The notes under the pieces: generated by a model
The model's database searches: none
Seen by the model: the letters and a program-made list of their open reading frames with translations, nothing else
What the model was told of the DNA's origin: nothing
In this document: in pieces, positions 1 through 35,864 of the stretch
Layout of the letters: each line of letters opens with the position of its first letter
Numbering within the stretch: position 1 is the first letter of the stretch
Translations under genes and position numbers: made by a program
Source: a virus
Reading direction: 5' to 3' (one strand)
DNA: 35,864 bases
IMG/VR virus record: IMGVR_UViG_3300005533_000001
Coordinates: 1 to 35,864 of that record

Positions 1-9
1 GCCGAACTT

Positions 10-387
10 ATGGCCAATTTCAACAAGATGCACGAAGATTCGCTGAAGGCAATTCTTGCCGAGATGCGCAAGCCGGTGGTTGATCCCATCAAAGAAGCCC
101 AGCAACAGCGCGCCGCCCAGAGTAAGCAACAGGCAGAAGACGCCTATTGGTCTGGCATGATCTTCAAGGCAGAGAATTGCCCGTCGTCCCACCTGCGCGA
201 GGATGGCAGTTCGGCTATTGCATGGGCGACGCAATCAGACGGCAAGATTCGCGGCGTTTGCCAGCACTGCAATACACTGTTCTCGCCTACGCGCAAAGAA
301 TGTGTGTCTGAGGCTGTCTGGAAGGCATACGGCGAGTTAAGGCGCATACCCTCGTCTCGCGGGAATAGTGTCATGTACATCGGCTAA
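10..387 (+). CDS. hypothetical protein (CxxxH...CxHC pairs; possible zinc ribbon)
   Basis: ATG at 10 and a 125-aa ORF. It lies in the same orientation as the structural block and may be cut by the window edge upstream. Confidence 0.45.
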   Translation: MANFNKMHEDSLKAILAEMRKPVVDPIKEAQQQRAAQSKQQAEDAYWSGMIFKAENCPSSHLREDGSSAIAWATQSDGKIRGVCQHCNTLFSPTRKECVSEAVWKAYGELRRIPSSRGNSVMYIG

Positions 388-586
388 TGCGCGATCTGCG
401 CGATACCGTGAATGCCTACTGGCTTTTGTCCCAGTTCAAGAGTCGCGCCATGACTACCAGAAACTATTGGCCGATGTGGTGCAGCGCAAAACTGCTCGAT
501 ATCGGCCATGCCATCATGGCCGTCCGCCAGCAAGAGTTTAACGAGCCTTCCGCGTAGTCCTGCAATCCCGCTAAATTGAACACTGG

Positions 587-1399
587 ATGCCGCAGATTCA
601 AATCGAGGGCGGGCAGTTTCAGAATGCACTGGGGCAACCGGTGTCGAATGGCACTTTGGTGCTCCAACTCAATGAGGACTGCCAAGTCCCTAGCGCCAAT
701 AACCAGATCGTATCGGCTGCGCCGTTAACCATTCCACTGGACGTAAATGGCAACGTAGCCGCCGCTTCCAACGTGCAAATCTGGCCGAACGCACTCATGT
801 TGCCGTCGAATAGCTACTATCAGGCGACGGTGATCGACAACACCGGCACTCAGGTATTTGCCAAGATTCAGAACTGGTATTTCACCAATACCAGTCCAAC
901 CAATCTGGGCACCATCACACAGATCAATCCGGGGGGATTAGGCGTGCCAGACGTAGTGCTCACAAATCCAAGTACCACACAAACCATCAATGGGGCCGAT
1001 CTACAACTGGACAACGGTACCTTTGATGCGTTTCGTATTGCGGCCAATCAGGGAACGGCGTTGCCGGGAGCATCGCTAATTTTAAGCGGCAGTTGGGGTA
1101 GTGGAGCCGCAGTTACCGGGGGAACCATCATCCGCGATGGGGGTGGCCGACTTCAGGTTACCTCTGGCACCGGCGCAGGCACCAATCCTACGGTCACCAT
1201 CGTTTTCGGTACTCCATGGCTGGTAGGCGTAAGCAATGAACCGCCGCTGGCGTTAATGACAAGGGTTGATACGGCAGGCCCAAGCAGCGCTTACTGGATT
1301 CAGTCGGCATCGAACGCCACACAGACTGTGCTTACATTTGTGGGTTCTCCGGCTGATACCACGAACTACTCCGTCAACATCTTATTTGTGGGAATGTAA
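587..1399 (+). CDS. tail-fibre-like virion structural protein
   Basis: 270 aa, rich in Ser/Thr/Asn/Gly/Val. The N-terminus (PQIQIEGGQF..NG.L) is typical of phage fibre or receptor-binding proteins. It is the first gene of a tightly packed + strand series. Confidence 0.55.
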   Translation: MPQIQIEGGQFQNALGQPVSNGTLVLQLNEDCQVPSANNQIVSAAPLTIPLDVNGNVAAASNVQIWPNALMLPSNSYYQATVIDNTGTQVFAKIQNWYFTNTSPTNLGTITQINPGGLGVPDVVLTNPSTTQTINGADLQLDNGTFDAFRIAANQGTALPGASLILSGSWGSGAAVTGGTIIRDGGGRLQVTSGTGAGTNPTVTIVFGTPWLVGVSNEPPLALMTRVDTAGPSSAYWIQSASNATQTVLTFVGSPADTTNYSVNILFVGM

Positions 1400-1402
1400 T
1401 CA

Positions 1403-1960
1403 ATGAATGCCGACACAGTACCGGGTGGACTAAAAAATCTCAGCATAACCAATGCTGCTACCGAAACGGCCCTCGCCACCAGCAATGGCGGCACCAATCG
1501 TGCTGCCGTGGTGGGTGCGGGCACGCTAGGCTCCTTCACTATTCCGTCTACCTTGGTGGACGGTCACCATTTTATTGTGCGCACGGAAGGTCTGATTACC
1601 GGCAACACAACCACGAATCACACTATGCGCTTGTATTGGAACTCTGGGAACAATCCAACCAGCACCAGCGTGTTTACCGGCGACAAGATTCTATTCAACA
1701 GTGGGAACATTGCGGTTAGCCAGAACACGATTAACTTCTACGTGTTCGCCGATCTGATCTGGGATTCAGTCAGTTCCAACATGAATGGTTCCACGTGGGC
1801 GCAGTTCGGCTCTAGTTTTGTACCACAGGCGGCTGCATTGAATATCCCCGTGGCCGTCCCGGCGTTGAGCAACCTGCAATTCACGGTCAGTTCGCTTTTC
1901 TCGGTCTCAAATAGCGGCAATCAGTTTGTGGTTCGCGAAATGTCGGTGGACTTACTCTAA
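1403..1960 (+). CDS. virion structural protein (fibre or baseplate-like, Thr/Asn/Ser-rich)
   Basis: 185 aa. Begins 4 nt after the upstream stop. Composition resembles 587..1399. Confidence 0.5.
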   Translation: MNADTVPGGLKNLSITNAATETALATSNGGTNRAAVVGAGTLGSFTIPSTLVDGHHFIVRTEGLITGNTTTNHTMRLYWNSGNNPTSTSVFTGDKILFNSGNIAVSQNTINFYVFADLIWDSVSSNMNGSTWAQFGSSFVPQAAALNIPVAVPALSNLQFTVSSLFSVSNSGNQFVVREMSVDLL

Positions 1961-2971
1961 ATGCCTAGCACGATTACACTACTCTCGGTGATTCAGTGGG
2001 CGCAGATTCATATCCGCAATGCCCCACTGGTAGGTGCTGGTGGCATCGCCAACGAGCCGGGTCTGTCGATCTGCAATAACGTTCTGCAAACCCTACTATC
2101 GTCGCCCAACAACTGGCGCTTTAACAAGTATTCCGTGCCCTTCTTCACCACCATCCCCTACCAGCAAGACTATGTGTGCTCCGGGGCTACGCTCCAAGTG
2201 GCGGGCAAGGGATGCGTGTTTTTGAACTCTGTAGGCTCCTCAACTCCCGGCCTAACTCAATCTGGTACGACAGTAACCGCTACATTCTCCGACTTCGCTC
2301 CTAATGGCATTCAGGGCGCGTCCCCAACCGGCACTCCTGCGTTGTTTGCCGCTGGGGATGCCGCAGTCATCACCGGCGCTGCGCAGGGAGCCTATAACGG
2401 CACATTTACGCTTACCGGTGCCCCGAACACTACCAGCGTGACCTATACGACCACTGGCGGGCTATCGAATGATGGTGGGCAGGGGCTTGCGAACATCGGC
2501 TGGATGGAGCGTGCCACATTACAGGACTTCCTCTCCACCGCGACCGTGAAGCCGGTACATGATATCGAAGTGGTTTCCGGCCTAACTATGGAGTCAATCA
2601 TTCAGCCGCCGATCAAGGTGTGCTTCTTGGTAGAAGACATCAATACCTCAGTGACCCCACCATTGACCAATGTGACATTCCGCTTCTGGCCTATACCGTC
2701 ATCACAGATTTGGGGTGCATATCTTTACTATCAAGGCAAGTCGCCAATCAAGACGGCACTGACAAATAACTGGAGTCCATGGCCGGATGAACTAGGGTAC
2801 GTGCTGCGCAGCGGCGTAAAGGCAGCGGCATATGATTACTTTGAAGACCCGCGCATGCCCATGGCCGAACAGAAATGGCAAATTGACATCCAGAAAGCGT
2901 TAGATATAAAACAGCAAGAGCTGAGGGCTGAGGCGTACTTTCCAGACTTGCCGATTCAGCGTGGGGGATAA
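1961..2971 (+). CDS. virion structural protein (fibre or tail-associated)
   Basis: 336 aa. ATG immediately follows the upstream TAA. Gly/Thr/Ala-rich beta-type composition. Confidence 0.55.
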   Translation: MPSTITLLSVIQWAQIHIRNAPLVGAGGIANEPGLSICNNVLQTLLSSPNNWRFNKYSVPFFTTIPYQQDYVCSGATLQVAGKGCVFLNSVGSSTPGLTQSGTTVTATFSDFAPNGIQGASPTGTPALFAAGDAAVITGAAQGAYNGTFTLTGAPNTTSVTYTTTGGLSNDGGQGLANIGWMERATLQDFLSTATVKPVHDIEVVSGLTMESIIQPPIKVCFLVEDINTSVTPPLTNVTFRFWPIPSSQIWGAYLYYQGKSPIKTALTNNWSPWPDELGYVLRSGVKAAAYDYFEDPRMPMAEQKWQIDIQKALDIKQQELRAEAYFPDLPIQRGG

Positions 2972-3037
2972 GTAGTTGGTATTACAGTAGTTAACATCTA
3001 CTAACATTTTATCTTGTTGTTGTATTACACTTTGGAT

Positions 3038-3631
3038 ATGCGCAAACCAAAGCCAAAGCATATTCAAATTCCACTAGAATTAGAAACAGCCCTCGACAAA
3101 GAACGCGCAGCCAATCAGCGCTGGCGCGATTCCCATAAAGAACACATCGCCGAATATAATCGGCAGTACCACGCAGCCCACAAAGCCAAGCGCTCTGCGG
3201 ACAACAAGCGATGGAGAGAAGAAAATAAATGGAGACGTAGGCGCTATCAACGCGAATGGAATCTTGCCAATGCTGCCCATCGGCAAGAATTGAATGCGCG
3301 GTGGGGCGAGAGGCATCCGCGTTATCGTCCAGATTACAAACTGAAGTACAACTACGGCATCACGCTCGAACAGTATGAAAAAATGTTTCAGGCGCAGGAT
3401 GGGAAGTGCGCCATTTGTCCGAACCGGGCACCGGAGAGTGGGCGCGTGCGCCGCCTGCATGTTGACCACGATCACAAATGCTGTCCGGGTAACCGCGCTT
3501 GCGGCAAGTGCGTGCGCGGCCTATTGTGTTCGCGTTGCAACTTGGTCATCGGAAGCGTGGAGGAAAATATGGAGCTATTGATCCAGATGATCGAATACAT
3601 CCGTGCACATACTTCCCCAACTCCCCAATAA
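3038..3631 (+). CDS. Endonuclease VII family (HNH-like) nuclease with N-terminal basic/charged extension
   Basis: C-terminal GITLEQYEKMFQAQDGKCAICPN...LHVDHDHKCCPGNRACGKCVRGLLCSRCNLVIG matches the recombination endonuclease VII signature (CxxC, HVDHDH, GLLCxxCN). The real start is ATG 3038; the track's 3014 is a TTG. The N-terminal 100 aa are Lys/Arg/Glu-rich. Confidence 0.8.
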   Translation: MRKPKPKHIQIPLELETALDKERAANQRWRDSHKEHIAEYNRQYHAAHKAKRSADNKRWREENKWRRRRYQREWNLANAAHRQELNARWGERHPRYRPDYKLKYNYGITLEQYEKMFQAQDGKCAICPNRAPESGRVRRLHVDHDHKCCPGNRACGKCVRGLLCSRCNLVIGSVEENMELLIQMIEYIRAHTSPTPQ

Positions 3632-3639
3632 TGTAGTTC

Positions 3640-6063
3640 GTGCCTTATTTAAGCGAATTTCCGAATCTGGCGATTGGTCGCTGGTACACGGGCTGGGTGA
3701 CCCTTCGTAATCAATTAGTTACCCCGATTCGCTTGGTGGGCCGCCGCATCATCGAACTTTACGATGCGCTCCTAGCGGGCAACGATCTGGAAATCACTCC
3801 GCGCCTGACGCTGATGCGCCGCCCCGGCTACCTCTCTTACTTTAATAGCCAACTCAATGGAGCAATGCTTAGTGTCTATAGCTGGCGCACGGCGAGTCAG
3901 GGCGTGTACCAGATTTTCGATACTACGGTTGACGTTGAATATGTCGCTCCCGGCGTTTCGGCACCGGTGGTAATTTTCACCAAGCCAAAAACGGCGCTAT
4001 ACCAGCGCGCATTCTTCTTTGGCGTAGGCAATTATCTATTTGGGAGCGGACAGGGATTCTCCTTTAAGTGGGACGGCGGAAGTCCGCAAGGGGTAACCAA
4101 CTGGGGGATTGCGAACACATCCGGCAGTTCCAGTGGTTCGGCGGGCGCGGGAGCCAATGGCCATGCAAGCGCATTGGCGTCATGGTCAAATCCCAACAAT
4201 GTTACGTCAACTACCCAATATGCCAGCGTGGCGCTTACCTCCTATCCCACCATACATTGTCAATCGAATACGCTGCTGGCTACTCAATTTGGCCTCGCTG
4301 CCTCTGGTCACATCACTGGTGTACAGATCAGCTTTACAGCGTACTGCACGGGTGGCGGCAATACCCAACTCGATGTAAGTCCGGCACTTTCCGGCTATGG
4401 CTTTGGCAACGAGAAGCAACTATTTCTTGGGGTCACCCCGCTTACTTATGTGCTTGGCGGTTCTTCTGACCTATGGGGTTTTAACAACTGGAGTAATACG
4501 TTAGTAAACGGTTCCACCTTTGGAGCGGCGATATCGGCATTCAACGGAGACAGCAACACCGGCAAGACTGTATTTGTCGATAATGTACAGATCACGGTCT
4601 TCACTGGCAATGTTCCCACGGTAAGTCCAACCGGCAGTGGTTCGCTCACCACGGTCAATGGGTGGTCATATGTGCAGGCATTCGGCAACTCTTCTAGCGG
4701 CGAAGTATCAAATGCCAGCTTGTCATCAGCGAACACCGGGCCATTTACCAATCAGGCAGGCGTCACGGTCAACCTTACTGCATCAACTGACCCTCAAGTG
4801 AACCAAATCCACGTGTATCGCACCACGGATTCGGGTGGCGGAGCTATCTTTTACGAGCTACCTACATCCCCTTATCCAAATACTACTGGGCCAATCACTG
4901 ATACCTCCCCAGATACAGCGCTGAATGTCAGGAGCATCGCGGCCACAGATTTACAAAACACCCCACCGCCAAGCAACCTAGTCGCCATGGAATGGTTCGC
5001 CGGTCGCATGTGGGGCGCGGTTGGCAACCTGCTATATGCTTCTACCGGCCCGGATTCACTCAGCGGCTTACAACCATCCAACTGGAACCCAGCCTATGTG
5101 TGGGTGCTGCCTACTGCTATCCAGAAGTTAGTAGCCACCCCGAATGGAATGCTGGTCATGTGTCTAGATGACTGCTACGTCGTGCGCGGTACGGCCACAA
5201 TCAACTTCACGGTTAACGAATTCCTGCGCGATATGGGTACCCGCAGCTACAATGCGGTGGATACTGACGGGTCAAATATCTATGTCTTCACGTCAGACCG
5301 CCAGTTCCTTCAGGTAGCCGCGAACGGAATCAATGATATCGGTCAGAACATCGGTGACCAACTTCTCAATGTAGACCCCACGCAGTGTTATGTAAGCGTG
5401 TACCGCTATGGTCTGGATTCGATGCTGTTCTTATTGGATACCGTGAATGGGGTTCTGTATCCCTATAACCTAAACCAACAATGCTGGAGTCTACCGGCGC
5501 TGCTAAAGTTGGGTGCCAAGCCCACCGCCGCAGGTACCATGGAAGTCTCGCCCGGAGTATGGAAGTATCTGGTAGGCGCAGGCACACAAGTCGGCCAGCG
5601 CGACCTGAATACGTTCTCTGATCTGGGCTATGACTATTACCCACAAGCGGTGATTGGCACCATTCAGGTGGCGGATGCTTTGTCGCTGGCCAAGGTAGAG
5701 AACATCAACCTGCAACTTACGAATGTAGGATCACTACCATCGCTTTCCATTCTGGCCAATGATACCGGCGTAGTATTGAGCAACCCAGTGACGAGCCAGA
5801 TCACGCTGTCAGATTTTAGCCAGATCACGGGGCCGGGAATTCCGCTGGTTGAGCCTCCAACTTACGCCGAAACCCCGGTGAATTTCATCAACGTTCGCTA
5901 TCCATGGGGAGTGACGAAAGTGCCCCAACAGTTGCAATATCTACAATTGCTTTTGCAGTGGAATGTGCAAGAGGCCGTACAGAATGAACTGCTCGCGCTA
6001 GGCATCAGCGGCAAACAGGAAGGCGGCCCACAAACACAACTACCGCAGCTTGAGGGAATTTAA
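3640..6063 (+). CDS. large virion structural protein (tail tube or adsorption apparatus-like)
   Basis: 807 aa. Extensive Gly/Ser/Thr/Asn beta-rich regions. Sits in the structural operon. Confidence 0.55.
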   Translation: MPYLSEFPNLAIGRWYTGWVTLRNQLVTPIRLVGRRIIELYDALLAGNDLEITPRLTLMRRPGYLSYFNSQLNGAMLSVYSWRTASQGVYQIFDTTVDVEYVAPGVSAPVVIFTKPKTALYQRAFFFGVGNYLFGSGQGFSFKWDGGSPQGVTNWGIANTSGSSSGSAGAGANGHASALASWSNPNNVTSTTQYASVALTSYPTIHCQSNTLLATQFGLAASGHITGVQISFTAYCTGGGNTQLDVSPALSGYGFGNEKQLFLGVTPLTYVLGGSSDLWGFNNWSNTLVNGSTFGAAISAFNGDSNTGKTVFVDNVQITVFTGNVPTVSPTGSGSLTTVNGWSYVQAFGNSSSGEVSNASLSSANTGPFTNQAGVTVNLTASTDPQVNQIHVYRTTDSGGGAIFYELPTSPYPNTTGPITDTSPDTALNVRSIAATDLQNTPPPSNLVAMEWFAGRMWGAVGNLLYASTGPDSLSGLQPSNWNPAYVWVLPTAIQKLVATPNGMLVMCLDDCYVVRGTATINFTVNEFLRDMGTRSYNAVDTDGSNIYVFTSDRQFLQVAANGINDIGQNIGDQLLNVDPTQCYVSVYRYGLDSMLFLLDTVNGVLYPYNLNQQCWSLPALLKLGAKPTAAGTMEVSPGVWKYLVGAGTQVGQRDLNTFSDLGYDYYPQAVIGTIQVADALSLAKVENINLQLTNVGSLPSLSILANDTGVVLSNPVTSQITLSDFSQITGPGIPLVEPPTYAETPVNFINVRYPWGVTKVPQQLQYLQLLLQWNVQEAVQNELLALGISGKQEGGPQTQLPQLEGI

Positions 6064-6707
6064 TGCCGAAGCCACCACAGACAATTATCATTCAGCCTCC
6101 GCAGCGGATAACCAGCCAACAGGCTCCCAATGTGACGCCAGCGCGTAGCTACGCTTCACCGATGGATGTCTATGAAGACGAAGTTGGGTTCGATTCTCCG
6201 TTCTCTTATCTATCCACCGGCACGCGACGCATTATGTGGCAGATACCAGATATCGCGATCACCCACACGCCGCTTTCGAGTGTGCTTACATCGGCCTCGC
6301 AGTCGGCAGATTTTACGCAGGCGCAAATTATAGGCGGCGGCATTCCTGCCACCACAAATGCGCCTGCATCCGGTTGGTCAGTAGTACCCAACATGGAAGC
6401 GACAATTATTGTGAACGGGCCAGCGCAGATCACTGCTAGTCTGATCGTCCAATCAAACGTTGCGAATGATACCATCTCGTTTGCCGTGTATCGCGCCGGT
6501 AAGCAGATTACTCCGGCATATCAGCAGACCACCTCAAATGCGAATACTCCTACATTCGTGCAAATCTCTACCGTCGATAACACATTGCTGGTACATAGCC
6601 CACTGAATCGCGAGGTGTATCAGTTGTATTGGAAGGCTGGAAGCGGCGCATTGACGACCACAAATAACCAGCGTACATTCTATGTAACCAATCTAGTCCC
6701 GGCATGA
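6063..6707 (+). CDS. virion structural protein
   Basis: 214 aa. TAATG overlap with the upstream gene. Thr/Ser/Asn-rich. Confidence 0.5.
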   Translation: MPKPPQTIIIQPPQRITSQQAPNVTPARSYASPMDVYEDEVGFDSPFSYLSTGTRRIMWQIPDIAITHTPLSSVLTSASQSADFTQAQIIGGGIPATTNAPASGWSVVPNMEATIIVNGPAQITASLIVQSNVANDTISFAVYRAGKQITPAYQQTTSNANTPTFVQISTVDNTLLVHSPLNREVYQLYWKAGSGALTTTNNQRTFYVTNLVPA

Positions 6708-7150
6708 TATGGAAACGGCAAATCACCGAAGCGGATCATGAACATCTGGCAAAAGAAATTGCCCACGATCCCGCGCATCGCGATTGGATGACAACTGCCT
6801 TTTTCCACGAACCACACACTGCGAACAACGTATTCGGCGACGATCAGGGGCCGGTGCTTTACCTGCGCGCCATGAGCGTCATGCGCCTGCACATTCAGTT
6901 CTGCGACGTGGATAAAGAGCGCATCCGGCGCGTTCTCAATACGCAGTTCCCGCTACTAAAGCTGCGCTGCAAGAAGCTGGGATACCGGCAGATCATCTTC
7001 GATTCTGTATCGAAAGGTCTGGTTCTATTCTGCCGACGCTACCTTGGTTTCCGACCTTCCCGAGATGAATATGTCCTTTGGTTAGACCCCATTCCGACGA
7101 CTCCCGCCACTTCGGTAAACTCCGATCTGTGCGGATCACCACAAAAATAA
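6704..7150 (+). CDS. hypothetical protein (possible GNAT-like fold)
   Basis: 148 aa. ATGA overlap with the upstream gene. The C-terminus LGYRQIIFDSVSKGLVLFCRRYLGF weakly resembles acetyltransferases. Confidence 0.45.
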   Translation: MIWKRQITEADHEHLAKEIAHDPAHRDWMTTAFFHEPHTANNVFGDDQGPVLYLRAMSVMRLHIQFCDVDKERIRRVLNTQFPLLKLRCKKLGYRQIIFDSVSKGLVLFCRRYLGFRPSRDEYVLWLDPIPTTPATSVNSDLCGSPQK

Positions 7151-8016
7151 CGTGGGACATTGAAACGTGGGCCGTCTTAGAGCATGAATTCTATACTTAC
7201 CCCGATAATGCTCCTATTGCTCTGGCTTGCGGGCCAAGCCAAGCAGAAACCGACGCGGCGAATCAGGCCGCTAGTGAAGCGAACACGCTCCAAAATGACT
7301 TTCAGCAGCAATTCGGCGAACAGCAGGGCTTCGTCAATCAATTCCTGATTCCTACATTGCAGCAGCAATACCAAGACCCACAAGGTTTTGGCCCGCAGTT
7401 GATCGACTCCTTGGAGGCTAACTTAGTTAACACTTCCGGCGTGCAGGCTTTGAATGCCAAGCAGGCCATCCAATCAAGTTTTGGCACCGCCAATATGGCC
7501 GGTCTTCCGTCTGGCGTACAGCAGGTTGCACTCGCCCAGAACGCCTCTACGGCGGCGCAAAGCGTAGCGCAGGGAACCAACCAAATCGGAGTTGCCAGCG
7601 GCGAAGCTGCGATGGCCCAAAAGGCGGCGGCGCTATCTGGCTTGCAACAAATTCCGCAGACCATGGGCTTGTCTCCGCAAACTGGCAATCAAATGCTCAG
7701 TGCGAATCAGCAAGCATTTAATCAAGCTAACATCGTCAACCAGCAAAGTAACTGGGGCGGTCAGTTGGGTATGGGAATATTGGGCGGCTTAGTGAATGCC
7801 GGTATGGGCGTTCTAACTGGCGGCCTAAGCACGGCAATGGGCATGGGCGGAATGCTTGGAGGCGGCGGCATGCTTGGCGGCTTGCTGGGTGGTGCTAATA
7901 CAGGCGGCGGCATGAGTGATTCGGCAATGGCCGCAATGGATTCTGGAAGTGATGTTGTGCCAATTGGCGGCGGCGGATTAAGCAGCGGTAACACATCTGT
8001 TTTGGGGCCGCTCTAA
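7078..8016 (+). CDS. low-complexity virion protein (Gln-rich N-terminus, Gly/Met-rich C-terminus), internal or ejection-protein-like
   Basis: 312 aa. Contains GMGILGG..GMGGMLGGGGMLGGLLGG repeats. The only start available is TTG 7078, which overlaps the upstream ORF by 73 nt in the -1 frame. The first in-frame ATG is about 140 codons in. Confidence 0.45.
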   Translation: MVRPHSDDSRHFGKLRSVRITTKITWDIETWAVLEHEFYTYPDNAPIALACGPSQAETDAANQAASEANTLQNDFQQQFGEQQGFVNQFLIPTLQQQYQDPQGFGPQLIDSLEANLVNTSGVQALNAKQAIQSSFGTANMAGLPSGVQQVALAQNASTAAQSVAQGTNQIGVASGEAAMAQKAAALSGLQQIPQTMGLSPQTGNQMLSANQQAFNQANIVNQQSNWGGQLGMGILGGLVNAGMGVLTGGLSTAMGMGGMLGGGGMLGGLLGGANTGGGMSDSAMAAMDSGSDVVPIGGGGLSSGNTSVLGPL

Positions 8017-8017
8017 A

Positions 8018-8425
8018 ATGGAACTAACTCGCTCACATATCGCGCCAAAGGTTAGCCGCATTGAGGCATTAGCCGATGCCCTGCATTTTTATAACGGGGC
8101 CAACCGTCCAATTGACCCAGCTTACTTCGCCAGAAATCCACTACGGCTTCAGGTATTCACCGGCAATGGTCAAGCAACGGGCAAGCTGCGTCATTTCTCT
8201 TCGCACCACAGTGGATTTCAGGCGGCGCTATTCGATCTGCGCATCAAGTGCTCTGGCAAATCGCGGGCCAAGTTGGACAATGGAAACTTCACGCTGACTG
8301 GGTTAGTTGAATCGTACAACCTGAATGCGATCACAGCCAAACCGGTAGCCCGATTTCTGCGCCAAGCGTTGGGTGATGATTCAATTACTGAAAACACGCC
8401 ACTCGACTATTTTTTGAAGGACTAA
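8018..8425 (+). CDS. hypothetical virion-associated protein
   Basis: 135 aa. ATG lies 2 nt after the upstream stop. Confidence 0.5.
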   Translation: MELTRSHIAPKVSRIEALADALHFYNGANRPIDPAYFARNPLRLQVFTGNGQATGKLRHFSSHHSGFQAALFDLRIKCSGKSRAKLDNGNFTLTGLVESYNLNAITAKPVARFLRQALGDDSITENTPLDYFLKD

Positions 8426-8426
8426 T

Positions 8427-10271
8427 ATGCCCGACCCAACTCCACAGCAACAGCCAGACCCAACCGCTGGCGTACCGAGTCCTCAGCAATTACTGGGAGG
8501 CGGCCAACCCTCGCTTGGCGGCCCACAGGGCGGCGGATTCTTCCGCTCATTGGTGGGCACACTCATCTCCGGCATGGCCACACAGGGCTTGCAGGGTATG
8601 CGTGCGGCTGCCATGCAGGCAAATGGTACCCCAATGCAGCGCGCGTTCGGCGCAGGTATGGGAGCGCAGCAACAGCAACAGACTCAGCAGGATGAGAACA
8701 CAGAACGCCAGATACGGATTGCGCTGGGCAAAGTCAATTACCTGCAAACCTACCATGCTCTATTAAATGCGGATCGGCCAGTTCAAGAGCATGGCTACGA
8801 AGCCCTGCGTGATGCCGCTGGCCAGTATGACGATCAGGGAAAAATGGAGTGGATGGGCGGCTTCTCTGAAAAGCGCCAAGACTTGGTAGAGCAGTACCAG
8901 AAGATTGCCCGCGAACATCCAGACTGGAATGTGCAAATCTTCCCGACCAAGGGTTCTACGCTTGAGAATCCTCGCTGGGCAATTGGCCGCGTACTACAAG
9001 GGCCGCTTTCCGCGCCGATTGTGGTTACCCTTCCGGGCAGGCCAGACAAGGGACTGCCGCCGATGCAATCGAAGGTATCAGTTGGCACGGATGCCAGCGA
9101 TGGTATGAACAAGATGATCTACGACTTTAGGAACGGCTTGATTCATACCATGAAGGCAAGCACAGCCAAGCCATTCACGGACGCGCCAGATCAGATCACG
9201 GCCGATCAATTGCGTACTGCGATGCGAGCACAGGGTATGCAGCCAATTGCAAATCTAGACTCGTTGCTTGCCTATGCGAACAATGAAGCCGATGCCAGTG
9301 CGTTGCCAGCGAAGTCTTCCACGTCGGCATCCGGGGTAGAGATGGGCCGCGATATGGCTGATGAATTCATCCGGCAGAATAATATCAACCCCAACTTTGA
9401 CCCCAAGAAGGGTGCAGAAGAACTAGATGTGCGTCACACGGTTGAAGCATTCATGAAGCCGGGTGGCATAGACAGCTATCTCAAGGCAGAAGACGCCGCG
9501 AGCTACGCACAAGACGTTCTAGCCAATCCGAAGTCGCACTCGCCCGCTGTAGTGCAGTTGGCTACTCAGTTATTACCGCACGCCATTGCGCGTATGAAGG
9601 AATTGCCAACTCCAAAGCAAGAACTGGACGCGAAGAGTGGTGAGAAGGCCGAACAAAATTTAGATCGCGAGAAAGATAAAGCTGTCGAAGCATTCAAAAC
9701 GATGCTGGTGACCGATCAGGGCAAATTCGATGACTTGACTGAAGCCATGGACATGCTCAACAAGGGCGGCGCTGAGGACGAAGCGGTTGCTGCGATTAAG
9801 TCTTTGCGTGGCTTGGTGGGTGGCGGAGGTGTGCGTATTACCGGAGCGGAATTAAATCAGATTGCCCAAGCGCGTGGCTGGGCGCAAGGGTTCGATGTCT
9901 GGTTGAGCCGCGCGTCCACCGACCCTAATCAAGTCCACCTACTGAGTGATGCGCAGCGTGCGCAATTGTCAGACATTTTGCGCGCTGCATATAACAAACT
10001 GCGCGAGCATGATATGGCTACGCGACAGACTCAGGAAGACATTTTTAACGCGAAGTCGATCCAAGAAATTCGGCAGGCACAGATTGGCTGGGAGCGCAGC
10101 ACGGCCCCGCCGCCAGTTGCAAACCCTCGCCCCCCGAACGCGAAAAGCATTGGTACCGGCAAGACCGATAAACAGGATTACTATCTGGACGCGCAGGGTA
10201 AGCCGATAGGCCCGGTCTATACAAAAGTTCCACGCATTAAGTCACAATCAGATCAGCAAGCGGTTCAATAA
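8427..10271 (+). CDS. internal virion or ejection-like protein (Pro/Gln/Gly-rich N-terminus)
   Basis: 614 aa. The N-terminus PQQQPDP...GGGQPSLGGPQGGGFF is followed by a mostly alpha-helical charged body, as in podovirus core proteins. Confidence 0.55.
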   Translation: MPDPTPQQQPDPTAGVPSPQQLLGGGQPSLGGPQGGGFFRSLVGTLISGMATQGLQGMRAAAMQANGTPMQRAFGAGMGAQQQQQTQQDENTERQIRIALGKVNYLQTYHALLNADRPVQEHGYEALRDAAGQYDDQGKMEWMGGFSEKRQDLVEQYQKIAREHPDWNVQIFPTKGSTLENPRWAIGRVLQGPLSAPIVVTLPGRPDKGLPPMQSKVSVGTDASDGMNKMIYDFRNGLIHTMKASTAKPFTDAPDQITADQLRTAMRAQGMQPIANLDSLLAYANNEADASALPAKSSTSASGVEMGRDMADEFIRQNNINPNFDPKKGAEELDVRHTVEAFMKPGGIDSYLKAEDAASYAQDVLANPKSHSPAVVQLATQLLPHAIARMKELPTPKQELDAKSGEKAEQNLDREKDKAVEAFKTMLVTDQGKFDDLTEAMDMLNKGGAEDEAVAAIKSLRGLVGGGGVRITGAELNQIAQARGWAQGFDVWLSRASTDPNQVHLLSDAQRAQLSDILRAAYNKLREHDMATRQTQEDIFNAKSIQEIRQAQIGWERSTAPPPVANPRPPNAKSIGTGKTDKQDYYLDAQGKPIGPVYTKVPRIKSQSDQQAVQ

Positions 10272-12061
10272 TGGGCGACTCACCACAGGCCGTACAAAAT
10301 CAGGGCGGAACTCCACCCAACGCTCCTTCGCAGGAGTTTGATAACGTCCGCCCGCTAGATGCTAGTGTTTCTGGCCAAAGCGACCAGATGCCACAAGCAT
10401 TTGAGAACATCCGCGCGCTGGACGATTCCCAGCAAGCACCTCCGTTCACTCCGCTGAATTTATTAGACCCATCACAGGCGAAGGGTTTTATTTCTGGTAT
10501 CCCTACTGGATTCGGCATGGGCGCTGCCGAGGGCGCACAGGGCATTGCTCGCTTAGGCCAGAAAGTTGGCATACCGGTCAACCAAGAATCCATGCAGCCA
10601 ATACCGCAACCTAATATCATGACTTCCGAAGGAGCCGGTTCGGAATTCGGCAAAATGATGGAGGGGATGTTTGAATTTCTGCCCGCCGAAGCTGGGGTAG
10701 GTGCTGGTTTAACTGCCGCCGATAAGGCTCTAGCTATTGGCAAGATCATGAAAGCCATGGAAGTGTCGCCGCCAATGATGGAAGCGCTCAAGACTGGCAT
10801 GCGTATTGTTAAGGGCGGGGCCACTGGCGCAGGCTTATCTGCACTCCATGGTGGTAGCGGCGAAGATATTGCCTTGTCAGGCGCGGCTGGGGCCGCTTAT
10901 GGCGCGGCTGGCGAAATCATGGGTAGGAATCAATACGCGCAGGCTAACTCGTATATTAAGACCCCGGAAGATTACATCATCCGCGCGTTCAACCCAGCCG
11001 AACCTGTAGACCTAAAGGGCGCAGGCCAAAGCGTTCAACCCAGCCAGAGTTTGGGTAAGTTCGACAAAGAATTGCGCGCGAATATTCCATACATCATGGG
11101 AGAGGCGATTGAAAGTGGCAGACCACCACAGGGTCGCCGCGATGTTATTGACGATTCATTGCGCGGTGCTGCCAAGTTCAATGACCTGTACTACAACAAA
11201 GTGATTGAACCAATGAAGGACGTTAAGATTGGGTGGGCCAACACGTCGAAGATTCCTAACTATCAAGGTCAGTCCGACGCCGAAGGAAATATCACCCTCG
11301 GTCAACTCGACAAACGACTTGGCGTAATCAATGCTACTCTCAACCCGCGATTTGAAAAGAGCGGAATGGCGTCGATAGCCTCGCTCAATGCCGAGACTAT
11401 TCAATCTTTGCAAGCTGAAGCGGCGCAAATCAGAAATGTCCTCTATCCCATGTTGCAAGATGGCATTGGGAACCGATTGGGCATAGATGTGGCCGATGTT
11501 AAGTCTCGCGCACAGCAGATGAAAGATATTGCCGACTACATGGAGGAAAGCTGGCAGGCTACTCGCCGCCGTGCATTTACACCTGTTGGCGACGAATCTT
11601 CAATGTACCGCGCAACCGAACGCGGCATTGTGAAGTTAACACGCGCAACATTCGGCGACCCGCGCGATGCCGATATCCGCCATGGTTGGGCTGCCTTGAT
11701 GAATTCCGGTATTGAGCCTAAGTTGCCGGGTATGCGCAGTGCTGCTTTGCCGCCGCCACCTACCAACATTATGGTTGAGCGCCACCCAAGCTGGAAAATC
11801 AATATTGCCGACGCAGCCGAGGCGGTTAATGCTCGCCCAACTGGCGTTCGCACAGCCGAAGACATTAGCCATCAGCCAGATGAGGTGGCGGCACAGAAGG
11901 CCAAGATTGAAAAGCGCGCGGATGAAGTGTTGGCCGCCCGTGCTCGCGCCATAAAGAAGGCGGCAGAGGAATCCATGCAAACGCCATACCAGCGCACCGC
12001 AGGCCCAGATATCGGCGAAGGGGAAGAGGCACCAGACTTCAACCGTGAAATGGAACACTAA
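10271..12061 (+). CDS. internal virion or ejection-like protein
   Basis: 596 aa. TAATG overlap with the upstream gene. Gly/Ala-rich middle region (GGATGAGLSALHGGSGEDIALSGAAGAAYGAAG). Confidence 0.55.
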   Translation: MGDSPQAVQNQGGTPPNAPSQEFDNVRPLDASVSGQSDQMPQAFENIRALDDSQQAPPFTPLNLLDPSQAKGFISGIPTGFGMGAAEGAQGIARLGQKVGIPVNQESMQPIPQPNIMTSEGAGSEFGKMMEGMFEFLPAEAGVGAGLTAADKALAIGKIMKAMEVSPPMMEALKTGMRIVKGGATGAGLSALHGGSGEDIALSGAAGAAYGAAGEIMGRNQYAQANSYIKTPEDYIIRAFNPAEPVDLKGAGQSVQPSQSLGKFDKELRANIPYIMGEAIESGRPPQGRRDVIDDSLRGAAKFNDLYYNKVIEPMKDVKIGWANTSKIPNYQGQSDAEGNITLGQLDKRLGVINATLNPRFEKSGMASIASLNAETIQSLQAEAAQIRNVLYPMLQDGIGNRLGIDVADVKSRAQQMKDIADYMEESWQATRRRAFTPVGDESSMYRATERGIVKLTRATFGDPRDADIRHGWAALMNSGIEPKLPGMRSAALPPPPTNIMVERHPSWKINIADAAEAVNARPTGVRTAEDISHQPDEVAAQKAKIEKRADEVLAARARAIKKAAEESMQTPYQRTAGPDIGEGEEAPDFNREMEH

Positions 12062-12295
12062 ATGGACAGTCCCGAAGATTACTTCTTCGATATAGATGTC
12101 GATATGATTGGGGCGCTGCGCGTCGATCAAGATCGCGTCCACGTTTACTTGTCCGAATGGTCTACACTAACCTTTAGCCAAGACGCGCTGGATGCGCTGG
12201 CTAGAACTCTGGAGCCATACAGGAATCGCCATGATTTGGGAACGCAAGGAACTGTGCCTGTTAGTGGAAGCGGAAGCGCTCAAGCAGGAGATTGA
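12062..12295 (+). CDS. small acidic hypothetical protein
   Basis: 77 aa. ATG directly after the upstream TAA. Its 3' end overlaps the next candidate gene by 65 nt. Confidence 0.3.
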   Translation: MDSPEDYFFDIDVDMIGALRVDQDRVHVYLSEWSTLTFSQDALDALARTLEPYRNRHDLGTQGTVPVSGSGSAQAGD

Positions 12296-12695
12296 CCCAG
12301 CGCTATGCGCGGCCATAGTCGAAGTTGTCTCCGAGTGGCAACCTAACCGCATCTCTGTGCTGTCTGACGACGATCTACACCTGCAACCCAGCGCTTTCCC
12401 CACCAAGGCAGGAGAAATGGCGCTGATGGCCTCTCGGATAGGTTTGTTCCAGTTTCAAGGCGCGCAGGCGCGACATCTTGACTACAAGCAAGGACTGGAC
12501 GATCTGCTATTACCTACTACTAATCTAGAAATTGGGATAAAGCTACTCAAGAGAAGTCTGGAACAGGCCGGTCGCGCCGTAGATCGCGCCTTGCTGATTA
12601 TGTACGGCTATTCGATTGTCCCGATGATTCCTAAGATCGCGATGAAGGTGAAGGCATTCCGCGAGCTATTCCTGACTCGGCCCGATGTCCATTAA
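12231..12695 (+). CDS. divergent lysozyme-like / lytic transglycosylase-like protein (possibly virion-associated)
   Basis: The ATG at 12231 has an AGGAA RBS. The motif string CAAIVEVVSEWQPNRIS...GLFQFQ...LP.TNLEIG..LL...ALLIMYGYS loosely follows the GH23/SLT pattern (E-S..NP..S, GLMQ, P.N...G..L, A..YN.G). Confidence 0.4.
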   Translation: MIWERKELCLLVEAEALKQEIDPALCAAIVEVVSEWQPNRISVLSDDDLHLQPSAFPTKAGEMALMASRIGLFQFQGAQARHLDYKQGLDDLLLPTTNLEIGIKLLKRSLEQAGRAVDRALLIMYGYSIVPMIPKIAMKVKAFRELFLTRPDVH

Positions 12696-12699
12696 ATGG

Positions 12700-13611
12700 T
12701 CACAGTTCCCGCCCAGAGACCCAGATCGAATCCGGGTCAGCTTCCCAGCGATTGTTGCGATGCTCAAAGTGCAGGCTACGCATGGGGATAACCCAATGCT
12801 CTTTGTTGTGAGTCATGGTTATGGTAACCAGATCGCCGATTGTGGATTTGATTACCCCAAGACCTTTATTTTTGACGCTCACCCGCTCGCCCACGTCGAG
12901 TGATGGCTTAGATATGGTTTGCGCTTGTTGTGCCCGGTCAACGATTTGGGCTATGGCGGCATGATTGTAGCCAGACTCCGGCGAATAGACGAGAACTGAC
13001 GGCGCGGAGTCTTCGAGCACTTCTATTTTGGTCTGTATTAACCCCTCGGGGTCGGCAATGCTGGGGCCAAGCATCCGCTTTTCCTTTTTGGATGGCTGAA
13101 AATACACATCTACGCCATATTCGGTCAGCGTTGTGATCTCCTGTTCGACTTCGCGCATACTCCACGGCAGTTCCTTCAGCCTGAAAGTAAGATTCTTGGG
13201 ATAGGCAAACTGCGCGCGGTAGCCTAATTCGTGCTCACAAATTTTTCCCCAGAGATAGATATCGCCATGAACTCGATCATCACCAATGGCGTCCCAATAG
13301 CCGTGCTTTTTAAGGTGCTCGAAATCCTTGGCCGCATAAATGCCACAGGAGCAATTCTCTCCCGGTGCTTGATGTCCCAATTCAGGCTCCCGCATCTCCA
13401 TGGCGATACCTACACCGACGCAATGCATGCAGGCTTTTGTATTGGCCACCATGGGCACGCGCGGATGCCAGTAAGTATTATTGAGGGAATATAGCCCTCG
13501 ATTCACACCCGATGGAGTTATGTGCCAAGTCGGATTGACGCCATTCGCGCTCCACTTCCATGTGCGGTGAGCAATGAATGGCTCTACATAATCAGGAATG
13601 ATGTTCTTCAT
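12700..13611 (-). CDS. hypothetical protein (Cys/His-rich core, C-terminal KOW/SH3-like segment)
   Basis: 303 aa counted from ATG 13611 (MKNIIPDY). The track's TTG 13743 would overlap the upstream gene. Convergent with the structural block. Confidence 0.5.
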   Translation of the reverse strand: MKNIIPDYVEPFIAHRTWKWSANGVNPTWHITPSGVNRGLYSLNNTYWHPRVPMVANTKACMHCVGVGIAMEMREPELGHQAPGENCSCGIYAAKDFEHLKKHGYWDAIGDDRVHGDIYLWGKICEHELGYRAQFAYPKNLTFRLKELPWSMREVEQEITTLTEYGVDVYFQPSKKEKRMLGPSIADPEGLIQTKIEVLEDSAPSVLVYSPESGYNHAAIAQIVDRAQQAQTISKPSLDVGERVSVKNKGLGVIKSTIGDLVTITMTHNKEHWVIPMRSLHFEHRNNRWEADPDSIWVSGREL

Positions 13612-13729
13612 GGCAGCGCTGGAACCTGTTCCGGCTCTTTCTCTGGGACGACAACTGGCTCCGGTTCCGGTGCTGGTTGACTGATCGGCAGGTGAAGCGG
13701 CTCCACCACAATGGTGCGCTTGGGTTCGC

Positions 13730-14374
13730 CTATTTCCATACAATTACCTCTCTCTCATTACGTCCACCAAGATAAGCGAAAATCTCCGACTTGGCAACAG
13801 TTTTTGTCTTGACTTTGCCATTTTGGCTGAAGCGCTTGGCGAACCATTCCGCCTTGGCTTTATCGAGCGTATAGGAGATGCCGTGGGCATTCTTCCCCGG
13901 CTGATAGCCGCGATAGATCGTCAATTTCTCCGGCAGCTTGGCGAACTCGGCCCGGTCTTCTTCGTCCATGAAATATTCGCGACCGGGGCGCTTGGACTTC
14001 AGCAGGCGCAGCCATACATGGAATCTGTGGCCGATATTTTCGGAATCAATCCAGACTGACCCCAATAGCTTCCAATACTCCTGATCGGTCAACTTGGGTT
14101 CAATGGCCTGAAACGCATCCAGCCGATAGGGCCGCTCATGCAACCAGATGTATTGACTCCAGTTATGCTTCTTGGTGGCCAATTCGATTTGCTTCCGCTT
14201 CTCGCGCAGCATTTGGTTGGCCCACGCATTCAATTGCTCATGGTGGGGAACCATGTAGACCAGTGGATGGCGGATGCAGGTGCCCAGACGGGGCAATTCC
14301 TCTCTGTATTGCTCCAGTTCGGCACACAGTAGCTCCTGCTTCTCTAATAGGTTTTTGCAGTCAATGGCGATCAT
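13730..14374 (-). CDS. hypothetical protein
   Basis: 214 aa. Part of the leftward operon. Confidence 0.5.
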   Translation of the reverse strand: MIAIDCKNLLEKQELLCAELEQYREELPRLGTCIRHPLVYMVPHHEQLNAWANQMLREKRKQIELATKKHNWSQYIWLHERPYRLDAFQAIEPKLTDQEYWKLLGSVWIDSENIGHRFHVWLRLLKSKRPGREYFMDEEDRAEFAKLPEKLTIYRGYQPGKNAHGISYTLDKAKAEWFAKRFSQNGKVKTKTVAKSEIFAYLGGRNEREVIVWK

Positions 14375-14376
14375 GG

Positions 14377-14538
14377 CTAATTGGACGCGGATTCAAAGGC
14401 GAGGGATTCTCTTTCTTCGTCAGCTTCCCGTGAAAAGCGTTCCATGTCCGCCTCGCAGGCACCGCATAACCCAAGCGTCCCCGGCCCGTCATATCCGCAA
14501 TATGCGCATTCATTTCCCATTTCTGTGTTCCAGATCAT
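14377..14538 (-). CDS. small zinc-ribbon protein (53 aa; CAYCG...LCGACE)
   Basis: Found by hand translation; it is shorter than the 60-aa track cutoff. Its ATG overlaps the recombinase stop as ATGA, and its stop lies 3 nt before the next gene. Confidence 0.4.
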   Translation of the reverse strand: MIWNTEMGNECAYCGYDGPGTLGLCGACEADMERFSREADEERESLAFESASN

Positions 14539-15086
14539 GCTGCTTCTCCCATAGCTTCGATGACGGAATCGAAGGCAGTAATTGAATCTTCGAGCAGGTA
14601 TGCGCCAGTGCTGGCCATGGACTTGTGCCCAGCCGTCATTCTGAGGCTTTCAATCCCGGCCCCGGCCTTGCGTGCCTGCATCAATCGACTGTGCTTCAGG
14701 ACGTGGGGGAAGCACAGACGCCGGGGAATTCCCGCCGCCTTGCCATACTTTCGCATAATGTACGAAAAGTGGTCGCGGCCCGTGCGCGCCGATGCTCCGG
14801 CAGGCAAGGGGAAGATCGGCCCCGGTGGGCAGGCTTCCAGCAATGTCTTTTCATCCATCAGCGGGTCATCCGGGCGCGATACAAGCCGCTGATCGGTCGC
14901 ATATGACCCCTTGAGCCGTTTAATGGCGATAATGCCGCCCTCAATGTGCTCCCGCCGCAACATATACGCCTCTGAGGCGCGCAATGCATGCAGGTACGTC
15001 ACCAGAATCAATAGGTGATCTTGCGCGCTCTCTTTTTGGGCCGCGCCTAGAAGGGCGCGCACCTGTTCATGGGTCATGTGTTTCAT
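14535..15086 (-). CDS. short tyrosine recombinase / phage-integrase-family catalytic domain protein
   Basis: 183 aa. ALRASE (box I Arg), PHVLKHS (H-x-x-K/R-H) and GHKSMASTGAYL (HxxxxTxxY nucleophile tyrosine) are all present. There is no N-terminal arm or core-binding domain. Confidence 0.55.
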   Translation of the reverse strand: MKHMTHEQVRALLGAAQKESAQDHLLILVTYLHALRASEAYMLRREHIEGGIIAIKRLKGSYATDQRLVSRPDDPLMDEKTLLEACPPGPIFPLPAGASARTGRDHFSYIMRKYGKAAGIPRRLCFPHVLKHSRLMQARKAGAGIESLRMTAGHKSMASTGAYLLEDSITAFDSVIEAMGEAA

Positions 15087-15289
15087 GGTTTATTACCGGC
15101 GAATAGCTCCGGGTTCCCCCATCTCTTGCCGCCCCACTCGATTATGCGCTGGGGCAGGTCAATGTGGCCGTATTCGTACATTTTGCCGTACAGAATCCCA
15201 ACAAAAGACCCCGGCGATACGAATGTCTTGTGACCATCCCACCAATTCTGTGGATGCCAAAATTCGGCAGGACGTGCCATGCTCCTCAT
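15083..15289 (-). CDS. hypothetical small protein (Trp-rich)
   Basis: 68 aa. ATGA overlaps at both ends. Confidence 0.4.
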   Translation of the reverse strand: MRSMARPAEFWHPQNWWDGHKTFVSPGSFVGILYGKMYEYGHIDLPQRIIEWGGKRWGNPELFAGNKP

Positions 15290-15627
15290 TGCTTCAACTC
15301 CCAGAACTTGGCATGCAGGTTGCGGATGAATACGCGGCCCTCTTCACCCATCGGCCCGTCGAACTTCTCAATTGACCGCTGACAAAGCCCATCGCTGTCG
15401 CCCGCATCAATCAGCGCCGCGCAGGTGGCGCAGGCCGCCCAAAGGTTATCCGTGCCCAAGTTCAACTTGCGGCCCAGTAATTGGACTTCCATAGTGAATT
15501 CGGGGCAGGGGTAACCCTTCACAATTGGCGTCTCACTACAGAAGTCACAAACTTCTGTCCCCGGCTCCGGGGATAAAGTGAGGGTGAGTTTCCCATCAAC
15601 TTCGGTGATCTTTTCTTTTACGGTCAC
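15286..15627 (-). CDS. hypothetical Cys-rich protein (CDFC...CP...CATC)
   Basis: 113 aa. Operon context with ATGA overlap. Confidence 0.45.
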   Translation of the reverse strand: MTVKEKITEVDGKLTLTLSPEPGTEVCDFCSETPIVKGYPCPEFTMEVQLLGRKLNLGTDNLWAACATCAALIDAGDSDGLCQRSIEKFDGPMGEEGRVFIRNLHAKFWELKQ

Positions 15628-15941
15628 GCTGCTACTCCCTGTCTGCCCGCATAGCGCGGGAGAAAGAAATCCTTCAATTTGCCAGTCTCCCGGTCAATAT
15701 GACGGCGGATGCCGAATATGTCATGGACGAAATCCGTCTGATCGGCCCGCAGCAATTCGGCTAATTGCAATGGGCAGCCGTTCGCGTGAACGGCAATCAC
15801 GTCCATAAGCGTTTCGCGCTGGAACTTGGTGGCTTCTTTATTCGACATAGCGCCGAATGCCTTGTCAGCCACTTTGACCGCGCGTTCTGCGATGCGTGCG
15901 GCCAGCGCATGATCTTCTTTGCTTGCGTTCCAGTTAATCAT
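15624..15941 (-). CDS. hypothetical protein
   Basis: 105 aa. 4-nt overlaps with both neighbours. Confidence 0.45.
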   Translation of the reverse strand: MINWNASKEDHALAARIAERAVKVADKAFGAMSNKEATKFQRETLMDVIAVHANGCPLQLAELLRADQTDFVHDIFGIRRHIDRETGKLKDFFLPRYAGRQGVAA

Positions 15942-16246
15942 GCGTGCCCCATTGGCGTGCCAGTGGGCACTAATCCGCCCATGGCCTCTTCGAGTGATTT
16001 CTTCGTGCGGGCCTGATGGGAATGCACCACGCCAGCTACCATGATGCAGGCAAGGAAATCTGCTGGCATCTGTGTTTCGGCCACGATCTTATCCATGGCT
16101 TCGCGGCAATTCTTCTCGTTCTCCGCATCCTCCGGCGTTTCGGCGTTGGGCATGACTTCCAAGATGATCTGCGCGGCCACGCGAAGCACGGCCCGATTGT
16201 CCACCAAGGGCAGCTTCAGTTCTTTAACTTCAATTTCTGGTTTCAA
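15938..16246 (-). CDS. hypothetical acidic protein
   Basis: 102 aa. 4-nt overlaps with both neighbours. Confidence 0.45.
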   Translation of the reverse strand: MKPEIEVKELKLPLVDNRAVLRVAAQIILEVMPNAETPEDAENEKNCREAMDKIVAETQMPADFLACIMVAGVVHSHQARTKKSLEEAMGGLVPTGTPMGHA

Positions 16247-16581
16247 TTTGATTCTCCCTCTTCTTTAATGTTTCCCGGTTCCAAGAATTCGATTCCGGTG
16301 ATCTGCTGTTCGTCGCTATTTATTGTGAGCCTCGCGACCGTAGCCTCGTTATACCGCGACAACTGGTAATTCAGGTTTTGCACAATCATGGTGGGCTGCA
16401 AGGTGACCATCCACGTGGCTACCTGTGGCAGCTTGGGCAGCAGGTGAAACAATAACCGCGCAATAAGATGACGTGGCATCTCCATGCGCTCACCCCGGCC
16501 CCAATCGAACAGGATTGCGCCATTGCGCTGTTCTACGCGCAGATTGGCTACCTTGGTATTGATTGTCTTAGTCTGCGTCAT
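16243..16581 (-). CDS. hypothetical protein
   Basis: 112 aa. A GGAGGG RBS is present in the strand complementary to 16582-16595. Confidence 0.45.
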   Translation of the reverse strand: MTQTKTINTKVANLRVEQRNGAILFDWGRGERMEMPRHLIARLLFHLLPKLPQVATWMVTLQPTMIVQNLNYQLSRYNEATVARLTINSDEQQITGIEFLEPGNIKEEGESN

Positions 16582-16641
16582 AACCCTCCATCGCTGGCCA
16601 CGCTTGTTTTCATGGCCAGAGTCGAAAGTTACGCCACGTTC

Positions 16642-17778
16642 TCAATCACAACTGCGTCGGCGACGCCTTTGTTTTCGATCTTGCGCGGCTGCAACAACTT
16701 CGCCAGCGTACTCCTGCAATTCCAGCTTGCGATGCTCATCCTGAGTCTCATTACTGAGCCAGCTTAGGGCATTCGACCAGCGCCATTTGGTTTGACCCGC
16801 AGGCAGCAGTTCAATATCAGGTGATGCGAACTTTTCCACCACATTGACGCCCTCTTCTTTGTTGAGGTTCTTCTTGACCCAGTTCTGAATGTCATGGGTG
16901 GCGATCTTTTCCTCATTCGCCGCCTTGAGCAATCCAAGAGTCTGATTCACGGCTCCCGGCCCCAGAACATTTTCGGACAAGTCTTTGATTGCCGATGCCA
17001 TGGTCTGAGTATCCAACGCATAGGTGCGCTCACTCAGGCGAACATTGTCCGGCAATCTCTTGCCCAGATGCACCTGCTTGAGCACAGATTCGAGCGTCGC
17101 GAGATTTGTACACCACATCCGCTCAAGAATCAATGACAATGTGAGATAGCCATCGCCAAAGTCTGAGTCGCCCAGTTCCGCGCCAATGGCAACCAGTTCG
17201 CCGGGGAATGGCTCAAACACATACGGCAAAAAGCACCGCACTTTGATCTTGGTTTGCAGCGCGAATCCATCAATCGGACGCGCACCGTATTGCCGGATGG
17301 CTCCCACGAATGCCTCAAGCAGTGGTCGCGAGTCCAGACGGCGGAAGTGATCGGACAAGAAACCGCGCGTCTCGCCCTTCACATTGCGCAGCAAGAAGCG
17401 GTCGCCGTTCAGGTGGCCATACAGTTCGGTCAGATTATGGGCAATCAGTTGCTTGCCCCAATCCTTGGCTTGCAGTTCAGTTAGATAGCGTCCGGGGAAA
17501 TTGACCCGTTCGGCTGCCTGTCGCAGGGCATGCGGATGGATGGCCAGCGCATCCGCTTTGGTATCAGGGGTGATGATGGCCAGACCCTTTTCGCCGCTTT
17601 CAAACCGCAGCGCTTTCCCGGCCACGATCATGTCTTGCGGCACATCGTTCTGTACCTGTTCAATGACCCGTTCCACTCTGGGAACGGATAGGTGGAACCT
17701 CTCATCGAGTCGCCGCTGGAATTCTTTGGCGGAATCCGAGACGGCCACGTTATATTCGCGTGAATCATGGTGAATCAT
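16642..17778 (-). CDS. hypothetical protein (378 aa, no recognisable NTP-binding motif)
   Basis: Long ORF with an AGGAGA RBS upstream on the minus strand. Confidence 0.55.
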   Translation of the reverse strand: MIHHDSREYNVAVSDSAKEFQRRLDERFHLSVPRVERVIEQVQNDVPQDMIVAGKALRFESGEKGLAIITPDTKADALAIHPHALRQAAERVNFPGRYLTELQAKDWGKQLIAHNLTELYGHLNGDRFLLRNVKGETRGFLSDHFRRLDSRPLLEAFVGAIRQYGARPIDGFALQTKIKVRCFLPYVFEPFPGELVAIGAELGDSDFGDGYLTLSLILERMWCTNLATLESVLKQVHLGKRLPDNVRLSERTYALDTQTMASAIKDLSENVLGPGAVNQTLGLLKAANEEKIATHDIQNWVKKNLNKEEGVNVVEKFASPDIELLPAGQTKWRWSNALSWLSNETQDEHRKLELQEYAGEVVAAAQDRKQRRRRRSCD

Positions 17779-17811
17779 TGTTTTTCATTTCTCCTAATTC
17801 ATTTGACAACA

Positions 17812-18021
17812 CTAACTCGGGGAGTAGATGTTATTTATTTCTACGCCGCCATTCATTTCTTCTGGCACATCAATGGCCCAGAGTCCATTGTTTACTTCGT
17901 CACGTTCTGTTCGGCTGCCAGTGGTCGCGAGTAAGTCAAGAAACTCCTCCGCCTCTTGTGGCGTATAGAATTTGGTGACGGTACCGCGCGGACTGACAAC
18001 ACTCACCTGTGGCCCATTCAT
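17812..18021 (-). CDS. hypothetical small acidic protein
   Basis: 69 aa. 4-nt overlap with the upstream gene. Confidence 0.4.
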   Translation of the reverse strand: MNGPQVSVVSPRGTVTKFYTPQEAEEFLDLLATTGSRTERDEVNNGLWAIDVPEEMNGGVEINNIYSPS

Positions 18022-18260
18022 GCCGCCGCTTTGCCCTTTCTGATCTTCTCAAGTGCCAGATCGGTCAGCGCCTTGCCCCGGTCGGAAGAATCACTCTCAA
18101 CCAGTTGCAACGCGCCATCCTCAAGGCGCGTGTCTAATGTCGGATAGATTTCATGCGCCAGTTCCCACGCTTTCTTTTCCATGGGCCGGAGAAACGCAGC
18201 ATCGCCGCTGAGTGTATGGTGGGTTTCGTCCTTTTCCAGCGTTGCCAGTGTTTTTTTCAT
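18018..18260 (-). CDS. hypothetical small protein
   Basis: Start chosen at the internal ATG (MKKTLATL) because it has a GGAGAAAA RBS. The track's longer start at 18287 is the alternative. Confidence 0.4.
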   Translation of the reverse strand: MKKTLATLEKDETHHTLSGDAAFLRPMEKKAWELAHEIYPTLDTRLEDGALQLVESDSSDRGKALTDLALEKIRKGKAAA

Positions 18261-18322
18261 TCGGAATTTTCTCCGCGTGTTCGGCATGCGCGGCCCGCCT
18301 TTTCATTAAAACGCGAATGCGT

Positions 18323-19231
18323 CTACTGTACAGATTGACTCGGGATTTCTTTTGGTTCAATTTCTTTTAATCCCGCAATTGTCGAAGCCAGTTCCTTGTA
18401 TTCATGCAGCCACTCTAGCCACCCGGCATAGAGTTGCGGCCCCATGGTTTCTGGTTCCATTGGCTCAAACCAGTATTCTGGTTTGTGCGTAAGCCTACAG
18501 AACTTCCAAAGCGTATTCAGATAACCGCGCAAATCCTCGCAGCGATCTTTATCGTGCTTGTGAAGTTCACTCCACTTGCGCACAGTCAAACCGCGTTCAT
18601 TCAGAATGCGGTATAGCTGCGTAGTAGTGATCTTGCCCGCTTGGCACTCGCGCGCCTGTAATTGAATCCATCGCCGGATATGAGCCTCACGCTTCCATTG
18701 CGCCCATTGCTGCCCTAGAGTGATTGGCCCGGTGATGATGGAGCCATTTGCTCTCAACTCTTCGGCTGCCCGCAATTCGCGCGCGTCATGCTCCCTTCGC
18801 CACTCTGTATCGTGGTGCGTCTCAAGTAAAGGATGCTTGGGAGCACGCGGCTTGCCCAGTTTCGCCAATTGCTTTTCGTATTTGGCAATCAGCTTATCGC
18901 GTGCGGATAGCTTAACCTTTGGTTGCGCCCGCTTGATACGTTGCGCTTCCGCCCATGCCCACTGCTCAAGCAAATAATGGTTGCGCTCTACCGGGCGAAA
19001 TTTGCGGATGGCTTGCACGTTCTTGCCCTTGGCATACACTACAAGCATGTCCGGTTTGCCAGTTTCCAGATGCAACTGTAGGCCCGCGTCTACTACGTCT
19101 AATCCCTTGAGCGAATTGACTAGCAGATCGCGGCGAACAGTGAACGGCAATTCGCCCGCCAGTGGTACGGCAACAAAAGGCGCGCGTCCTTTGCGCGCAC
19201 TCTCAACCATGCTCACAAAGTTTTCAGCCAT
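18323..19231 (-). CDS. hypothetical protein (302 aa, basic and helical)
   Basis: Long ORF within the leftward operon. Confidence 0.5.
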   Translation of the reverse strand: MAENFVSMVESARKGRAPFVAVPLAGELPFTVRRDLLVNSLKGLDVVDAGLQLHLETGKPDMLVVYAKGKNVQAIRKFRPVERNHYLLEQWAWAEAQRIKRAQPKVKLSARDKLIAKYEKQLAKLGKPRAPKHPLLETHHDTEWRREHDARELRAAEELRANGSIITGPITLGQQWAQWKREAHIRRWIQLQARECQAGKITTTQLYRILNERGLTVRKWSELHKHDKDRCEDLRGYLNTLWKFCRLTHKPEYWFEPMEPETMGPQLYAGWLEWLHEYKELASTIAGLKEIEPKEIPSQSVQ

Positions 19232-19637
19232 GGGTCACCGCTTCCGGCTCCGGCACATCCTCGAACGGGTCATTGCGAGTTGCGCGAATCAGCGATGGAA
19301 TGTAATTCTTGGCAACATCCATCATGGCCCGGTTAATGTCTGAATACTCGCCCGTGAGCCAGTACGTCATGCCGTATTCAGTTGACACCCCGGTTTCAAA
19401 TTGCCGCAAGAATCGGCGAGTAGCCGCCTTGTTATCGGCGAAATACACACTGAAAAATCCCCACTGGCTATAGTGGGCGATGAAAGAGCAATGCTGGGTC
19501 AGGTGATGATACAGGCGCGAGGTAAACCGCTCACGCTTCAACCCAGACCGCAAAAAGGATTCCCATGCTTTGAGGGTCAATTCCTTTTCCTTCGCGGTCA
19601 TAAATTCGCTATCGGTGAATTGATATTGTTTCGTCAT
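19224..19637 (-). CDS. hypothetical protein
   Basis: Start taken at ATG 19637 (MTKQYQF), which has an AAAGGAAAAA RBS and an ATGA overlap with the upstream gene. Confidence 0.45.
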   Translation of the reverse strand: MTKQYQFTDSEFMTAKEKELTLKAWESFLRSGLKRERFTSRLYHHLTQHCSFIAHYSQWGFFSVYFADNKAATRRFLRQFETGVSTEYGMTYWLTGEYSDINRAMMDVAKNYIPSLIRATRNDPFEDVPEPEAVTHG

Positions 19638-19834
19638 TGTTTTTCCTTTTCCAGCACGGCATGCCCGCCCGGTTTGTGTCCTTTGGGCATGGTGCATCGG
19701 AACCACTGTTTCCCGTCAGTAGCAAACGGATGATTGCACAACTCAGTTGTGCTTGGTTCTGCGAGGTGCGGGACGTGTTTACACACACCCCGCGCCCGAA
19801 AGTCTAGGCAGTTGTGCGGACAGGTCATGGTCAA
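19634..19834 (-). CDS. small Cys/His-rich zinc-finger protein
   Basis: 66 aa. Contains CPHNC...C.H...C.H. ATGA overlaps on both sides. Confidence 0.45.
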   Translation of the reverse strand: MTMTCPHNCLDFRARGVCKHVPHLAEPSTTELCNHPFATDGKQWFRCTMPKGHKPGGHAVLEKEKQ

Positions 19835-20223
19835 TCTCCGAACCAGAAGTGACGCGCATACTCAAGCATGGTGTCATCCTCTTCCGAGGTGGTTTCGGCC
19901 TTTGTCCATGGCGTACCCCAGTCCTGATACTCAAACCGCGCGGACGTGGGCTGCCCATAGGAATCAAGATCGCCCACAATACGCGAAGCAGGCCCGCCAG
20001 TTCCCAAAAGCAATTCATATTCAGTCGGCTTGGCAGCATCGCTATCGCCCGGTTGATACCAGTCGGAACGTACCTGTACGCTCAAGGGGTCTTCTTGGAT
20101 TCGCGAATCATCGCCGGACTTTTCCGCTTCATCCAACATCTCGCGCAAGGTTTCAATTGCCCCATGCGCGTATTCATTCGTGACTTGCTGGAAGTCCTTT
20201 TCTTCTTTCTTTTTGGATTTCAT
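19831..20223 (-). CDS. hypothetical acidic protein
   Basis: 130 aa. Lys-rich N-terminus followed by an acidic body. Confidence 0.45.
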   Translation of the reverse strand: MKSKKKEEKDFQQVTNEYAHGAIETLREMLDEAEKSGDDSRIQEDPLSVQVRSDWYQPGDSDAAKPTEYELLLGTGGPASRIVGDLDSYGQPTSARFEYQDWGTPWTKAETTSEEDDTMLEYARHFWFGD

Positions 20224-20313
20224 TTTTTCCCTTCCACTGTGGGCTAGATGCCCTACCGTGAAGTTTCTGTATTACACTCAATTAGATACGCTGGCCAGCG
20301 CGGGGATTCTTTT

Positions 20314-20571
20314 TTAATCCTCTTCCGCATAGGCGGATTCAATACGCTGATTGCAATGGGCACAGAATAGCGCGGGGTCTTCGTAATTCACATCATACCC
20401 GTCTATCCTCCATCCATCACCCTGCCCGCCCTCATGTACCGGATTGCTGGGGTCATTGGCACAATCAGGACATAGCGCCTCGCCGTCGTCCATCAAATAG
20501 AAGATCGGATAGCCACCCGGCCAAGCGTATTTATGCAGCTTGCCGTCATCGTGACGCGGTAGATTAGTCAT
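20314..20571 (-). CDS. small zinc-ribbon protein (CPDC...CAHC)
   Basis: Start placed at ATG 20571, which overlaps the upstream stop as ATGA. An alternative ATG exists at 20583. Confidence 0.4.
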   Translation of the reverse strand: MTNLPRHDDGKLHKYAWPGGYPIFYLMDDGEALCPDCANDPSNPVHEGGQGDGWRIDGYDVNYEDPALFCAHCNQRIESAYAEED

Positions 20572-21251
20572 TGTTTCACCCATAGCAAGTAAGGCAGTCC
20601 CGGCCATTGTGCCCAGCATTTTTCAGGATTCGCTTTAGCCCAGACATCTGGCAAGTTTTCCCGGTATGCCGCCAATTCCGGCCAACGTGCCACTTGATCT
20701 TTAGTAGCTGGCTTCAATCTCGCAGGCGCGCCCGTGTCAGTTTCGCGGTAATGGTACGTGTATTGGCCCTTGCTACCGTCAGAATACGTCACGGGGTCTA
20801 CCCGGTACGGCCCAGCGGCTTTGTTGATAGCTTGCGCTTCCGCGTGTAACTCCGGCCCTCCGACCGCTTTTAATTCGTAGCGGTGACTGTCAATTTTCGC
20901 GGTACGCTTTGGACGTGTGCCATCGGCAGTCCGCATGCAGCCATGGTTCTTCCCGCCGCATGAGCATCGGCAAACATCCTCGCGTGCTTCCCAGCACGCT
21001 TCGCCGCATGTAGCCTCACTAAGGAAAGCCACAATCGGGCTTGCGCCTTGAGCGATTCGCTTTTCAATTGGATTCAATTGCTTTTCCATACTTGTTAGAT
21101 ACCACCGCGCGGCCCGTGATGCAATTAAATTCGTCACCCGTACCCGCCTGACCATGCCCGCCTGCCCGCCTCTCGTTCTCGGCTCCTGCTCTTTCTCAAT
21201 TAGCGATCTGGCAAAGCTATTGCCGCTTAATTGATTACAGGCGCGCGCCAT
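20568..21251 (-). CDS. Cys-rich hypothetical protein (CGEAC...CRCSCGGKNHGC), first gene of the leftward operon
   Basis: 227 aa with an Arg-rich N-terminus. A GGGGGAGGGAGA RBS precedes ATG 21251. The internal ATG at 21089 is an alternative start. Confidence 0.45.
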   Translation of the reverse strand: MARACNQLSGNSFARSLIEKEQEPRTRGGQAGMVRRVRVTNLIASRAARWYLTSMEKQLNPIEKRIAQGASPIVAFLSEATCGEACWEAREDVCRCSCGGKNHGCMRTADGTRPKRTAKIDSHRYELKAVGGPELHAEAQAINKAAGPYRVDPVTYSDGSKGQYTYHYRETDTGAPARLKPATKDQVARWPELAAYRENLPDVWAKANPEKCWAQWPGLPYLLWVKQ

Positions 21252-21339
21252 GGGGGAACCTTGGTTCTCCCTCCCCCTATAGCAAATTGGGGACAGATAG
21301 ACTCGGAGCCTACGCGCGCGGCCATTAAATGGACGCCAG

Positions 21340-21420
21340 TTTTTCGGTCGTAGGTTTTCGCTCTTTCTTCGCTTTTGCCGCGCGGCGAAAATCGCTTCAA
21401 TCTTCGCTTGCTATTCGCCT
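21340..21420. repeat. phased TTCGC(T/C) pentamer array (about 11-bp period, 5-6 copies)
   Basis: TTCG(C) occurs at 21343, 21357, 21368, 21391 (ATCGC), 21403 and 21414. Confidence 0.5.
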
Positions 21421-21512
21421 ATTTTTCAGCATCTTGCGGCACTAACAAGTAATTAGATATCCACAGAATTATTTTTGATTCTTTATCAGTTTGGCAATTG
21501 AAAAAAAACTTC

Positions 21513-21538
21513 TTGACACGTCTATACTCTAGGATAAT
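21513..21538 (+). promoter_or_regulatory. candidate rightward promoter (TTGACA, short spacer, GATAAT) overlapped by palindrome GGATAATCTATCC at 21532-21544
   Basis: A perfect -35 hexamer sits at 21513-21518 and GATAAT at 21533-21538. The spacer is only 14 nt, which is too short for sigma70. The AT-rich divergent intergenic region continues upstream. Confidence 0.3.
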
Positions 21539-21619
21539 CTATCCCTACAATTCGTGCAGTTCTCTCAGTAGCCAACGGTTTTATGAGTCGATTGGCACGG
21601 AAGAGAAAAGGAAAAACAA

Positions 21620-22174
21620 GTGAGCAAAACATGGTACGAAAAAACCACGTTCCAACCATCTCGCATTGCTACAGAAAATGCCGGTCGCTGGTTTCGGCCA
21701 TTGCCATCCGCAATAGCCAGTGCATTGCACGTCACGGAACCATTAAATGGTTCCAATGGACGTTGGCATGAAACCGTGCAAGATGTTGCGGACGTGCTAC
21801 AGGCGAATGTGCCAAACTTCAATCGTGCGGAATTCGCGCAAGAGGCAAAGGGAAGTGACGATTCCGCTTTTTGGTTGTCAGTTTGGCAAGATGACGGTGG
21901 TCACTGCTGGGATAGTGATGTGACTACACCGGCGGAAAATGCCGCATGGAATTACCTGAAGACTGGCATACCTCCAGCGATTGCAGCAAAAGAAAAAGAC
22001 TCCACTTTTTCGCACCTAATAGAGGTACTGAAAAGCGATGTACGCACCTCAGTGAAAAACTACAGTTTTTTGCTGTGGTTACCTCCATGCTGTGGTTTGG
22101 CTGTGGTCTACCTGCTAACCGCGATTGAAACCCTAGGCTTTGCCGTATCGCGCATTTTCGGAGGTGCAAGGTAA
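21620..22174 (+). CDS. hypothetical protein with C-terminal transmembrane helix
   Basis: 184 aa with a GTG start. Ends in a hydrophobic segment followed by RIFGGAR. Confidence 0.45.
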   Translation: MSKTWYEKTTFQPSRIATENAGRWFRPLPSAIASALHVTEPLNGSNGRWHETVQDVADVLQANVPNFNRAEFAQEAKGSDDSAFWLSVWQDDGGHCWDSDVTTPAENAAWNYLKTGIPPAIAAKEKDSTFSHLIEVLKSDVRTSVKNYSFLLWLPPCCGLAVVYLLTAIETLGFAVSRIFGGAR

Positions 22175-22374
22175 TGAATTCATCCGAGGAAAAACGCGCG
22201 CTATTGGACGCGTGGCACATAGTACGTGATGCCATGGACAAAGCACACAATGGTCATCCCTGTTCTGGTTTCTGCGAGGGTTGGCACAAAGCCGAATCAG
22301 TTCTCTACTACCTTAGCCAGCAATTGAGCGCTGGCTACAAGAGAGGGGAATCAGATGACCTATCTAGAGGCTAA
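22174..22374 (+). CDS. hypothetical small protein
   Basis: 66 aa. TAATG overlap with the upstream gene. GGAGGT SD lies 8 nt upstream. Confidence 0.45.
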   Translation: MNSSEEKRALLDAWHIVRDAMDKAHNGHPCSGFCEGWHKAESVLYYLSQQLSAGYKRGESDDLSRG

Positions 22375-22678
22375 AATCGGGCTGAAGCCTAGCACGATTG
22401 TTTCATTGCACGAATTTCACAGCATTGGGCATGTAGTGAAAACCACAGCTCACACTATGGGCATTGCTCACAGTGGTCATCCACTAGACGCGGTGACGCG
22501 CGATATTACGTTTTATGATTCGCGTGATTGCCGTCTTTTCAACCAAGGTTACATGGTACGCAAACGGCAAGAGTACAGAAACGGTTTCGCATACCGCACA
22601 AAGCGGATTACCATCGACTTACGAAACCAGACCATCGAAGAGATACTCTTACCTATGGGGCAAACTTCACTTTGGTGA
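22355..22678 (+). CDS. hypothetical protein
   Basis: 107 aa. GAGAGGGG RBS upstream. Confidence 0.4.
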   Translation: MTYLEAKIGLKPSTIVSLHEFHSIGHVVKTTAHTMGIAHSGHPLDAVTRDITFYDSRDCRLFNQGYMVRKRQEYRNGFAYRTKRITIDLRNQTIEEILLPMGQTSLW

Positions 22679-22682
22679 CGCC

Positions 22683-22898
22683 ATGGCTAAGTGGTCAGTT
22701 TGCCTCTGGAGGATTCGCGCTAATCGCGCGCCACTGTTAGCGGAAATTTCCTATCAATTGCATGATATCGAATCATGCAAGCCAGAAGACAAGTATCGCG
22801 CGATACGGTTCTATATCGCATTGCAAGCTAACCTATCGGGATTCATCTCCCGCACAACCAAGACGGAAACCATCTACCACGGAGGAGAACATGTATAA
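22683..22898 (+). CDS. hypothetical small protein
   Basis: 71 aa counted from the internal ATG of the track ORF 22515..22898. This start avoids a long overlap with the upstream gene. Confidence 0.3.
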   Translation: MAKWSVCLWRIRANRAPLLAEISYQLHDIESCKPEDKYRAIRFYIALQANLSGFISRTTKTETIYHGGEHV

Positions 22899-23007
22899 AC
22901 TTTGGTTGGAACGTGTTTGCATTGTGGCTGCAATCGCGGTGACGTTTGCCTGTCACCTCGCGTTACTCTGGTTTGCCCATGGCCATCTCCTCGGAGGTGC
23001 ACAGTGA
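22895..23007 (+). CDS. small hydrophobic membrane peptide (37 aa)
   Basis: GGAGGAG RBS upstream of ATG 22895. Carries a single TM-like segment and ends ...LLGGAQ. Confidence 0.4.
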
Positions 23008-23102
23008 CGAATCGCGGATGGCAAGCCAGTATCATTATTGGCATTGCAGTTTGGTTCCTCTGCATTGTCTACACGTACCTAGTGACCGGAGGTGCACGCT
23101 AA
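23004..23102 (+). CDS. small hydrophobic membrane peptide (32 aa)
   Basis: GTG 23004 lies 5 nt after GGAGGT. TM-like segment. Ends ...VTGGAR. Confidence 0.35.
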   Translation: MTNRGWQASIIIGIAVWFLCIVYTYLVTGGAR

Positions 23103-23344
23103 TGACACTGCCAAAGGTTACACTCCCGAAAGTTAACCGCGCGGCACTAGCCAAACATCACAGGATAATCCGCTATGGCGTATTCGGGATAATCGTGATT
23201 GTCTTGGTTGTGCTCCATGGCGATACCTCCGCAGGTTTGATATCGGCAGCATTGCTCAAAGTATTGGATGTGACAGGTGACGTAATTGCCGATAGAGTAC
23301 TGCCGTTCGATTGGCTAAAGACCATTAGCAAGATGGACGATTAG
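23102..23344 (+). CDS. small membrane protein (80 aa)
   Basis: ATG 23102 lies 8 nt after GGAGGT. Contains the hydrophobic segment GIIVIVLVVL. Confidence 0.45.
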   Translation: MTLPKVTLPKVNRAALAKHHRIIRYGVFGIIVIVLVVLHGDTSAGLISAALLKVLDVTGDVIADRVLPFDWLKTISKMDD

Positions 23345-23362
23345 CCCAACCGTTTGCCGTTT

Positions 23363-23393
23363 GCCCACGGTTTCCGCCGTGGGCATTTTTATT
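23363..23393 (+). terminator. rho-independent terminator
   Basis: An 8-bp GC stem GCCCACGG/CCGTGGGC with a 6-nt loop is followed by ATTTTTATT, directly after the stop of the 23102 gene. Confidence 0.6.
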
Positions 23394-23806
23394 GCCGTGG
23401 TCTCACGGTACGGTCGGAAGTTTTTGCCATGGCTTATTCGCCATCACTTCGCCTAATTCCCAATTGGCCAATATCGCGCGCAATGCGCCATAACGCGCGG
23501 AGGGTTTCAGATGACCCTAACCTATCAATATTCCCAACCCTCGCCTGTAGGCTAATAACTCACGAATACAACCTATGTACTCTCTATACACTGGCTTATT
23601 GATTCCGCATTACTTAGCTTATGTACTATGTAGTAATACCCTATCGAAGAAAAGGCGAATCATCCAATGGATACAATAGCTTACAGGCAGTTTTCGCCCT
23701 ATGTTCACTTGCGCCGTTTGTTCGTCTTGCGCTATTCATTCGCCAAGACTGAAAATAGATCATGAAAAGCGGAGGAGATGACACCGCGCGCCGTTTTTCT
23801 GTGGGT

Positions 23807-23830
23807 CATCTCATCTCCATCTCATCTCAT
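23807..23830. repeat. tandem repeat CATCTCATCTC x2 (TCTCAT family)
   Basis: Read directly from the sequence. TCTCAT also recurs at 23961, 23976, 24287 and 24292. Confidence 0.55.
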
Positions 23831-23994
23831 TTTTGCGCGTCCAGTCGCGTCCAATTAGCCTCCAGTGGCGCGCTAGGTCTCAAGCCATGGCGAATTCCGC
23901 AATATTACATAATGCGTAATGCCCACTAACCGCTTTGCCTTGTACCGTTTGCGCGCGCCCGTCTCATTGTCACGTGTCTCATGCGACCGCGCCA

Positions 23995-24045
23995 TAGCGA
24001 CGGCGAAGAAACGGCGAAGACGCGAGCGAATGAAAAGCGAAAAGA
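23995..24045. repeat. inverted copy of the phased pentamer array (GCGAA, 11-12-bp period, 4 copies)
   Basis: GCGAA occurs at 24003, 24014, 24026 and 24037. This is the reverse complement of the array at 21357-21418. Confidence 0.5.
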
Positions 24046-24154
24046 GCGGGTGGTAGAGGCTTTTGGGGGGTGGGGGTGAACCCCATTTGCGGGTAGTGCA
24101 ATTGCCTACTCCTTCTCCCCAATCCCGTTTCTTCTTTCTGTAGCCTTCCCCGGT

Positions 24155-24180
24155 AGCCTTTCGCCGTTGTTTCGCCCTTA
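24155..24180. repeat. two further TTCGCC copies 11 bp apart
   Basis: TTCGCC at 24160 and again at 24171. Confidence 0.4.
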
Positions 24181-24294
24181 GTGCGGTCAAAATGCGTTTT
24201 GTAGGTTAGGTCAGGGTGCGGAGGTAATGCGGAAGGGAAAAACGGCGGGAAGATTTTAATTGCATCGCGGGGGGATTGAGGGTAATCTCATCTC

Positions 24295-24308
24295 ATATCA
24301 TATGATAT
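24295..24308. promoter_or_regulatory. perfect 14-bp palindrome ATATCATATGATAT downstream of candidate promoter TTGCAT-17-TAATCT (24260-24288)
   Basis: Palindrome read directly from the sequence. The -35 matches 5/6 and the -10 is weak. Confidence 0.35.
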
Positions 24309-24496
24309 CAACCGGCAGCCAGCCCGCAGCGGGGATAACGGTGTTGGAGGTGCTGATCTATTACGGGTTGTTACTGGCCGCCGCCATGATTTGGCTTCAT
24401 TTCGGCATGAAGAAGTGCCGCTATTGCGGCAGACATAGGATGGATGGACACAAAAAGGAGTGCCCGCGCTATAGCGCCAAGAGAGGATACCTACTA

Positions 24497-24961
24497 ATGG
24501 AAACACACGTTGAACTGCCCAAGCCCACCTTGAACGTCGAACTGCTGTTGAAGGTGAAAAACCATATTCTCGAAGAACCCAAGCGCCTGCGCATGTCGAA
24601 GTGGTTCATTAAGGGCACCCCGAATGGCCATGGCAGATCAGTATCGCGTGGTTACGGCGAACCCATCGACTTTGAAGTCCCAGCTTGCGGCACTGTGGGC
24701 TGTATTGCCGGATGGACAGAACTGCTCAACCACCCTGAAGATTACGAAGGTGCCACCGGCATCAGTGGAGTGCACTGCGGTCGCGCCAAGAACGAACTTG
24801 GCCTGATAGACCAAAGCCTGTTTTTTGTTGATTGCTGGCCAGAACCCTACAAGTCCGACTATTACCAAGCCGAAGACAACCAGACGCGCGCCCAGATTGT
24901 AGGCGCGCTCATCGACAAACTGATTGAAGTTGGCGAAGAACAGCTTTTCGGGCGGGAGTAA
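24497..24961 (+). CDS. paralog A of a duplicated Cys-motif protein family (KHILEEPKRLRM ... CGTVGCIAGW ... LFFV.CWPEPY)
   Basis: GAGAGGA RBS upstream of ATG 24497. The in-frame upstream ATG at 24406 would add a CRYC...ECPRY zinc-knuckle extension. Shares a conserved nucleotide block with 28270-28317. Confidence 0.55.
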   Translation: METHVELPKPTLNVELLLKVKNHILEEPKRLRMSKWFIKGTPNGHGRSVSRGYGEPIDFEVPACGTVGCIAGWTELLNHPEDYEGATGISGVHCGRAKNELGLIDQSLFFVDCWPEPYKSDYYQAEDNQTRAQIVGALIDKLIEVGEEQLFGRE

Positions 24962-24964
24962 ATC

Positions 24965-25204
24965 ATGTCCATTCGCAAGTGGTGGCGCGATTTCTGGGAT
25001 ACTGATAAAGAGATTCGCGTCTACGCCAAGCGGCAAAGGCTGTTGGCCAATATGATGCTTGCCGAGGTGGAGAAAGTTCATTCCGGGGCCGCCGTGACTG
25101 CCGACGCCGTAGCGCGAATCAAGGTGTTTGAGGAAAAACTGGACGCCATGACCAATGACCAATTGCTCGAATACCAGCCTGCGCCGGAGGAAGGTGGCCA
25201 ATAG
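24965..25204 (+). CDS. hypothetical small protein
   Basis: 79 aa. Starts 4 nt after the upstream stop. Confidence 0.4.
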   Translation: MSIRKWWRDFWDTDKEIRVYAKRQRLLANMMLAEVEKVHSGAAVTADAVARIKVFEEKLDAMTNDQLLEYQPAPEEGGQ

Positions 25205-25461
25205 TGATCGAACAAGAACGCATTCGCGCGCGACAATGGATTAAGCAGCACTTCCCCGATATGGAGCCATCCGACCTGACCATTGAACTGATGGCCTCAT
25301 TCTCGGCTTCGGCTGATCCTAACCAGTGTCGCGATGAATCGGCCCGTTTGCGCAAGATTTTAGAAAAGTACGCTTATTGCCGCCACGCCCAGATCAACTG
25401 CAACTGCACCATGGAAGCGCGGGCGGCGCTATTTGAACCCCAAACTCAAAGGACACCATGA
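25204..25461 (+). CDS. hypothetical small protein (C-terminal CRHAQINCNC)
   Basis: 85 aa. GTG start overlaps the upstream stop. Confidence 0.4.
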   Translation: MIEQERIRARQWIKQHFPDMEPSDLTIELMASFSASADPNQCRDESARLRKILEKYAYCRHAQINCNCTMEARAALFEPQTQRTP

Positions 25462-25607
25462 AACGATTCGCGGGAATATTACTCGATCAGCGCTGACTTC
25501 GCCAAGCTGGCGGTGCGGTTTGGAGGACTGGTGGCACGGGCAAGATCGCAACGGGTGGTGGATTGGATGCAGGCGATGGAGATTGAATCGCAGAAAGTGA
25601 GCACGAA

Positions 25608-25844
25608 ATGAGCGACGAAGCCAAGTGGATTCGATTCCGCGAAGTTGCGGCAACGGGTAAGACGCAGCGATGGCTGGTCGAGACGCTTACAGGCGTGACC
25701 ATCGGCACTGTACATTGGTGGGGTGCGTGGAGGCAGTATTGCTTTTCGCCGGAGGCCAACACCATCTACGAACGTCAGTGTTTGCGAGACATCGCCCAAT
25801 TCTGCGAATCCCGCACACGAGCCACAAGAACTTGCCCCGTCTAA
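25608..25844 (+). CDS. hypothetical small protein
   Basis: 78 aa. Confidence 0.4.
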   Translation: MSDEAKWIRFREVAATGKTQRWLVETLTGVTIGTVHWWGAWRQYCFSPEANTIYERQCLRDIAQFCESRTRATRTCPV

Positions 25845-25868
25845 AAGTTGAGGAGAAAGGACTAGATT

Positions 25869-26117
25869 ATGGGTCGGCATAACTTCGGTTATGTTTGGCG
25901 ACGGAGAAAGAGTGGTTACAGGCTGGACTGGAAACTGATTGCGACGGACACTTTGATGCCAATCGTGTGCGCTGTCATCGGGCATCGCATTTGGGACTCC
26001 GCAATGGGATACGGCCCTCCTAGTTGGGCGTGCAAACGCTGTTTCCGCTACGTCCCTGCCGAGCAGATAACCCTGCGCGAATGGGCGCGAAAGGAGGTCT
26101 CCGATGTCGAGCGATGA
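25869..26117 (+). CDS. hypothetical small basic protein
   Basis: 82 aa. GGAGAAAGGA RBS upstream. Confidence 0.45.
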   Translation: MGRHNFGYVWRRRKSGYRLDWKLIATDTLMPIVCAVIGHRIWDSAMGYGPPSWACKRCFRYVPAEQITLREWARKEVSDVER

Positions 26118-26502
26118 ACTGGAGCAGAAGGTGGCCGGGGAATTTGGCCCGTACTTCAACTGCCTTGATATTTGGGGATACAACGACAGGCTGCGAGTGT
26201 GGAAGGCTCTTCTAGCGGCACGCGCCGAGATCGCACGGCTCTCTCAATCTTTGGCCGATGCCGCGAACGAAATCCACTGTGCTGGCCCGGTCGATCATCG
26301 TATCCGCGTTGTGCGTGCGGAGTGGTCGGAAGCGTTGGAGAAGAAAGAGGCCCGCGTCCGCGAACTGGAACTTGACCTCGCCGCCGTGCTGGTGGTGCTG
26401 CGGTCGAAATCGACAGACCAAGAGTGGGAAGGGATGCCGGTCGGATTTCGCGAGGCGTATGCGGCCAGTCAGGAGAAGAAAAATGCTATCACCGGGAACT
26501 GA
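26104..26502 (+). CDS. hypothetical coiled-coil protein
   Basis: 132 aa. 14-nt overlap with the upstream gene. Confidence 0.45.
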   Translation: MSSDELEQKVAGEFGPYFNCLDIWGYNDRLRVWKALLAARAEIARLSQSLADAANEIHCAGPVDHRIRVVRAEWSEALEKKEARVRELELDLAAVLVVLRSKSTDQEWEGMPVGFREAYAASQEKKNAITGN

Positions 26503-26890
26503 GCTTTACGCCATGTACCACACACTCTGGACGAAGGCCGTTGGCACTCAGGGCTACGACAAGAATGAGTGGGCAAAGTTTGGAGAGCTAATTAAGCAAG
26601 AGGCTGCGGCGACGGAGGCAGGGAAGCTGCGGGAGGCACTGACGCCAGTGGTTCCGCTGTTGGAGAAATTATTTCGCTGGCAAGAAGCCGGATTCAGCGT
26701 CGTTGCCACAGAGGATCGCAAGATTCTTGACACAGCGAAGGCGGCACTCGCACCCGCCAAGACTGCCGCTGCATCTCCGCACTCTTTTGTGTCGTATGCT
26801 GGCTCCAGATGCTGCTCTACGTGCGGCCACTATCTCGACCATGAACTGCACCAGAGCGCACCCGCCAAGACTGCCGAGGAGGGGAAATGA
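26484..26890 (+). CDS. hypothetical protein
   Basis: Start chosen at internal ATG 26484 (MLSPGTELYAMYHTLW) of the track ORF 26258..26890. Confidence 0.4.
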
Positions 26891-27150
26891 TCAACGGCAA
26901 TGCGATTCAAGACGAAGCGTTAGGTGCTGCGATACAAGGGGCAGCGCGAGACTTGCCGGAGGGATGGCAGATTCAAATCACGATAGAAAAGGGCGCAGGA
27001 TGGGCGCGACTATACAATTCCGAAGGAATCAGGGTTGACGATTTCGATAGTACCGATCTCGGTCTGCAAGAGTCGATTGTGCGCGGAATCGGGATGGCAG
27101 TGCGGGCGGCGGAGAAGACTGGAGGCAGCGAAAATGGCGAGAATAATTGA
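26887..27150 (+). CDS. hypothetical small protein
   Basis: 87 aa. ATGA overlap with the upstream gene. Confidence 0.45.
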   Translation: MINGNAIQDEALGAAIQGAARDLPEGWQIQITIEKGAGWARLYNSEGIRVDDFDSTDLGLQESIVRGIGMAVRAAEKTGGSENGENN

Positions 27151-27170
27151 TCCAATGACGCAGCAGGAAA

Positions 27171-27602
27171 TTGAGGTCGAGTGCGTTCCTTGCTTTGAAG
27201 AGGAGGGTAGCCGAGCGTGCGTTAGATTTGCACACCAAACTGAGCCAACGACTGAAATCAGAGTCGGCAGCGAAAGCCCGTGCGTTGACGGAAGCAGAAT
27301 TGGCGAACACGCCAGAGGGTAAGTTTCTAACACAGGTTGCACGCGAACTGGCGGAACAAGAGCCAGAGTCAATGTGCCCATCCTGCCACATGCTACCCGC
27401 AGCTATGATAATGCGTGTCTCGCAGGAAGCTATGCGACGTTGGGCAGACTCGGTGCGGCGGGAGACGCTGGAGGAAGCGGCCCAGATTGTCGAACGATGC
27501 TCGCTACCTTGTACTATGGCTGCGGAGAGAGACGAGACGCTTATACGTGCGAACATAGCGGCGGCGATACGCTCCCTCGCGGCAGAGAAGACGAAATTAT
27601 GA
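27171..27602 (+). CDS. hypothetical helical protein
   Basis: 143 aa with a TTG start. The short alternative ORF 27134..27322 in another frame cannot be excluded. Confidence 0.3.
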   Translation: MRSSAFLALKRRVAERALDLHTKLSQRLKSESAAKARALTEAELANTPEGKFLTQVARELAEQEPESMCPSCHMLPAAMIMRVSQEAMRRWADSVRRETLEEAAQIVERCSLPCTMAAERDETLIRANIAAAIRSLAAEKTKL

Positions 27603-27778
27603 TGAGTGAATCTCGTACTTGTAATTGGTACCGCTGCGATAAAGGCAAGCGGGATACTGCGGTCTATGAAGTAACCGGAGAACATATCGATGGCAAGACC
27701 GTAGATCGCCGCTATTGTGACGAGCACGCCGCCGCCTGCGAGAAGGCAGGCTTTACCGTTGCGCCAAAAAACCGATGA
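27599..27778 (+). CDS. small Cys-rich protein (59 aa)
   Basis: ATGATG start overlaps the upstream stop. Contains CNWYRCD...YCDEHAAAC. Confidence 0.4.
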   Translation: MMSESRTCNWYRCDKGKRDTAVYEVTGEHIDGKTVDRRYCDEHAAACEKAGFTVAPKNR

Positions 27779-28056
27779 GCGACCCGAAATTCAGGCCATC
27801 TGTGCAGCTTCGCTTCCGCAGCGCGGCGCAGTTCGCGCGCGTGAAGAAAGCCGCCGAAGACGAGGGCATTTCTACCAATGAATACATTGTCCGCCTGCTG
27901 GAACTTGAGGAGAATCCGCGCGTGGGGAAATCCATGACCGATCTGGCCAAAATCATCGAGCAACGCAGCCGCGATCACGATACCAAATCATGCAGGCTCT
28001 ATGGCTGTGGCACTTGCCGGGTGATGGGCGTGAAGGACGTGAGTCGCGGCCTATGA
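27775..28056 (+). CDS. ribbon-helix-helix (CopG/Arc-like) DNA-binding protein
   Basis: LRFRSAAQFARVKKAAEDEGISTNEYIVRLL fits the RHH beta-strand plus helix pattern. Confidence 0.5.
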   Translation: MSDPKFRPSVQLRFRSAAQFARVKKAAEDEGISTNEYIVRLLELEENPRVGKSMTDLAKIIEQRSRDHDTKSCRLYGCGTCRVMGVKDVSRGL

Positions 28057-28331
28057 TTATTACCCGCACCGATGTGTGCCAGTGCGACGAATGCGGGCAT
28101 CCGTGGCTATCGCGTTGCAAGGGCGGGGCGCTCCCCGCGCAATGTCCGCACTGTCACACGCGGCACTGGAATGATTCTGTAATACCATTACCGAGAAACA
28201 GGAGAACCAATGGCAAAATCAAAAGCCGCCAAATACAAAGTTCCCGCAGCGGGCCGCAAATTGTTGTTGCGGGTAAAGAAACATATCCTCGAAGAACCCA
28301 AGCGCCTGCGCATGGCCGAATGGATGCTTAG
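28053..28331 (+). CDS. small zinc-ribbon protein (CQCDECGH...CPHCH)
   Basis: ATGA overlap with the RHH gene. The 3' end overlaps the next gene by about 120 nt, so the true end is uncertain. Confidence 0.35.
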   Translation: MIITRTDVCQCDECGHPWLSRCKGGALPAQCPHCHTRHWNDSVIPLPRNRRTNGKIKSRQIQSSRSGPQIVVAGKETYPRRTQAPAHGRMDA

Positions 28332-28746
28332 CAAGGAATATTGCGCCAACATGGAGCCAATTTTCCAAACCGCTGGTACGGCTTGGGGAGAACCCCCGCG
28401 CAGAGGAATACAATGGCCATCGTGTGGTACAACCGGCTGTATTGCCGGATGGATGGAATTGCTCGCCAACGGTATGCCAGAGGGCGACGCAGACTTAATG
28501 GACAGGATGGATAGCGCTCAGGAATTCGCCTCCAAGGTGCTGGAATTTGATAAGCAGCCATGGGGCACATACACCGAACCGGGACTTTTCTTTGTGAGCG
28601 AGTGGCCATACAAATTTGCCGAGAGCTACTCGAAGGCCAAGACTCAGGCCAAGCGCGCCAAAATTGTGGCTGCCGTGATTGATGACTTCTTGGCCGACCC
28701 GGAGCCTTACCTCCCCGCACCAGAACCCGAGGAAGGCGATGACTAA
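28210..28746 (+). CDS. paralog B of the duplicated Cys-motif family (KHILEEPKRLRM ... CGTTGCIAGW ... LFFVSEWPY)
   Basis: 178 aa. CAGGAG RBS upstream. Clear protein and nucleotide similarity to 24497..24961. Confidence 0.55.
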   Translation: MAKSKAAKYKVPAAGRKLLLRVKKHILEEPKRLRMAEWMLSKEYCANMEPIFQTAGTAWGEPPRRGIQWPSCGTTGCIAGWMELLANGMPEGDADLMDRMDSAQEFASKVLEFDKQPWGTYTEPGLFFVSEWPYKFAESYSKAKTQAKRAKIVAAVIDDFLADPEPYLPAPEPEEGDD

Positions 28747-29050
28747 ATCAGAGCGCGGCCCCCATGGCGATCAAATCGCCGTGGAGTATGGCGAGGAACG
28801 CGAACAGGAATTGTGGGATCATCGCGCCGACCGGCTGGCGAAACTCATCCGCCTGAAAGCGCCGCGCATTATCATTGTCCACTCCACGCTGATCTTGCTG
28901 GCGCATCATGGCATGTGGGACGCCATTAAATTCTGGCTGAAGACCCACTATTGGAATCAATGGAAATATACCGCGTGGTACGCTTGGCATAAGCATATCC
29001 TGCGGCACACCGATAAAGAGATTGAAAATCTTATTCTGGAGGGCAAGTGA
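28739..29050 (+). CDS. hypothetical protein (Trp/His-rich C-terminus)
   Basis: 103 aa. GATGACTAA overlap with the upstream gene. Confidence 0.45.
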   Translation: MTKSERGPHGDQIAVEYGEEREQELWDHRADRLAKLIRLKAPRIIIVHSTLILLAHHGMWDAIKFWLKTHYWNQWKYTAWYAWHKHILRHTDKEIENLILEGK

Positions 29051-29556
29051 AAAGAACCATCGCGTTGAGTCTGTTTCTCCTACTGGCCAGCCTGACCGGC
29101 TTGGCACAATCCCAACCCGCGCGGCCTGCATGGTTGCACGATGCAGCAAGCGAAAACCCCACAGCTAAGTTGTATAACGTGGATGCGCTCTATGCTGATC
29201 TGATCGAACCGGGTGGGGCCATTATGGCCGTCGCGGATTTCCCAACTCCGCCGCGAACCATTTCGCAGCATTCGGTTACCTTGGCGTGCTCTCCGCCTAC
29301 CAGCGGCGGCACCGTTACCGGCTATAACTTCCTGCGTGCCACAACCAGCGGCGGCCCCTATACTCTGCTGACTCCGGGCACGGCAAGCACCTGCAATTAC
29401 GTGGACACGCAAAGTTTGGTTGAAGGCACCACCTATTACTATGTGGCACAGGCAACCGGCCCCGGAGGTACAAGTGGCAACTCGAATCAAGCGAGCGCCA
29501 CGGTGCCGTTTCTGCCTCCGGGGGTACCATCGGGTCTGTCGGCCAATCCACTCTAA
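29047..29556 (+). CDS. secreted fibronectin-type-III-like domain protein
   Basis: The N-terminal signal peptide MKRTIALSLFLLLASLTGLAQSQ has an AxA-like cleavage site. An FN3-like segment follows (...YNFLRATTSGGPYTLLTP...TTYYYVAQA). Confidence 0.55.
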   Translation: MKRTIALSLFLLLASLTGLAQSQPARPAWLHDAASENPTAKLYNVDALYADLIEPGGAIMAVADFPTPPRTISQHSVTLACSPPTSGGTVTGYNFLRATTSGGPYTLLTPGTASTCNYVDTQSLVEGTTYYYVAQATGPGGTSGNSNQASATVPFLPPGVPSGLSANPL

Positions 29557-29565
29557 CAACTGTAA

Positions 29566-29841
29566 GTGCGTAAAGAATTGAAATGGGACTTGCAGGCCGA
29601 ATTAACAATCAGCCGTGGCCGGAAGGTCTACTTCCGGCTCACGCGCTGGTTTCCCTTTTCATGGATCAATCGAAGACACCGAGATAAAATCAACTCCTGC
29701 CTGCGCAAGATTCGCTACAAGAGTGAAGCCCATGCGGTAAACTGTGCATGGGAAAAAAAGAAGGGCCGCGTTGGTGCATACCAATGCGAATGCTGCGAGG
29801 GTTGGCATCTATACACCGTAAAACCAACTAAGCCACAATGA
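29566..29841 (+). CDS. small Cys-rich protein (CAW...CECCEGWH)
   Basis: 91 aa with a GTG start. Confidence 0.4.
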   Translation: MRKELKWDLQAELTISRGRKVYFRLTRWFPFSWINRRHRDKINSCLRKIRYKSEAHAVNCAWEKKKGRVGAYQCECCEGWHLYTVKPTKPQ

Positions 29842-30076
29842 CGGGGTGCGGCGCTTGAACGAAAAAACGGCAATCGGCGAATACGAGAAATTCCACCGGA
29901 ATGGCACAACCGCATCCATCAGCTTTTTGGAGTGGCTGAAACGCGAGCAGATCAAGATCGTGGACATAGACGACAAGGCGCAGTTTTGGATTAAGCCGAA
30001 CTGATATTCTCTTTTCATTCGCCTCCCTGTACAATCCTGAAAGCGGCGCAAGCCGTAATCTAATTTCAGGAGAAGT

Positions 30077-30223
30077 ATGAGTTTCAAATCCGTCCAGAAG
30101 TCCATTGCAAAGAAAGAAGGCGTTTCCAAAAAGAGCGCCGGGGCCATTCTGGCCAATTCGAGCCGCAACGCATCAGCCAAGGCCAAGAAGAAAAATCCCA
30201 AACTGAATCGCGTGAAGGGATAA
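30077..30223 (+). CDS. small Lys-rich basic protein (48 aa)
   Basis: ATG at 30077 lies 6 nt after an AGGAGA RBS. The ORF is absent from the 60-aa track. Confidence 0.4.
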   Translation: MSFKSVQKSIAKKEGVSKKSAGAILANSSRNASAKAKKKNPKLNRVKG

Positions 30224-30227
30224 TACT

Positions 30228-30506
30228 ATGTGTCCTGCCTGCGCCGGTCGCGGTGAAGTATCAGTCGGCATTACTACCGATGTGGTTGAGTATGGCCCCG
30301 AGGTAGAAGGCTACGACTGGCGCGGCAATATTATCCGGCAACGCGCCGCCTATCCCACCAAATGTACGTTGAATCCTGCCGCCTATGACAAACGCGCGAA
30401 GTGTGTGTGGTTTCTGGATGAGCCATACAATCTTTGGGGTAATGCGGTGTGCGCCGTTTGTCATGGTACCGGGGAATGTGGAAGCAACGCGACGCAATTG
30501 AGTTGA
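30228..30506 (+). CDS. zinc-finger protein (CPAC...C...CAVCHGTGEC)
   Basis: 92 aa. Confidence 0.45.
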   Translation: MCPACAGRGEVSVGITTDVVEYGPEVEGYDWRGNIIRQRAAYPTKCTLNPAAYDKRAKCVWFLDEPYNLWGNAVCAVCHGTGECGSNATQLS

Positions 30507-30733
30507 TGCAGCAGTACAAAGATGTAACCCCCTGCGCCGACTGTGGGGGGCACTACCGCTACTACCAGAAAGAATTTGACCATCCCCCCGGAACCAAGGT
30601 CTATAACTTAGGCACCCACGGTAGAAAACTTACCGAAATAATGCTTAGGATCGAAATGGCTAAATGCGACGTGGTTTGTAAAAACTGCCACGCCGAACGT
30701 ACCCACAAAAGGCAAACCCAAAAACGCAAATGA
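30449..30733 (+). CDS. HNH endonuclease
   Basis: CADCGG...FDHPPGTKVYNLGT...CKNCHAERTHK matches the HNH motif (C..C, DH, N, C..CH). An ATG at 30505 is an alternative start with an ATGA overlap. Confidence 0.6.
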   Translation: MRRLSWYRGMWKQRDAIELMQQYKDVTPCADCGGHYRYYQKEFDHPPGTKVYNLGTHGRKLTEIMLRIEMAKCDVVCKNCHAERTHKRQTQKRK

Positions 30734-30966
30734 AACGTCTATCCGCTGGAAGTTGTACCGATGCACTCATGGAGGCGCTTGAACATGTAGAGGACATGCA
30801 GCACGTGGTTGTCCTCTTTGAGCCGGTTGAAGGTCACCCCGGTGGTTTCTTTACTGACGGCCAGTACACCGCCGCCGAATCGTTGTGGCTCGCGACCCGG
30901 TTTATTTCTTTCCTCACTCGCCACCCTTGCGCCTGTGAAGTCGATGAAGACGGAGATGGCGCATGA
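30730..30966 (+). CDS. hypothetical acidic protein
   Basis: 78 aa. ATGA overlap with the upstream gene. Confidence 0.4.
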   Translation: MKRLSAGSCTDALMEALEHVEDMQHVVVLFEPVEGHPGGFFTDGQYTAAESLWLATRFISFLTRHPCACEVDEDGDGA

Positions 30967-31163
30967 GTGTAGTGGTTGTCATCGTTCTTGACTCGGCAGA
31001 GCGCTTTACTACCAGCCATGAGTTCTTTGTTTCGCGCAGCCGATTCGGTTATACAATTTTGAGCGTCGAGGCTTTTCGCCAATTACCGGAGGAAGCGCTT
31101 GCGTCACTGGTTCCACTTACCATTCCCCGGATGGCACTCGATCAACGGGGAGGCAACGCATGA
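30963..31163 (+). CDS. hypothetical small protein
   Basis: 66 aa. ATGA overlap with the upstream gene. Confidence 0.4.
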   Translation: MSVVVVIVLDSAERFTTSHEFFVSRSRFGYTILSVEAFRQLPEEALASLVPLTIPRMALDQRGGNA

Positions 31164-31537
31164 ACGAACAGCAGACCAATGTACTTGTGCCACCAGTAGT
31201 GCCAGAACCTACGCCGGAGGAAGCGGGCGCGATTGTGGTTGTGCCATCTGCGGAGGTAGATGAACTGCGTGAAGAAATTCGGGCGCTGCGCGCCAAGATA
31301 GCCGAGTTCCACTATCAACCAGCGGTAGGTGACAAACTTAACCTAATTGGCTTGCGCGATACCCTGCTGGCGCTGCGCGATGCGACTTACTGCCCGCTTT
31401 GCCATTATCCCGAATGGGCGTCCGACCGCGCCACTCATTACCTTGAACCTTCGCCATGCAAGCTGGGCGTATATACTGAAGCCCTGCTGAAGATCGCACC
31501 CAAAGAAGGAGCCTCGGTCAAATGGCGCAAGGGCTAA
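31160..31537 (+). CDS. hypothetical protein (Pro-rich N-terminus, coiled coil, CPLCH)
   Basis: 125 aa. ATGA overlap with the upstream gene. Confidence 0.45.
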   Translation: MNEQQTNVLVPPVVPEPTPEEAGAIVVVPSAEVDELREEIRALRAKIAEFHYQPAVGDKLNLIGLRDTLLALRDATYCPLCHYPEWASDRATHYLEPSPCKLGVYTEALLKIAPKEGASVKWRKG

Positions 31538-31584
31538 GGCAACTCCCCTAAACTAACTTTCGTCGCGATTCATTCGCCCCGGAG

Positions 31585-31866
31585 TTGCCCATGCAAGAGA
31601 CTACTTTTAGCGGCCCGCACGTATTAGGGTCGCTGGCTTTTGCCATCTTATTCACCCGCGAAGTATTCGATTTTGTATCCCGCATGAAAGGCGGGAAGAA
31701 TGGCAAAAATGGCAATGGCCACGCCGGGTCACAGTCAGTCGATTATTGGAGAAACGAATTCCGCGCCGCCATTCGCGAGGAAGCCGCCACGCAGGAAGAG
31801 ATGCTGAAAGATATCCGCGATGGCGTAAATGAATTAGTGATTCTGGAGCGCAGGCGACAGTCGTGA
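31585..31866 (+). CDS. small membrane protein (N-terminal TM, charged C-terminus); holin-like topology
   Basis: 93 aa. Hydrophobic stretch GSLAFAILF, then a Lys/Gly-rich segment and a charged helix. Confidence 0.45.
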   Translation: MPMQETTFSGPHVLGSLAFAILFTREVFDFVSRMKGGKNGKNGNGHAGSQSVDYWRNEFRAAIREEAATQEEMLKDIRDGVNELVILERRRQS

Positions 31867-31873
31867 CCATTTA

Positions 31874-32209
31874 ATGGACACAAATCGCCCCAGATGCACT
31901 ATAATCGGGGCGATGCCTAAGCCGCTATTACTGGACGGCAAGCCATTGACGCAGGAGAGGCGTGCGGGGCCAGCTTTGAATCGAGTAATCGCCTTTCTTG
32001 AAACCCTATCCGACAATGAAGTGGTCACCTTGGCTGAGTTTGAGCAATACCACCTAATGAGCCGTGAGCGCATTAAGTCGGCGGCCAAGCACCATCCAGC
32101 CCTTGCCCCCTATAGTTATCTGGTTCCACGTGGTAGCGGTGGTGGTTATTACATTTTGGGCAGCAAGAAAGCAATTGCCGCTGCCAAAAGGGTGTTCTCT
32201 AAAATTTGA
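31874..32209 (+). CDS. hypothetical protein (possible wHTH)
   Basis: 111 aa. Confidence 0.45.
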   Translation: MDTNRPRCTIIGAMPKPLLLDGKPLTQERRAGPALNRVIAFLETLSDNEVVTLAEFEQYHLMSRERIKSAAKHHPALAPYSYLVPRGSGGGYYILGSKKAIAAAKRVFSKI

Positions 32210-33246
32210 AAATTGCCGATCTGGCCGCAAAGACCAAAGCAGCAGAGAATGAACAGATTGAACATCTCCGGGCTAAGAGCGCCGAACTAGATAAAGAAGT
32301 TCGCCGCCTTCGCCAAATCATTGGTGAGCAACGCGAGATAGCTACCGGCCTCGTTGCCGCCGTGAAGGCCACCGATCCCTTCCCGCGAATCGCGTGGAAG
32401 TCTCCCGCCAAGTCCGGCAAGCCCATCATCCCGGTGTTGAAATTGAGCGATCTACACATCGGTGAAGTTATCAGGAAGGATGAGACTGAAGGCTTTGGCG
32501 CGTTCAATTGGGACATTGCGCAAGAGCGTGCTGCCTACATTGTGAATAGCTTTCTGCGCTGGGTTGAGACGCAGCGATATGGTTACCGCATTGATGAGTG
32601 CTGCATTTTTGGCGAGGGCGATTACATCTCCGGCGACATTCACCGCGAGTTGTCTGTGACCGCCGAGTTTCCCGTGCCGGTGCAGACCGCTAAGGCTGGC
32701 TTGTTAATTGGCCATCTCATTTCGCTGATCGCCCCGCATTTCGCTAAGGTTACATTCCACCAAGTTGGTGCCGATAACCACAGCAGGCTCAATCCAAAGC
32801 CGCAATTCAAACAGAAAGCACAGAACAGCTACAGCTATTTGGTGCATACCATCGCCGCACAGGCGTTGGCGAACCACAAAAATGTTGAAATTGTAACCGC
32901 GACCGGAATCAAACATCTGGCCAGCGTCAATGGTTTTCGTTTCCTGATTGAGCATGGCGACACCGTGAAAGCCTTCATGGGCATTCCATGGTATGGGCTT
33001 GAGCGGTCGCGCGCGAGAGAGGCGACGCGGCGCATGAATACCGACAAGGGGTTTCACTATATGAGCATTGCCCACTGGCACGTGCCATGCCTGATTGGCA
33101 ATAGCATTGTAGTCAACGGCTCATTATGCGGAACCAATGAATTCGATCATGGGTGCGGCAGATATGCTGCCCCGGCGCAGGTTGCATTCATGGTTCACCC
33201 GGAGCACGGAATGTTCGGCTTGACCCCGTTTCGCACAGAAATTTGA
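32206..33246 (+). CDS. calcineurin-like metallophosphoesterase with N-terminal coiled coil
   Basis: Metallophosphatase motifs appear in order: DLHIG (DxH), GEGDYISGD (GDxxD), ADNHSR (GNH-like), EHGD, HWHV (GHxH-like). The start is a TTG that overlaps the upstream stop. Confidence 0.5.
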   Translation: MKIADLAAKTKAAENEQIEHLRAKSAELDKEVRRLRQIIGEQREIATGLVAAVKATDPFPRIAWKSPAKSGKPIIPVLKLSDLHIGEVIRKDETEGFGAFNWDIAQERAAYIVNSFLRWVETQRYGYRIDECCIFGEGDYISGDIHRELSVTAEFPVPVQTAKAGLLIGHLISLIAPHFAKVTFHQVGADNHSRLNPKPQFKQKAQNSYSYLVHTIAAQALANHKNVEIVTATGIKHLASVNGFRFLIEHGDTVKAFMGIPWYGLERSRAREATRRMNTDKGFHYMSIAHWHVPCLIGNSIVVNGSLCGTNEFDHGCGRYAAPAQVAFMVHPEHGMFGLTPFRTEI

Positions 33247-33396
33247 ACTTTTTTCACAACCAAATCAACCAGATGCAATTACAATGTTGACAGTAAGGCA
33301 GTAGGCCATGGCAGCATTAGGTAGTGGGGACTATCGTATGTTGCCATGGCTGATTGATTGTGATGACGCATTTGAGTTCTTTCTGGACATTGCCCA

Positions 33397-33699
33397 ATGG
33401 AAAAGAAACCAGACGCAAAATTTGAGCAAGGCTCAACCCGCTCCCACCACGCACCACGGTACGAACTACTCCCAAAAGCCGCGATTGACCGACTGGTAAA
33501 GCGGCTCGAAATAGGCGCTGAAATTCACGGCGACCACAATTGGCGCGGCGGCGGCCCAGAGTTCATTGCCGAAACCAAGCGTCACCTTGTTGCTCACGTT
33601 CTCAACTTTAGCGAGGGCGATACCAGCGACGATCACCTGTCGGCCATCCTATGCAATGCCGCCTTCCTAGCCCACTTTGAGGCTCAAAAGAAGCCGTGA
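33397..33699 (+). CDS. small all-alpha NTP-pyrophosphohydrolase-like protein (MazG/DUF550-like, tentative)
   Basis: LEIGAEIHGDHNWRGG resembles a G..KYG..NW motif, and DDHLSAILCNAAFL resembles a MazG-like helix. There is no good RBS. A competing ORF 33308..33499 lies in another frame. Confidence 0.4.
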   Translation: MEKKPDAKFEQGSTRSHHAPRYELLPKAAIDRLVKRLEIGAEIHGDHNWRGGGPEFIAETKRHLVAHVLNFSEGDTSDDHLSAILCNAAFLAHFEAQKKP

Positions 33700-34298
33700 C
33701 ATCCACCATTCAGGTTTACTCAGGCGGACTAATTGACCCGCTGCGGCCCAACCCGAGTGATATCCACATAGAAGACCTAGCGCATGCCCTGTCCAATATC
33801 TGCCGATTCACCGGCCACACTTCCAGCTTCTACAGCGTAGCCGAGCACGCTGTCCGCGTCAGTGCGATCTGTCCGCCAAAAGATCAGTTCTGGGGCTTGA
33901 ATCACGATGACAGTGAAGCCTATCTCTGCGATTTTGCGCGCCCCATCAAGCACCATCCACGCATGGCCATCTATCGCGAAGCCGAAGAACGATTGATGCG
34001 CGTCATCGCCAAACGCCTTAGCTTGGAAATGCCGATACCGGAAAGCGTGAAGCGCGCCGACACCATCCTGCTGATGACCGAATGCCGCGATCTGATGAAG
34101 CCGCTCCAGTGGGAGTGGAATAATGGCCTGCAACCATTGCAGGAAAGAATCGTTCCATGGCCACCACAAAAAGCCAAGGAAGCATTCTTGGCGCGCTTCT
34201 ATGAACTGGCCGCCGCGCAGTTGAGGAACGAAAGACGAAGTGAGCAACGATACGCTGATCGCCGCCGCAAAACTAAGAGCCAAACAACTGGCGCTTGA
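33696..34298 (+). CDS. HD-domain phosphohydrolase (YfbR-like 5'-deoxynucleotidase family)
   Basis: SVAEHAVRV (H), GLNHDDSEAY (HD) and a downstream CDF..P.KH fit the HD superfamily pattern. Confidence 0.6.
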   Translation: MTSTIQVYSGGLIDPLRPNPSDIHIEDLAHALSNICRFTGHTSSFYSVAEHAVRVSAICPPKDQFWGLNHDDSEAYLCDFARPIKHHPRMAIYREAEERLMRVIAKRLSLEMPIPESVKRADTILLMTECRDLMKPLQWEWNNGLQPLQERIVPWPPQKAKEAFLARFYELAAAQLRNERRSEQRYADRRRKTKSQTTGA

Positions 34299-34668
34299 TT
34301 CCGCCTTGGTCTGCGCTGTCTGTGAACAGGAAAGCGCTTGGAACCCGTGGGCCATCCGTTACGAACCAGCGTTTTACGATGAGTATGTTCGCCCGCTCAA
34401 GTTGTCCTCCGACACCGAAGCACACATGCGCTCTGTCAGTTGGGGCTTGATGCAGGTGCTTGGTCAGGTGGCGCGCGAGCGCGGCTATCGCGATGAGTTG
34501 GCCAAGTTGTGTGATCCCGATGTAGGTCTGGCGGTCGGCTGCGATGTGCTGAAGGCCAAACTGGCCGAAGCTGGCGGCAACATCCATGACGGGTTGCAGC
34601 GGTACAATGGCGGCGGAAATCCGCTCTACGCGGAGCAAGTCATGGGCCGCATGGCTAAATTTGCCTGA
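34240..34668 (+). CDS. lytic transglycosylase (SLT domain) endolysin
   Basis: CAVCEQESAWNPWAIRYEP and SWGLMQV are canonical GH23/SLT signatures. GTG start with a GAGGA RBS. Overlaps the upstream gene by 59 nt. Confidence 0.7.
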   Translation: MSNDTLIAAAKLRAKQLALDSALVCAVCEQESAWNPWAIRYEPAFYDEYVRPLKLSSDTEAHMRSVSWGLMQVLGQVARERGYRDELAKLCDPDVGLAVGCDVLKAKLAEAGGNIHDGLQRYNGGGNPLYAEQVMGRMAKFA

Positions 34669-34723
34669 CCCCCTTGTGCTTCCACAGCCAGCCGTGCAAG
34701 AATGCGGTTTAGTCAAGACGACT

Positions 34724-34782
34724 AGCCCGACGCGGGTTCCTCTCTCTCCTTCTCGGAAAACCTCCAAGTCCCGCGTCGGACT
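34724..34782 (+). promoter_or_regulatory. inverted repeat (CCGACGCGGG / CCCGCGTCGG, about 33-nt loop) abutting the promoter
   Basis: Read directly. Located 6 nt upstream of the -35. Confidence 0.4.
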
Positions 34783-34788
34783 TCAAAT

Positions 34789-34817
34789 TTGACAGGTTTC
34801 CAATCTCTCCCTATAAT
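34789..34817 (+). promoter_or_regulatory. sigma70 consensus promoter TTGACA-17-TATAAT
   Basis: TTGACA at 34789-34794, a 17-nt spacer, then TATAAT at 34812-34817. All 12 hexamer positions match consensus. It lies in a 300-nt intergenic gap before the gene at 34970. Confidence 0.6.
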
Positions 34818-34969
34818 TCCTATCAATCGTTGTTGCTTTGCATTGTGCAATTGGGCTGCCGGGTGTTTGACTCCTTTCTACCGGTGGCCCAATTAAATTC
34901 AGGAGATTCAGTAATGACACAATTCAATTCATGGAGGTGCATATGGCAGAACCCTAGGTGAGGTGAATT

Positions 34970-35707
34970 GTGAAACCACATTTCTCGAAACTCCTGACTG
35001 AAAAGGAGCGGCGCGGTTCTCGCAACCGGTCAGCCAAGTACCATCTTTCCATCCACAGCTACGATCCCGACCAAGACTACGACTTTCCATCGCGTGCGCC
35101 CATGTCGCGCAACGGGATGCCCTACGGTTATGACGGCAAGGAATTGTCCGATGTTCTCGGCCCACTCAAGGGCTGGCTCCGCAAGAACATTGGCCGCCCA
35201 TGGAATGCGGTATATAGCGAAGCCTGCCGCAACCTTGACCGGCGCAGCGTAAGCGGCAATCACGTTTTCCAGCACCTAATGGATTACGTGGAGACCAATT
35301 GCTGGATTGGCGCGGAAACCGGCAAGGTCTACAGCAATGGCCGTCGCGGCCCCACAGAAGTCTGGCGCGATTACTACGTCCACCCATGGACTGGCCTGCT
35401 ATGCAAAGCCCCAGACGGCCCATCGTGGCGTCGGCGCTATCCGCGCACCGCGCCAGATGACACCGTGAAAATTTCCGACAATGCCGAATACAAACAGATT
35501 GACGGCATCTGGTACTACACCGAATTCACTTGGGTGAAGCTGTACTACGGCGGCTATCAAGGCAAATGGCGCGTTGATGACACCGGGCGCGTTGTTGGTG
35601 GCTGGAATCGGCGCGGTGAAATGGAGCAAGTCATTCAAAAGAAACGCCAACTCTCCAAAAAAGAATTGCGCGGTCTAAAGCTACGTAATTCGCTCCCCCA
35701 ACTTTGA
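34970..35707 (+). CDS. hypothetical protein (245 aa, Trp/Tyr/Arg-rich)
   Basis: GTG start 6 nt after AGGTGAGGTG. Confidence 0.5.
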   Translation: MKPHFSKLLTEKERRGSRNRSAKYHLSIHSYDPDQDYDFPSRAPMSRNGMPYGYDGKELSDVLGPLKGWLRKNIGRPWNAVYSEACRNLDRRSVSGNHVFQHLMDYVETNCWIGAETGKVYSNGRRGPTEVWRDYYVHPWTGLLCKAPDGPSWRRRYPRTAPDDTVKISDNAEYKQIDGIWYYTEFTWVKLYYGGYQGKWRVDDTGRVVGGWNRRGEMEQVIQKKRQLSKKELRGLKLRNSLPQL

Positions 35708-35736
35708 TAGTTTTGTTCCCGTAGGAGAAAGCCCCA

Positions 35737-35864
35737 TGTGGAACAAAATTACAATCTGGTGGAGCAAACTGCCTCACCCGGTACAGGCGGCCATAACCGC
35801 ATTTGGTTCCGGCGTAGTAGGTGTGGCCAAACCGCTGCTTGAGCAGTGGTCATCCGGCCAAGCG
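35737..35864 (+). CDS. hypothetical protein, 3' truncated by window end (hydrophobic N-terminal region)
   Basis: ATG 35737 lies 8 nt after GGAGAAAG. The ORF is still open at the window edge. Confidence 0.4.

Follow-up and report, generated by a model that had tools for sequence, protein, structure and literature searches.

The window analysed here, a stretch of 35,864 nucleotides of viral DNA (IMG/VR record IMGVR_UViG_3300005533_000001), encodes a minimal tyrosine recombinase of 183 residues which consists of the catalytic domain only. Phages and prophages of Acidobacteriota-type soil bacteria carry a large and apparently undescribed family of such proteins, to which this one belongs and whose members mostly have Lys at the Arg II position. 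Our preferred explanation, held as a whole with moderate confidence, is that the protein is a catalytically competent member of this Lys-type family with an accessory function rather than an integrase, and that the two small genes overlapping it are lineage-specific orphans packed into a tightly coupled operon, not dedicated partners.

The 183-residue recombinase and its active site

The first-pass annotation had described a short arm-less tyrosine recombinase which has Lys at the Arg position of box II and keeps the remaining catalytic residues. This description was borne out. The protein matched PF00589 with 51.2 bits (cutoff 27.1) over profile positions 2–166 of 172. As the match begins at residue 3, there is no N-terminal domain: only 35 residues precede Arg I, and both the arm-binding and the core-binding domain of lambda-type integrases are absent. 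In the family profile, R36, E39, K59, H128, H154 and Y163 were all aligned to their XerD/XerA equivalents. Upon alignment of this profile to the solved XerA and XerD sequences, the segment PHvLKHs falls on PHVLRH, which places Lys131, opposite XerD R247, at the Arg II position. Box II thus carries Lys131 where the PF00589 superfamily has the Arg of HxxR; this conservative exchange is the only deviation from the canonical set of seven catalytic residues.

The AlphaFold2 model of the protein reached a pLDDT of 94. A Foldseek search of the PDB gave 121 matches at E ≤ 10, and all 50 matches listed are tyrosine recombinases (TM 0.6–0.73; 42 at E ≤ 1e-3), among them XerH, XerA and the catalytic domains of P2 and lambda Int. 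The model has a C-terminal helix (residues 168–182) after Tyr163.

The first-pass annotation had considered the exchange of Arg for Lys unusual for an active enzyme. It is not an oddity of one gene. An unbiased HMM search of 1.84 billion representatives yielded 313 cluster representatives at E ≤ 1e-30 with a median length of 183 residues, and residues were counted over the best 161 of these matches. The Arg II position is occupied by Lys in 144 proteins and by Arg in 16, and never by another residue. R36 was found in 154 proteins, K59 in 155 and H128 in 150; position 154 is His or Trp in 149, and Y163 is present in 150 of the 151 proteins aligned there. Each catalytic residue, including the Tyr nucleophile, is conserved in at least 92% of these 161 diverse members. 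The Arg forms do not cluster but occur dispersed among the Lys forms, and a rough tree requires 13 or more changes between the two. This interspersion, together with the restriction to Lys or Arg, indicates that the position needs a cation, as in a working active site. The AAG codon of Lys131 is one transition away from AGG, and Lys nonetheless persists.

Arg II is among the two most conserved residues of tyrosine recombinases, being Arg in 99.1% and Lys in 0.5% of them (PMC2943603), whereas the present family as a rule has Lys and only exceptionally Arg at this position. It comprises hundreds of 50%-identity clusters of a protein pared down to its bare catalytic domain. A literature search for a described natural family with Lys at Arg II found none. 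Two engineered enzymes carry the same exchange: Cre R292K is active with slow or impaired religation, so that the covalent intermediate accumulates, and vaccinia TopIB R223K retains about 10% activity (PMC2943603). From the sequence conservation and the Cre precedent, the 183-residue enzyme is probably active.

The missing Arg II would also fit a pseudo-enzyme in which the recombinase fold is reused as a DNA-binding regulator, and YopR of phage SPbeta is a precedent for such a fold without recombinase activity (bioRxiv 10.1101/2022.10.21.513154). YopR keeps three of the seven catalytic residues and has Ser, Val and Asn at Arg/His positions (bioRxiv 10.1101/2022.10.21.513154), in contrast to the single conservative exchange found here. 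Given this difference, the conservation of the catalytic residues across the family and the activity of Cre R292K, we regard a loss of enzymatic function as very unlikely.

Small genes of the recombinase operon

The three open reading frames of 68, 183 and 53 codons, proposed earlier to be translationally coupled, were confirmed on the minus strand, and both junctions are ATGA overlaps (Table 1). The smallest had been taken to be unannotated, which does not hold everywhere, as it is called as a gene by the caller used on the public contig. A Shine-Dalgarno sequence of the GGAG type lies 7 nt upstream of its start; across the starts of the 53- and 68-residue products this distance is 7–8 nt. 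Genes abut the recombinase gene on both sides, leaving no intergenic room for attP. The operon runs leftward, has an early-looking arrangement and is not located beside a terminase gene.

Table 1. Features in and around the recombinase gene (window coordinates).
Feature	Position	Strand	Remarks
183-aa tyrosine recombinase	14535..15086	−	catalytic domain only; PF00589, family alignment, XerA/XerD profile alignment, AlphaFold2
Catalytic codon R36	14981..14979	−	
Catalytic codon K131	14696..14694	−	AAG
Catalytic codon Y163	14600..14598	−	
53-aa ORF, putative zinc ribbon	14377..14538	−	CxxC-9-CxxC; ATG overlaps recombinase stop (ATGA); orphan
68-aa Trp-rich ORF	15083..15289	−	stop overlaps recombinase start (ATGA); orphan
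113-aa CxxC-containing protein	15286..15627	−	upstream, same operon as recombinase
214-aa protein, phrog_4776 (function unknown)	13730..14374	−	next downstream gene in recombinase operon
DUF6874 gene	15624..15941	same as 214-aa phrog_4776 gene	holds right inverted-repeat arm
Inverted repeat, 19 nt, 18/19 complementary, left arm	13961..13979		inside 214-aa coding sequence
Same inverted repeat, right arm	15713..15731		inside DUF6874 gene

The 53-residue product had been read as a zinc ribbon. Its two CxxC pairs are present (C12-x2-C15 and C25-x2-C28), while its matches to known families stay below the cutoffs (DZR_2, E = 0.0011, 19.2 bits against 27; Zn_ribbon_LapB, 14.9 bits against 25.7). The 68-residue product had no match in Pfam, PHROG or NCBIfam, and neither of the two matched an excisionase or HTH family. 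Searches among 5.8 billion proteins returned only the self-matches of both, and phmmer detected no homolog of either among all ORFs of the 82 other family loci. A neighbour survey revealed no small CxxC protein recurring beside family members. In the closest syntenic relative (L004) both ORFs are missing and an unrelated 168-aa gene follows the recombinase; the 214-aa phrog_4776 protein is absent there as well. Of the small genes nearby, only that for the 113-aa CxxC protein has a relative that could be detected in a related phage (L004), where it is not adjacent to the recombinase.

The first-pass annotation had combined the three genes into one functional module and had set conservation of the 53-aa ORF in related genomes beforehand as the test of that idea. 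The ORF is not conserved, and the partner hypothesis therefore fails. The phmmer analysis of the 82 loci, the searches among 5.8 billion proteins and the neighbour survey led us to reject both small products as partners of the recombinase.

Genomic context of the relatives and searches for target sites

In 55 of 83 loci, the recombinase gene is located at most 2 kb, and mostly less than 50 nt, upstream of a conserved gene for a protein of about 110 residues, which is followed by the genes for TerL and a P22-like portal. The ~110-aa protein did not match any entry in Pfam, PHROG or PDB; we presume it to be the small terminase (TerS), a name taken solely from its position before TerL. When this protein was used as an independent probe for loci, a short tyrosine recombinase was found upstream in 33. 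Five loci recovered with the probe (L120, L125, L129, L131 and L133) lack the tyrosine recombinase and have a serine recombinase in that slot. These replacements are 183–207 residues long and consist of the PF00239 domain only. The two types of short recombinase never co-occur.

Canonical long integrases are encoded within 10 kb of the short gene in seven loci (L008, L011, L087, L089, L090, L091 and L092). The sole cultured phage which carries a family member is Tunturi 3 (gp84), reported as lytic. Other members are found within large Acidobacteriota MAG contigs, and at one MAG locus (L085) the gene is found at the border of a prophage-like region, no other integrase being encoded within 10 kb of it, so that some family members may serve as integrases. 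The gene in the window is not adjacent to a terminase gene and belongs to an early-looking operon; hence the packaging-linked context of its relatives may not apply to it. No terminase was found in the 10-kb extension to the left of the window. The window contains neither a tRNA gene nor a second recombinase. The recombinase region has no DNA similarity to known phages, and a tail protein is likewise without match.

These contexts bear on the reading in which the protein is a lysogeny integrase and the 68- and 53-residue products are its excisionase or targeting factors. The overlap between the 68-aa gene and the start of the recombinase gene resembles that of xis with int in lambda, in position only, and the operon end converges on a tail/lysis module, a typical location of int; the prophage-edge copy in L085 and the members inside large MAG contigs point in the same direction. 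On the other hand, both small ORFs are orphans which are missing even in L004 and match no excisionase or HTH family, the abutting genes leave no non-coding space for attP, and the window is devoid of tRNA genes and att-like repeats. Seven loci have a canonical integrase beside the short gene, and Tunturi 3 is lytic. We consider an integrase function of the window gene unlikely. The terminase-linked slot, the replacement by serine recombinases, the nearby canonical integrases and the lytic carrier argue for an accessory recombinase instead.

The repeats of the window, whether direct, inverted or tandem, are unremarkable, and none resembles an att site. Core-type dyads (11-nt arms, 5–9-nt spacers) occur at chance level (two found, 1.45 expected). 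Neither a dif-like 28-bp site nor a dyad above chance was found in the window, and across 93 loci the longest inverted repeat located no more than 2.5 kb from the gene did not differ from that in shuffled sequences. One 19-nt inverted repeat brackets the recombinase gene and is the only pair of such quality in the window; it was equalled in two of 60 whole-window shuffles and in none of 300 regional shuffles (~0.03 expected per window).

This repeat, together with the fact that the closest characterised relatives are Fim-type invertases, likewise domain-only, would be consistent with a Fim/Hin-style invertase which flips the 1.77-kb segment between the two arms, its own gene included. Both arms are located within conserved same-strand coding sequences (phrog_4776 and DUF6874), so inversion would break both genes, and one of these is missing in L004. 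Further, the arms do not form dyads of the core type, inverted repeats are not enriched near the gene in related loci, and the NCBIfam invertase model gives 34 bits against a cutoff of 221. Inversion of this segment is therefore hardly probable.

Two motifs from related loci were set aside as recombination sites. In terS-linked relatives, three copies of the dyad TTGATTT-N8-9-AAATCAA are located at constant distances around the gene; the window has none. The dyad forms part of a leader of TTTGATT repeats, which is located after a terminator-like hairpin and immediately before the start codon, at both the recombinase and the terS gene. In view of this location, its presence in the serine-recombinase loci and the differing spacers of the three copies, it is probably an expression signal. 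One temperate subgroup has a covarying hairpin immediately downstream of the gene, and the 14-nt motif ATTCCTAGTTTTGT forms part of this hairpin; the motif is specific for that subgroup, and its matches in the window are not above chance.

The absence of paired sites in the window and across the loci would suit a nicking-closing enzyme which does not recombine but relaxes or marks phage DNA, in the manner of a site-specific nickase or of the type IB topoisomerases, whose chemistry is also that of tyrosine recombinases (PMC2943603). With Lys at Arg II the covalent intermediate tends to be long-lived, the gene is carried by a lytic phage, and a lone catalytic domain without a core-binding clamp appears poorly suited to a synapse of four subunits. 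However, the conserved His128 (His II) is recombinase-specific and absent from TopIB (PMC2943603), and the helix after Tyr163 is arranged as in recombinases, where it contacts neighbouring subunits. The slot is taken by a serine recombinase in some loci, which speaks for recombination and not for relaxation, and Fim enzymes do recombine without a core-binding domain. Nicking and closing without recombination is thus an improbable function for this protein.

Proposed role and relation to known recombinases

For the accessory recombinase that we favour, Tyr163 would attack the scissile phosphate and form a 3'-phosphotyrosyl intermediate, with Arg36 and Lys131 stabilising the transition state, Lys59 acting as general acid, and His128 and His154 assisting. 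If Cre R292K is a guide, an enzyme with Lys would cleave readily and religate more slowly than Arg enzymes. As the core-binding and arm-binding domains are missing, DNA-bending or DNA-binding helpers would probably be needed. Fim recombinases use IHF and Lrp as such helpers. The enzyme would act as a site-specific recombinase on the phage's own DNA, for example in resolving or circularising genomes at maturation, and not in lysogeny. The outside help for DNA targeting and the alternative role as a resolvase which the first-pass annotation had brought up are both plausible. The phage already has genes for endonuclease VII, which makes a role as a general Holliday-junction resolvase unlikely.

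A more far-reaching model, which we consider doubtful, assumes a hitherto unrecognised packaging-linked module in Acidobacteriota phages. A domain-only tyrosine recombinase of the Lys type or a domain-only serine recombinase in which no HTH is detected would be recruited by the TerS-like neighbour or another factor beside the packaging origin and would circularise or resolve genomes like P1 Cre/loxP. The Lys would be adaptive by prolonging the covalent intermediate, and the copy in the window would have moved to the early operon of a podovirus-like phage of ~100 kb.

In one phage group, the near-obligatory position ahead of the terminase genes and the replacement there by serine recombinases suggest that genome maturation involves a recombination step, so far undescribed in these phages. 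As to annotation, an 'integrase' call on proteins of ~180 residues is no evidence for a temperate lifestyle, since the one cultured carrier is lytic. If active, the family represents a natural experiment on the contribution of Arg II, and it also offers a very compact recombinase scaffold; judging from the Cre mutant, religation would be slower and the covalent intermediate would persist longer.

Among characterised systems, the Fim-type invertases (FimB, FimE, FimX; NF007370/NF007371) resemble the window protein in being small (~200 residues) and devoid of arm-binding and core-binding domains. A Budvicia enzyme of this type aligns end-to-end (residues 2–163 of the window protein with 6–171, 26% identity), and E. 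coli FimX has 28.7% identity; the Arg I (LRASE) and catalytic Lys (RLK) motifs are common to both groups. Fim enzymes, however, carry Arg at Arg II (HxLRH), and the window protein scores below the cutoffs of the NCBIfam invertase models (34.1 bits against 221 and 29.8 against 222), which true Budvicia members match with 218–263 bits (263 on NF007370 for the bona fide one aligned). Fim genes are located on enterobacterial chromosomes beside an invertible promoter of ~300 bp, whereas the window gene is part of a phage operon with no demonstrated switch.

The closest matches of the catalytic domain are to Xer proteins (XerA, XerC/D, XerH), with a profile E-value of 1e-25 to the XerA-like 4a8e and with XerH and XerA at the top of the Foldseek matches listed. 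Their catalytic residues are alike except for Arg II, which is Arg in Xer. Xer enzymes are simple recombinases without an arm-binding domain that resolve replicon dimers. In contrast to the window protein they are 280–360 residues long with an N-terminal core-binding domain, and they act at a 28-bp dif-type site, of which none was found in the window. The NCBIfam Xer models give 27–42 bits (cutoffs 220–335).

The same single active-site change as Lys131 is found in Cre R292K, vaccinia TopIB R223K and XerCD mutants, which provide the only biochemical data on Lys at Arg II (PMC2943603). Those are laboratory changes in full-length enzymes, whereas here the Lys is naturally selected in a protein without a DNA-binding domain. 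Finally, the serine recombinases (PF00239) of the sister phages are similarly small, with no C-terminal HTH detected, and occupy the position just upstream of the ~110-aa TerS-like gene, which is not the location of the window gene. With their unrelated fold and chemistry (Ser nucleophile, 5'-phosphoserine), they are analogous to the tyrosine recombinases by position and not by homology.

Gene arrangement and catalytic residues

The 183-aa recombinase gene lies on the minus strand in a tightly packed run of genes (see table). Start and stop codons overlap as ATGA at both of its junctions, with the 68-aa ORF upstream and the 53-aa ORF downstream, and a GGAG-type ribosome-binding sequence is found 7–8 nt before the start of each of these ORFs. 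As all three genes were also called by the gene caller used on the public contig of about 102 kb that contains the window, the three coupled genes described in the first-pass annotation are confirmed as written.

Features of the recombinase, its gene neighbourhood and related loci (L-numbers)
Feature	Position	Strand	Remark
113-aa protein gene	15627..15286	minus	tightly packed gene run
68-aa ORF	15289..15083	minus	tightly packed gene run
183-aa recombinase gene	15086..14535	minus	tightly packed gene run
53-aa ORF	14538..14377	minus	tightly packed gene run
214-aa gene	14374..13730	minus	tightly packed gene run
Arg I	R36
Glu/Asp I	E39
beta-hairpin Lys	K59
His II	H128
His/Trp III	H154
Nucleophile	Y163
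19-nt inverted repeat (18/19)	13961-13979 and 15713-15731		brackets recombinase and small neighbours
Dyad TTGATTT-N8-9-AAATCAA	loci L012-L087, e.g. L017 5982, 6255, 6534		mid-gene copy ~280 nt before stop
14-mer ATTCCTAGTTTTGT	L008 7003, L010 6557, L011 6563, L085 10648, L086 10566		inside hairpin
Serine recombinases	L120 2093-2872, L125 1628-2242, L129 824-1603, L131 2104-2883, L133 308-931		immediately upstream of TerS-like gene

The Pfam family PF00589 (Phage_integrase) matches the 183-aa protein with 51.2 bits (cutoff 27.1) from residue 3 to 164, corresponding to profile positions 2–166 of 172. The protein consists of the catalytic domain alone. In an alignment of 13 homologues (173–200 aa), residues R36, S38, E39, R57, K59, G60, S61, H128, L130, K131, H132, G153 and Y163 are invariant. 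The profile of this alignment matches solved chains of XerA, XerD, XerH and integrases (best E=1.3e-25), the family motif PHvLKH being aligned onto PHVLRH of XerD and XerA. Lys131 therefore occupies the Arg II position. The earlier reading of the protein, with Lys replacing the box-II Arg, the other catalytic residues kept and no N-terminal DNA-binding domain, agrees with the XerD/XerA alignment and with the start of the Pfam match at residue 3.

An AlphaFold2 model computed from the alignment is confident (mean pLDDT 94), and the PDB structure matches listed are all tyrosine-recombinase chains, mostly over the catalytic domain (TM 0.6–0.73), among them XerH, XerA, P2, lambda and HP1. Behind the nucleophile the model contains a predicted helix (residues 168–182), similar to recombinases in which a C-terminal helix contacts the neighbouring subunit.

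The small coupled ORFs and the surrounding genome

The first-pass annotation had combined the recombinase with the 53-aa zinc ribbon and the 68-aa gene into a three-gene module of possible partners. The 53-aa product has a CxxC-9-CxxC arrangement with only sub-threshold zinc-ribbon matches, and no family match was found for the 68-aa product. Neither has a homologue other than itself in 5.8 billion proteins, and the complete ORF sets of 82 other family loci contain none. The closest relative with a common gene order is the 100.9-kb viral contig L004 (recombinase 49% identical), which shares the convergent arrangement with lysozyme and tail genes. It has an unrelated 168-aa gene after the recombinase, lacks the 53-, 214- and 347-aa genes, and carries about 2 kb of other genes between the recombinase and its homologue of the 113-aa protein. 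Across the family loci there is no recurrent small CxxC protein beside the recombinase. The three genes therefore do not form a conserved unit, and their reading as a module of partners is not supported; the trio specific to the window is not special. Ribosome-binding sites and tight coupling indicate that the 53- and 68-aa ORFs are probably real genes; nothing ties their function to the recombinase, and they resemble the lineage-specific fillers that phage early operons often contain.

The 113-aa protein, which has a weak homologue in L004, contains CxxC...CxxC pairs of its own. As small cysteine-pair proteins are thus common in the operon, there is less reason to read anything special into the 53-aa ORF.

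The contig that contains the window encodes an SU10-type adaptor and two endonuclease VII proteins; a close isolate was sought and none found. The endonuclease VII genes are at 3014-3631 of the window and at 5931-6416 of L135, the contig region to the left, one of them midway through the structural module, flanked by the SU10-type adaptor gene and the gene for an 807-aa protein. A gene cluster with methyltransferase, NAD-dependent epimerase/dehydratase and glycosyltransferase-like members (L135 1969-9010) lies upstream of the structural genes and may have a role in DNA or surface-sugar modification. Two paralogous phrog_889 genes of the window (24260-24961 and 28210-28746) share stretches of 72 and 48 nt with 77–79% identity; in L004, a homologue of this pair comes directly after the recombinase.

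Distribution, genomic contexts and search for target sites

A scan of viral contigs revealed 98 relatives, all of about 175–200 aa, of which 80 loci were kept. In a scan of genomes, nearly all members found were from MAGs of Acidobacteriota (Acidiferrales, Terriglobales, Acidobacteriaceae, Korobacteraceae). Only one carrier is in culture, Tunturiibacter phage Tunturi 3, a podovirus of 97.6 kb whose gp84 (32% identical) is annotated as ‘integrase’. Lytic cycles are reported for the Tunturi viruses despite such annotations (PMC11924767). In a Terriglobales MAG (L088 960-6139), a family member is located at the far end of a P4-like island with an integrase, an AlpA-like excisionase and a 771-aa primase-like protein; the short recombinase is thus also present in integrative elements that are not phages.

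Three genomic contexts were found. In the first, seen in 55 of 83 loci (for the most part contigs of about 40 kb), the recombinase gene is just upstream (usually <50 nt) of that for a conserved basic protein of about 110 residues, named TerS-like by position only, with TerL and a P22-like portal behind it. Ahead of the recombinase lie a terminator-like hairpin and a leader of TTTGATT repeats; terS has the same leader in front of it, and the recombinase thus appears to head the packaging transcription unit. In L003, L012, L015, L025, L035, L050 and others, the conserved hairpin with its T-run, some 75 nt before the recombinase start, is followed by the TTTTTGATTcTTTTTGATT leader, also found directly before terS, and the start codon; the stems covary between loci (GTCCGA..TCGGAC, GACAAAA..TTTTGTC, GTCCCAA..TTGGGAC). 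In a temperate subgroup (L005, L007, L008, L010, L011 and the MAGs L085 and L086) the recombinase follows the tail genes; L008 and L011 have a canonical integrase of 334 or 391 residues at the edge of the element, some 2 kb further on. Long integrases less than 10 kb away are also present in L087, L089, L090, L091 and L092. In the phages of about 100 kb, including the window, the gene is inside a long operon of small genes without assigned function.

The TerS-like protein, used as an independent probe, identified 43 loci, in 33 of which a short tyrosine recombinase is directly upstream. Five loci without one have a serine recombinase of 183–207 residues in the same place, with a PF00239 catalytic domain (138–152 bits), a basic tail of about 26 residues and no detected HTH domain. 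By profile search, no serine recombinase is present in the window or the 83 tyrosine-recombinase loci; the two kinds are mutually exclusive. The alternation of two unrelated recombinase families in one slot argues for site-specific recombination itself as the selected function, and for a functional short tyrosine enzyme.

No target site was found. In the window, repeats and palindromes are at chance level, and across the family loci inverted repeats near the gene do not differ from shuffled controls. One pair of 19-nt arms that brackets the recombinase is the only one of its quality in the window (reached by 2 of 60 whole-window shuffles; about 0.03 expected by chance) and would allow the recombinase to act as an invertase flipping the segment between them. 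However, this has a low probability, as both arms lie in conserved coding sequence (EYFMDE of the 214-aa gene, FVHDIF of the DUF6874 gene), inversion would break two genes, and the repeat is absent from relatives. In terS-linked relatives, the dyad TTGATTT-N8-9-AAATCAA occurs at three fixed offsets (start codon, mid-gene, just after the stop), which account for about 45 of the 53 copies in 1 Mb; the window has none. We do not call it a recombination site, as it overlaps expression signals, its spacers differ and it is also found in serine-recombinase loci. Its mid-gene copy is in a protein-variable region.

In one temperate subgroup, an exact 14-mer is located in a hairpin just downstream of the recombinase, with covarying stems (CCGCAC/GTGCGG versus GGTAAC/GTTACC); it is not obviously a terminator, as no T-tract follows. 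In L062, a perfect 23-nt inverted repeat (4774-4796 and 5225-5247), about 740 nt upstream of the family member, flanks 428 bp, possibly an invertible element.

An accessory role fits better than integration because canonical integrases are nearby in seven loci, the gene occurs in a lytic phage and the window has no room for attP. Judged from the relatives (in the window the gene does not adjoin terS), genome resolution or circularisation linked to maturation is a possibility, as Cre/loxP provides for P1.

Lys at Arg II and relation to known recombinases

The family profile was compared with 1.84 billion cluster representatives without a sequence-pattern filter, giving 313 proteins at E<=1e-30. 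Among the best 161 (median length 183 aa), 144 carry Lys at Arg II and 16 carry Arg; R36 is kept in 154, K59 in 155, H128 in 150 and His/Trp III in 149, and the Tyr nucleophile in 150 of the 151 sequences aligned there. A rough neighbour-joining tree of 153 near-complete sequences (138 of them <=210 aa) has Arg forms interspersed among Lys forms, requiring at least 13 changes. A single transition would turn the Lys131 codon AAG into AGG; Lys is thus being retained. A position restricted to Lys and Arg amid an otherwise intact catalytic set has, in these alignments, the look of a working active site. The reading as an enzyme is supported and now covers a family of hundreds of clusters.

In the survey of tyrosine recombinases by Gibb et al. 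(PMC2943603), Arg II is Arg in 99.1% and Lys in 0.5%. [quoted passage not shown] Vaccinia TopIB R223K retains about 10% activity (PMC2943603). We infer that the 183-aa enzyme is probably active, with kinetics shifted to a longer-lived covalent intermediate. No description of a natural family with Lys at Arg II came up in full-text literature searches. The domain-only family of Lys type merits experimental work, as does the way it alternates with serine recombinases ahead of terS.

YopR, a non-catalytic protein of recombinase fold, contrasts with the 183-aa protein in having three of seven catalytic residues, with Ser, Val and Asn at Arg/His positions. The nearest matches outside the phage family in the genome scan are Fim-type pairs of Budvicia; the tandem tyrosine invertases (HxLRH) are at L094 9045-10633 and L095 9077-10618. 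The protein scores below the curated cutoffs of both the Xer and Fim groups, and is a member of the tyrosine recombinase superfamily outside any named subfamily. Xer-type enzymes are closest to its catalytic domain by sequence and structure but have a core-binding domain, which it lacks. Fim-type invertases are closest by architecture and full-length alignment (28.7% identity to E. coli FimX, 26% to an invertase of Budvicia scoring above the NCBIfam cutoff). Both types have Arg at Arg II, where the 183-aa protein has Lys.

Follow-up and report, generated by a model that had tools for sequence, protein, structure and literature searches.

On both sides of a small operon in this viral DNA, TTCGC pentamers and their reverse complement GCGAA recur about once per helical turn, which raises the question of what these repeats are for. 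The original prediction described them as two inverted arrays and offered an iteron-type origin, a partition site or a looping operator set as explanations. Here, the repeats were characterized in the window, i.e. the whole stretch of 35,864 nucleotides analysed, and in a total of 55 kb of the phage, corresponding to 54% of its ~102-kb genome.

The repeat unit is a head-to-tail dimer of 16 bases, TTCGC-N6-TTCGC, with the consensus tTTCGCYnTTnnTTCGCY. At least ten copies of this 16-base site lie within two large gene-free stretches of the phage genome, 21090-21619 and 23345-24496. With 0.53 and 1.15 kb these non-coding regions are unusually long for a phage, and together they account for about 3% of the 55 kb. 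The sites found there, and two candidates further downstream, are:

21343-21419, minus strand: left array of six to seven units at 11-12 bp spacing, PWM scores 26.4 and 20.9
21357, 21368, 21403 and 21414, plus strand: TTCGC starts of the left array
21343 (TTCGG), 21380 (GCGCG) and 21391 (ATCGC): degenerate units of the left array
23437-23452, plus strand: exact dimer TTCGCCATCACTTCGC, PWM score 21.6
23644-23659, minus strand: one-mismatch dimer TTCGCCTTTTCTTCGA (minus-strand reading), PWM score 23.3
23693-23743, plus strand: one-mismatch dimers at 23693-23708 and 23728-23743 with a weaker site at about 23709-23726 between them, PWM scores 19.8, 16.9 and 22.0
24002-24042, plus strand: right array, GCGAA starts at 24003, 24014, 24026 and 24037, PWM scores 25.1 and 25.5
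24160-24175, plus strand: exact dimer TTCGCCGTTGTTTCGC, PWM score 22.7
30007-30022, plus strand: candidate extra site TTCTCTTTTCATTCGC, intergenic, PWM score 19.1, the top match outside the training sites
31562-31577, plus strand: candidate extra site GTCGCGATTCATTCGC in a short intergenic gap, PWM score 13.9

In both arrays the direct repeats are phased by whole helical turns, the four units on the right being spaced by 11-12 bp like those on the left. The left array consists of dimers 23 bp apart whose units, read as GCGAA, point leftward, while the right array comprises two exact dimers, also 23 bp apart, pointing rightward. The dimer at 24160 is convergent with the right array, with which it forms a 17-nt inverted repeat of 88% complementarity. 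All pentamer positions in the original prediction are correct, including the degenerate copies at 21343 and 21391 and the TTCGCC copies at 24160 and 24171. Its description of two inverted arrays holds in that both exist, but it is incomplete: the sites at 23437, 23644, 23693 and 23728, the weak site near 23709 and the candidates at 30007 and 31562 had been missed. With sites in both orientations spread over 2.9 kb, the repeats are a dispersed, mixed-orientation site family more than two inverted arrays.

Six exact dimers occur in the window, compared with 0.28 expected from an order-2 Markov simulation (maximum of 2 in 300 runs). With up to one mismatch, 13 dimers were counted versus 4.2 ± 2.3 in dinucleotide-preserving shuffles, none of 100 of which reached 13. 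All six exact dimers and three one-mismatch dimers are contained in the two gene-free regions, and no exact TTCGC-N6-TTCGC was found outside them in the 55 kb examined. Same-strand TTCGC pairs no more than 30 bp apart show spacings of 11 bp (6 pairs), 12 bp (1) and 23 bp (2) inside the two regions and no others; in the remaining ~53 kb each spacing was seen at most twice and 11 bp never. As the single pentamer is only ca. 2.5 times denser in the two regions (10.5 versus 4.2 per kb), the exceptional feature is the phasing rather than the pentamer density. A chance or compositional artefact might be suspected, since lone TTCGC is about twice as common across the window as mononucleotide composition predicts. 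However, with the excess of dimers concentrated in ~3% of the sequence and the 11-bp spacing absent elsewhere, this explanation has virtually no probability left and is ruled out. Hence, the original prediction was right to dismiss compositional bias, and the pentamer count and spacing histogram it had proposed revealed no similar density and spacing in the rest of the 55 kb. Its view of non-random repeats phased on one face of the DNA is upheld, and this arrangement would suit a bound protein.

The arrays are embedded in a set of putative transcription signals around the central operon. The following features, all promoters among them being predicted, are relevant to the interpretation:

21096-21141, minus strand: left copy of a 29-nt inverted repeat (ACGGnGnGAnGAnTTTAATTGCATCnCGGG)
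21253-21278, minus strand: G-run hairpin GGGAGAACC-AA-GGTTCCCCC (minus strand), between the left array and the left outward promoter
21420-21540, no strand: AT-rich block adjoining the left array, GC 0.30, the most AT-rich stretch of the region in 80-bp windows
21513-21540, plus strand: promoter-like site for the central operon, TTGACA-16-TAATCT, a consensus match only
21620-23344, plus strand: central operon; its products are small, and several have predicted membrane segments
23362-23395, plus strand: intrinsic-terminator-like hairpin and T-run closing the central operon
24066-24085, plus strand: G-run GGGGGGTGGGGGTGAACCCC, between the right array and the 24160 dimer
24243-24288, plus strand: right copy of the 29-nt inverted repeat, with the outward-facing promoter-like TTGCAT-17-TAATCT
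27775-28056, plus strand: predicted Arc-like ribbon-helix-helix (RHH) protein with a Cys-rich C-terminal module

The AT-rich block could be a DNA-unwinding element. It also contains back-to-back promoter-like sites, the one on the minus strand being TTGCCA-18-AATAAT (21497 to 21468). The central operon has a GC content of ~0.49, below that of its flanks, and the products tested gave no Pfam or PHROG family match. The two copies of the 29-nt inverted repeat align with a local score of 33, against a shuffle maximum of 28. In the left copy, the outward-facing promoter-like TTGCAT-17-TATCTA ends 6 nt short of 21089, the probable true start of the first leftward gene. This start is conserved in the N-termini of the L001 and L021 homologues, so that the Arg-rich N-terminus of the first leftward gene is probably untranslated. 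Relatives of this gene with 60-83% identity, which are closer than the 57% of L021, carry no such repeats, and arrays are likewise missing from the closest of them (74-83%). Both observations weaken the earlier suggestion that the Arg-rich protein binds the arrays. Transposon ends of the Tn7/Mu type were considered and rejected: there is no transposase, sites are located both inside and outside the bracketed segment, and the 29-nt inverted repeat outside both arrays reads as a promoter pair, one member of which ends 6 nt before the conserved start.

A closely related repeat is found in contig L021, which was chosen solely for encoding a 57%-identical homologue of the gene adjoining the left array, a 173-aa gene common to both. 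L021 carries four tandem 11-bp units, AGCGAACGAAT and AGCGAACGAAA, that fit the window consensus TTCGCYnTTnn, and its iteron pair differs from the window dimer at 24026 by 1 nt in 16 (blastn, 94% over 17 nt). The array sits in the middle of an ORF of 256 aa, whose N-terminal domain matches phrog_9474, 'replication initiation protein' (E = 3.6e-11). L036, a 72%-identical member of this family, has a variant iteron, GCGACCGGAAA, in 3.5 copies at the same linker position; its sites form a single cluster inside the initiator gene, as is canonical for in-gene origins, and the gene is followed by one for an IstB/DnaC-like loader. The L021 and L036 iterons likewise have G7 or C6 runs on their 3' side. 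When IMG/VR was searched blind for runs of three phased units, 22 loci came up, in nine of which the array is located mid-ORF (194-312 aa) on the coding strand. Five of the eight array-bearing ORFs scanned match the PHROG families DnaD-like helicase loader, replication initiation O-like or replication initiation protein. By likeness to lambda and SPP1, the in-gene arrays of L021 and the other viral contigs may act as origins. In one IMG/VR contig, L048, a TerS-like gene is immediately preceded by a similar array. The DNA-binding domain of this initiator family also occurs fused to HNH nucleases, in P0028 and P0122, and these sequences suggest that the module is traded between replication and conflict functions. 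ICP1 Odn offers a parallel for a recognition module shared by these functions (PMC8263062).

By sequence and phasing, the repeats of the window thus appear to belong to the iteron type inside the replisome-organizer (initiator) genes of other phages. Because of this type, we tentatively read them as iterons of an initiator-type origin-binding protein that would mark an origin or an origin-control region, a reading that we place somewhat short of an even chance. One sequence-specific protein would recognise a head-to-tail pair of TTCGCY half-sites that share a helix face at a distance of 11 bp; such dimers stand alone or follow one another at 23-bp intervals. Regions 21090-21619 and 23345-24496 would together form the origin or origin-control region, with the initiator-type protein oligomerising on the arrays and unwinding taking place at the adjoining AT-rich block (21420-21540). 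The extra dimers and the inverted second array may be auxiliary or pairing sites, comparable to SPP1 oriL/oriR, P4 ori/crr and P1 incC/incA, and an effect of binding on the two outward-facing promoter-like sites ~250-335 bp away is conceivable.

The iteron-type origin is supported by the repeat statistics, the confinement to non-coding DNA, the arrays of L021, L036 and the IMG/VR loci, the AT-rich stretch, the long gene-free gaps and the precedent of SPP1 oriR. The cumulative GC-skew analysis proposed with the original prediction, run on the 55 kb, adds a minimum at 23993, 10 bp from the right array, although the skew switch coincides with the gene-orientation switch and is confounded by it. 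The main weakness is the lack of an initiator in the 55 kb: no homologue of the L021 initiator family or of eight other array-bearing initiators was detected there by hmmsearch, hhalign, phmmer and tblastn, six-frame ORFs included, and a profile search of 5.8 billion proteins returned no match from any contig of ~102 kb. The scattering of the sites, the confounded skew and the relatives of the neighbouring gene that have no arrays also count against an origin, as does the placement of the AT-rich block, which in the GCGAA direction of the left array is on its 5' side, while in-gene origins have it on the 3' side. The right array has no AT-rich neighbour. Finally, the candidate at 30007 is located 6 nt upstream of a TACAAT -10-like hexamer and that at 31562, which has ATTCATTCGCC in common with the 23728 site, ~15 nt before a start codon; such promoter-like and RBS positions give the distribution the look of a regulon.

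Operators for a transcription regulator of the phage, the Arc-like RHH protein at 27775 or another, are the main rival, which we consider doubtful. Such a regulator would coordinate expression of the divergent early operons and from some internal promoters, perhaps through a loop joining the two arrays. The arrays do lie in the divergent control region that separates the leftward from the rightward operons. Each array has one of the two homologous outward-facing promoter-like sites downstream of it at a similar distance, ~250-335 bp, and the extra sites 30007 and 31562 occupy promoter or RBS positions. Relatives of the phage carry, at the corresponding place, either palindromes resembling operators (L001/L009) or a divergent HTH gene (L006). 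Yet the main arrays overlap no predicted -35 or -10 element and are outside the central-operon promoter too; overlap with a promoter-like element is limited to the weak 30007 site. A usual operator set has far fewer sites, and where the context is readable in other phages, this type of site falls inside initiator genes. As for the binder, Arc, omega, ParR and other RHH proteins contact subsites separated by roughly one turn of the helix, and the RHH protein encoded 3.5 kb downstream is the sole recognised DNA-binding candidate in the window; no DNA-binding family was found among the central operon genes or their immediate neighbours. The predicted structure (pLDDT above 90 for residues 10-45; top matches Arc, FitA, CopG, VapB and AmrZ) confirms, at the level of the model, the RHH assignment of the original prediction, the fold being Arc-like. 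Three viral contigs encode relatives with 54-59% identity and a conserved DNA-contacting strand, but none of the three has an exact dimer within ±6 kb, which counts against the RHH protein as the binder and against operators. Phased repeats of 10-12 bp would also fit RHH/wHTH adaptor arrays, for which the same three relatives without repeats have to be considered. A centromere-like partition site of a plasmid-prophage, modelled on the 11-bp iterons of R1 parC with the RHH protein ParR or on tubC/TubR, would account for the phased direct repeats in two clusters, the presence of an RHH protein and a short tyrosine-recombinase-domain ORF at 14535-15086. It is nevertheless very unlikely, as neither the precomputed Pfam matches for the genes called in the 55 kb nor our own scans include a ParA, ParM/actin-like, TubZ or ParB family, the arrays have no RHH gene beside them, and at least 24 tRNA genes give the phage the appearance of a large lytic-type genome.

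Two other alternatives take the missing initiator as their starting point. The arrays may be 'orphan' initiator-binding sites without an initiator gene of their own, which we regard as improbable. As a decoy or hijack of a replisome organizer, they would capture or titrate that of a co-infecting or resident phage; as a looped bipartite origin, they would physically couple initiation to both outward-facing early promoters. Relic iterons left by the loss or replacement of an L021-like initiator gene, either non-functional or serving in trans only as a decoy or with a borrowed initiator, would explain why the arrays and the neighbouring 173-aa gene co-occur in L021, where the arrays lie inside the initiator gene, and why the window is without one. 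This is an unlikely history, since the 11-bp phasing is strict, six dimers are perfect and the array is duplicated in inverted form, all of which speaks for continuing selection, and no remnant of initiator coding sequence surrounds the arrays. The GCGAA repeats could also act as RNA in outward leaders, as they point to each outward promoter and inverted pairs could form stems, or as recombination, transposition or packaging sites, for which the L048 array preceding the TerS-like gene may be cited. Such roles are highly improbable: the RNA folds no better than shuffled sequence (z = -1.1 and -2.4) and gives no Rfam match at gathering scores, sites occur in both orientations within one gene-free region (IG2), the arrays are upstream rather than downstream of the predicted outward promoters, and no transposase or terminase gene is nearby. 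Of the three options raised originally, the iteron-type origin is thus the best supported, the looping operator persists as a rival, and the partition site is left without support.

The repeats can be compared with several known systems. In-gene phage origins (lambda O/ori-lambda; the DnaD-like and O-like genes; L021, L036 and L041-L061) have the same 11-bp GCGAA/TTCGC-type unit in runs of about four. In contrast, the arrays of the window are non-coding, exist as an inverted pair and have five isolated dimers alongside; they consist of 23-bp dimer units, have no 3' AT-rich or low-complexity run, and are without an initiator gene inside or nearby. In SPP1, origins combine direct repeats with an AT-rich unwinding element, and oriR is a second, intergenic set of initiator-binding direct repeats beside moron genes bracketed by transcription signals (PMC6316719). 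The window resembles it in having direct repeats at an intergenic location, but the cognate SPP1 initiator is known to be gp38, within whose gene oriL is located, whereas no initiator is seen in the 55 kb here and binding is putative.

Opposite-orientation iteron clusters that bracket a gene block of 1-4.5 kb are known from P1 incC-repA-incA, F ori2 and P4 ori/crr, where the iteron period is ~22-23 bp and pairing or looping between the clusters serves control. The opposite clusters and 23-bp dimer units that bracket an operon in the window are similar, but in those systems the clusters enclose the initiator gene itself, or else the initiator is known, while here they enclose an operon for small, partly membrane-type proteins. 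The R1 parC/ParR, omega and Arc arrays consist of direct repeats phased at ~11 bp in two clusters. The window shares the phasing, the two clusters and an RHH protein with R1 parC/ParR, and differs in having no partition NTPase, an RHH gene 3.5 kb away and relatives of that protein without sites. In lambda, the OL and OR clusters lie on either side of a small central gene block where early transcription diverges, and the CII site reads TTGC-N6-TTGC, which is, like the dimer here, a short direct repeat with a spacer of 6 bp. Compared with OL/OR, the sites of the window are direct repeats that are not dyad-symmetric, lie off the predicted main promoters and come with no repressor gene that we could find; the two systems are alike in that here, too, two clusters lie ca. 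2.6 kb apart, and the 30007 site straddles a -35-like position.

The real unit of the repeats is a head-to-tail dimer, TTCGC-N6-TTCGC (GCGAA in reverse), with the consensus tTTCGCYnTTnnTTCGCY. The original prediction had described two inverted arrays of single pentamers; its coordinates were all correct on re-check and both arrays stand, but the picture was incomplete, as the dimers at 23437, 23644 (minus strand), 23693 and 23728 and a weak one at ~23709 had been overlooked. The sites and the elements around them are as follows, with the orientation of a site given as the direction of GCGAA:

Within 21096-21141, minus strand: predicted left outward-facing promoter-like site, TTGCAT-17-TATCTA
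21156-21619: IG1, gene-free stretch left of the central small-protein operon, as delimited by the gene callers (start moved to 21090)
21343-21419, leftward: left array, 6-7 units, dimers 23 bp apart
23345-24496: IG2, gene-free stretch right of the operon, as delimited by the gene callers
23437, leftward: dimer
23644 (minus strand), rightward: dimer
23693, ~23709 (weak) and 23728, leftward: dimers
24003-24041, rightward: right array, two dimers 23 bp apart
24160, leftward: dimer
Within 24243-24288, plus strand: predicted right outward-facing promoter-like site, TTGCAT-17-TAATCT

In the window, six exact dimers were observed against 0.28 expected, and 13 dimers with at most one mismatch against 4.2 +/- 2.3. 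Over all the sequence examined, 55.1 kb of the ~102-kb phage genome (window coordinates -9414 to 45706), the exact dimers are confined to IG1 or IG2. The spacing histogram proposed as a check showed just three distances between same-strand TTCGC copies in IG1 and IG2, namely 11 bp (six pairs), 12 bp (one) and 23 bp (two), and the 11-bp spacing is absent from the rest of the 55 kb. A chance origin of the pattern is excluded. A position weight matrix trained on nine sites found its top matches beyond this set at about 30006-30007 and 31561-31562, both intergenic; non-coding DNA makes up 14.5% of the sequence. That a protein binds the sites is suggested by their phasing, their shared consensus and their restriction to non-coding DNA.

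The ~102-kb contig was recovered in two assemblies (Logan SRR5579871_25991, 102,259 bp; ENA k141_2466477, 102,370 bp), whose different break points suggest that the genome is circular or circularly permuted. It carries genes for endonuclease VII, a phrog_284 exonuclease, a MazZ-like dATP/dGTP pyrophosphohydrolase and a dNMP phosphatase as well as an SU10-type adaptor gene, and was assigned to a phage because of endonuclease VII, the nucleotide-pool enzymes, the adaptor and a tRNA cluster. A DNA similarity search against known phages found no match. Between ~21.1 and 12.7 kb the genes point leftward, and from 21.6 kb on they point rightward; IG1 was taken to begin at 21090, since the first leftward gene has homologues that begin at residues equivalent to MEKQLNPIEK. 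The operon between IG1 and IG2 is low in GC and comes with a promoter-like site and a terminator-like hairpin of its own; its small proteins, partly of membrane type, gave no family match. The first called gene past IG2 (24497-24961) has a paralogue at 28210-28746, both phrog_889-like and with the motif KxHILEEPKRLRM in common, and a 183-aa ORF on the minus strand (14535-15086) belongs to the tyrosine recombinase (Phage_integrase) family, with the catalytic domain only. No tRNA or Rfam match was found inside the window, and at least 24 tRNA genes are clustered just to its right (fetched locus L039, 14145-20664; contig ~70.9-77.5 kb; window-equivalent ~39.1-45.6 kb), where a palindromic TTATTCGCGAATAGCGAACG lies between tRNA-Met and the start codon of the next gene. 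A nucleotide-pool and DNA-modification toolkit (window 32206-34298 and 3014-3631; fetched locus L038, 1969-6416) comprises the exonuclease, the MazZ-like enzyme, the dNMP phosphatase, two endonuclease VII genes and, upstream, several methyltransferases and a sugar epimerase, and suggests that the phage DNA may be modified.

The comparison covered 29 metagenomic loci with a homologue of the gene beside the left array. L021, alone of these, contains AGCGAACGAAT and AGCGAACGAAA, four exact 11-bp tandem units that match the window consensus including Y6 and T8T9, which the search had not demanded; one of its pairs matches the 24026 dimer at all but a single base. From the frequency of such arrays in a scan of IMG/VR (described below), with the size of that collection assumed, we estimate that to meet one by chance in ~170 kb of relatives would be very unlikely (order of 1e-4). 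In L021, the array is found midway through an ORF of 256 aa, with a ACCAAACC-type low-complexity run after it. The N-terminal 121 residues of this ORF resemble phrog_9474, 'replication initiation protein' (E = 3.6e-11), and in its family the N-domain is conserved, the DNA repeats set the peptide of the linker, and the C-domains are exchangeable, some of them PF09524 and a few HNH nucleases. The protein of another locus, L036, is 72% identical to that of L021, with GCGACCGGAAA x3.5 at the equivalent position and an IstB/DnaC-like gene following the initiator gene. In the layout known from lambda O and SPP1 gp38 (SPP1 details: PMC6316719), the origin is located within the initiator gene. L021 and L036 have a layout of this type. 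Among relatives of the L021 N-domain, P0028, P0122 and P0061 either contain an HNH nuclease domain or are called HNH endonuclease in their source; such proteins recall ICP1 Odn, an origin-directed nuclease whose specificity imitates that of RepA (PMC8263062).

A blind scan of IMG/VR, in which three phased consensus units were required, returned 22 loci. In nine of them the array lies mid-ORF on the coding strand (ORFs of 194-312 aa); at least seven of these arrays precede an AT-rich or short-period repeat run. Five of eight scanned ORFs match PHROG families of DnaD-like helicase loaders, O-like replication initiation or replication initiation proteins. The other arrays lie between genes, in diverse settings; in L048 (1241-1267), three phased GCGAA units stand immediately upstream of a TerS-like gene, which is followed by a large-terminase-like ORF. 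Hence, the motif type is typical of origins and not exclusive to them.

The search for a protein that could read the sites covered the same 55 kb. It encodes neither an L021-family initiator nor a relative of the eight other initiators that contain arrays (best hhalign probability 10.6%), a profile search of a 5.8-billion-protein collection gave 98 initiator relatives, none from a contig of ~102 kb, and a single-protein initiator query against IMG/VR had no match. Pfam and PHROG scans of ~60 window ORFs identified no initiator, no partition protein and no regulator except the RHH (ribbon-helix-helix) protein. A decayed initiator pseudogene in IG2 was rejected, as neither six-frame translation nor tblastn gave a signal. 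The RHH protein at 27775, one of the binders originally suggested, is real: its N-terminal 45 residues form a conserved family, MKFRPQxQLRFRD...G.S.NEW(I/V)LR, Arc was the only match in a PDB sequence search (E = 0.44), and the AlphaFold model, confident over residues 10-45, has Arc, FitA, CopG, VapB and AmrZ as best structural matches. However, three viral contigs with 54-59%-identical relatives of it lack an exact dimer or phased-repeat cluster within 6 kb. The other named candidate, the first leftward gene, was rejected, because its presence is uncorrelated with the motif: relatives of 52-83% identity, including L001/L009, L016 and L062 with 10-kb flanks, are without TTCGC dimers, and only L021 has the arrays. 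Its Arg-rich N-terminus probably lies upstream of the real start. At the equivalent position, L006 has a divergent HTH gene, while upstream of the homologue in L001/L009 one cluster of four GTGTCA-N4-TGACAC palindromes (L009 9768-9889 = L001 ~7768-7889) looks like a different, classical operator-like solution.

Around the arrays, the most AT-rich 120 bp (GC 0.30) directly adjoins the left one. The cumulative GC skew, suggested as a check for an origin, reaches its lowest point over the 55 kb at 23993, 10 bp short of the right array, and not at the gene-orientation switch at 21.1-21.6 kb; the value is confounded by transcription and local composition. Global alignment of the two flanks showed nothing alike beyond the arrays. 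Local alignment identified a significant 29-nt inverted repeat outside both arrays (21113-21141 and 24243-24271), which reads as two homologous outward-facing promoters, both predicted. Each array is upstream of, and points to, its own predicted promoter at ~250-335 bp. The left promoter stops 6 nt short of the conserved start codon at 21089, so that the mRNA would be nearly leaderless. Inspection of the dimer flanks by eye did not reveal a -10 element at constant distance. G-run/C-run elements, some hairpin-capable, occur 15-100 bp 3' of the GCGAA arrays (21253-21278 and 24066-24085), with like elements 3' of the arrays in the two initiator-gene origins (L021 ~700-725; L036 ~2876-2905). Simple repeats at 23800-23830 and 24277-24310 consist of CATCTCATCTC x2, TCATA x4.6 and TGnGGGTnATCTCATCTC, an 18-nt direct repeat that overlaps, with its second copy, the -10 of the right predicted promoter.

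The sequence evidence for the sites is strong, but their function and binder are inferred. An iteron or origin reading, one of the options originally offered, is favoured, because wherever the context of this repeat type can be interpreted it is an initiator gene, and because position, skew and AT-richness agree with it. It is weakened by the absence of a cognate initiator from the 55 kb, by the scattered dimers of mixed orientation, where a canonical in-gene origin is a single cluster, and by the family-like sites at 30007 and 31562, which occupy promoter or RBS positions. These two sites would be accounted for if the repeats were operators serving a transcription regulator, as would the symmetry around the two predicted outward promoters, and relatives place operators or regulators at the equivalent position; however, none of the predicted promoters overlaps the arrays, and the search turned up no regulator correlated with them. 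Since initiators often regulate transcription too, the origin and operator readings are compatible. A partition site, also proposed originally, fares worse, as no partition NTPase gene was found in the 55 kb, and a function at the RNA level is not supported, with no Rfam match and no significant structure.

To our knowledge, the origins of large environmental phages have almost never been mapped. If the arrays are an origin or control region, they provide a concrete locus for a 102-kb, tRNA-rich phage of an uncultured lineage. An origin here would also mean that the 11-bp TTCGC-type iteron, normally within replisome-organizer genes, can stand free as duplicated inverted arrays, which raises the question of which protein reads the sites and whether it is supplied in cis or in trans. 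Should the repeats instead be operators for the Arc-like RHH protein, the locus would be an ordinary phage switch, unusually rich in sites. As an adjacent initiator was sought and not found in the 55 kb examined, the locus does not fit the canonical initiator-embedded class of origin. What is new is best described as free-standing, duplicated, inverted iterons that bracket a moron-like operon; iterons of this type usually lie inside initiator genes. In mechanism, the locus is closest to multi-site initiator-binding regions such as SPP1 oriL/oriR, P4 ori/crr and P1 incC-repA-incA.

What the first reader, a model, noticed from the sequence alone, without database searches (positions are those of the whole stretch)
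23394..24496. A 1.1-kb noncoding island packed with distinct repeat classes (TCTCAT tandem repeats, 14-bp palindrome, TATGTACT repeats)
This stretch follows a strong terminator and has no convincing ORF. It contains a CATCTCATCTC x2 tandem repeat at 23807-23830. TCTCAT recurs at 23961 and 23976, flanking CACGTG, and again at 24287 and 24292. A perfect 14-bp palindrome ATATCATATGATAT sits at 24295-24308. TATGTACT appears at 23574 and 23620 in an AT-rich patch. An 11-bp palindrome GCGCAATGCGC lies near 23480. G-runs GGGGGGTGGGGGTG occur at 24063-24077, and the GCGAA arrays described above are also here. Such a concentration of elements in a phage noncoding region is typical of an origin, an attP or integration core (a tyrosine recombinase is encoded in the window), or a master regulatory region. 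A candidate promoter TTGCAT-17-TAATCT at 24260-24288 fires into the palindrome.
Basis: seen in the sequence. Interest (0 to 1): 0.65.

Follow-up and report, generated by a model that had tools for sequence, protein, structure and literature searches.

The report
Conserved phage early-operon control region
A roughly 0.9-kb gene-free stretch in an uncharacterised ~102-kb soil phage genome is packed with one-helical-turn-spaced binding-site-like repeats, and its core is conserved in two distant relatives just upstream of their early genes, so it is most likely the phage's early-gene control region rather than an integration site.

Summary
The repeats are real and the island (23394-24301) is the most repeat-rich 900 bp in 55 kb of this genome. 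Several listed items are chance-level: the 14-bp palindrome, GCGCAATGCGC and TATGTACT x2. The last 195 nt (24302-24496) are probably coding.

- **GCGAA dyads.** The 16-bp sites GCGAA-N6-GCGAA are spaced one helical turn apart. Seven of nine exact copies in 55 kb lie in this island or in the divergent gap 21251-21620.
- **Conserved block.** A non-coding block of about 150 nt (23990-24145) runs GCGAA array, GGGTGGT, N11, GGGGGYGGGG, TGCCTACT, T-rich. It is conserved in two related ~100-kb phage contigs, always 120-300 nt upstream of the first ORF of the rightward operon, although the neighbouring genes are not detectably conserved at DNA level.

An Arc-like ribbon-helix-helix (RHH) protein whose predicted DNA-reading strand QLRFRS is identical in all three phages is the best candidate binder.

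Best reading, about 0.5: an early-operon operator/promoter/leader region. An origin (about 0.2) and a structured RNA (about 0.12) remain open. attP is unsupported. No Rfam, tRNA, phage or plasmid match was found. This is a new member of a known kind, of moderate interest.

The parts
23362..23392 (+). Intrinsic terminator ending the upstream mini-operon (21620-23344). A second small hairpin, CCGTGGTCTCACGG, follows at 23395-23408.
   Evidence: 10-bp stem, 7 G-C pairs, loop of 4, then TTTTTATT; folding z-scores of -4 to -5 at 23300-23450. for coordinates.
23437..23453 (-). Exact GCGAA dyad GGCGAAGTGATGGCGAA. A 15/16 match, GCGAAGTAATGGCGAA, is present in relative R2.
23550..23640. AT-richer patch (G+C 0.40-0.43 per 100 bp across 23500-23699) carrying TATGTACT at 23574 and 23620. 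The repeat itself is chance-level and the patch is not alignable to the relatives.
23643..23659 (+). GCGAA dyad with one mismatch: (A)TCGAAGAAAAGGCGAA.
23693..23745 (-). Cluster of three degenerate GCGAA dyads, read as TTCGC on the + strand. It ends in TTCATTCGCC (23735-23744).
23735..23756 (+). Promoter-like module TTCATTCGCC-N6-GAAAAT. The same 10-mer occurs at 30014 (followed after 6 nt by TACAAT) and at 31569; all three copies are + strand and intergenic.
   Evidence: 3 exact copies in the window. By my arithmetic about 0.1 are expected in 55 kb. Inferred promoter; not demonstrated.
23762..23830 (+). Imperfect hairpin whose 3' arm is the CATCTCATCTC x2 tandem repeat (23807-23828), followed by TTTTT. 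It includes copy 1 of GGGTMATCTCATCTC (23803-23817).
   Evidence: I3, D3, D6; dG -22.9 kcal/mol, z = -1.2, not significant.
23962..23982 (+). TCTCAT-TGT-CACGTG-TCTCAT.
23990..24145 (+). Conserved non-coding block. Order of elements: four phased GCGAA units (24003, 24014, 26, 37); GGGTGGT (24048); N11; GGGGGTGGGG within the G-run 24065-24078; N6; CCCA; GG-N10-GC; TGCCTACT (24103); T-rich tract.
   Evidence: nhmmer window against R1, E 3.7e-6 and 5.9e-6; R1 against R2, E 1.3e-10. Alignments give 52-56% identity. Stops and indels in every frame in the relatives.
24160..24176 (-). Exact dyad GGCGAAACAACGGCGAA. Its 16-nt core GCGAAACAACGGCGAA is identical to a site in R2 (L078 17103).
24260..24296 (+). 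Proximal promoter-like region: TTGCAT-17-TAATCT plus copy 2 of GGGTMATCTCATCTC (24280-24294). TAATC(N)CATC is loosely conserved at the same place in R2.
   Evidence: Weak consensus match (3/6 + 3/6); not detected.
24295..24308 (.). Perfect 14-bp palindrome overlapping ATG 24302. Not conserved in the relatives and at chance frequency in the window.
24302..24496 (+). Probable coding sequence: 65 codons encoding a TM helix plus CxxC...H...C, in frame with the 154-aa gene and with no stop before it. Not part of the non-coding island.
   Evidence: phrog_2451, E 9e-5. R2 has a small CxxC...CxxC ORF in the same position (read by eye).
21347..21430 (-). Second cluster of GCGAA dyads, two of them exact, in the divergent intergenic gap 21251-21620. 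It belongs to the same site family.
27802..28056 (+). Arc-like RHH protein and candidate binder of the dyads. The N-terminal strand QLRFRS is identical in the window, R1 and R2.
   Evidence: Arc repressor E 0.87. NF050181 VapB E 0.0013, below its cutoff. That it binds the dyads is inferred.

Best explanation
The island is the transcriptional control region of the long rightward operon of small early-type genes that starts at 24302. It probably also helps control the neighbouring divergent units.

**Proposed mechanism**
1. Transcription from the upstream mini-operon is stopped at the 23362 terminator.
2. A sequence-specific protein then occupies arrays of 16-bp GCGAA-N6-GCGAA sites. Their half-sites lie one helical turn apart, so the bound proteins sit on one face of the DNA.
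3. The main array (24003-24041) points towards the operon and abuts a conserved G-rich core (24048-24110).
4. I take that core to be the promoter and/or the start of a conserved leader.
5. A proximal TAATCTCATCTC element lies just before the first start codon.

**Candidate binder:** the phage's own small Arc-like ribbon-helix-helix protein (27802-28056), made from the same operon. That would give feedback control of early transcription, as Arc/Mnt do in P22 or as RHH centromere-binding proteins do at their own promoters.

**Shown**
- The repeats, their enrichment, their 11-bp phasing and their intergenic distribution.
- Absence of coding capacity.
- Conservation and synteny of the block.
- Conservation of the RHH beta-strand.

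**Inferred**
- That the dyads are bound by the RHH protein.
- That the core is a promoter or leader.
- The direction of regulation.
For: **Position**
- The island lies between a strong terminator and the first ORF of a + strand run of more than 30 small ORFs.

**GCGAA dyads**
- 35 hits with up to 1 mismatch against 10.0 in shuffles over 55 kb.
- 9 exact copies, 7 of them in the island (5) or the 21251-21620 gap (2). These two regions make up 2.3% of the sequence.
- One-mismatch copies at 30007 and 31562 are also intergenic.
- Lag-11 self-similarity has z = 4.2 and is the highest of all 900-bp windows.

**Conservation in the relatives**
- The same dyads are enriched in the syntenic gap of relative R2 (8 of 17 hits in 7% of the sequence) and are present in R1.
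- Identical 16-mers are shared with R2 although the flanking DNA is unalignable.
- The arrays lie 220-300 nt upstream of the first ORF in all three genomes.
- The block is conserved, whereas nhmmer with the 3.3-kb query 21200-24500 found nothing else significant. Of the early-side proteins (21.6-29.6 kb), only the 184-aa protein, the RHH protein and, in R2, a 103-aa protein match the relatives.

**Candidate binder**
- The RHH strand QLRFRS is identical in the three phages.
- RHH proteins bind arrays of direct and inverted short repeats upstream of operons and repress them (PMC5016525).

**Not coding, not a known RNA**
- No ORF or pseudogene.
- No Rfam family and no tRNA.
Against: - No transcription start, promoter or binding has been demonstrated.
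- The host is unknown, so promoter consensus scans are uninformative (one search found fewer sigma-70-like sites than in shuffles).
- The RHH assignment rests on weak sequence similarity (E 0.87 to Arc; NCBIfam hit below its cutoff).
- The dyads are direct repeats, which is less typical for Arc-type operators.
- About 500 bp of the island (23394-23900) does not align to the relatives, which carry a leftward operon there instead. Part of the island may therefore be non-functional deletion scar.
- Only three genomes are available.
- A control region and an origin are not mutually exclusive.
Confidence: 0.5

Rival explanations
1. Replication origin. The phased GCGAA sites are iterons bound by an initiator. 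The AT-richer patch (23550-23640), or the very AT-rich 21447 region, melts. Alternatively, transcription through the G6-T-G5 tract leaves a stable G-rich RNA/DNA hybrid that primes DNA synthesis, as at ColE1 ori or mitochondrial CSBII (from memory).
For: - 11-bp phased repeat arrays in two clusters flank a small gene cassette, an iteron-gene-iteron layout.
- The global minimum of cumulative G-C over 55 kb is at 23993, exactly where the block starts, with a local skew flip from -0.22 to +0.46.
- The conserved G-run is on the non-template strand for rightward transcription.
- Conservation is stronger than in the surrounding genes.
Against: - No DnaA box with up to 1 mismatch in the island.
- No recognisable Rep or initiator nearby.
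- The cumulative skew minimum is not at the block in R1 or R2, and in the window it is confounded by the strand switch of the genes.
- Dyad-like sites also occur at 30007 and 31562, upstream of ordinary genes.
- The most AT-rich segment and the only DnaA-box-like site in the area (21447-21465) lie outside the island.
Confidence: 0.2
2. The conserved core (about 24046-24145, + strand) is a structured RNA: either a small RNA or a cis-acting leader (antitermination or attenuation type) of the early transcript. P1 is GGGUGGUAG paired with CCUACUCC, enclosing a G-rich hairpin P2, followed by a U-rich tract.
For: - RNAalifold gives a + strand consensus of -13.2 kcal/mol against -5.9 on the - strand.
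- The two most conserved sub-blocks pair with each other using G-U pairs that would be A-C on the other strand.
- There are two compensatory pairs.
- 91.7% of cells are paired against 44-56% in slid controls.
- A U-rich tract follows in all three genomes.
Against: - Single-sequence folding is not better than shuffles (z = -1.8, +1.3, +0.5).
- The window-wide z-score scan is flat across 23500-24300.
- The covariation test is reached by 61 of 500 shuffles with only three sequences.
- The structure was derived from the same sequences.
- No Rfam match, even at E up to 1-5.
Confidence: 0.12
3. Genome terminus or packaging region. The physical ends (direct terminal repeat, or a cos/pac site with a G-rich cut sequence) lie in the island. 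This would resemble the non-coding, repeat-rich left ends of T7-like podoviruses that precede the early genes (from memory).
For: - The position is immediately upstream of the early-type operon.
- SU10-type adaptor and nozzle genes indicate a podovirus-like particle.
- The assemblies are circular, as expected for terminally redundant genomes (102,259 and 102,370 bp).
- A conserved G-rich sequence is compatible with a terminase recognition or cut site.
Against: - No terminase within the 55 kb examined.
- None of the four contigs breaks at the block.
- Nothing in the sequence marks an end.
- Dyads also occur elsewhere in the genome.
Confidence: 0.07
4. Site for the small tyrosine recombinase: an attP core, a dimer-resolution site, or an invertible promoter segment bounded by the perfect 11-bp inverted repeats 23603/24224 or 23789/24237.
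For: - A conserved 183-aa tyrosine recombinase of FimB/FimE size class is encoded at 14535-15086.
- The island has the highest inverted-repeat content of the 55 kb, including two perfect 11-bp inverted pairs (I10, I15).
- The TCATCTCATCTC motif is on the opposite strand in R2.
Against: - The recombinase is 8.3 kb away.
- Both independent assemblies have the same orientation and are 100% identical.
- The block has the same orientation relative to the early operon in all three genomes.
- No tRNA and no host match.
- The inverted pairs belong to the same motif families that also occur as direct repeats.
Confidence: 0.04

Closest known systems
Phage P22 immI region (Arc and Mnt ribbon-helix-helix repressors and their operators) - from memory
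   Same: - A small phage-encoded RHH protein.
- Operator half-sites about one helical turn apart.
- Control of early or antirepressor transcription from a compact intergenic region.
   Different: - Here there are at least 12 sites spread over about 0.8 kb, plus a second cluster 2 kb away, in both orientations and as direct-repeat dyads.
- The RHH gene is 3.5 kb downstream, not adjacent.
- Binding is untested.
RHH centromere/operator arrays of plasmids (ParR-parC of R1, omega heptads of pSM19035, ParG-parH of TP228)
   Same: - Arrays of short direct and inverted repeats upstream of an operon.
- The array can be split into two blocks with a promoter between.
- They are bound cooperatively by RHH dimers that also repress transcription (PMC5016525).
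- The R1 repeats are 11 bp (from memory).
   Different: - No ParA, ParM or other partition ATPase is seen in the 55 kb examined.
- The element is a phage genome.
- The repeat units are 16-bp dyads.
Iteron origins with flanking control iterons (P1 oriR incC/incA, F oriS) - from memory
   Same: - Helically phased repeats in two clusters flanking a gene.
- An adjacent AT-richer DNA segment.
   Different: - No Rep-like initiator.
- No DnaA boxes in the island.
- The sites are shorter than typical 19-22-bp iterons and also occur at ordinary promoters.
Early promoter region at the left end of T7-type phages (A1-A3) - from memory
   Same: - A non-coding region of about 1 kb before the first early gene.
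- It contains repeated promoter-like modules: GGGTMATCTCATCTC x2, 477 bp apart.
   Different: - No demonstrated promoters or genome end here.
- There are extra operator-like arrays and a conserved G-rich core.
G-rich R-loop/primer elements (ColE1 RNA II G-run, mitochondrial CSBII) - from memory
   Same: A G6-T-G5 tract on the non-template strand downstream of promoter-like sequence, conserved across relatives.
   Different: - No evidence of priming.
- The tract is embedded in a block that may equally be a protein-binding site or a promoter.

Membership tests
RHH-protein operator array | Multiple short repeats at helical phasing, direct and/or inverted, in a promoter-bearing intergenic region | tested here: met
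   half-sites about 11 bp apart, lag-11 z = 4.2, and 7 of 9 exact dyads in two intergenic regions.
RHH-protein operator array | A cognate ribbon-helix-helix protein encoded by the element | tested here: inconclusive
   - The 27802-28056 product resembles Arc (E 0.87).
- It also resembles a VapB antitoxin model (E 0.0013, below its cutoff).
- It has no Pfam RHH hit.
- The strand QLRFRS is conserved in three phages.
RHH-protein operator array | Demonstrated binding of the protein to the repeats | not testable with these tools
   Needs EMSA, footprinting or ChIP.
Iteron-type replication origin | Cluster of phased iterons next to an AT-rich unwinding element | tested here: inconclusive
   - Phased repeats are present.
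- The AT-richer patch at 23550-23640 is only 57-60% A+T.
- The most AT-rich 60 bp of the 55 kb is at 21447, outside the island.
Iteron-type replication origin | DnaA boxes and/or an adjacent initiator (Rep) gene | tested here: not met
   - No DnaA box with up to 1 mismatch in 23394-24300.
- No Rep-like family in the neighbouring proteins.
Iteron-type replication origin | Initiation of replication at the site | not testable with these tools
   Needs read-depth, 2D-gel or plasmid-rescue data.
attP of a tyrosine integrase | Integrase gene adjacent to the site | tested here: not met
   The only tyrosine recombinase is 8.3 kb away and is 183 aa, catalytic domain only.
attP of a tyrosine integrase | Core sequence shared with a host attB (often a tRNA 3' end) | tested here: inconclusive
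   - No tRNA-like sequence.
- One pattern from the core found only chance hits in genome contigs.
- The host is unknown, so no direct attB test was possible.
Known structured RNA family (Rfam) | Covariance-model match at or near the gathering score | tested here: not met
   only sub-threshold miRNA- and sRNA-model noise.
Novel structured RNA | Conserved fold supported by covariation and by stability above shuffles | tested here: inconclusive
   - Two compensatory pairs; 61 of 500 shuffles reach the score.
- z = -1.8, +1.3, +0.5.
- Only three sequences.
sigma-54 promoter with upstream enhancer | GG-N10-GC with a TGGCAC-N5-TTGCW context, enhancer sites about 80-150 bp upstream, and an AAA+ activator | tested here: inconclusive
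   - GG-N10-GC is conserved in all three genomes, and the GCGAA array would sit at about -115 to -75.
- A rough PWM built from memory scores only 7.3, 6.4 and 11.6 bits, while about 90 sites of at least 7 bits occur in shuffled 55 kb.
- No activator gene was seen.
cos/pac/terminal-repeat region | Physical DNA ends or a terminase cut at the site; usually next to terminase genes or at the early end of the genome | not testable with these tools
   - No reads are available.
- No terminase in the 55 kb.
- Contig breaks are elsewhere.
Rho-independent terminator (23362-23392) | G+C-rich hairpin followed by a T-run at the end of an operon | tested here: met

The most novel reading that the evidence does not exclude
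The conserved core (GGGTGGT-N11-GGGGGYGGGG-N6-CCCA ... TGCCTACT, followed by a T-rich tract) is not a protein operator. It would instead be a new cis-acting nucleic-acid element of a previously undescribed clade of ~100-kb soil phages. Two forms are possible.
- A structured leader or small RNA that makes early transcription terminator-resistant or attenuated.
- A G-run-dependent R-loop or G-quadruplex primer site that couples early transcription to replication initiation, with the GCGAA array as its loading platform.
Probability: 0.15. Interest if true: 0.7.

Novelty: new member of a known kind. Interest (0 to 1): 0.38.

Why it matters
This phage clade has almost no annotatable genes: 20 of 20 proteins tested had no Pfam hit. 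It also has no cultured host.

In such genomes a conserved non-coding block and its operator-like sites are among the few handles on how the infection programme is controlled. Together with a candidate regulator (the RHH protein) they give a directly testable protein-DNA pair.

If the region proved to be the origin or a new RNA element, it would also give a marker for finding and orienting related genomes in metagenomes.

As it stands, this is a well-supported but functionally unproven example of a familiar kind of phage feature.

Tried and rejected
**Known RNAs and homologous DNA: nothing found**
- Known RNA or tRNA: none.
- Homologous DNA in GenBank phages or PLSDB plasmids: none.

**Hidden gene or pseudogene: none**
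- Small-ORF listing, tblastn of all window proteins against the island, and six-frame pieces against the relatives' gaps gave only noise.
- One - strand 'match' was interrupted by stop codons.

**Other hypotheses tested**
- Stable RNA structure across the island: sliding z-scores near 0 apart from the terminator.
- sigma-54 promoter: conserved GG-N10-GC but a weak score.
- DnaA boxes: none in the island.
- GC-skew argument for an origin: holds in the window but not in the relatives.
- A general promoter motif from intergenic k-mer enrichment: nothing strong; TAATCTA is about 4.7-fold enriched.

**Anchoring on flanking or nearby genes to find syntenic relatives: mostly failed because the genes are mosaic**
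- 154-aa family.
- 378-aa protein.
- Exonuclease.
- Only the nozzle gene led to true relatives, which were then walked.

**Searches that gave nothing useful**
- A concatenated 2,416-aa query, meant to stretch the last protein search, returned nothing and wasted that search.
- Exact-pattern scans for the core found only the already-known relative in IMG/VR and three chance hits in species genomes.
- A profile of the block found no further copies in about 0.5 Mb of fetched loci.
Full report
**Context**

The window is part of a genome of about 102.2 kb that was assembled independently twice: Logan SRR5579871_25991 at 102,259 bp and ENA ERZ27279679 k141_2466477 at 102,370 bp. After subtracting the k-mer overlap expected at the ends of a circular assembly (my assumption of k = 31 for Logan and 141 for the k141 contig), the two lengths agree. 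The two contigs break at different places and are 100% identical over the region, so the assembly is circular.

Window 1-12 kb encodes podovirus-type structural proteins, including an SU10-type adaptor and a nozzle. A leftward gene block occupies 12.7-21.25 kb and includes a 183-aa tyrosine recombinase. A short rightward operon encoding a 184-aa protein and several small, mostly membrane, proteins runs from 21620 to 23344 and ends in a strong terminator. After the finding's region, a long rightward run of small ORFs begins. Almost nothing is annotatable: 20 of 20 proteins had no Pfam hit. No DNA match exists in GenBank phages or PLSDB plasmids.

**The observation**

All the literal elements exist, with coordinate errors of 1-2 nt for the TCTCAT copies and the G-run. 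Taken as a whole the island is exceptional.

- Among 362 sliding 900-bp windows across 55 kb of the genome, it ranks first for combined direct plus inverted k-mer repeats.
- It also ranks first for self-similarity at a lag of 11 bp, with z = 4.2.
- TCTCAT is concentrated there: 7 of 11 + strand copies in the window.
- GGGTMATCTCATCTC occurs exactly twice, at 23803 and 24280, and nowhere else in 55 kb.

- Perfect 14-bp palindromes occur twice in the window against 2.2 expected.
- The 11-bp palindrome and the duplicated 8-mer are expected at this length.
- The TTGCAT-17-TAATCT promoter matches the consensus at only 6 of 12 positions.

The gene caller leaves 23345-24496 empty, and I found no ORF, paralogue or pseudogene in 23394-24301. 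The last 195 nt (24302-24496) are different. They form an open in-frame extension of the 154-aa gene, encode a TM helix and a CxxC motif, and hit phrog_2451. They are probably coding.

**The informative repeat family**

They are 16-bp dyads, GCGAA-N6-GCGAA, with half-sites one helical turn apart.

- With up to one mismatch there are 35 in 55 kb against 10 in shuffles.
- Of 9 exact copies, 5 are in the island (23437, 24003, 24014, 24026, 24160) and 2 are in the divergent intergenic gap 21251-21620.
- One-mismatch copies at 30007 and 31562 are also intergenic.
- The main array (24003-24041, + orientation) points towards the rightward operon. The array in the 21.3-kb gap points towards the leftward block.
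- One variant, TTCATTCGCC, occurs three times, always on the + strand and intergenic. Twice it is followed after 6 nt by a -10-like hexamer: GAAAAT at 23751 and TACAAT at 30030.

**Relatives**

Anchoring on neighbouring genes mostly failed because those genes are mosaic. The nozzle protein did identify true relatives of 100-103 kb: IMGVR_UViG_3300044981_000021 (R1) and IMGVR_UViG_3300050821_002969 (R2). Their structural proteins are 33-62% identical to the window's. I walked both contigs to the syntenic region.

There, between a partial homologue of the 184-aa protein and a homologue of the RHH protein, both carry an ORF-poor gap. That gap contains a block homologous to window 23990-24145.

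- nhmmer window against R1 gives E 3.7e-6 and 5.9e-6; R1 against R2 gives E 1.3e-10.
- Pairwise identity is 52-56%.
- The shared order is: GCGAA dyad(s), GGGTGGT, N11, GGGGGYGGGG, N6, CCCA, GG-N10-GC, TGCYTACT, T-rich tract.
- The block ends 120-190 nt upstream of the first ORF of the rightward operon, and the dyads lie 220-300 nt upstream.
- In every frame the relatives have stops or indels across the block, so it is not coding.
- The 3.3-kb query gave no other significant DNA match.
- On the early (rightward) side of the island (21.6-29.6 kb), only the 184-aa protein, the RHH protein and, in R2, a 103-aa protein match the relatives.

The block is therefore under stronger constraint than its neighbours. 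Dyads are enriched in the syntenic gap of R2 (8 of 17 hits in 7% of the sequence). Two 16-mers are identical between the window and R2 (GCGAAACAACGGCGAA and GCGAATGAAAAGAGAA), even though the surrounding DNA cannot be aligned.

Not everything is shared. The relatives carry a leftward 2-3-gene operon, a small leftward ORF and, in R2, an HNH endonuclease gene between the terminator and the block. The window has about 500 bp of unalignable, repeat-rich DNA there instead. The TCATCTCATCTC motif is present in the relatives but on the other strand, upstream of that small leftward ORF.

**Which molecule reads it?**

The only recognisable DNA-binding protein conserved among the three phages in this part of the genome is a small Arc-like ribbon-helix-helix protein at 27802-28056.

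- Its sequence support is weak: Arc E 0.87 and a VapB model at E 0.0013, below cutoff.
- Its N-terminal strand QLRFRS, the part that contacts bases in RHH proteins (established knowledge), is identical in all three.
- RHH proteins characteristically bind arrays of short direct and inverted repeats upstream of operons and repress them. Such arrays can be split around a promoter (PMC5016525).

This fits the dyads, but it is an inference.

**RNA alternative**

On the + strand the two most conserved sub-blocks (GGGUGGUAG and CCUACUCC) can pair, with G-U pairs, around a G-rich hairpin. There are two compensatory pairs, and 92% of cells are paired against about 50% in slid controls. Against this:

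- the covariation score is reached by 61 of 500 shuffles;
- single-sequence stabilities are no better than shuffles (z = -1.8, +1.3, +0.5);
- the sliding scan is flat;
- Rfam has nothing.

The test is inconclusive with three sequences.

**Origin alternative**

In favour are the phased repeats and the global cumulative G-C minimum at 23993. Against it:

- there are no DnaA boxes and no initiator is recognisable;
- the skew minimum is elsewhere in R1 and R2;
- the most AT-rich segment lies in the other gap, at 21447.

**attP or invertible segment**

- The recombinase is distant and of FimB/FimE size.
- Both assemblies and all three genomes share the same orientation.
- There is no tRNA and no host match.

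**Genome terminus or packaging site**

This cannot be tested without reads.

**sigma-54 promoter with enhancer**

The geometry fits, because GG-N10-GC is conserved and the array would sit at about -115 to -75. The score is poor, however.

**Verdict**

The island is real and non-coding up to 24301. Its right half is conserved and functional. The most likely function (about 0.5) is control of the early rightward operon through a phased operator array, probably bound by the RHH protein, next to a conserved promoter or leader core. An origin function (about 0.2) or an RNA function (about 0.12) is not excluded and could coexist with transcriptional control.

It is a new member of a known kind of phage feature, found in an undescribed clade. 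Interest is moderate.

Noticed in passing
window 24302-24961: The called 154-aa gene (24497-24961) is preceded by 65 in-frame codons with no stop, running from ATG 24302. They encode a TM helix plus CxxC...H...C and hit phrog_2451 at E 9e-5. Either this is a 219-aa fusion protein or there are two alternative starts. R2 has a separate small CxxC...CxxC ORF at the same position.
   Followed up: partly
window 24497-24961 and 28210-28746; loci L026, L030, L032: Two paralogues (154 and 178 aa) of an uncharacterised family with the invariant motifs LLLKVK.HILEEP and CGT.GCI.GW. The family is common in soil and groundwater phage contigs, sometimes as 2-3 tandem copies. In R1, and in a fourth relative seen only at its contig start (L022, Ga0210383_10000082), a copy sits next to the recombinase instead.
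   Followed up: partly
window 14535-15086 (- strand): A tyrosine recombinase of only 183 aa (catalytic domain only). Its best models include FimB/FimE-type DNA invertases (NF007370, E 2e-8). It is conserved in R1, R2 and L022. This suggests inversion or resolution rather than classical integration.
   Followed up: partly
window 21251-21620: A divergent intergenic gap containing three GCGAA dyads, the most AT-rich 60 bp of the 55 kb (77% A+T at 21447), a DnaA-box-like ATATCCACA at 21457, and a good TTGACA-N16-TAATCT promoter-like site at 21514-21541. By classical criteria this is a better origin-like candidate than the island.
   Followed up: partly
window 22158-22179, 22991-23012, 23086-23107: The junction sequence CGGAGGTGCA...TAATGA/TGACGA (RBS plus overlapping stop/start) is repeated three times between small membrane-protein ORFs. 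This suggests a tandemly duplicated cassette with translational coupling. One small TM ORF, 23005-23103, was not called.
   Followed up: no
L078 17029-17601 (R2): An HNH/endonuclease VII-like ORF (phrog_3118, E 7.6e-11) is inserted immediately upstream of the conserved block in R2 only. This is consistent with a homing endonuclease settling next to a conserved sequence. A GCGAA dyad lies within its first 90 nt.
   Followed up: no
window 23499-23555: A canonical RBS (GGAGG, then 7 nt, then ATG at 23511) precedes a 14-codon ORF, MTLTYQYSQPSPVG. Its first bases resemble the start of the 107-aa gene at 22355 (GGGAATCAGATGACC against GGGTTTCAGATGACC). It could be a micro-ORF, or a remnant of a duplicated gene start.
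   Followed up: no
window 27029-27778: The gene caller chose a 232-aa - strand ORF (27029-27727) in the middle of an otherwise all-+ operon. Overlapping + strand ORFs (27171-27602 and 27374-27778) look at least as plausible. The call may be wrong.
   Followed up: no
window 3014-3631 and contig region upstream (L009 5931-6416): Two endonuclease VII-family genes (PF02945) lie within the structural and late region of the same genome.
   Followed up: no

Follow-up and report, generated by a model that had tools for sequence, protein, structure and literature searches.

Two adjacent two-gene cassettes, encoding a predicted DNA nuclease and a predicted deoxynucleotide drain, upstream of the lysis gene of a soil phage

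Three consecutive phosphohydrolase genes of a ~102-kb soil phage, the host of which probably belongs to the Acidobacteria, are parts of two unrelated phage cassettes that lie side by side and do not form one unit. The genes are located in a window of 35,864 nucleotides (the whole stretch of DNA that was analyzed, from IMG/VR record IMGVR_UViG_3300005533_000001), and an initial annotation had described them as a trio. The first of them, which encodes a metallophosphoesterase (MPE; ORF1), is paired instead with a small gene upstream (31874-32209), and in the nearest relative, locus L176, this block occurs without the other two. We propose that the region contains two independent, translationally coupled two-gene cassettes, of which cassette A encodes a DNA nuclease and cassette B a serial drain of dNTPs to nucleosides; we give this explanation an even chance of being right. 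Both cassettes would close a rightward operon, with a lysis gene following immediately.

All genes of the region are on the plus strand, and the coordinates first given for the open reading frames proved to be exact. Cassette A (31874-33246) consists of the gene for the small partner protein of the MPE (111 aa) and that for ORF1 (32206-33246, 346 aa); the stop of the former and the start of the latter overlap by 4 nt (junction TTGA). Cassette B (33397-34298) consists of the genes for a stand-alone DUF5664/PF18909 protein (ORF2; 33397-33699, 100 aa) and a YfbR/YfdR-type HD-domain hydrolase (ORF3; 33696-34298, 200 aa), the stop of the first and the GTG start of the second again overlapping by 4 nt (junction GTGA). 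Between the two cassettes there is a spacer of 150 nt (33247-33396) with a long hairpin, formed by an inverted repeat with arms of 21 nt each (33305-33325 and 33330-33350) and 81% complementarity. The spacer folds as RNA with -52.6 kcal/mol (z -3.76), 1 of 200 shuffles being equally stable, and no T-run terminator was called in it. Searches with the three hydrolase proteins yielded 25 (the DUF5664 set), 313 and 461 homologs at E ≤ 0.001; with tens to hundreds of homologs per protein these are genuine genes, and chance ORFs are ruled out. The three phosphohydrolase folds first ascribed to the proteins are confirmed. Scans with PADLOC, against Rfam and for tRNAs found nothing, and an NCBIfam search gave nothing useful.

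The partner-MPE pair is a strongly conserved two-gene cassette of a large, unstudied phage family. In 53 of 74 viral loci the gene immediately preceding that of the MPE codes for a member of the partner family, which was the case in none of 80 control loci, and the pair comprises more than 1400 clusters at 50% identity. In the window, too, a partner-family ORF precedes an MPE of phrog_284 on the same strand with the usual 4-nt overlap. The window's partner is a short, divergent member of its family, the conserved C-terminal domain of which (~90 aa) is possibly a winged helix; its only PDB matches were to Z-alpha/Lrp winged-helix proteins and were sub-significant (E 0.2-0.9), and there was no Pfam, PHROG or PADLOC match. 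Taken by itself, a leave-out HMM for the main partner family missed this ORF, and its family link therefore rests on BLAST chains to ORFs upstream of MPE homologs (6e-8 in L001, 9e-16 in L177 and 1e-14 in L176) and on the alignment of its subgroup with the main family (hhalign probability 97%, E 1.2e-10). In L176, the nearest relative, the block up125-up93-partner-MPE is syntenic with the window, the MPE block runs directly into a lysis gene, and genes for DUF5664 and HD proteins are absent. A fusion of partner and MPE was looked for in the longer MPE homologs, from which the partner domain is absent. The reading frame at 31874-32209 had been overlooked in the initial annotation.

ORF1 has the alpha/beta sandwich fold of the calcineurin-like metallophosphoesterase superfamily and, in agreement with its first assignment, all five catalytic motifs (DxH, GD, GNH(D/E), H and GHxH) behind a long N-terminal helix (residues 3-55). 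In 53 homologs D82-x-H84, G138-D139, N191-H192, H250 and H290-x-H292 do not vary. The nearest folds are those of the DNA nucleases PolD DP1 (the archaeal small subunit, a 3'-5' exonuclease) and Mre11/SbcD, far ahead of phosphodiesterases, and ORF1 is probably a DNA nuclease. The resemblance is confined to the catalytic domain, with a sequence identity of only 11-16%. PolD DP1 has an OB domain and DP2 as partner, and Mre11 has a capping domain and Rad50/SbcC as partner, whereas neither a capping nor an OB domain was found in the ORF1 model and neither an SMC-like nor a DP2-like gene next to ORF1. In place of these accessories ORF1 has the N-terminal long helix and the small winged-helix-like partner. 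Some ORF1 homologs carry an N-terminal HTH_ParB or HTH_Tnp_1 domain, and some contain inteins in the active site, the insertion point lying exactly in front of the SGDIH of motif II; in locus L003 a separate SbcCD pair is present alongside the MPE homolog. We propose that cassette A, composed of a small nucleic-acid-binding partner and a PolD-DP1/Mre11-type metallophosphoesterase, digests DNA, probably as an exonuclease, and that free nucleotides would not be its substrate. The role in reshaping dNTP pools once suggested for all three enzymes is plausible for ORF2 and ORF3, whereas ORF1 would probably act on DNA.

For the degradation of host DNA by a phage metallophosphoesterase there are two precedents. 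In phage T5 it is A1, which works with the DNA-binding protein A2 (bioRxiv 10.64898/2026.04.02.716235). In mycobacteriophage A10ZJ24 it is gp48, which has phosphodiesterase activity and, besides damaging host DNA, silences defence genes (PMC12287305). ORF1 and gp48 are both phage metallophosphoesterases but of different subfamilies; the aspartate of motif I is already residue 10 of gp48, which leaves no room for an N-terminal helix like that of ORF1. No mycobacteriophage is among the 59 phage records matching ORF1.

The destruction of immune signalling nucleotides, another role that had been considered for the three genes, found no supporting evidence. It would require that one or more of the enzymes degrade cyclic oligonucleotides, cADPR derivatives or cOA as a counter-defence, which we consider very unlikely, since the best folds of ORF1 are those of DNA nucleases and its family has DNA-binding fusions, since the characterized members of the ORF2 and ORF3 families act on dNTPs and dNMPs, and since the residues of ORF3 are of the YfbR type and do not follow the HD-GYP pattern. 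PADLOC matches were lacking as well, although PADLOC covers defence genes and not anti-defence genes.

ORF2, the first enzyme of cassette B, belongs to PF18909 (dGTP_diPhyd_N, formerly DUF5664) with E 5e-14 and 52.5 bits (cut-off 27), and the domain was found in 25 of 25 close homologs. The initial annotation was right in describing a protein of 100 aa that is all-alpha (AF2 model, pLDDT 82) but not in calling it MazG/DUF550-like. The assignment to MazG/DUF550 (PF04447) was rejected: hhalign against MazZ of phage S-2L gave a probability of 0.1%, and no PF04447 or MazG match was found in Pfam. A Foldseek search of the ORF2 model against the PDB gave nothing significant, the best MazG-type structure being S-2L MazZ (TM 0.42, E 3.6).

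[quoted passage not shown] For Wayne gp51 pyrophosphohydrolase activity has been measured in the order dATP > dUTP > dGTP, and the conversion of dNTP to dNMP and PPi has been demonstrated both for this enzyme and for a DUF5664-DUF550 fusion of phage SH-Ab 15497 (PMC12884076). Wayne gp51 and ORF2 are both stand-alone DUF5664 proteins with the common signature R-[FY]-[DE]-L-[IL]-P, GA..[YH]...NWR.G, RH and [DS]HL.A. Wayne gp51 has 198 aa, of which ~95 form an N-terminal extension, whereas ORF2 is the bare domain of 100 aa and 27% identical to gp51 over this domain, so that the domain by itself is assumed to be active. A further difference is that Wayne gp51 adjoins PurZ0 in a Z-genome phage, whereas ORF2 has no PurZ nearby. 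By analogy we predict that ORF2 is a dNTP pyrophosphohydrolase (dNTP to dNMP and PPi), its substrates most likely being dATP, dUTP and dGTP as for the Wayne enzyme. The retrieval of related loci from IMG/VR yielded a single locus for DUF5664, and in the nearest DUF5664 relative the gene is coupled to that of an unrelated 456-aa ORF, HD not being its partner.

ORF3, the second enzyme of cassette B, matches phrog_318 with E 7e-66 and Atu1052 (PDB 2GZ4) with 2e-11 in a single-sequence search and 1.4e-27 with the family profile; the same profile finds E. coli YfbR in the PDB at 8e-5, in line with the YfbR-type HD fold first ascribed to it. The 43 homologs compared all retain R37, H51, H70, D71, E74, D79 and D122, and HDasEaylvDlarPiK of ORF3 is aligned to HDASEVLTGDLPTPVK of YfbR, including the E72A mutant chain 2PAR. 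H33, H68, D69, E72, D77 and D137 of YfbR we take to be the metal, catalytic Glu and deoxyribose-binding Asp residues of Zimmerman et al. (2008). ORF3 keeps this pattern of metal, catalytic and deoxyribose-binding residues, and shares the HD fold and the arrangement H...HD..E....D...D with the 5'-deoxynucleotidase YfbR (PDB 2PAQ), with YfdR of a prophage and with Atu1052, which is uncharacterized. Against Pfam PF12917 ORF3 scores 13.9 bits, below the gathering cut-off of 25.9, which only a minority of its homologs pass; its membership of the YfbR-like proteins therefore rests on profile and PDB evidence, and it represents a divergent, phage-centred branch (phrog_318). From its sequence ORF3 is predicted to be a 5'-deoxynucleotidase (dNMP to deoxynucleoside and Pi).

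ORF3 also shares ~40% identity with YfdR-like proteins from E. coli and Stx phages. YfdR, the nearest relative of ORF3 that has been studied by experiment, is reported to have an affinity for nucleotides far below that of YfbR and to bind DnaA, which would be part of its physiological role (PMC4776307). The HD protein could thus be mainly a YfdR-like, DnaA-binding inhibitor of host replication initiation, and the DUF5664 protein a simple pyrophosphatase that clears away dUTP and non-canonical dNTPs, dUTP being hydrolyzed by the Wayne enzyme too, the two functions being unrelated. We regard this as rather improbable, because none of the catalytic and metal residues of the YfbR type varies among the 43 homologs, which argues for retained catalysis by ORF3, because the 4-nt overlap of the HD and DUF5664 genes suggests co-expression, and because HD homologs repeatedly adjoin dNTP pyrophosphatases (dUTPase, DUF5664). 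In a survey of 150 ORFs flanking ~78 HD loci the homologs were found to sit in replication/nucleotide modules, with RecA (7), dUTPase (5), PolA (5) and DUF5664 (3) as immediate neighbors. In Tunturiibacter phage Tunturi_4, whose gp101 is 49% identical to ORF3, the gene order is DNA polymerase, HD, dUTPase.

The order of the genes had been thought to suggest a base-replacement pathway, an idea based only on the analogy to MazZ-DatZ of phage S-2L. There PurZ, MazZ and DatZ are encoded in this order by overlapping genes next to the terminase; as in the window, a gene for an NTP pyrophosphatase is followed by an overlapping one for an HD hydrolase near late genes, and both pairs would edit dNTP pools. 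DUF5664 proteins are known from phages with PurZ or PurZ0, and the Pfam family of DatZ is the YfbR-like one (PMC12884076). ORF2 and ORF3 could then take the roles of MazZ and DatZ, eliminate a canonical dNTP and supply a dNMP precursor, with a PurZ-like or modification enzyme encoded elsewhere in the ~102-kb genome, of which the gene survey covered 53 kb and ~47% lies outside it. We consider this highly improbable. As already concluded for the window, tblastn with S-2L PurZ found nothing, nor did it in the 8 kb downstream; a PurZ/PurZ0 adenylosuccinate-synthetase homolog was found neither in the window nor among record positions 22.4-75.5 kb, the called genes of which gave no Adenylsucc_synt or DNA polymerase match in Pfam. 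MazZ belongs to PF04447/DUF550 and has no similarity to ORF2, and no counterpart of S-2L PurZ was found in the positions covered. ORF3 as a DatZ-type dATP triphosphohydrolase was rejected: DatZ was not returned by the HD-profile PDB search at E ≤ 10, gave an hhalign probability of 27%, belongs to phrog_7076 and not to phrog_318, and is only a remote relative. DUF5664 proteins are widespread among phages with ordinary genomes (PMC12884076), and the nearest relative of the flanking block, L176, lacks the DUF5664-HD pair. The answer to the question of base replacement or immune-signal destruction is mostly negative, and nothing in the region points to an exotic DNA-base pathway.

In the explanation that we prefer, the DUF5664 protein would in a first step hydrolyze dNTP to dNMP and PPi, and the HD protein would in series hydrolyze dNMP to deoxynucleoside and Pi, so that part of the deoxynucleotide pool would be irreversibly drained or sanitized during infection. 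Substrates, reaction order and physiological role are what we infer here; the gene structure, family memberships, folds, conserved catalytic residues and neighborhood statistics are direct observations. The cassettes may cooperate as in T5, both DNA breakdown products and dNTPs ending up as nucleosides, yet such cooperation of A and B is conserved in neither family. The MPE, DUF5664 and HD families are paired within about 5-6 kb in 4-5 of 80 loci (~5%), MPE with HD in 4 and DUF5664 with HD in 3-5 of the 80. This low frequency, together with the L176 block, indicates that the cassettes are independent.

The T5 operon with A2 (DNA-binding), A1 (a predicted metallophosphatase that drives host DNA degradation) and dmp (a dNMP phosphatase) matches this region in functional layout and in the order of the genes. 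MPE and HD genes are adjacent in L007, L019 and L028, the last of which contains all three families. All three enzymes could accordingly belong to one T5-like host-takeover programme, in which the partner and the MPE would degrade host DNA to dNMPs, the DUF5664 protein would turn dNTPs into dNMPs, and the HD protein would turn all dNMPs into nucleosides for export, the phage then replicating on nucleotides synthesized de novo. We deem this unlikely, as MPE and HD are associated in only the 4 of 80 loci mentioned, the nearest MPE relative lacks both HD and DUF5664, and genes of de novo nucleotide synthesis were not found in 53 kb of the ~102-kb contig. T5 A1, A2 and Dmp have no detectable sequence homology to the window proteins; Dmp belongs to phrog_415 (labelled 'polynucleotide kinase' in PHROG) and, unlike ORF3, is not an HD protein. 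The likeness to the T5 pre-early operon A2-A1-dmp may be regarded as an analogy only. A bolder version, which is doubtful, would have the partner and the DP1-like MPE as an uncharacterized, very widespread two-component phage nuclease for host-genome destruction or counter-defence, joined here by an inserted drain from dNTP via dNMP to nucleoside, the T5 strategy being rebuilt from non-homologous parts.

If the chemistry of our two-cassette explanation is right, the phage has a compact pair of genes that drains dNTPs to deoxynucleosides in two steps, and a further case of pool editing by a lone DUF5664 domain would be known from beyond the Z-genome phages. Of greater use is a by-product of the analysis, the conserved partner-MPE cassette, which defines a large phage family whose catalytic domain resembles those of DP1 and Mre11.

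At the downstream edge of the region an SLT-domain lytic transglycosylase (ORF4; 34240-34668, 142 aa; Pfam SLT 2.4e-9, 37.2 bits, cut-off 21.3), a putative endolysin, is encoded by a gene with a GTG start and GAGGA 11 nt upstream. A lysis gene thus follows as had been noted, but a second SLT protein, encoded at 12192-12695, is another candidate for the endolysin. The sole match of the region's DNA to cultured phages is 83 nt in Caulobacter phage Seuss. The last ~25 residues of ORF3 form a basic, non-conserved tail, the coding sequence of which overlaps the SLT gene.

The region from 31874 to 34298 is best read as two cassettes whose substrates and physiological role we infer: a metallophosphoesterase (MPE) preceded by a conserved partner protein, which would act as a DNA-directed nuclease together with a nucleic-acid-binding protein, and a DUF5664-HD hydrolase pair, which would act as a serial drain from dNTP via dNMP to deoxynucleoside. 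The initial annotation had seen in the same region a nucleotide-hydrolase trio upstream of an endolysin gene; the phosphohydrolase folds have held up, the trio as one module has not. All four of its ORFs are present on the plus strand: ORF1 (MPE, 32206-33246, TTG start, 346 aa), ORF2 (DUF5664, 33397-33699, 100 aa), ORF3 (HD hydrolase, 33696-34298, GTG start, 200 aa) and ORF4 (SLT protein, 34240-34668, 142 aa). ORF1 to ORF3 are real genes: L006, a Logan assembly obtained independently for this phage and 100% identical to window positions 23397-35864, gives the same gene calls, and homologs at E≤0.001 are numerous for every protein (313 for ORF1, 25 for ORF2 and 461 for ORF3). The enzymes are new examples of known enzyme kinds in a phage that is otherwise very poorly annotated; only the uncharacterised partner-MPE cassette has real potential for novelty.

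ORF1 has no match in Pfam and matches phrog_284, labeled "exonuclease," at 3.9e-41. Across 53 homologs D82, H84, D139, N191, H192, H250, H290 and H292 are invariant and make up the five calcineurin-like motifs. In the AF2 model (pLDDT 91) one long helix (residues 3-55) is followed by an alpha/beta sandwich, and there are weak GCN4-zipper matches compatible with a coiled coil, in agreement with the metallophosphoesterase with coiled-coil N-terminus described from the sequence. In a structure search, as had been suggested, Foldseek placed the 3′-5′ exonuclease PolD DP1 on top (3.5e-9), followed by Mre11, LpxH and eukaryotic polymerase B-subunits. From sequence and model ORF1 is a metallophosphoesterase of the nuclease type, with DNA as its likely target. 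The family is large (1442 clusters at 50% identity, E≤1e-30); its members in cultured phages are labeled "DNA repair exonuclease," "Mre11-like nuclease" or, wrongly, "DNA polymerase," and some carry an N-terminal HTH_ParB or HTH_Tnp_1 domain. In three homologs of about 755 aa (P0334, P0354 and P0364) an intein (Hint plus LAGLIDADG) splits metallophosphoesterase motif II exactly after GD-x-x and before SGDIH; in ORF1 this point corresponds to residues 141/142. Inteins typically occupy such active sites in enzymes of DNA metabolism. In a different phage (L003, positions 10001-17917 of a 102-kb ENA contig) an MPE homolog is followed by Endonuclease VII and then by a 193-aa DUF5664 protein; L003 also encodes a separate SbcD/SbcC-like pair, so that its phrog_284 MPE is not the Mre11/SbcD of that phage.

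The inventory of three hydrolases was correct but missed the conserved partner of ORF1. Of 80 IMG/VR loci with ORF1 homologs as anchors, 74 had room upstream. In 53 of these 74 the gene directly upstream, mostly with a 4-nt overlap, belongs to one protein family; 80 control loci with the HD protein as anchor contained no member of this family. Its N-terminus is variable (HTH, Zn-ribbon-like or none) and its C-terminal domain of about 90 aa is conserved. Searches of the family gave no PHROG and no PADLOC match, a weak, sub-threshold Pfam match to HTH_8 on the N-terminus of one representative and, among known structures, only sub-significant Z-alpha/Lrp winged-helix matches. In the window the corresponding ORF (31874-32209, 111 aa) overlaps the start of ORF1 (TTGA). 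A leave-out HMM of the family, used alone, failed to detect it; BLAST against the equivalent ORFs of three related loci (L001, L176 and L177) gave 6e-8 to 9e-16, and in hhalign its subgroup aligned with the main family at a probability of 97% (E 1.2e-10). By these comparisons the ORF is classified as a short, divergent member of the partner family. The partner-MPE cassette frequently adjoins terminase and portal genes, or lysis genes.

ORF2 scores 52.5 bits against PF18909 (DUF5664; cut-off 27), and hhalign aligns it with a probability of 96% to gp51 of Arthrobacter phage Wayne (PF18909 domain), an enzyme shown to convert dATP, dUTP and dGTP to the dNMPs (PMC12884076). ORF2 had been described as a 100-aa, all-alpha, MazG/DUF550-like protein. 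Length and all-alpha fold (AF2 model) are correct; the family is not, as judged from the profiles, which assign ORF2 to DUF5664 rather than to DUF550/MazG. MazZ of phage S-2L belongs to PF04447 and is by hhalign unrelated to ORF2. The Foldseek search with the ORF2 model found no significant match in the PDB.

ORF3 matches phrog_318 at 7e-66, and its family profile retrieves Atu1052 (1.4e-27), Lin2634 (2.4e-5) and YfbR (8e-5). R37, H51, H70, D71, E74, D79 and D122 are invariant in the family and represent the YfbR pattern, which bears out the YfbR-like HD protein of the initial annotation. DatZ was not retrieved by the profile even at E≤10; hhalign against S-2L DatZ gave a probability of only 27%, and DatZ is found in phrog_7076. 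By these matches ORF3 is a YfbR/YfdR-type HD hydrolase and not DatZ. Its best cultured relative is gp101 of the Tunturiibacter (Acidobacteria) phage Tunturi_4 (49% identity), where the gene order is DNA polymerase, HD, dUTPase; next come YfdR-like proteins of E. coli phages (about 40% identity). For YfdR a low nucleotide affinity and binding to DnaA have been reported (PMC4776307). ORF3 runs about 25 residues past the end of its homologs as a basic tail, RNERRSEQRYADRRRKTKSQTTGA. This tail and the start of the SLT gene share 59 nt (34240-34298), read in different frames.

Against one module of three hydrolases speak gene spacing, co-occurrence and the neighbors of the closest relatives. The last 4 nt of ORF2 are shared with ORF3 (GTGA), whereas between ORF1 and ORF2 there is a spacer of 150 nt (33247-33396), which folds into a strong, long hairpin (−52.6 kcal/mol, z −3.76; inverted repeat 33305-33325/33330-33350). 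The hairpin is not followed by a T-run, and Rfam gave no match to it; where the two cassettes join, it could serve as a site of processing or attenuation. By HMM the co-occurrence is about 5% in raw counts: of 80 MPE-anchored loci, 5 contained DUF5664, 4 contained HD and 2 contained both, and of 80 HD-anchored loci, 4 contained DUF5664 and 2 an MPE. The immediate neighbors of HD are mainly replication and nucleotide genes (RecA 7, dUTPase 5, PolA 5, DUF5664 3). The nearest relative of the ORF1 block, at 68% identity, keeps the order up125-up93-partner-MPE, in which up125 and up93 are the ORFs upstream of the partner, and has a PG_binding_3 gene directly after it; the nearest DUF5664 relative, at 73% identity, is coupled instead to a 456-aa ORF and a small terminase. 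On these grounds the DUF5664-HD pair seems to have been inserted between the MPE cassette and the lysis gene.

The gene order had also been taken as suggestive of base replacement, with the reservation that PurZ is absent from the window. This absence was confirmed: tblastn with S-2L PurZ gave no match in the window or in the 8 kb downstream of it, and the precomputed Pfam matches for record positions 22.4-75.5 kb of the contig of about 102.3 kb include neither adenylosuccinate synthetase nor DNA polymerase. A functional analogue of the two cassettes, with matching gene order, is the T5 operon A2, A1, dmp: A2 binds DNA, A1 is a predicted metallophosphatase that drives the breakdown of host DNA, and dmp codes for a dNMP phosphatase. 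There is no homology to the window genes. Mycobacteriophage A10ZJ24 gp48, a metallophosphoesterase damaging host DNA, is a further precedent.

The contig, of which the window is a slice, is probably a complete genome, since its length is nearly equal in three assemblies (102,259 to 102,370 bp). It encodes an SU10-type adaptor (1961-2971) and two Endonuclease VII genes; the majority of its ORFs have no PHROG match. Upstream of the window, on the same contig (L170, L006), are a methyltransferase cluster, an NAD-dependent epimerase/dehydratase and a histidine phosphatase. A second SLT-domain protein (12192-12695, plus strand), directly after large structural ORFs, is probably a virion-associated lytic transglycosylase; both SLT proteins are thus candidate endolysins. 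At 21000-24000 the GC content is 0.49 (about 0.53-0.55 elsewhere), and the cumulative GC skew has its minimum (−0.83) where a minus-strand block (12.7-21.3 kb) switches to a plus-strand block (from 24.2 kb); a divergent regulatory region or an origin may lie here. Two ORFs of one operon (24260-24961 and 28210-28746), both of phrog_889 (unknown function), may be paralogs. Upstream of the MPE cassette, at a distance of about 1.5 kb, a CxxC-rich 92-aa ORF overlaps an HNH endonuclease ORF (30449-30733; phrog_2255, 1.4e-14), the pair spanning 30228-30733. The sole promoter-like site in 30500-35864 is a perfect sigma-70 consensus (34789-34817, plus strand; TTGACA, 17 nt, TATAAT, 12/12) between the SLT gene and a 245-aa ORF (34970-35707).
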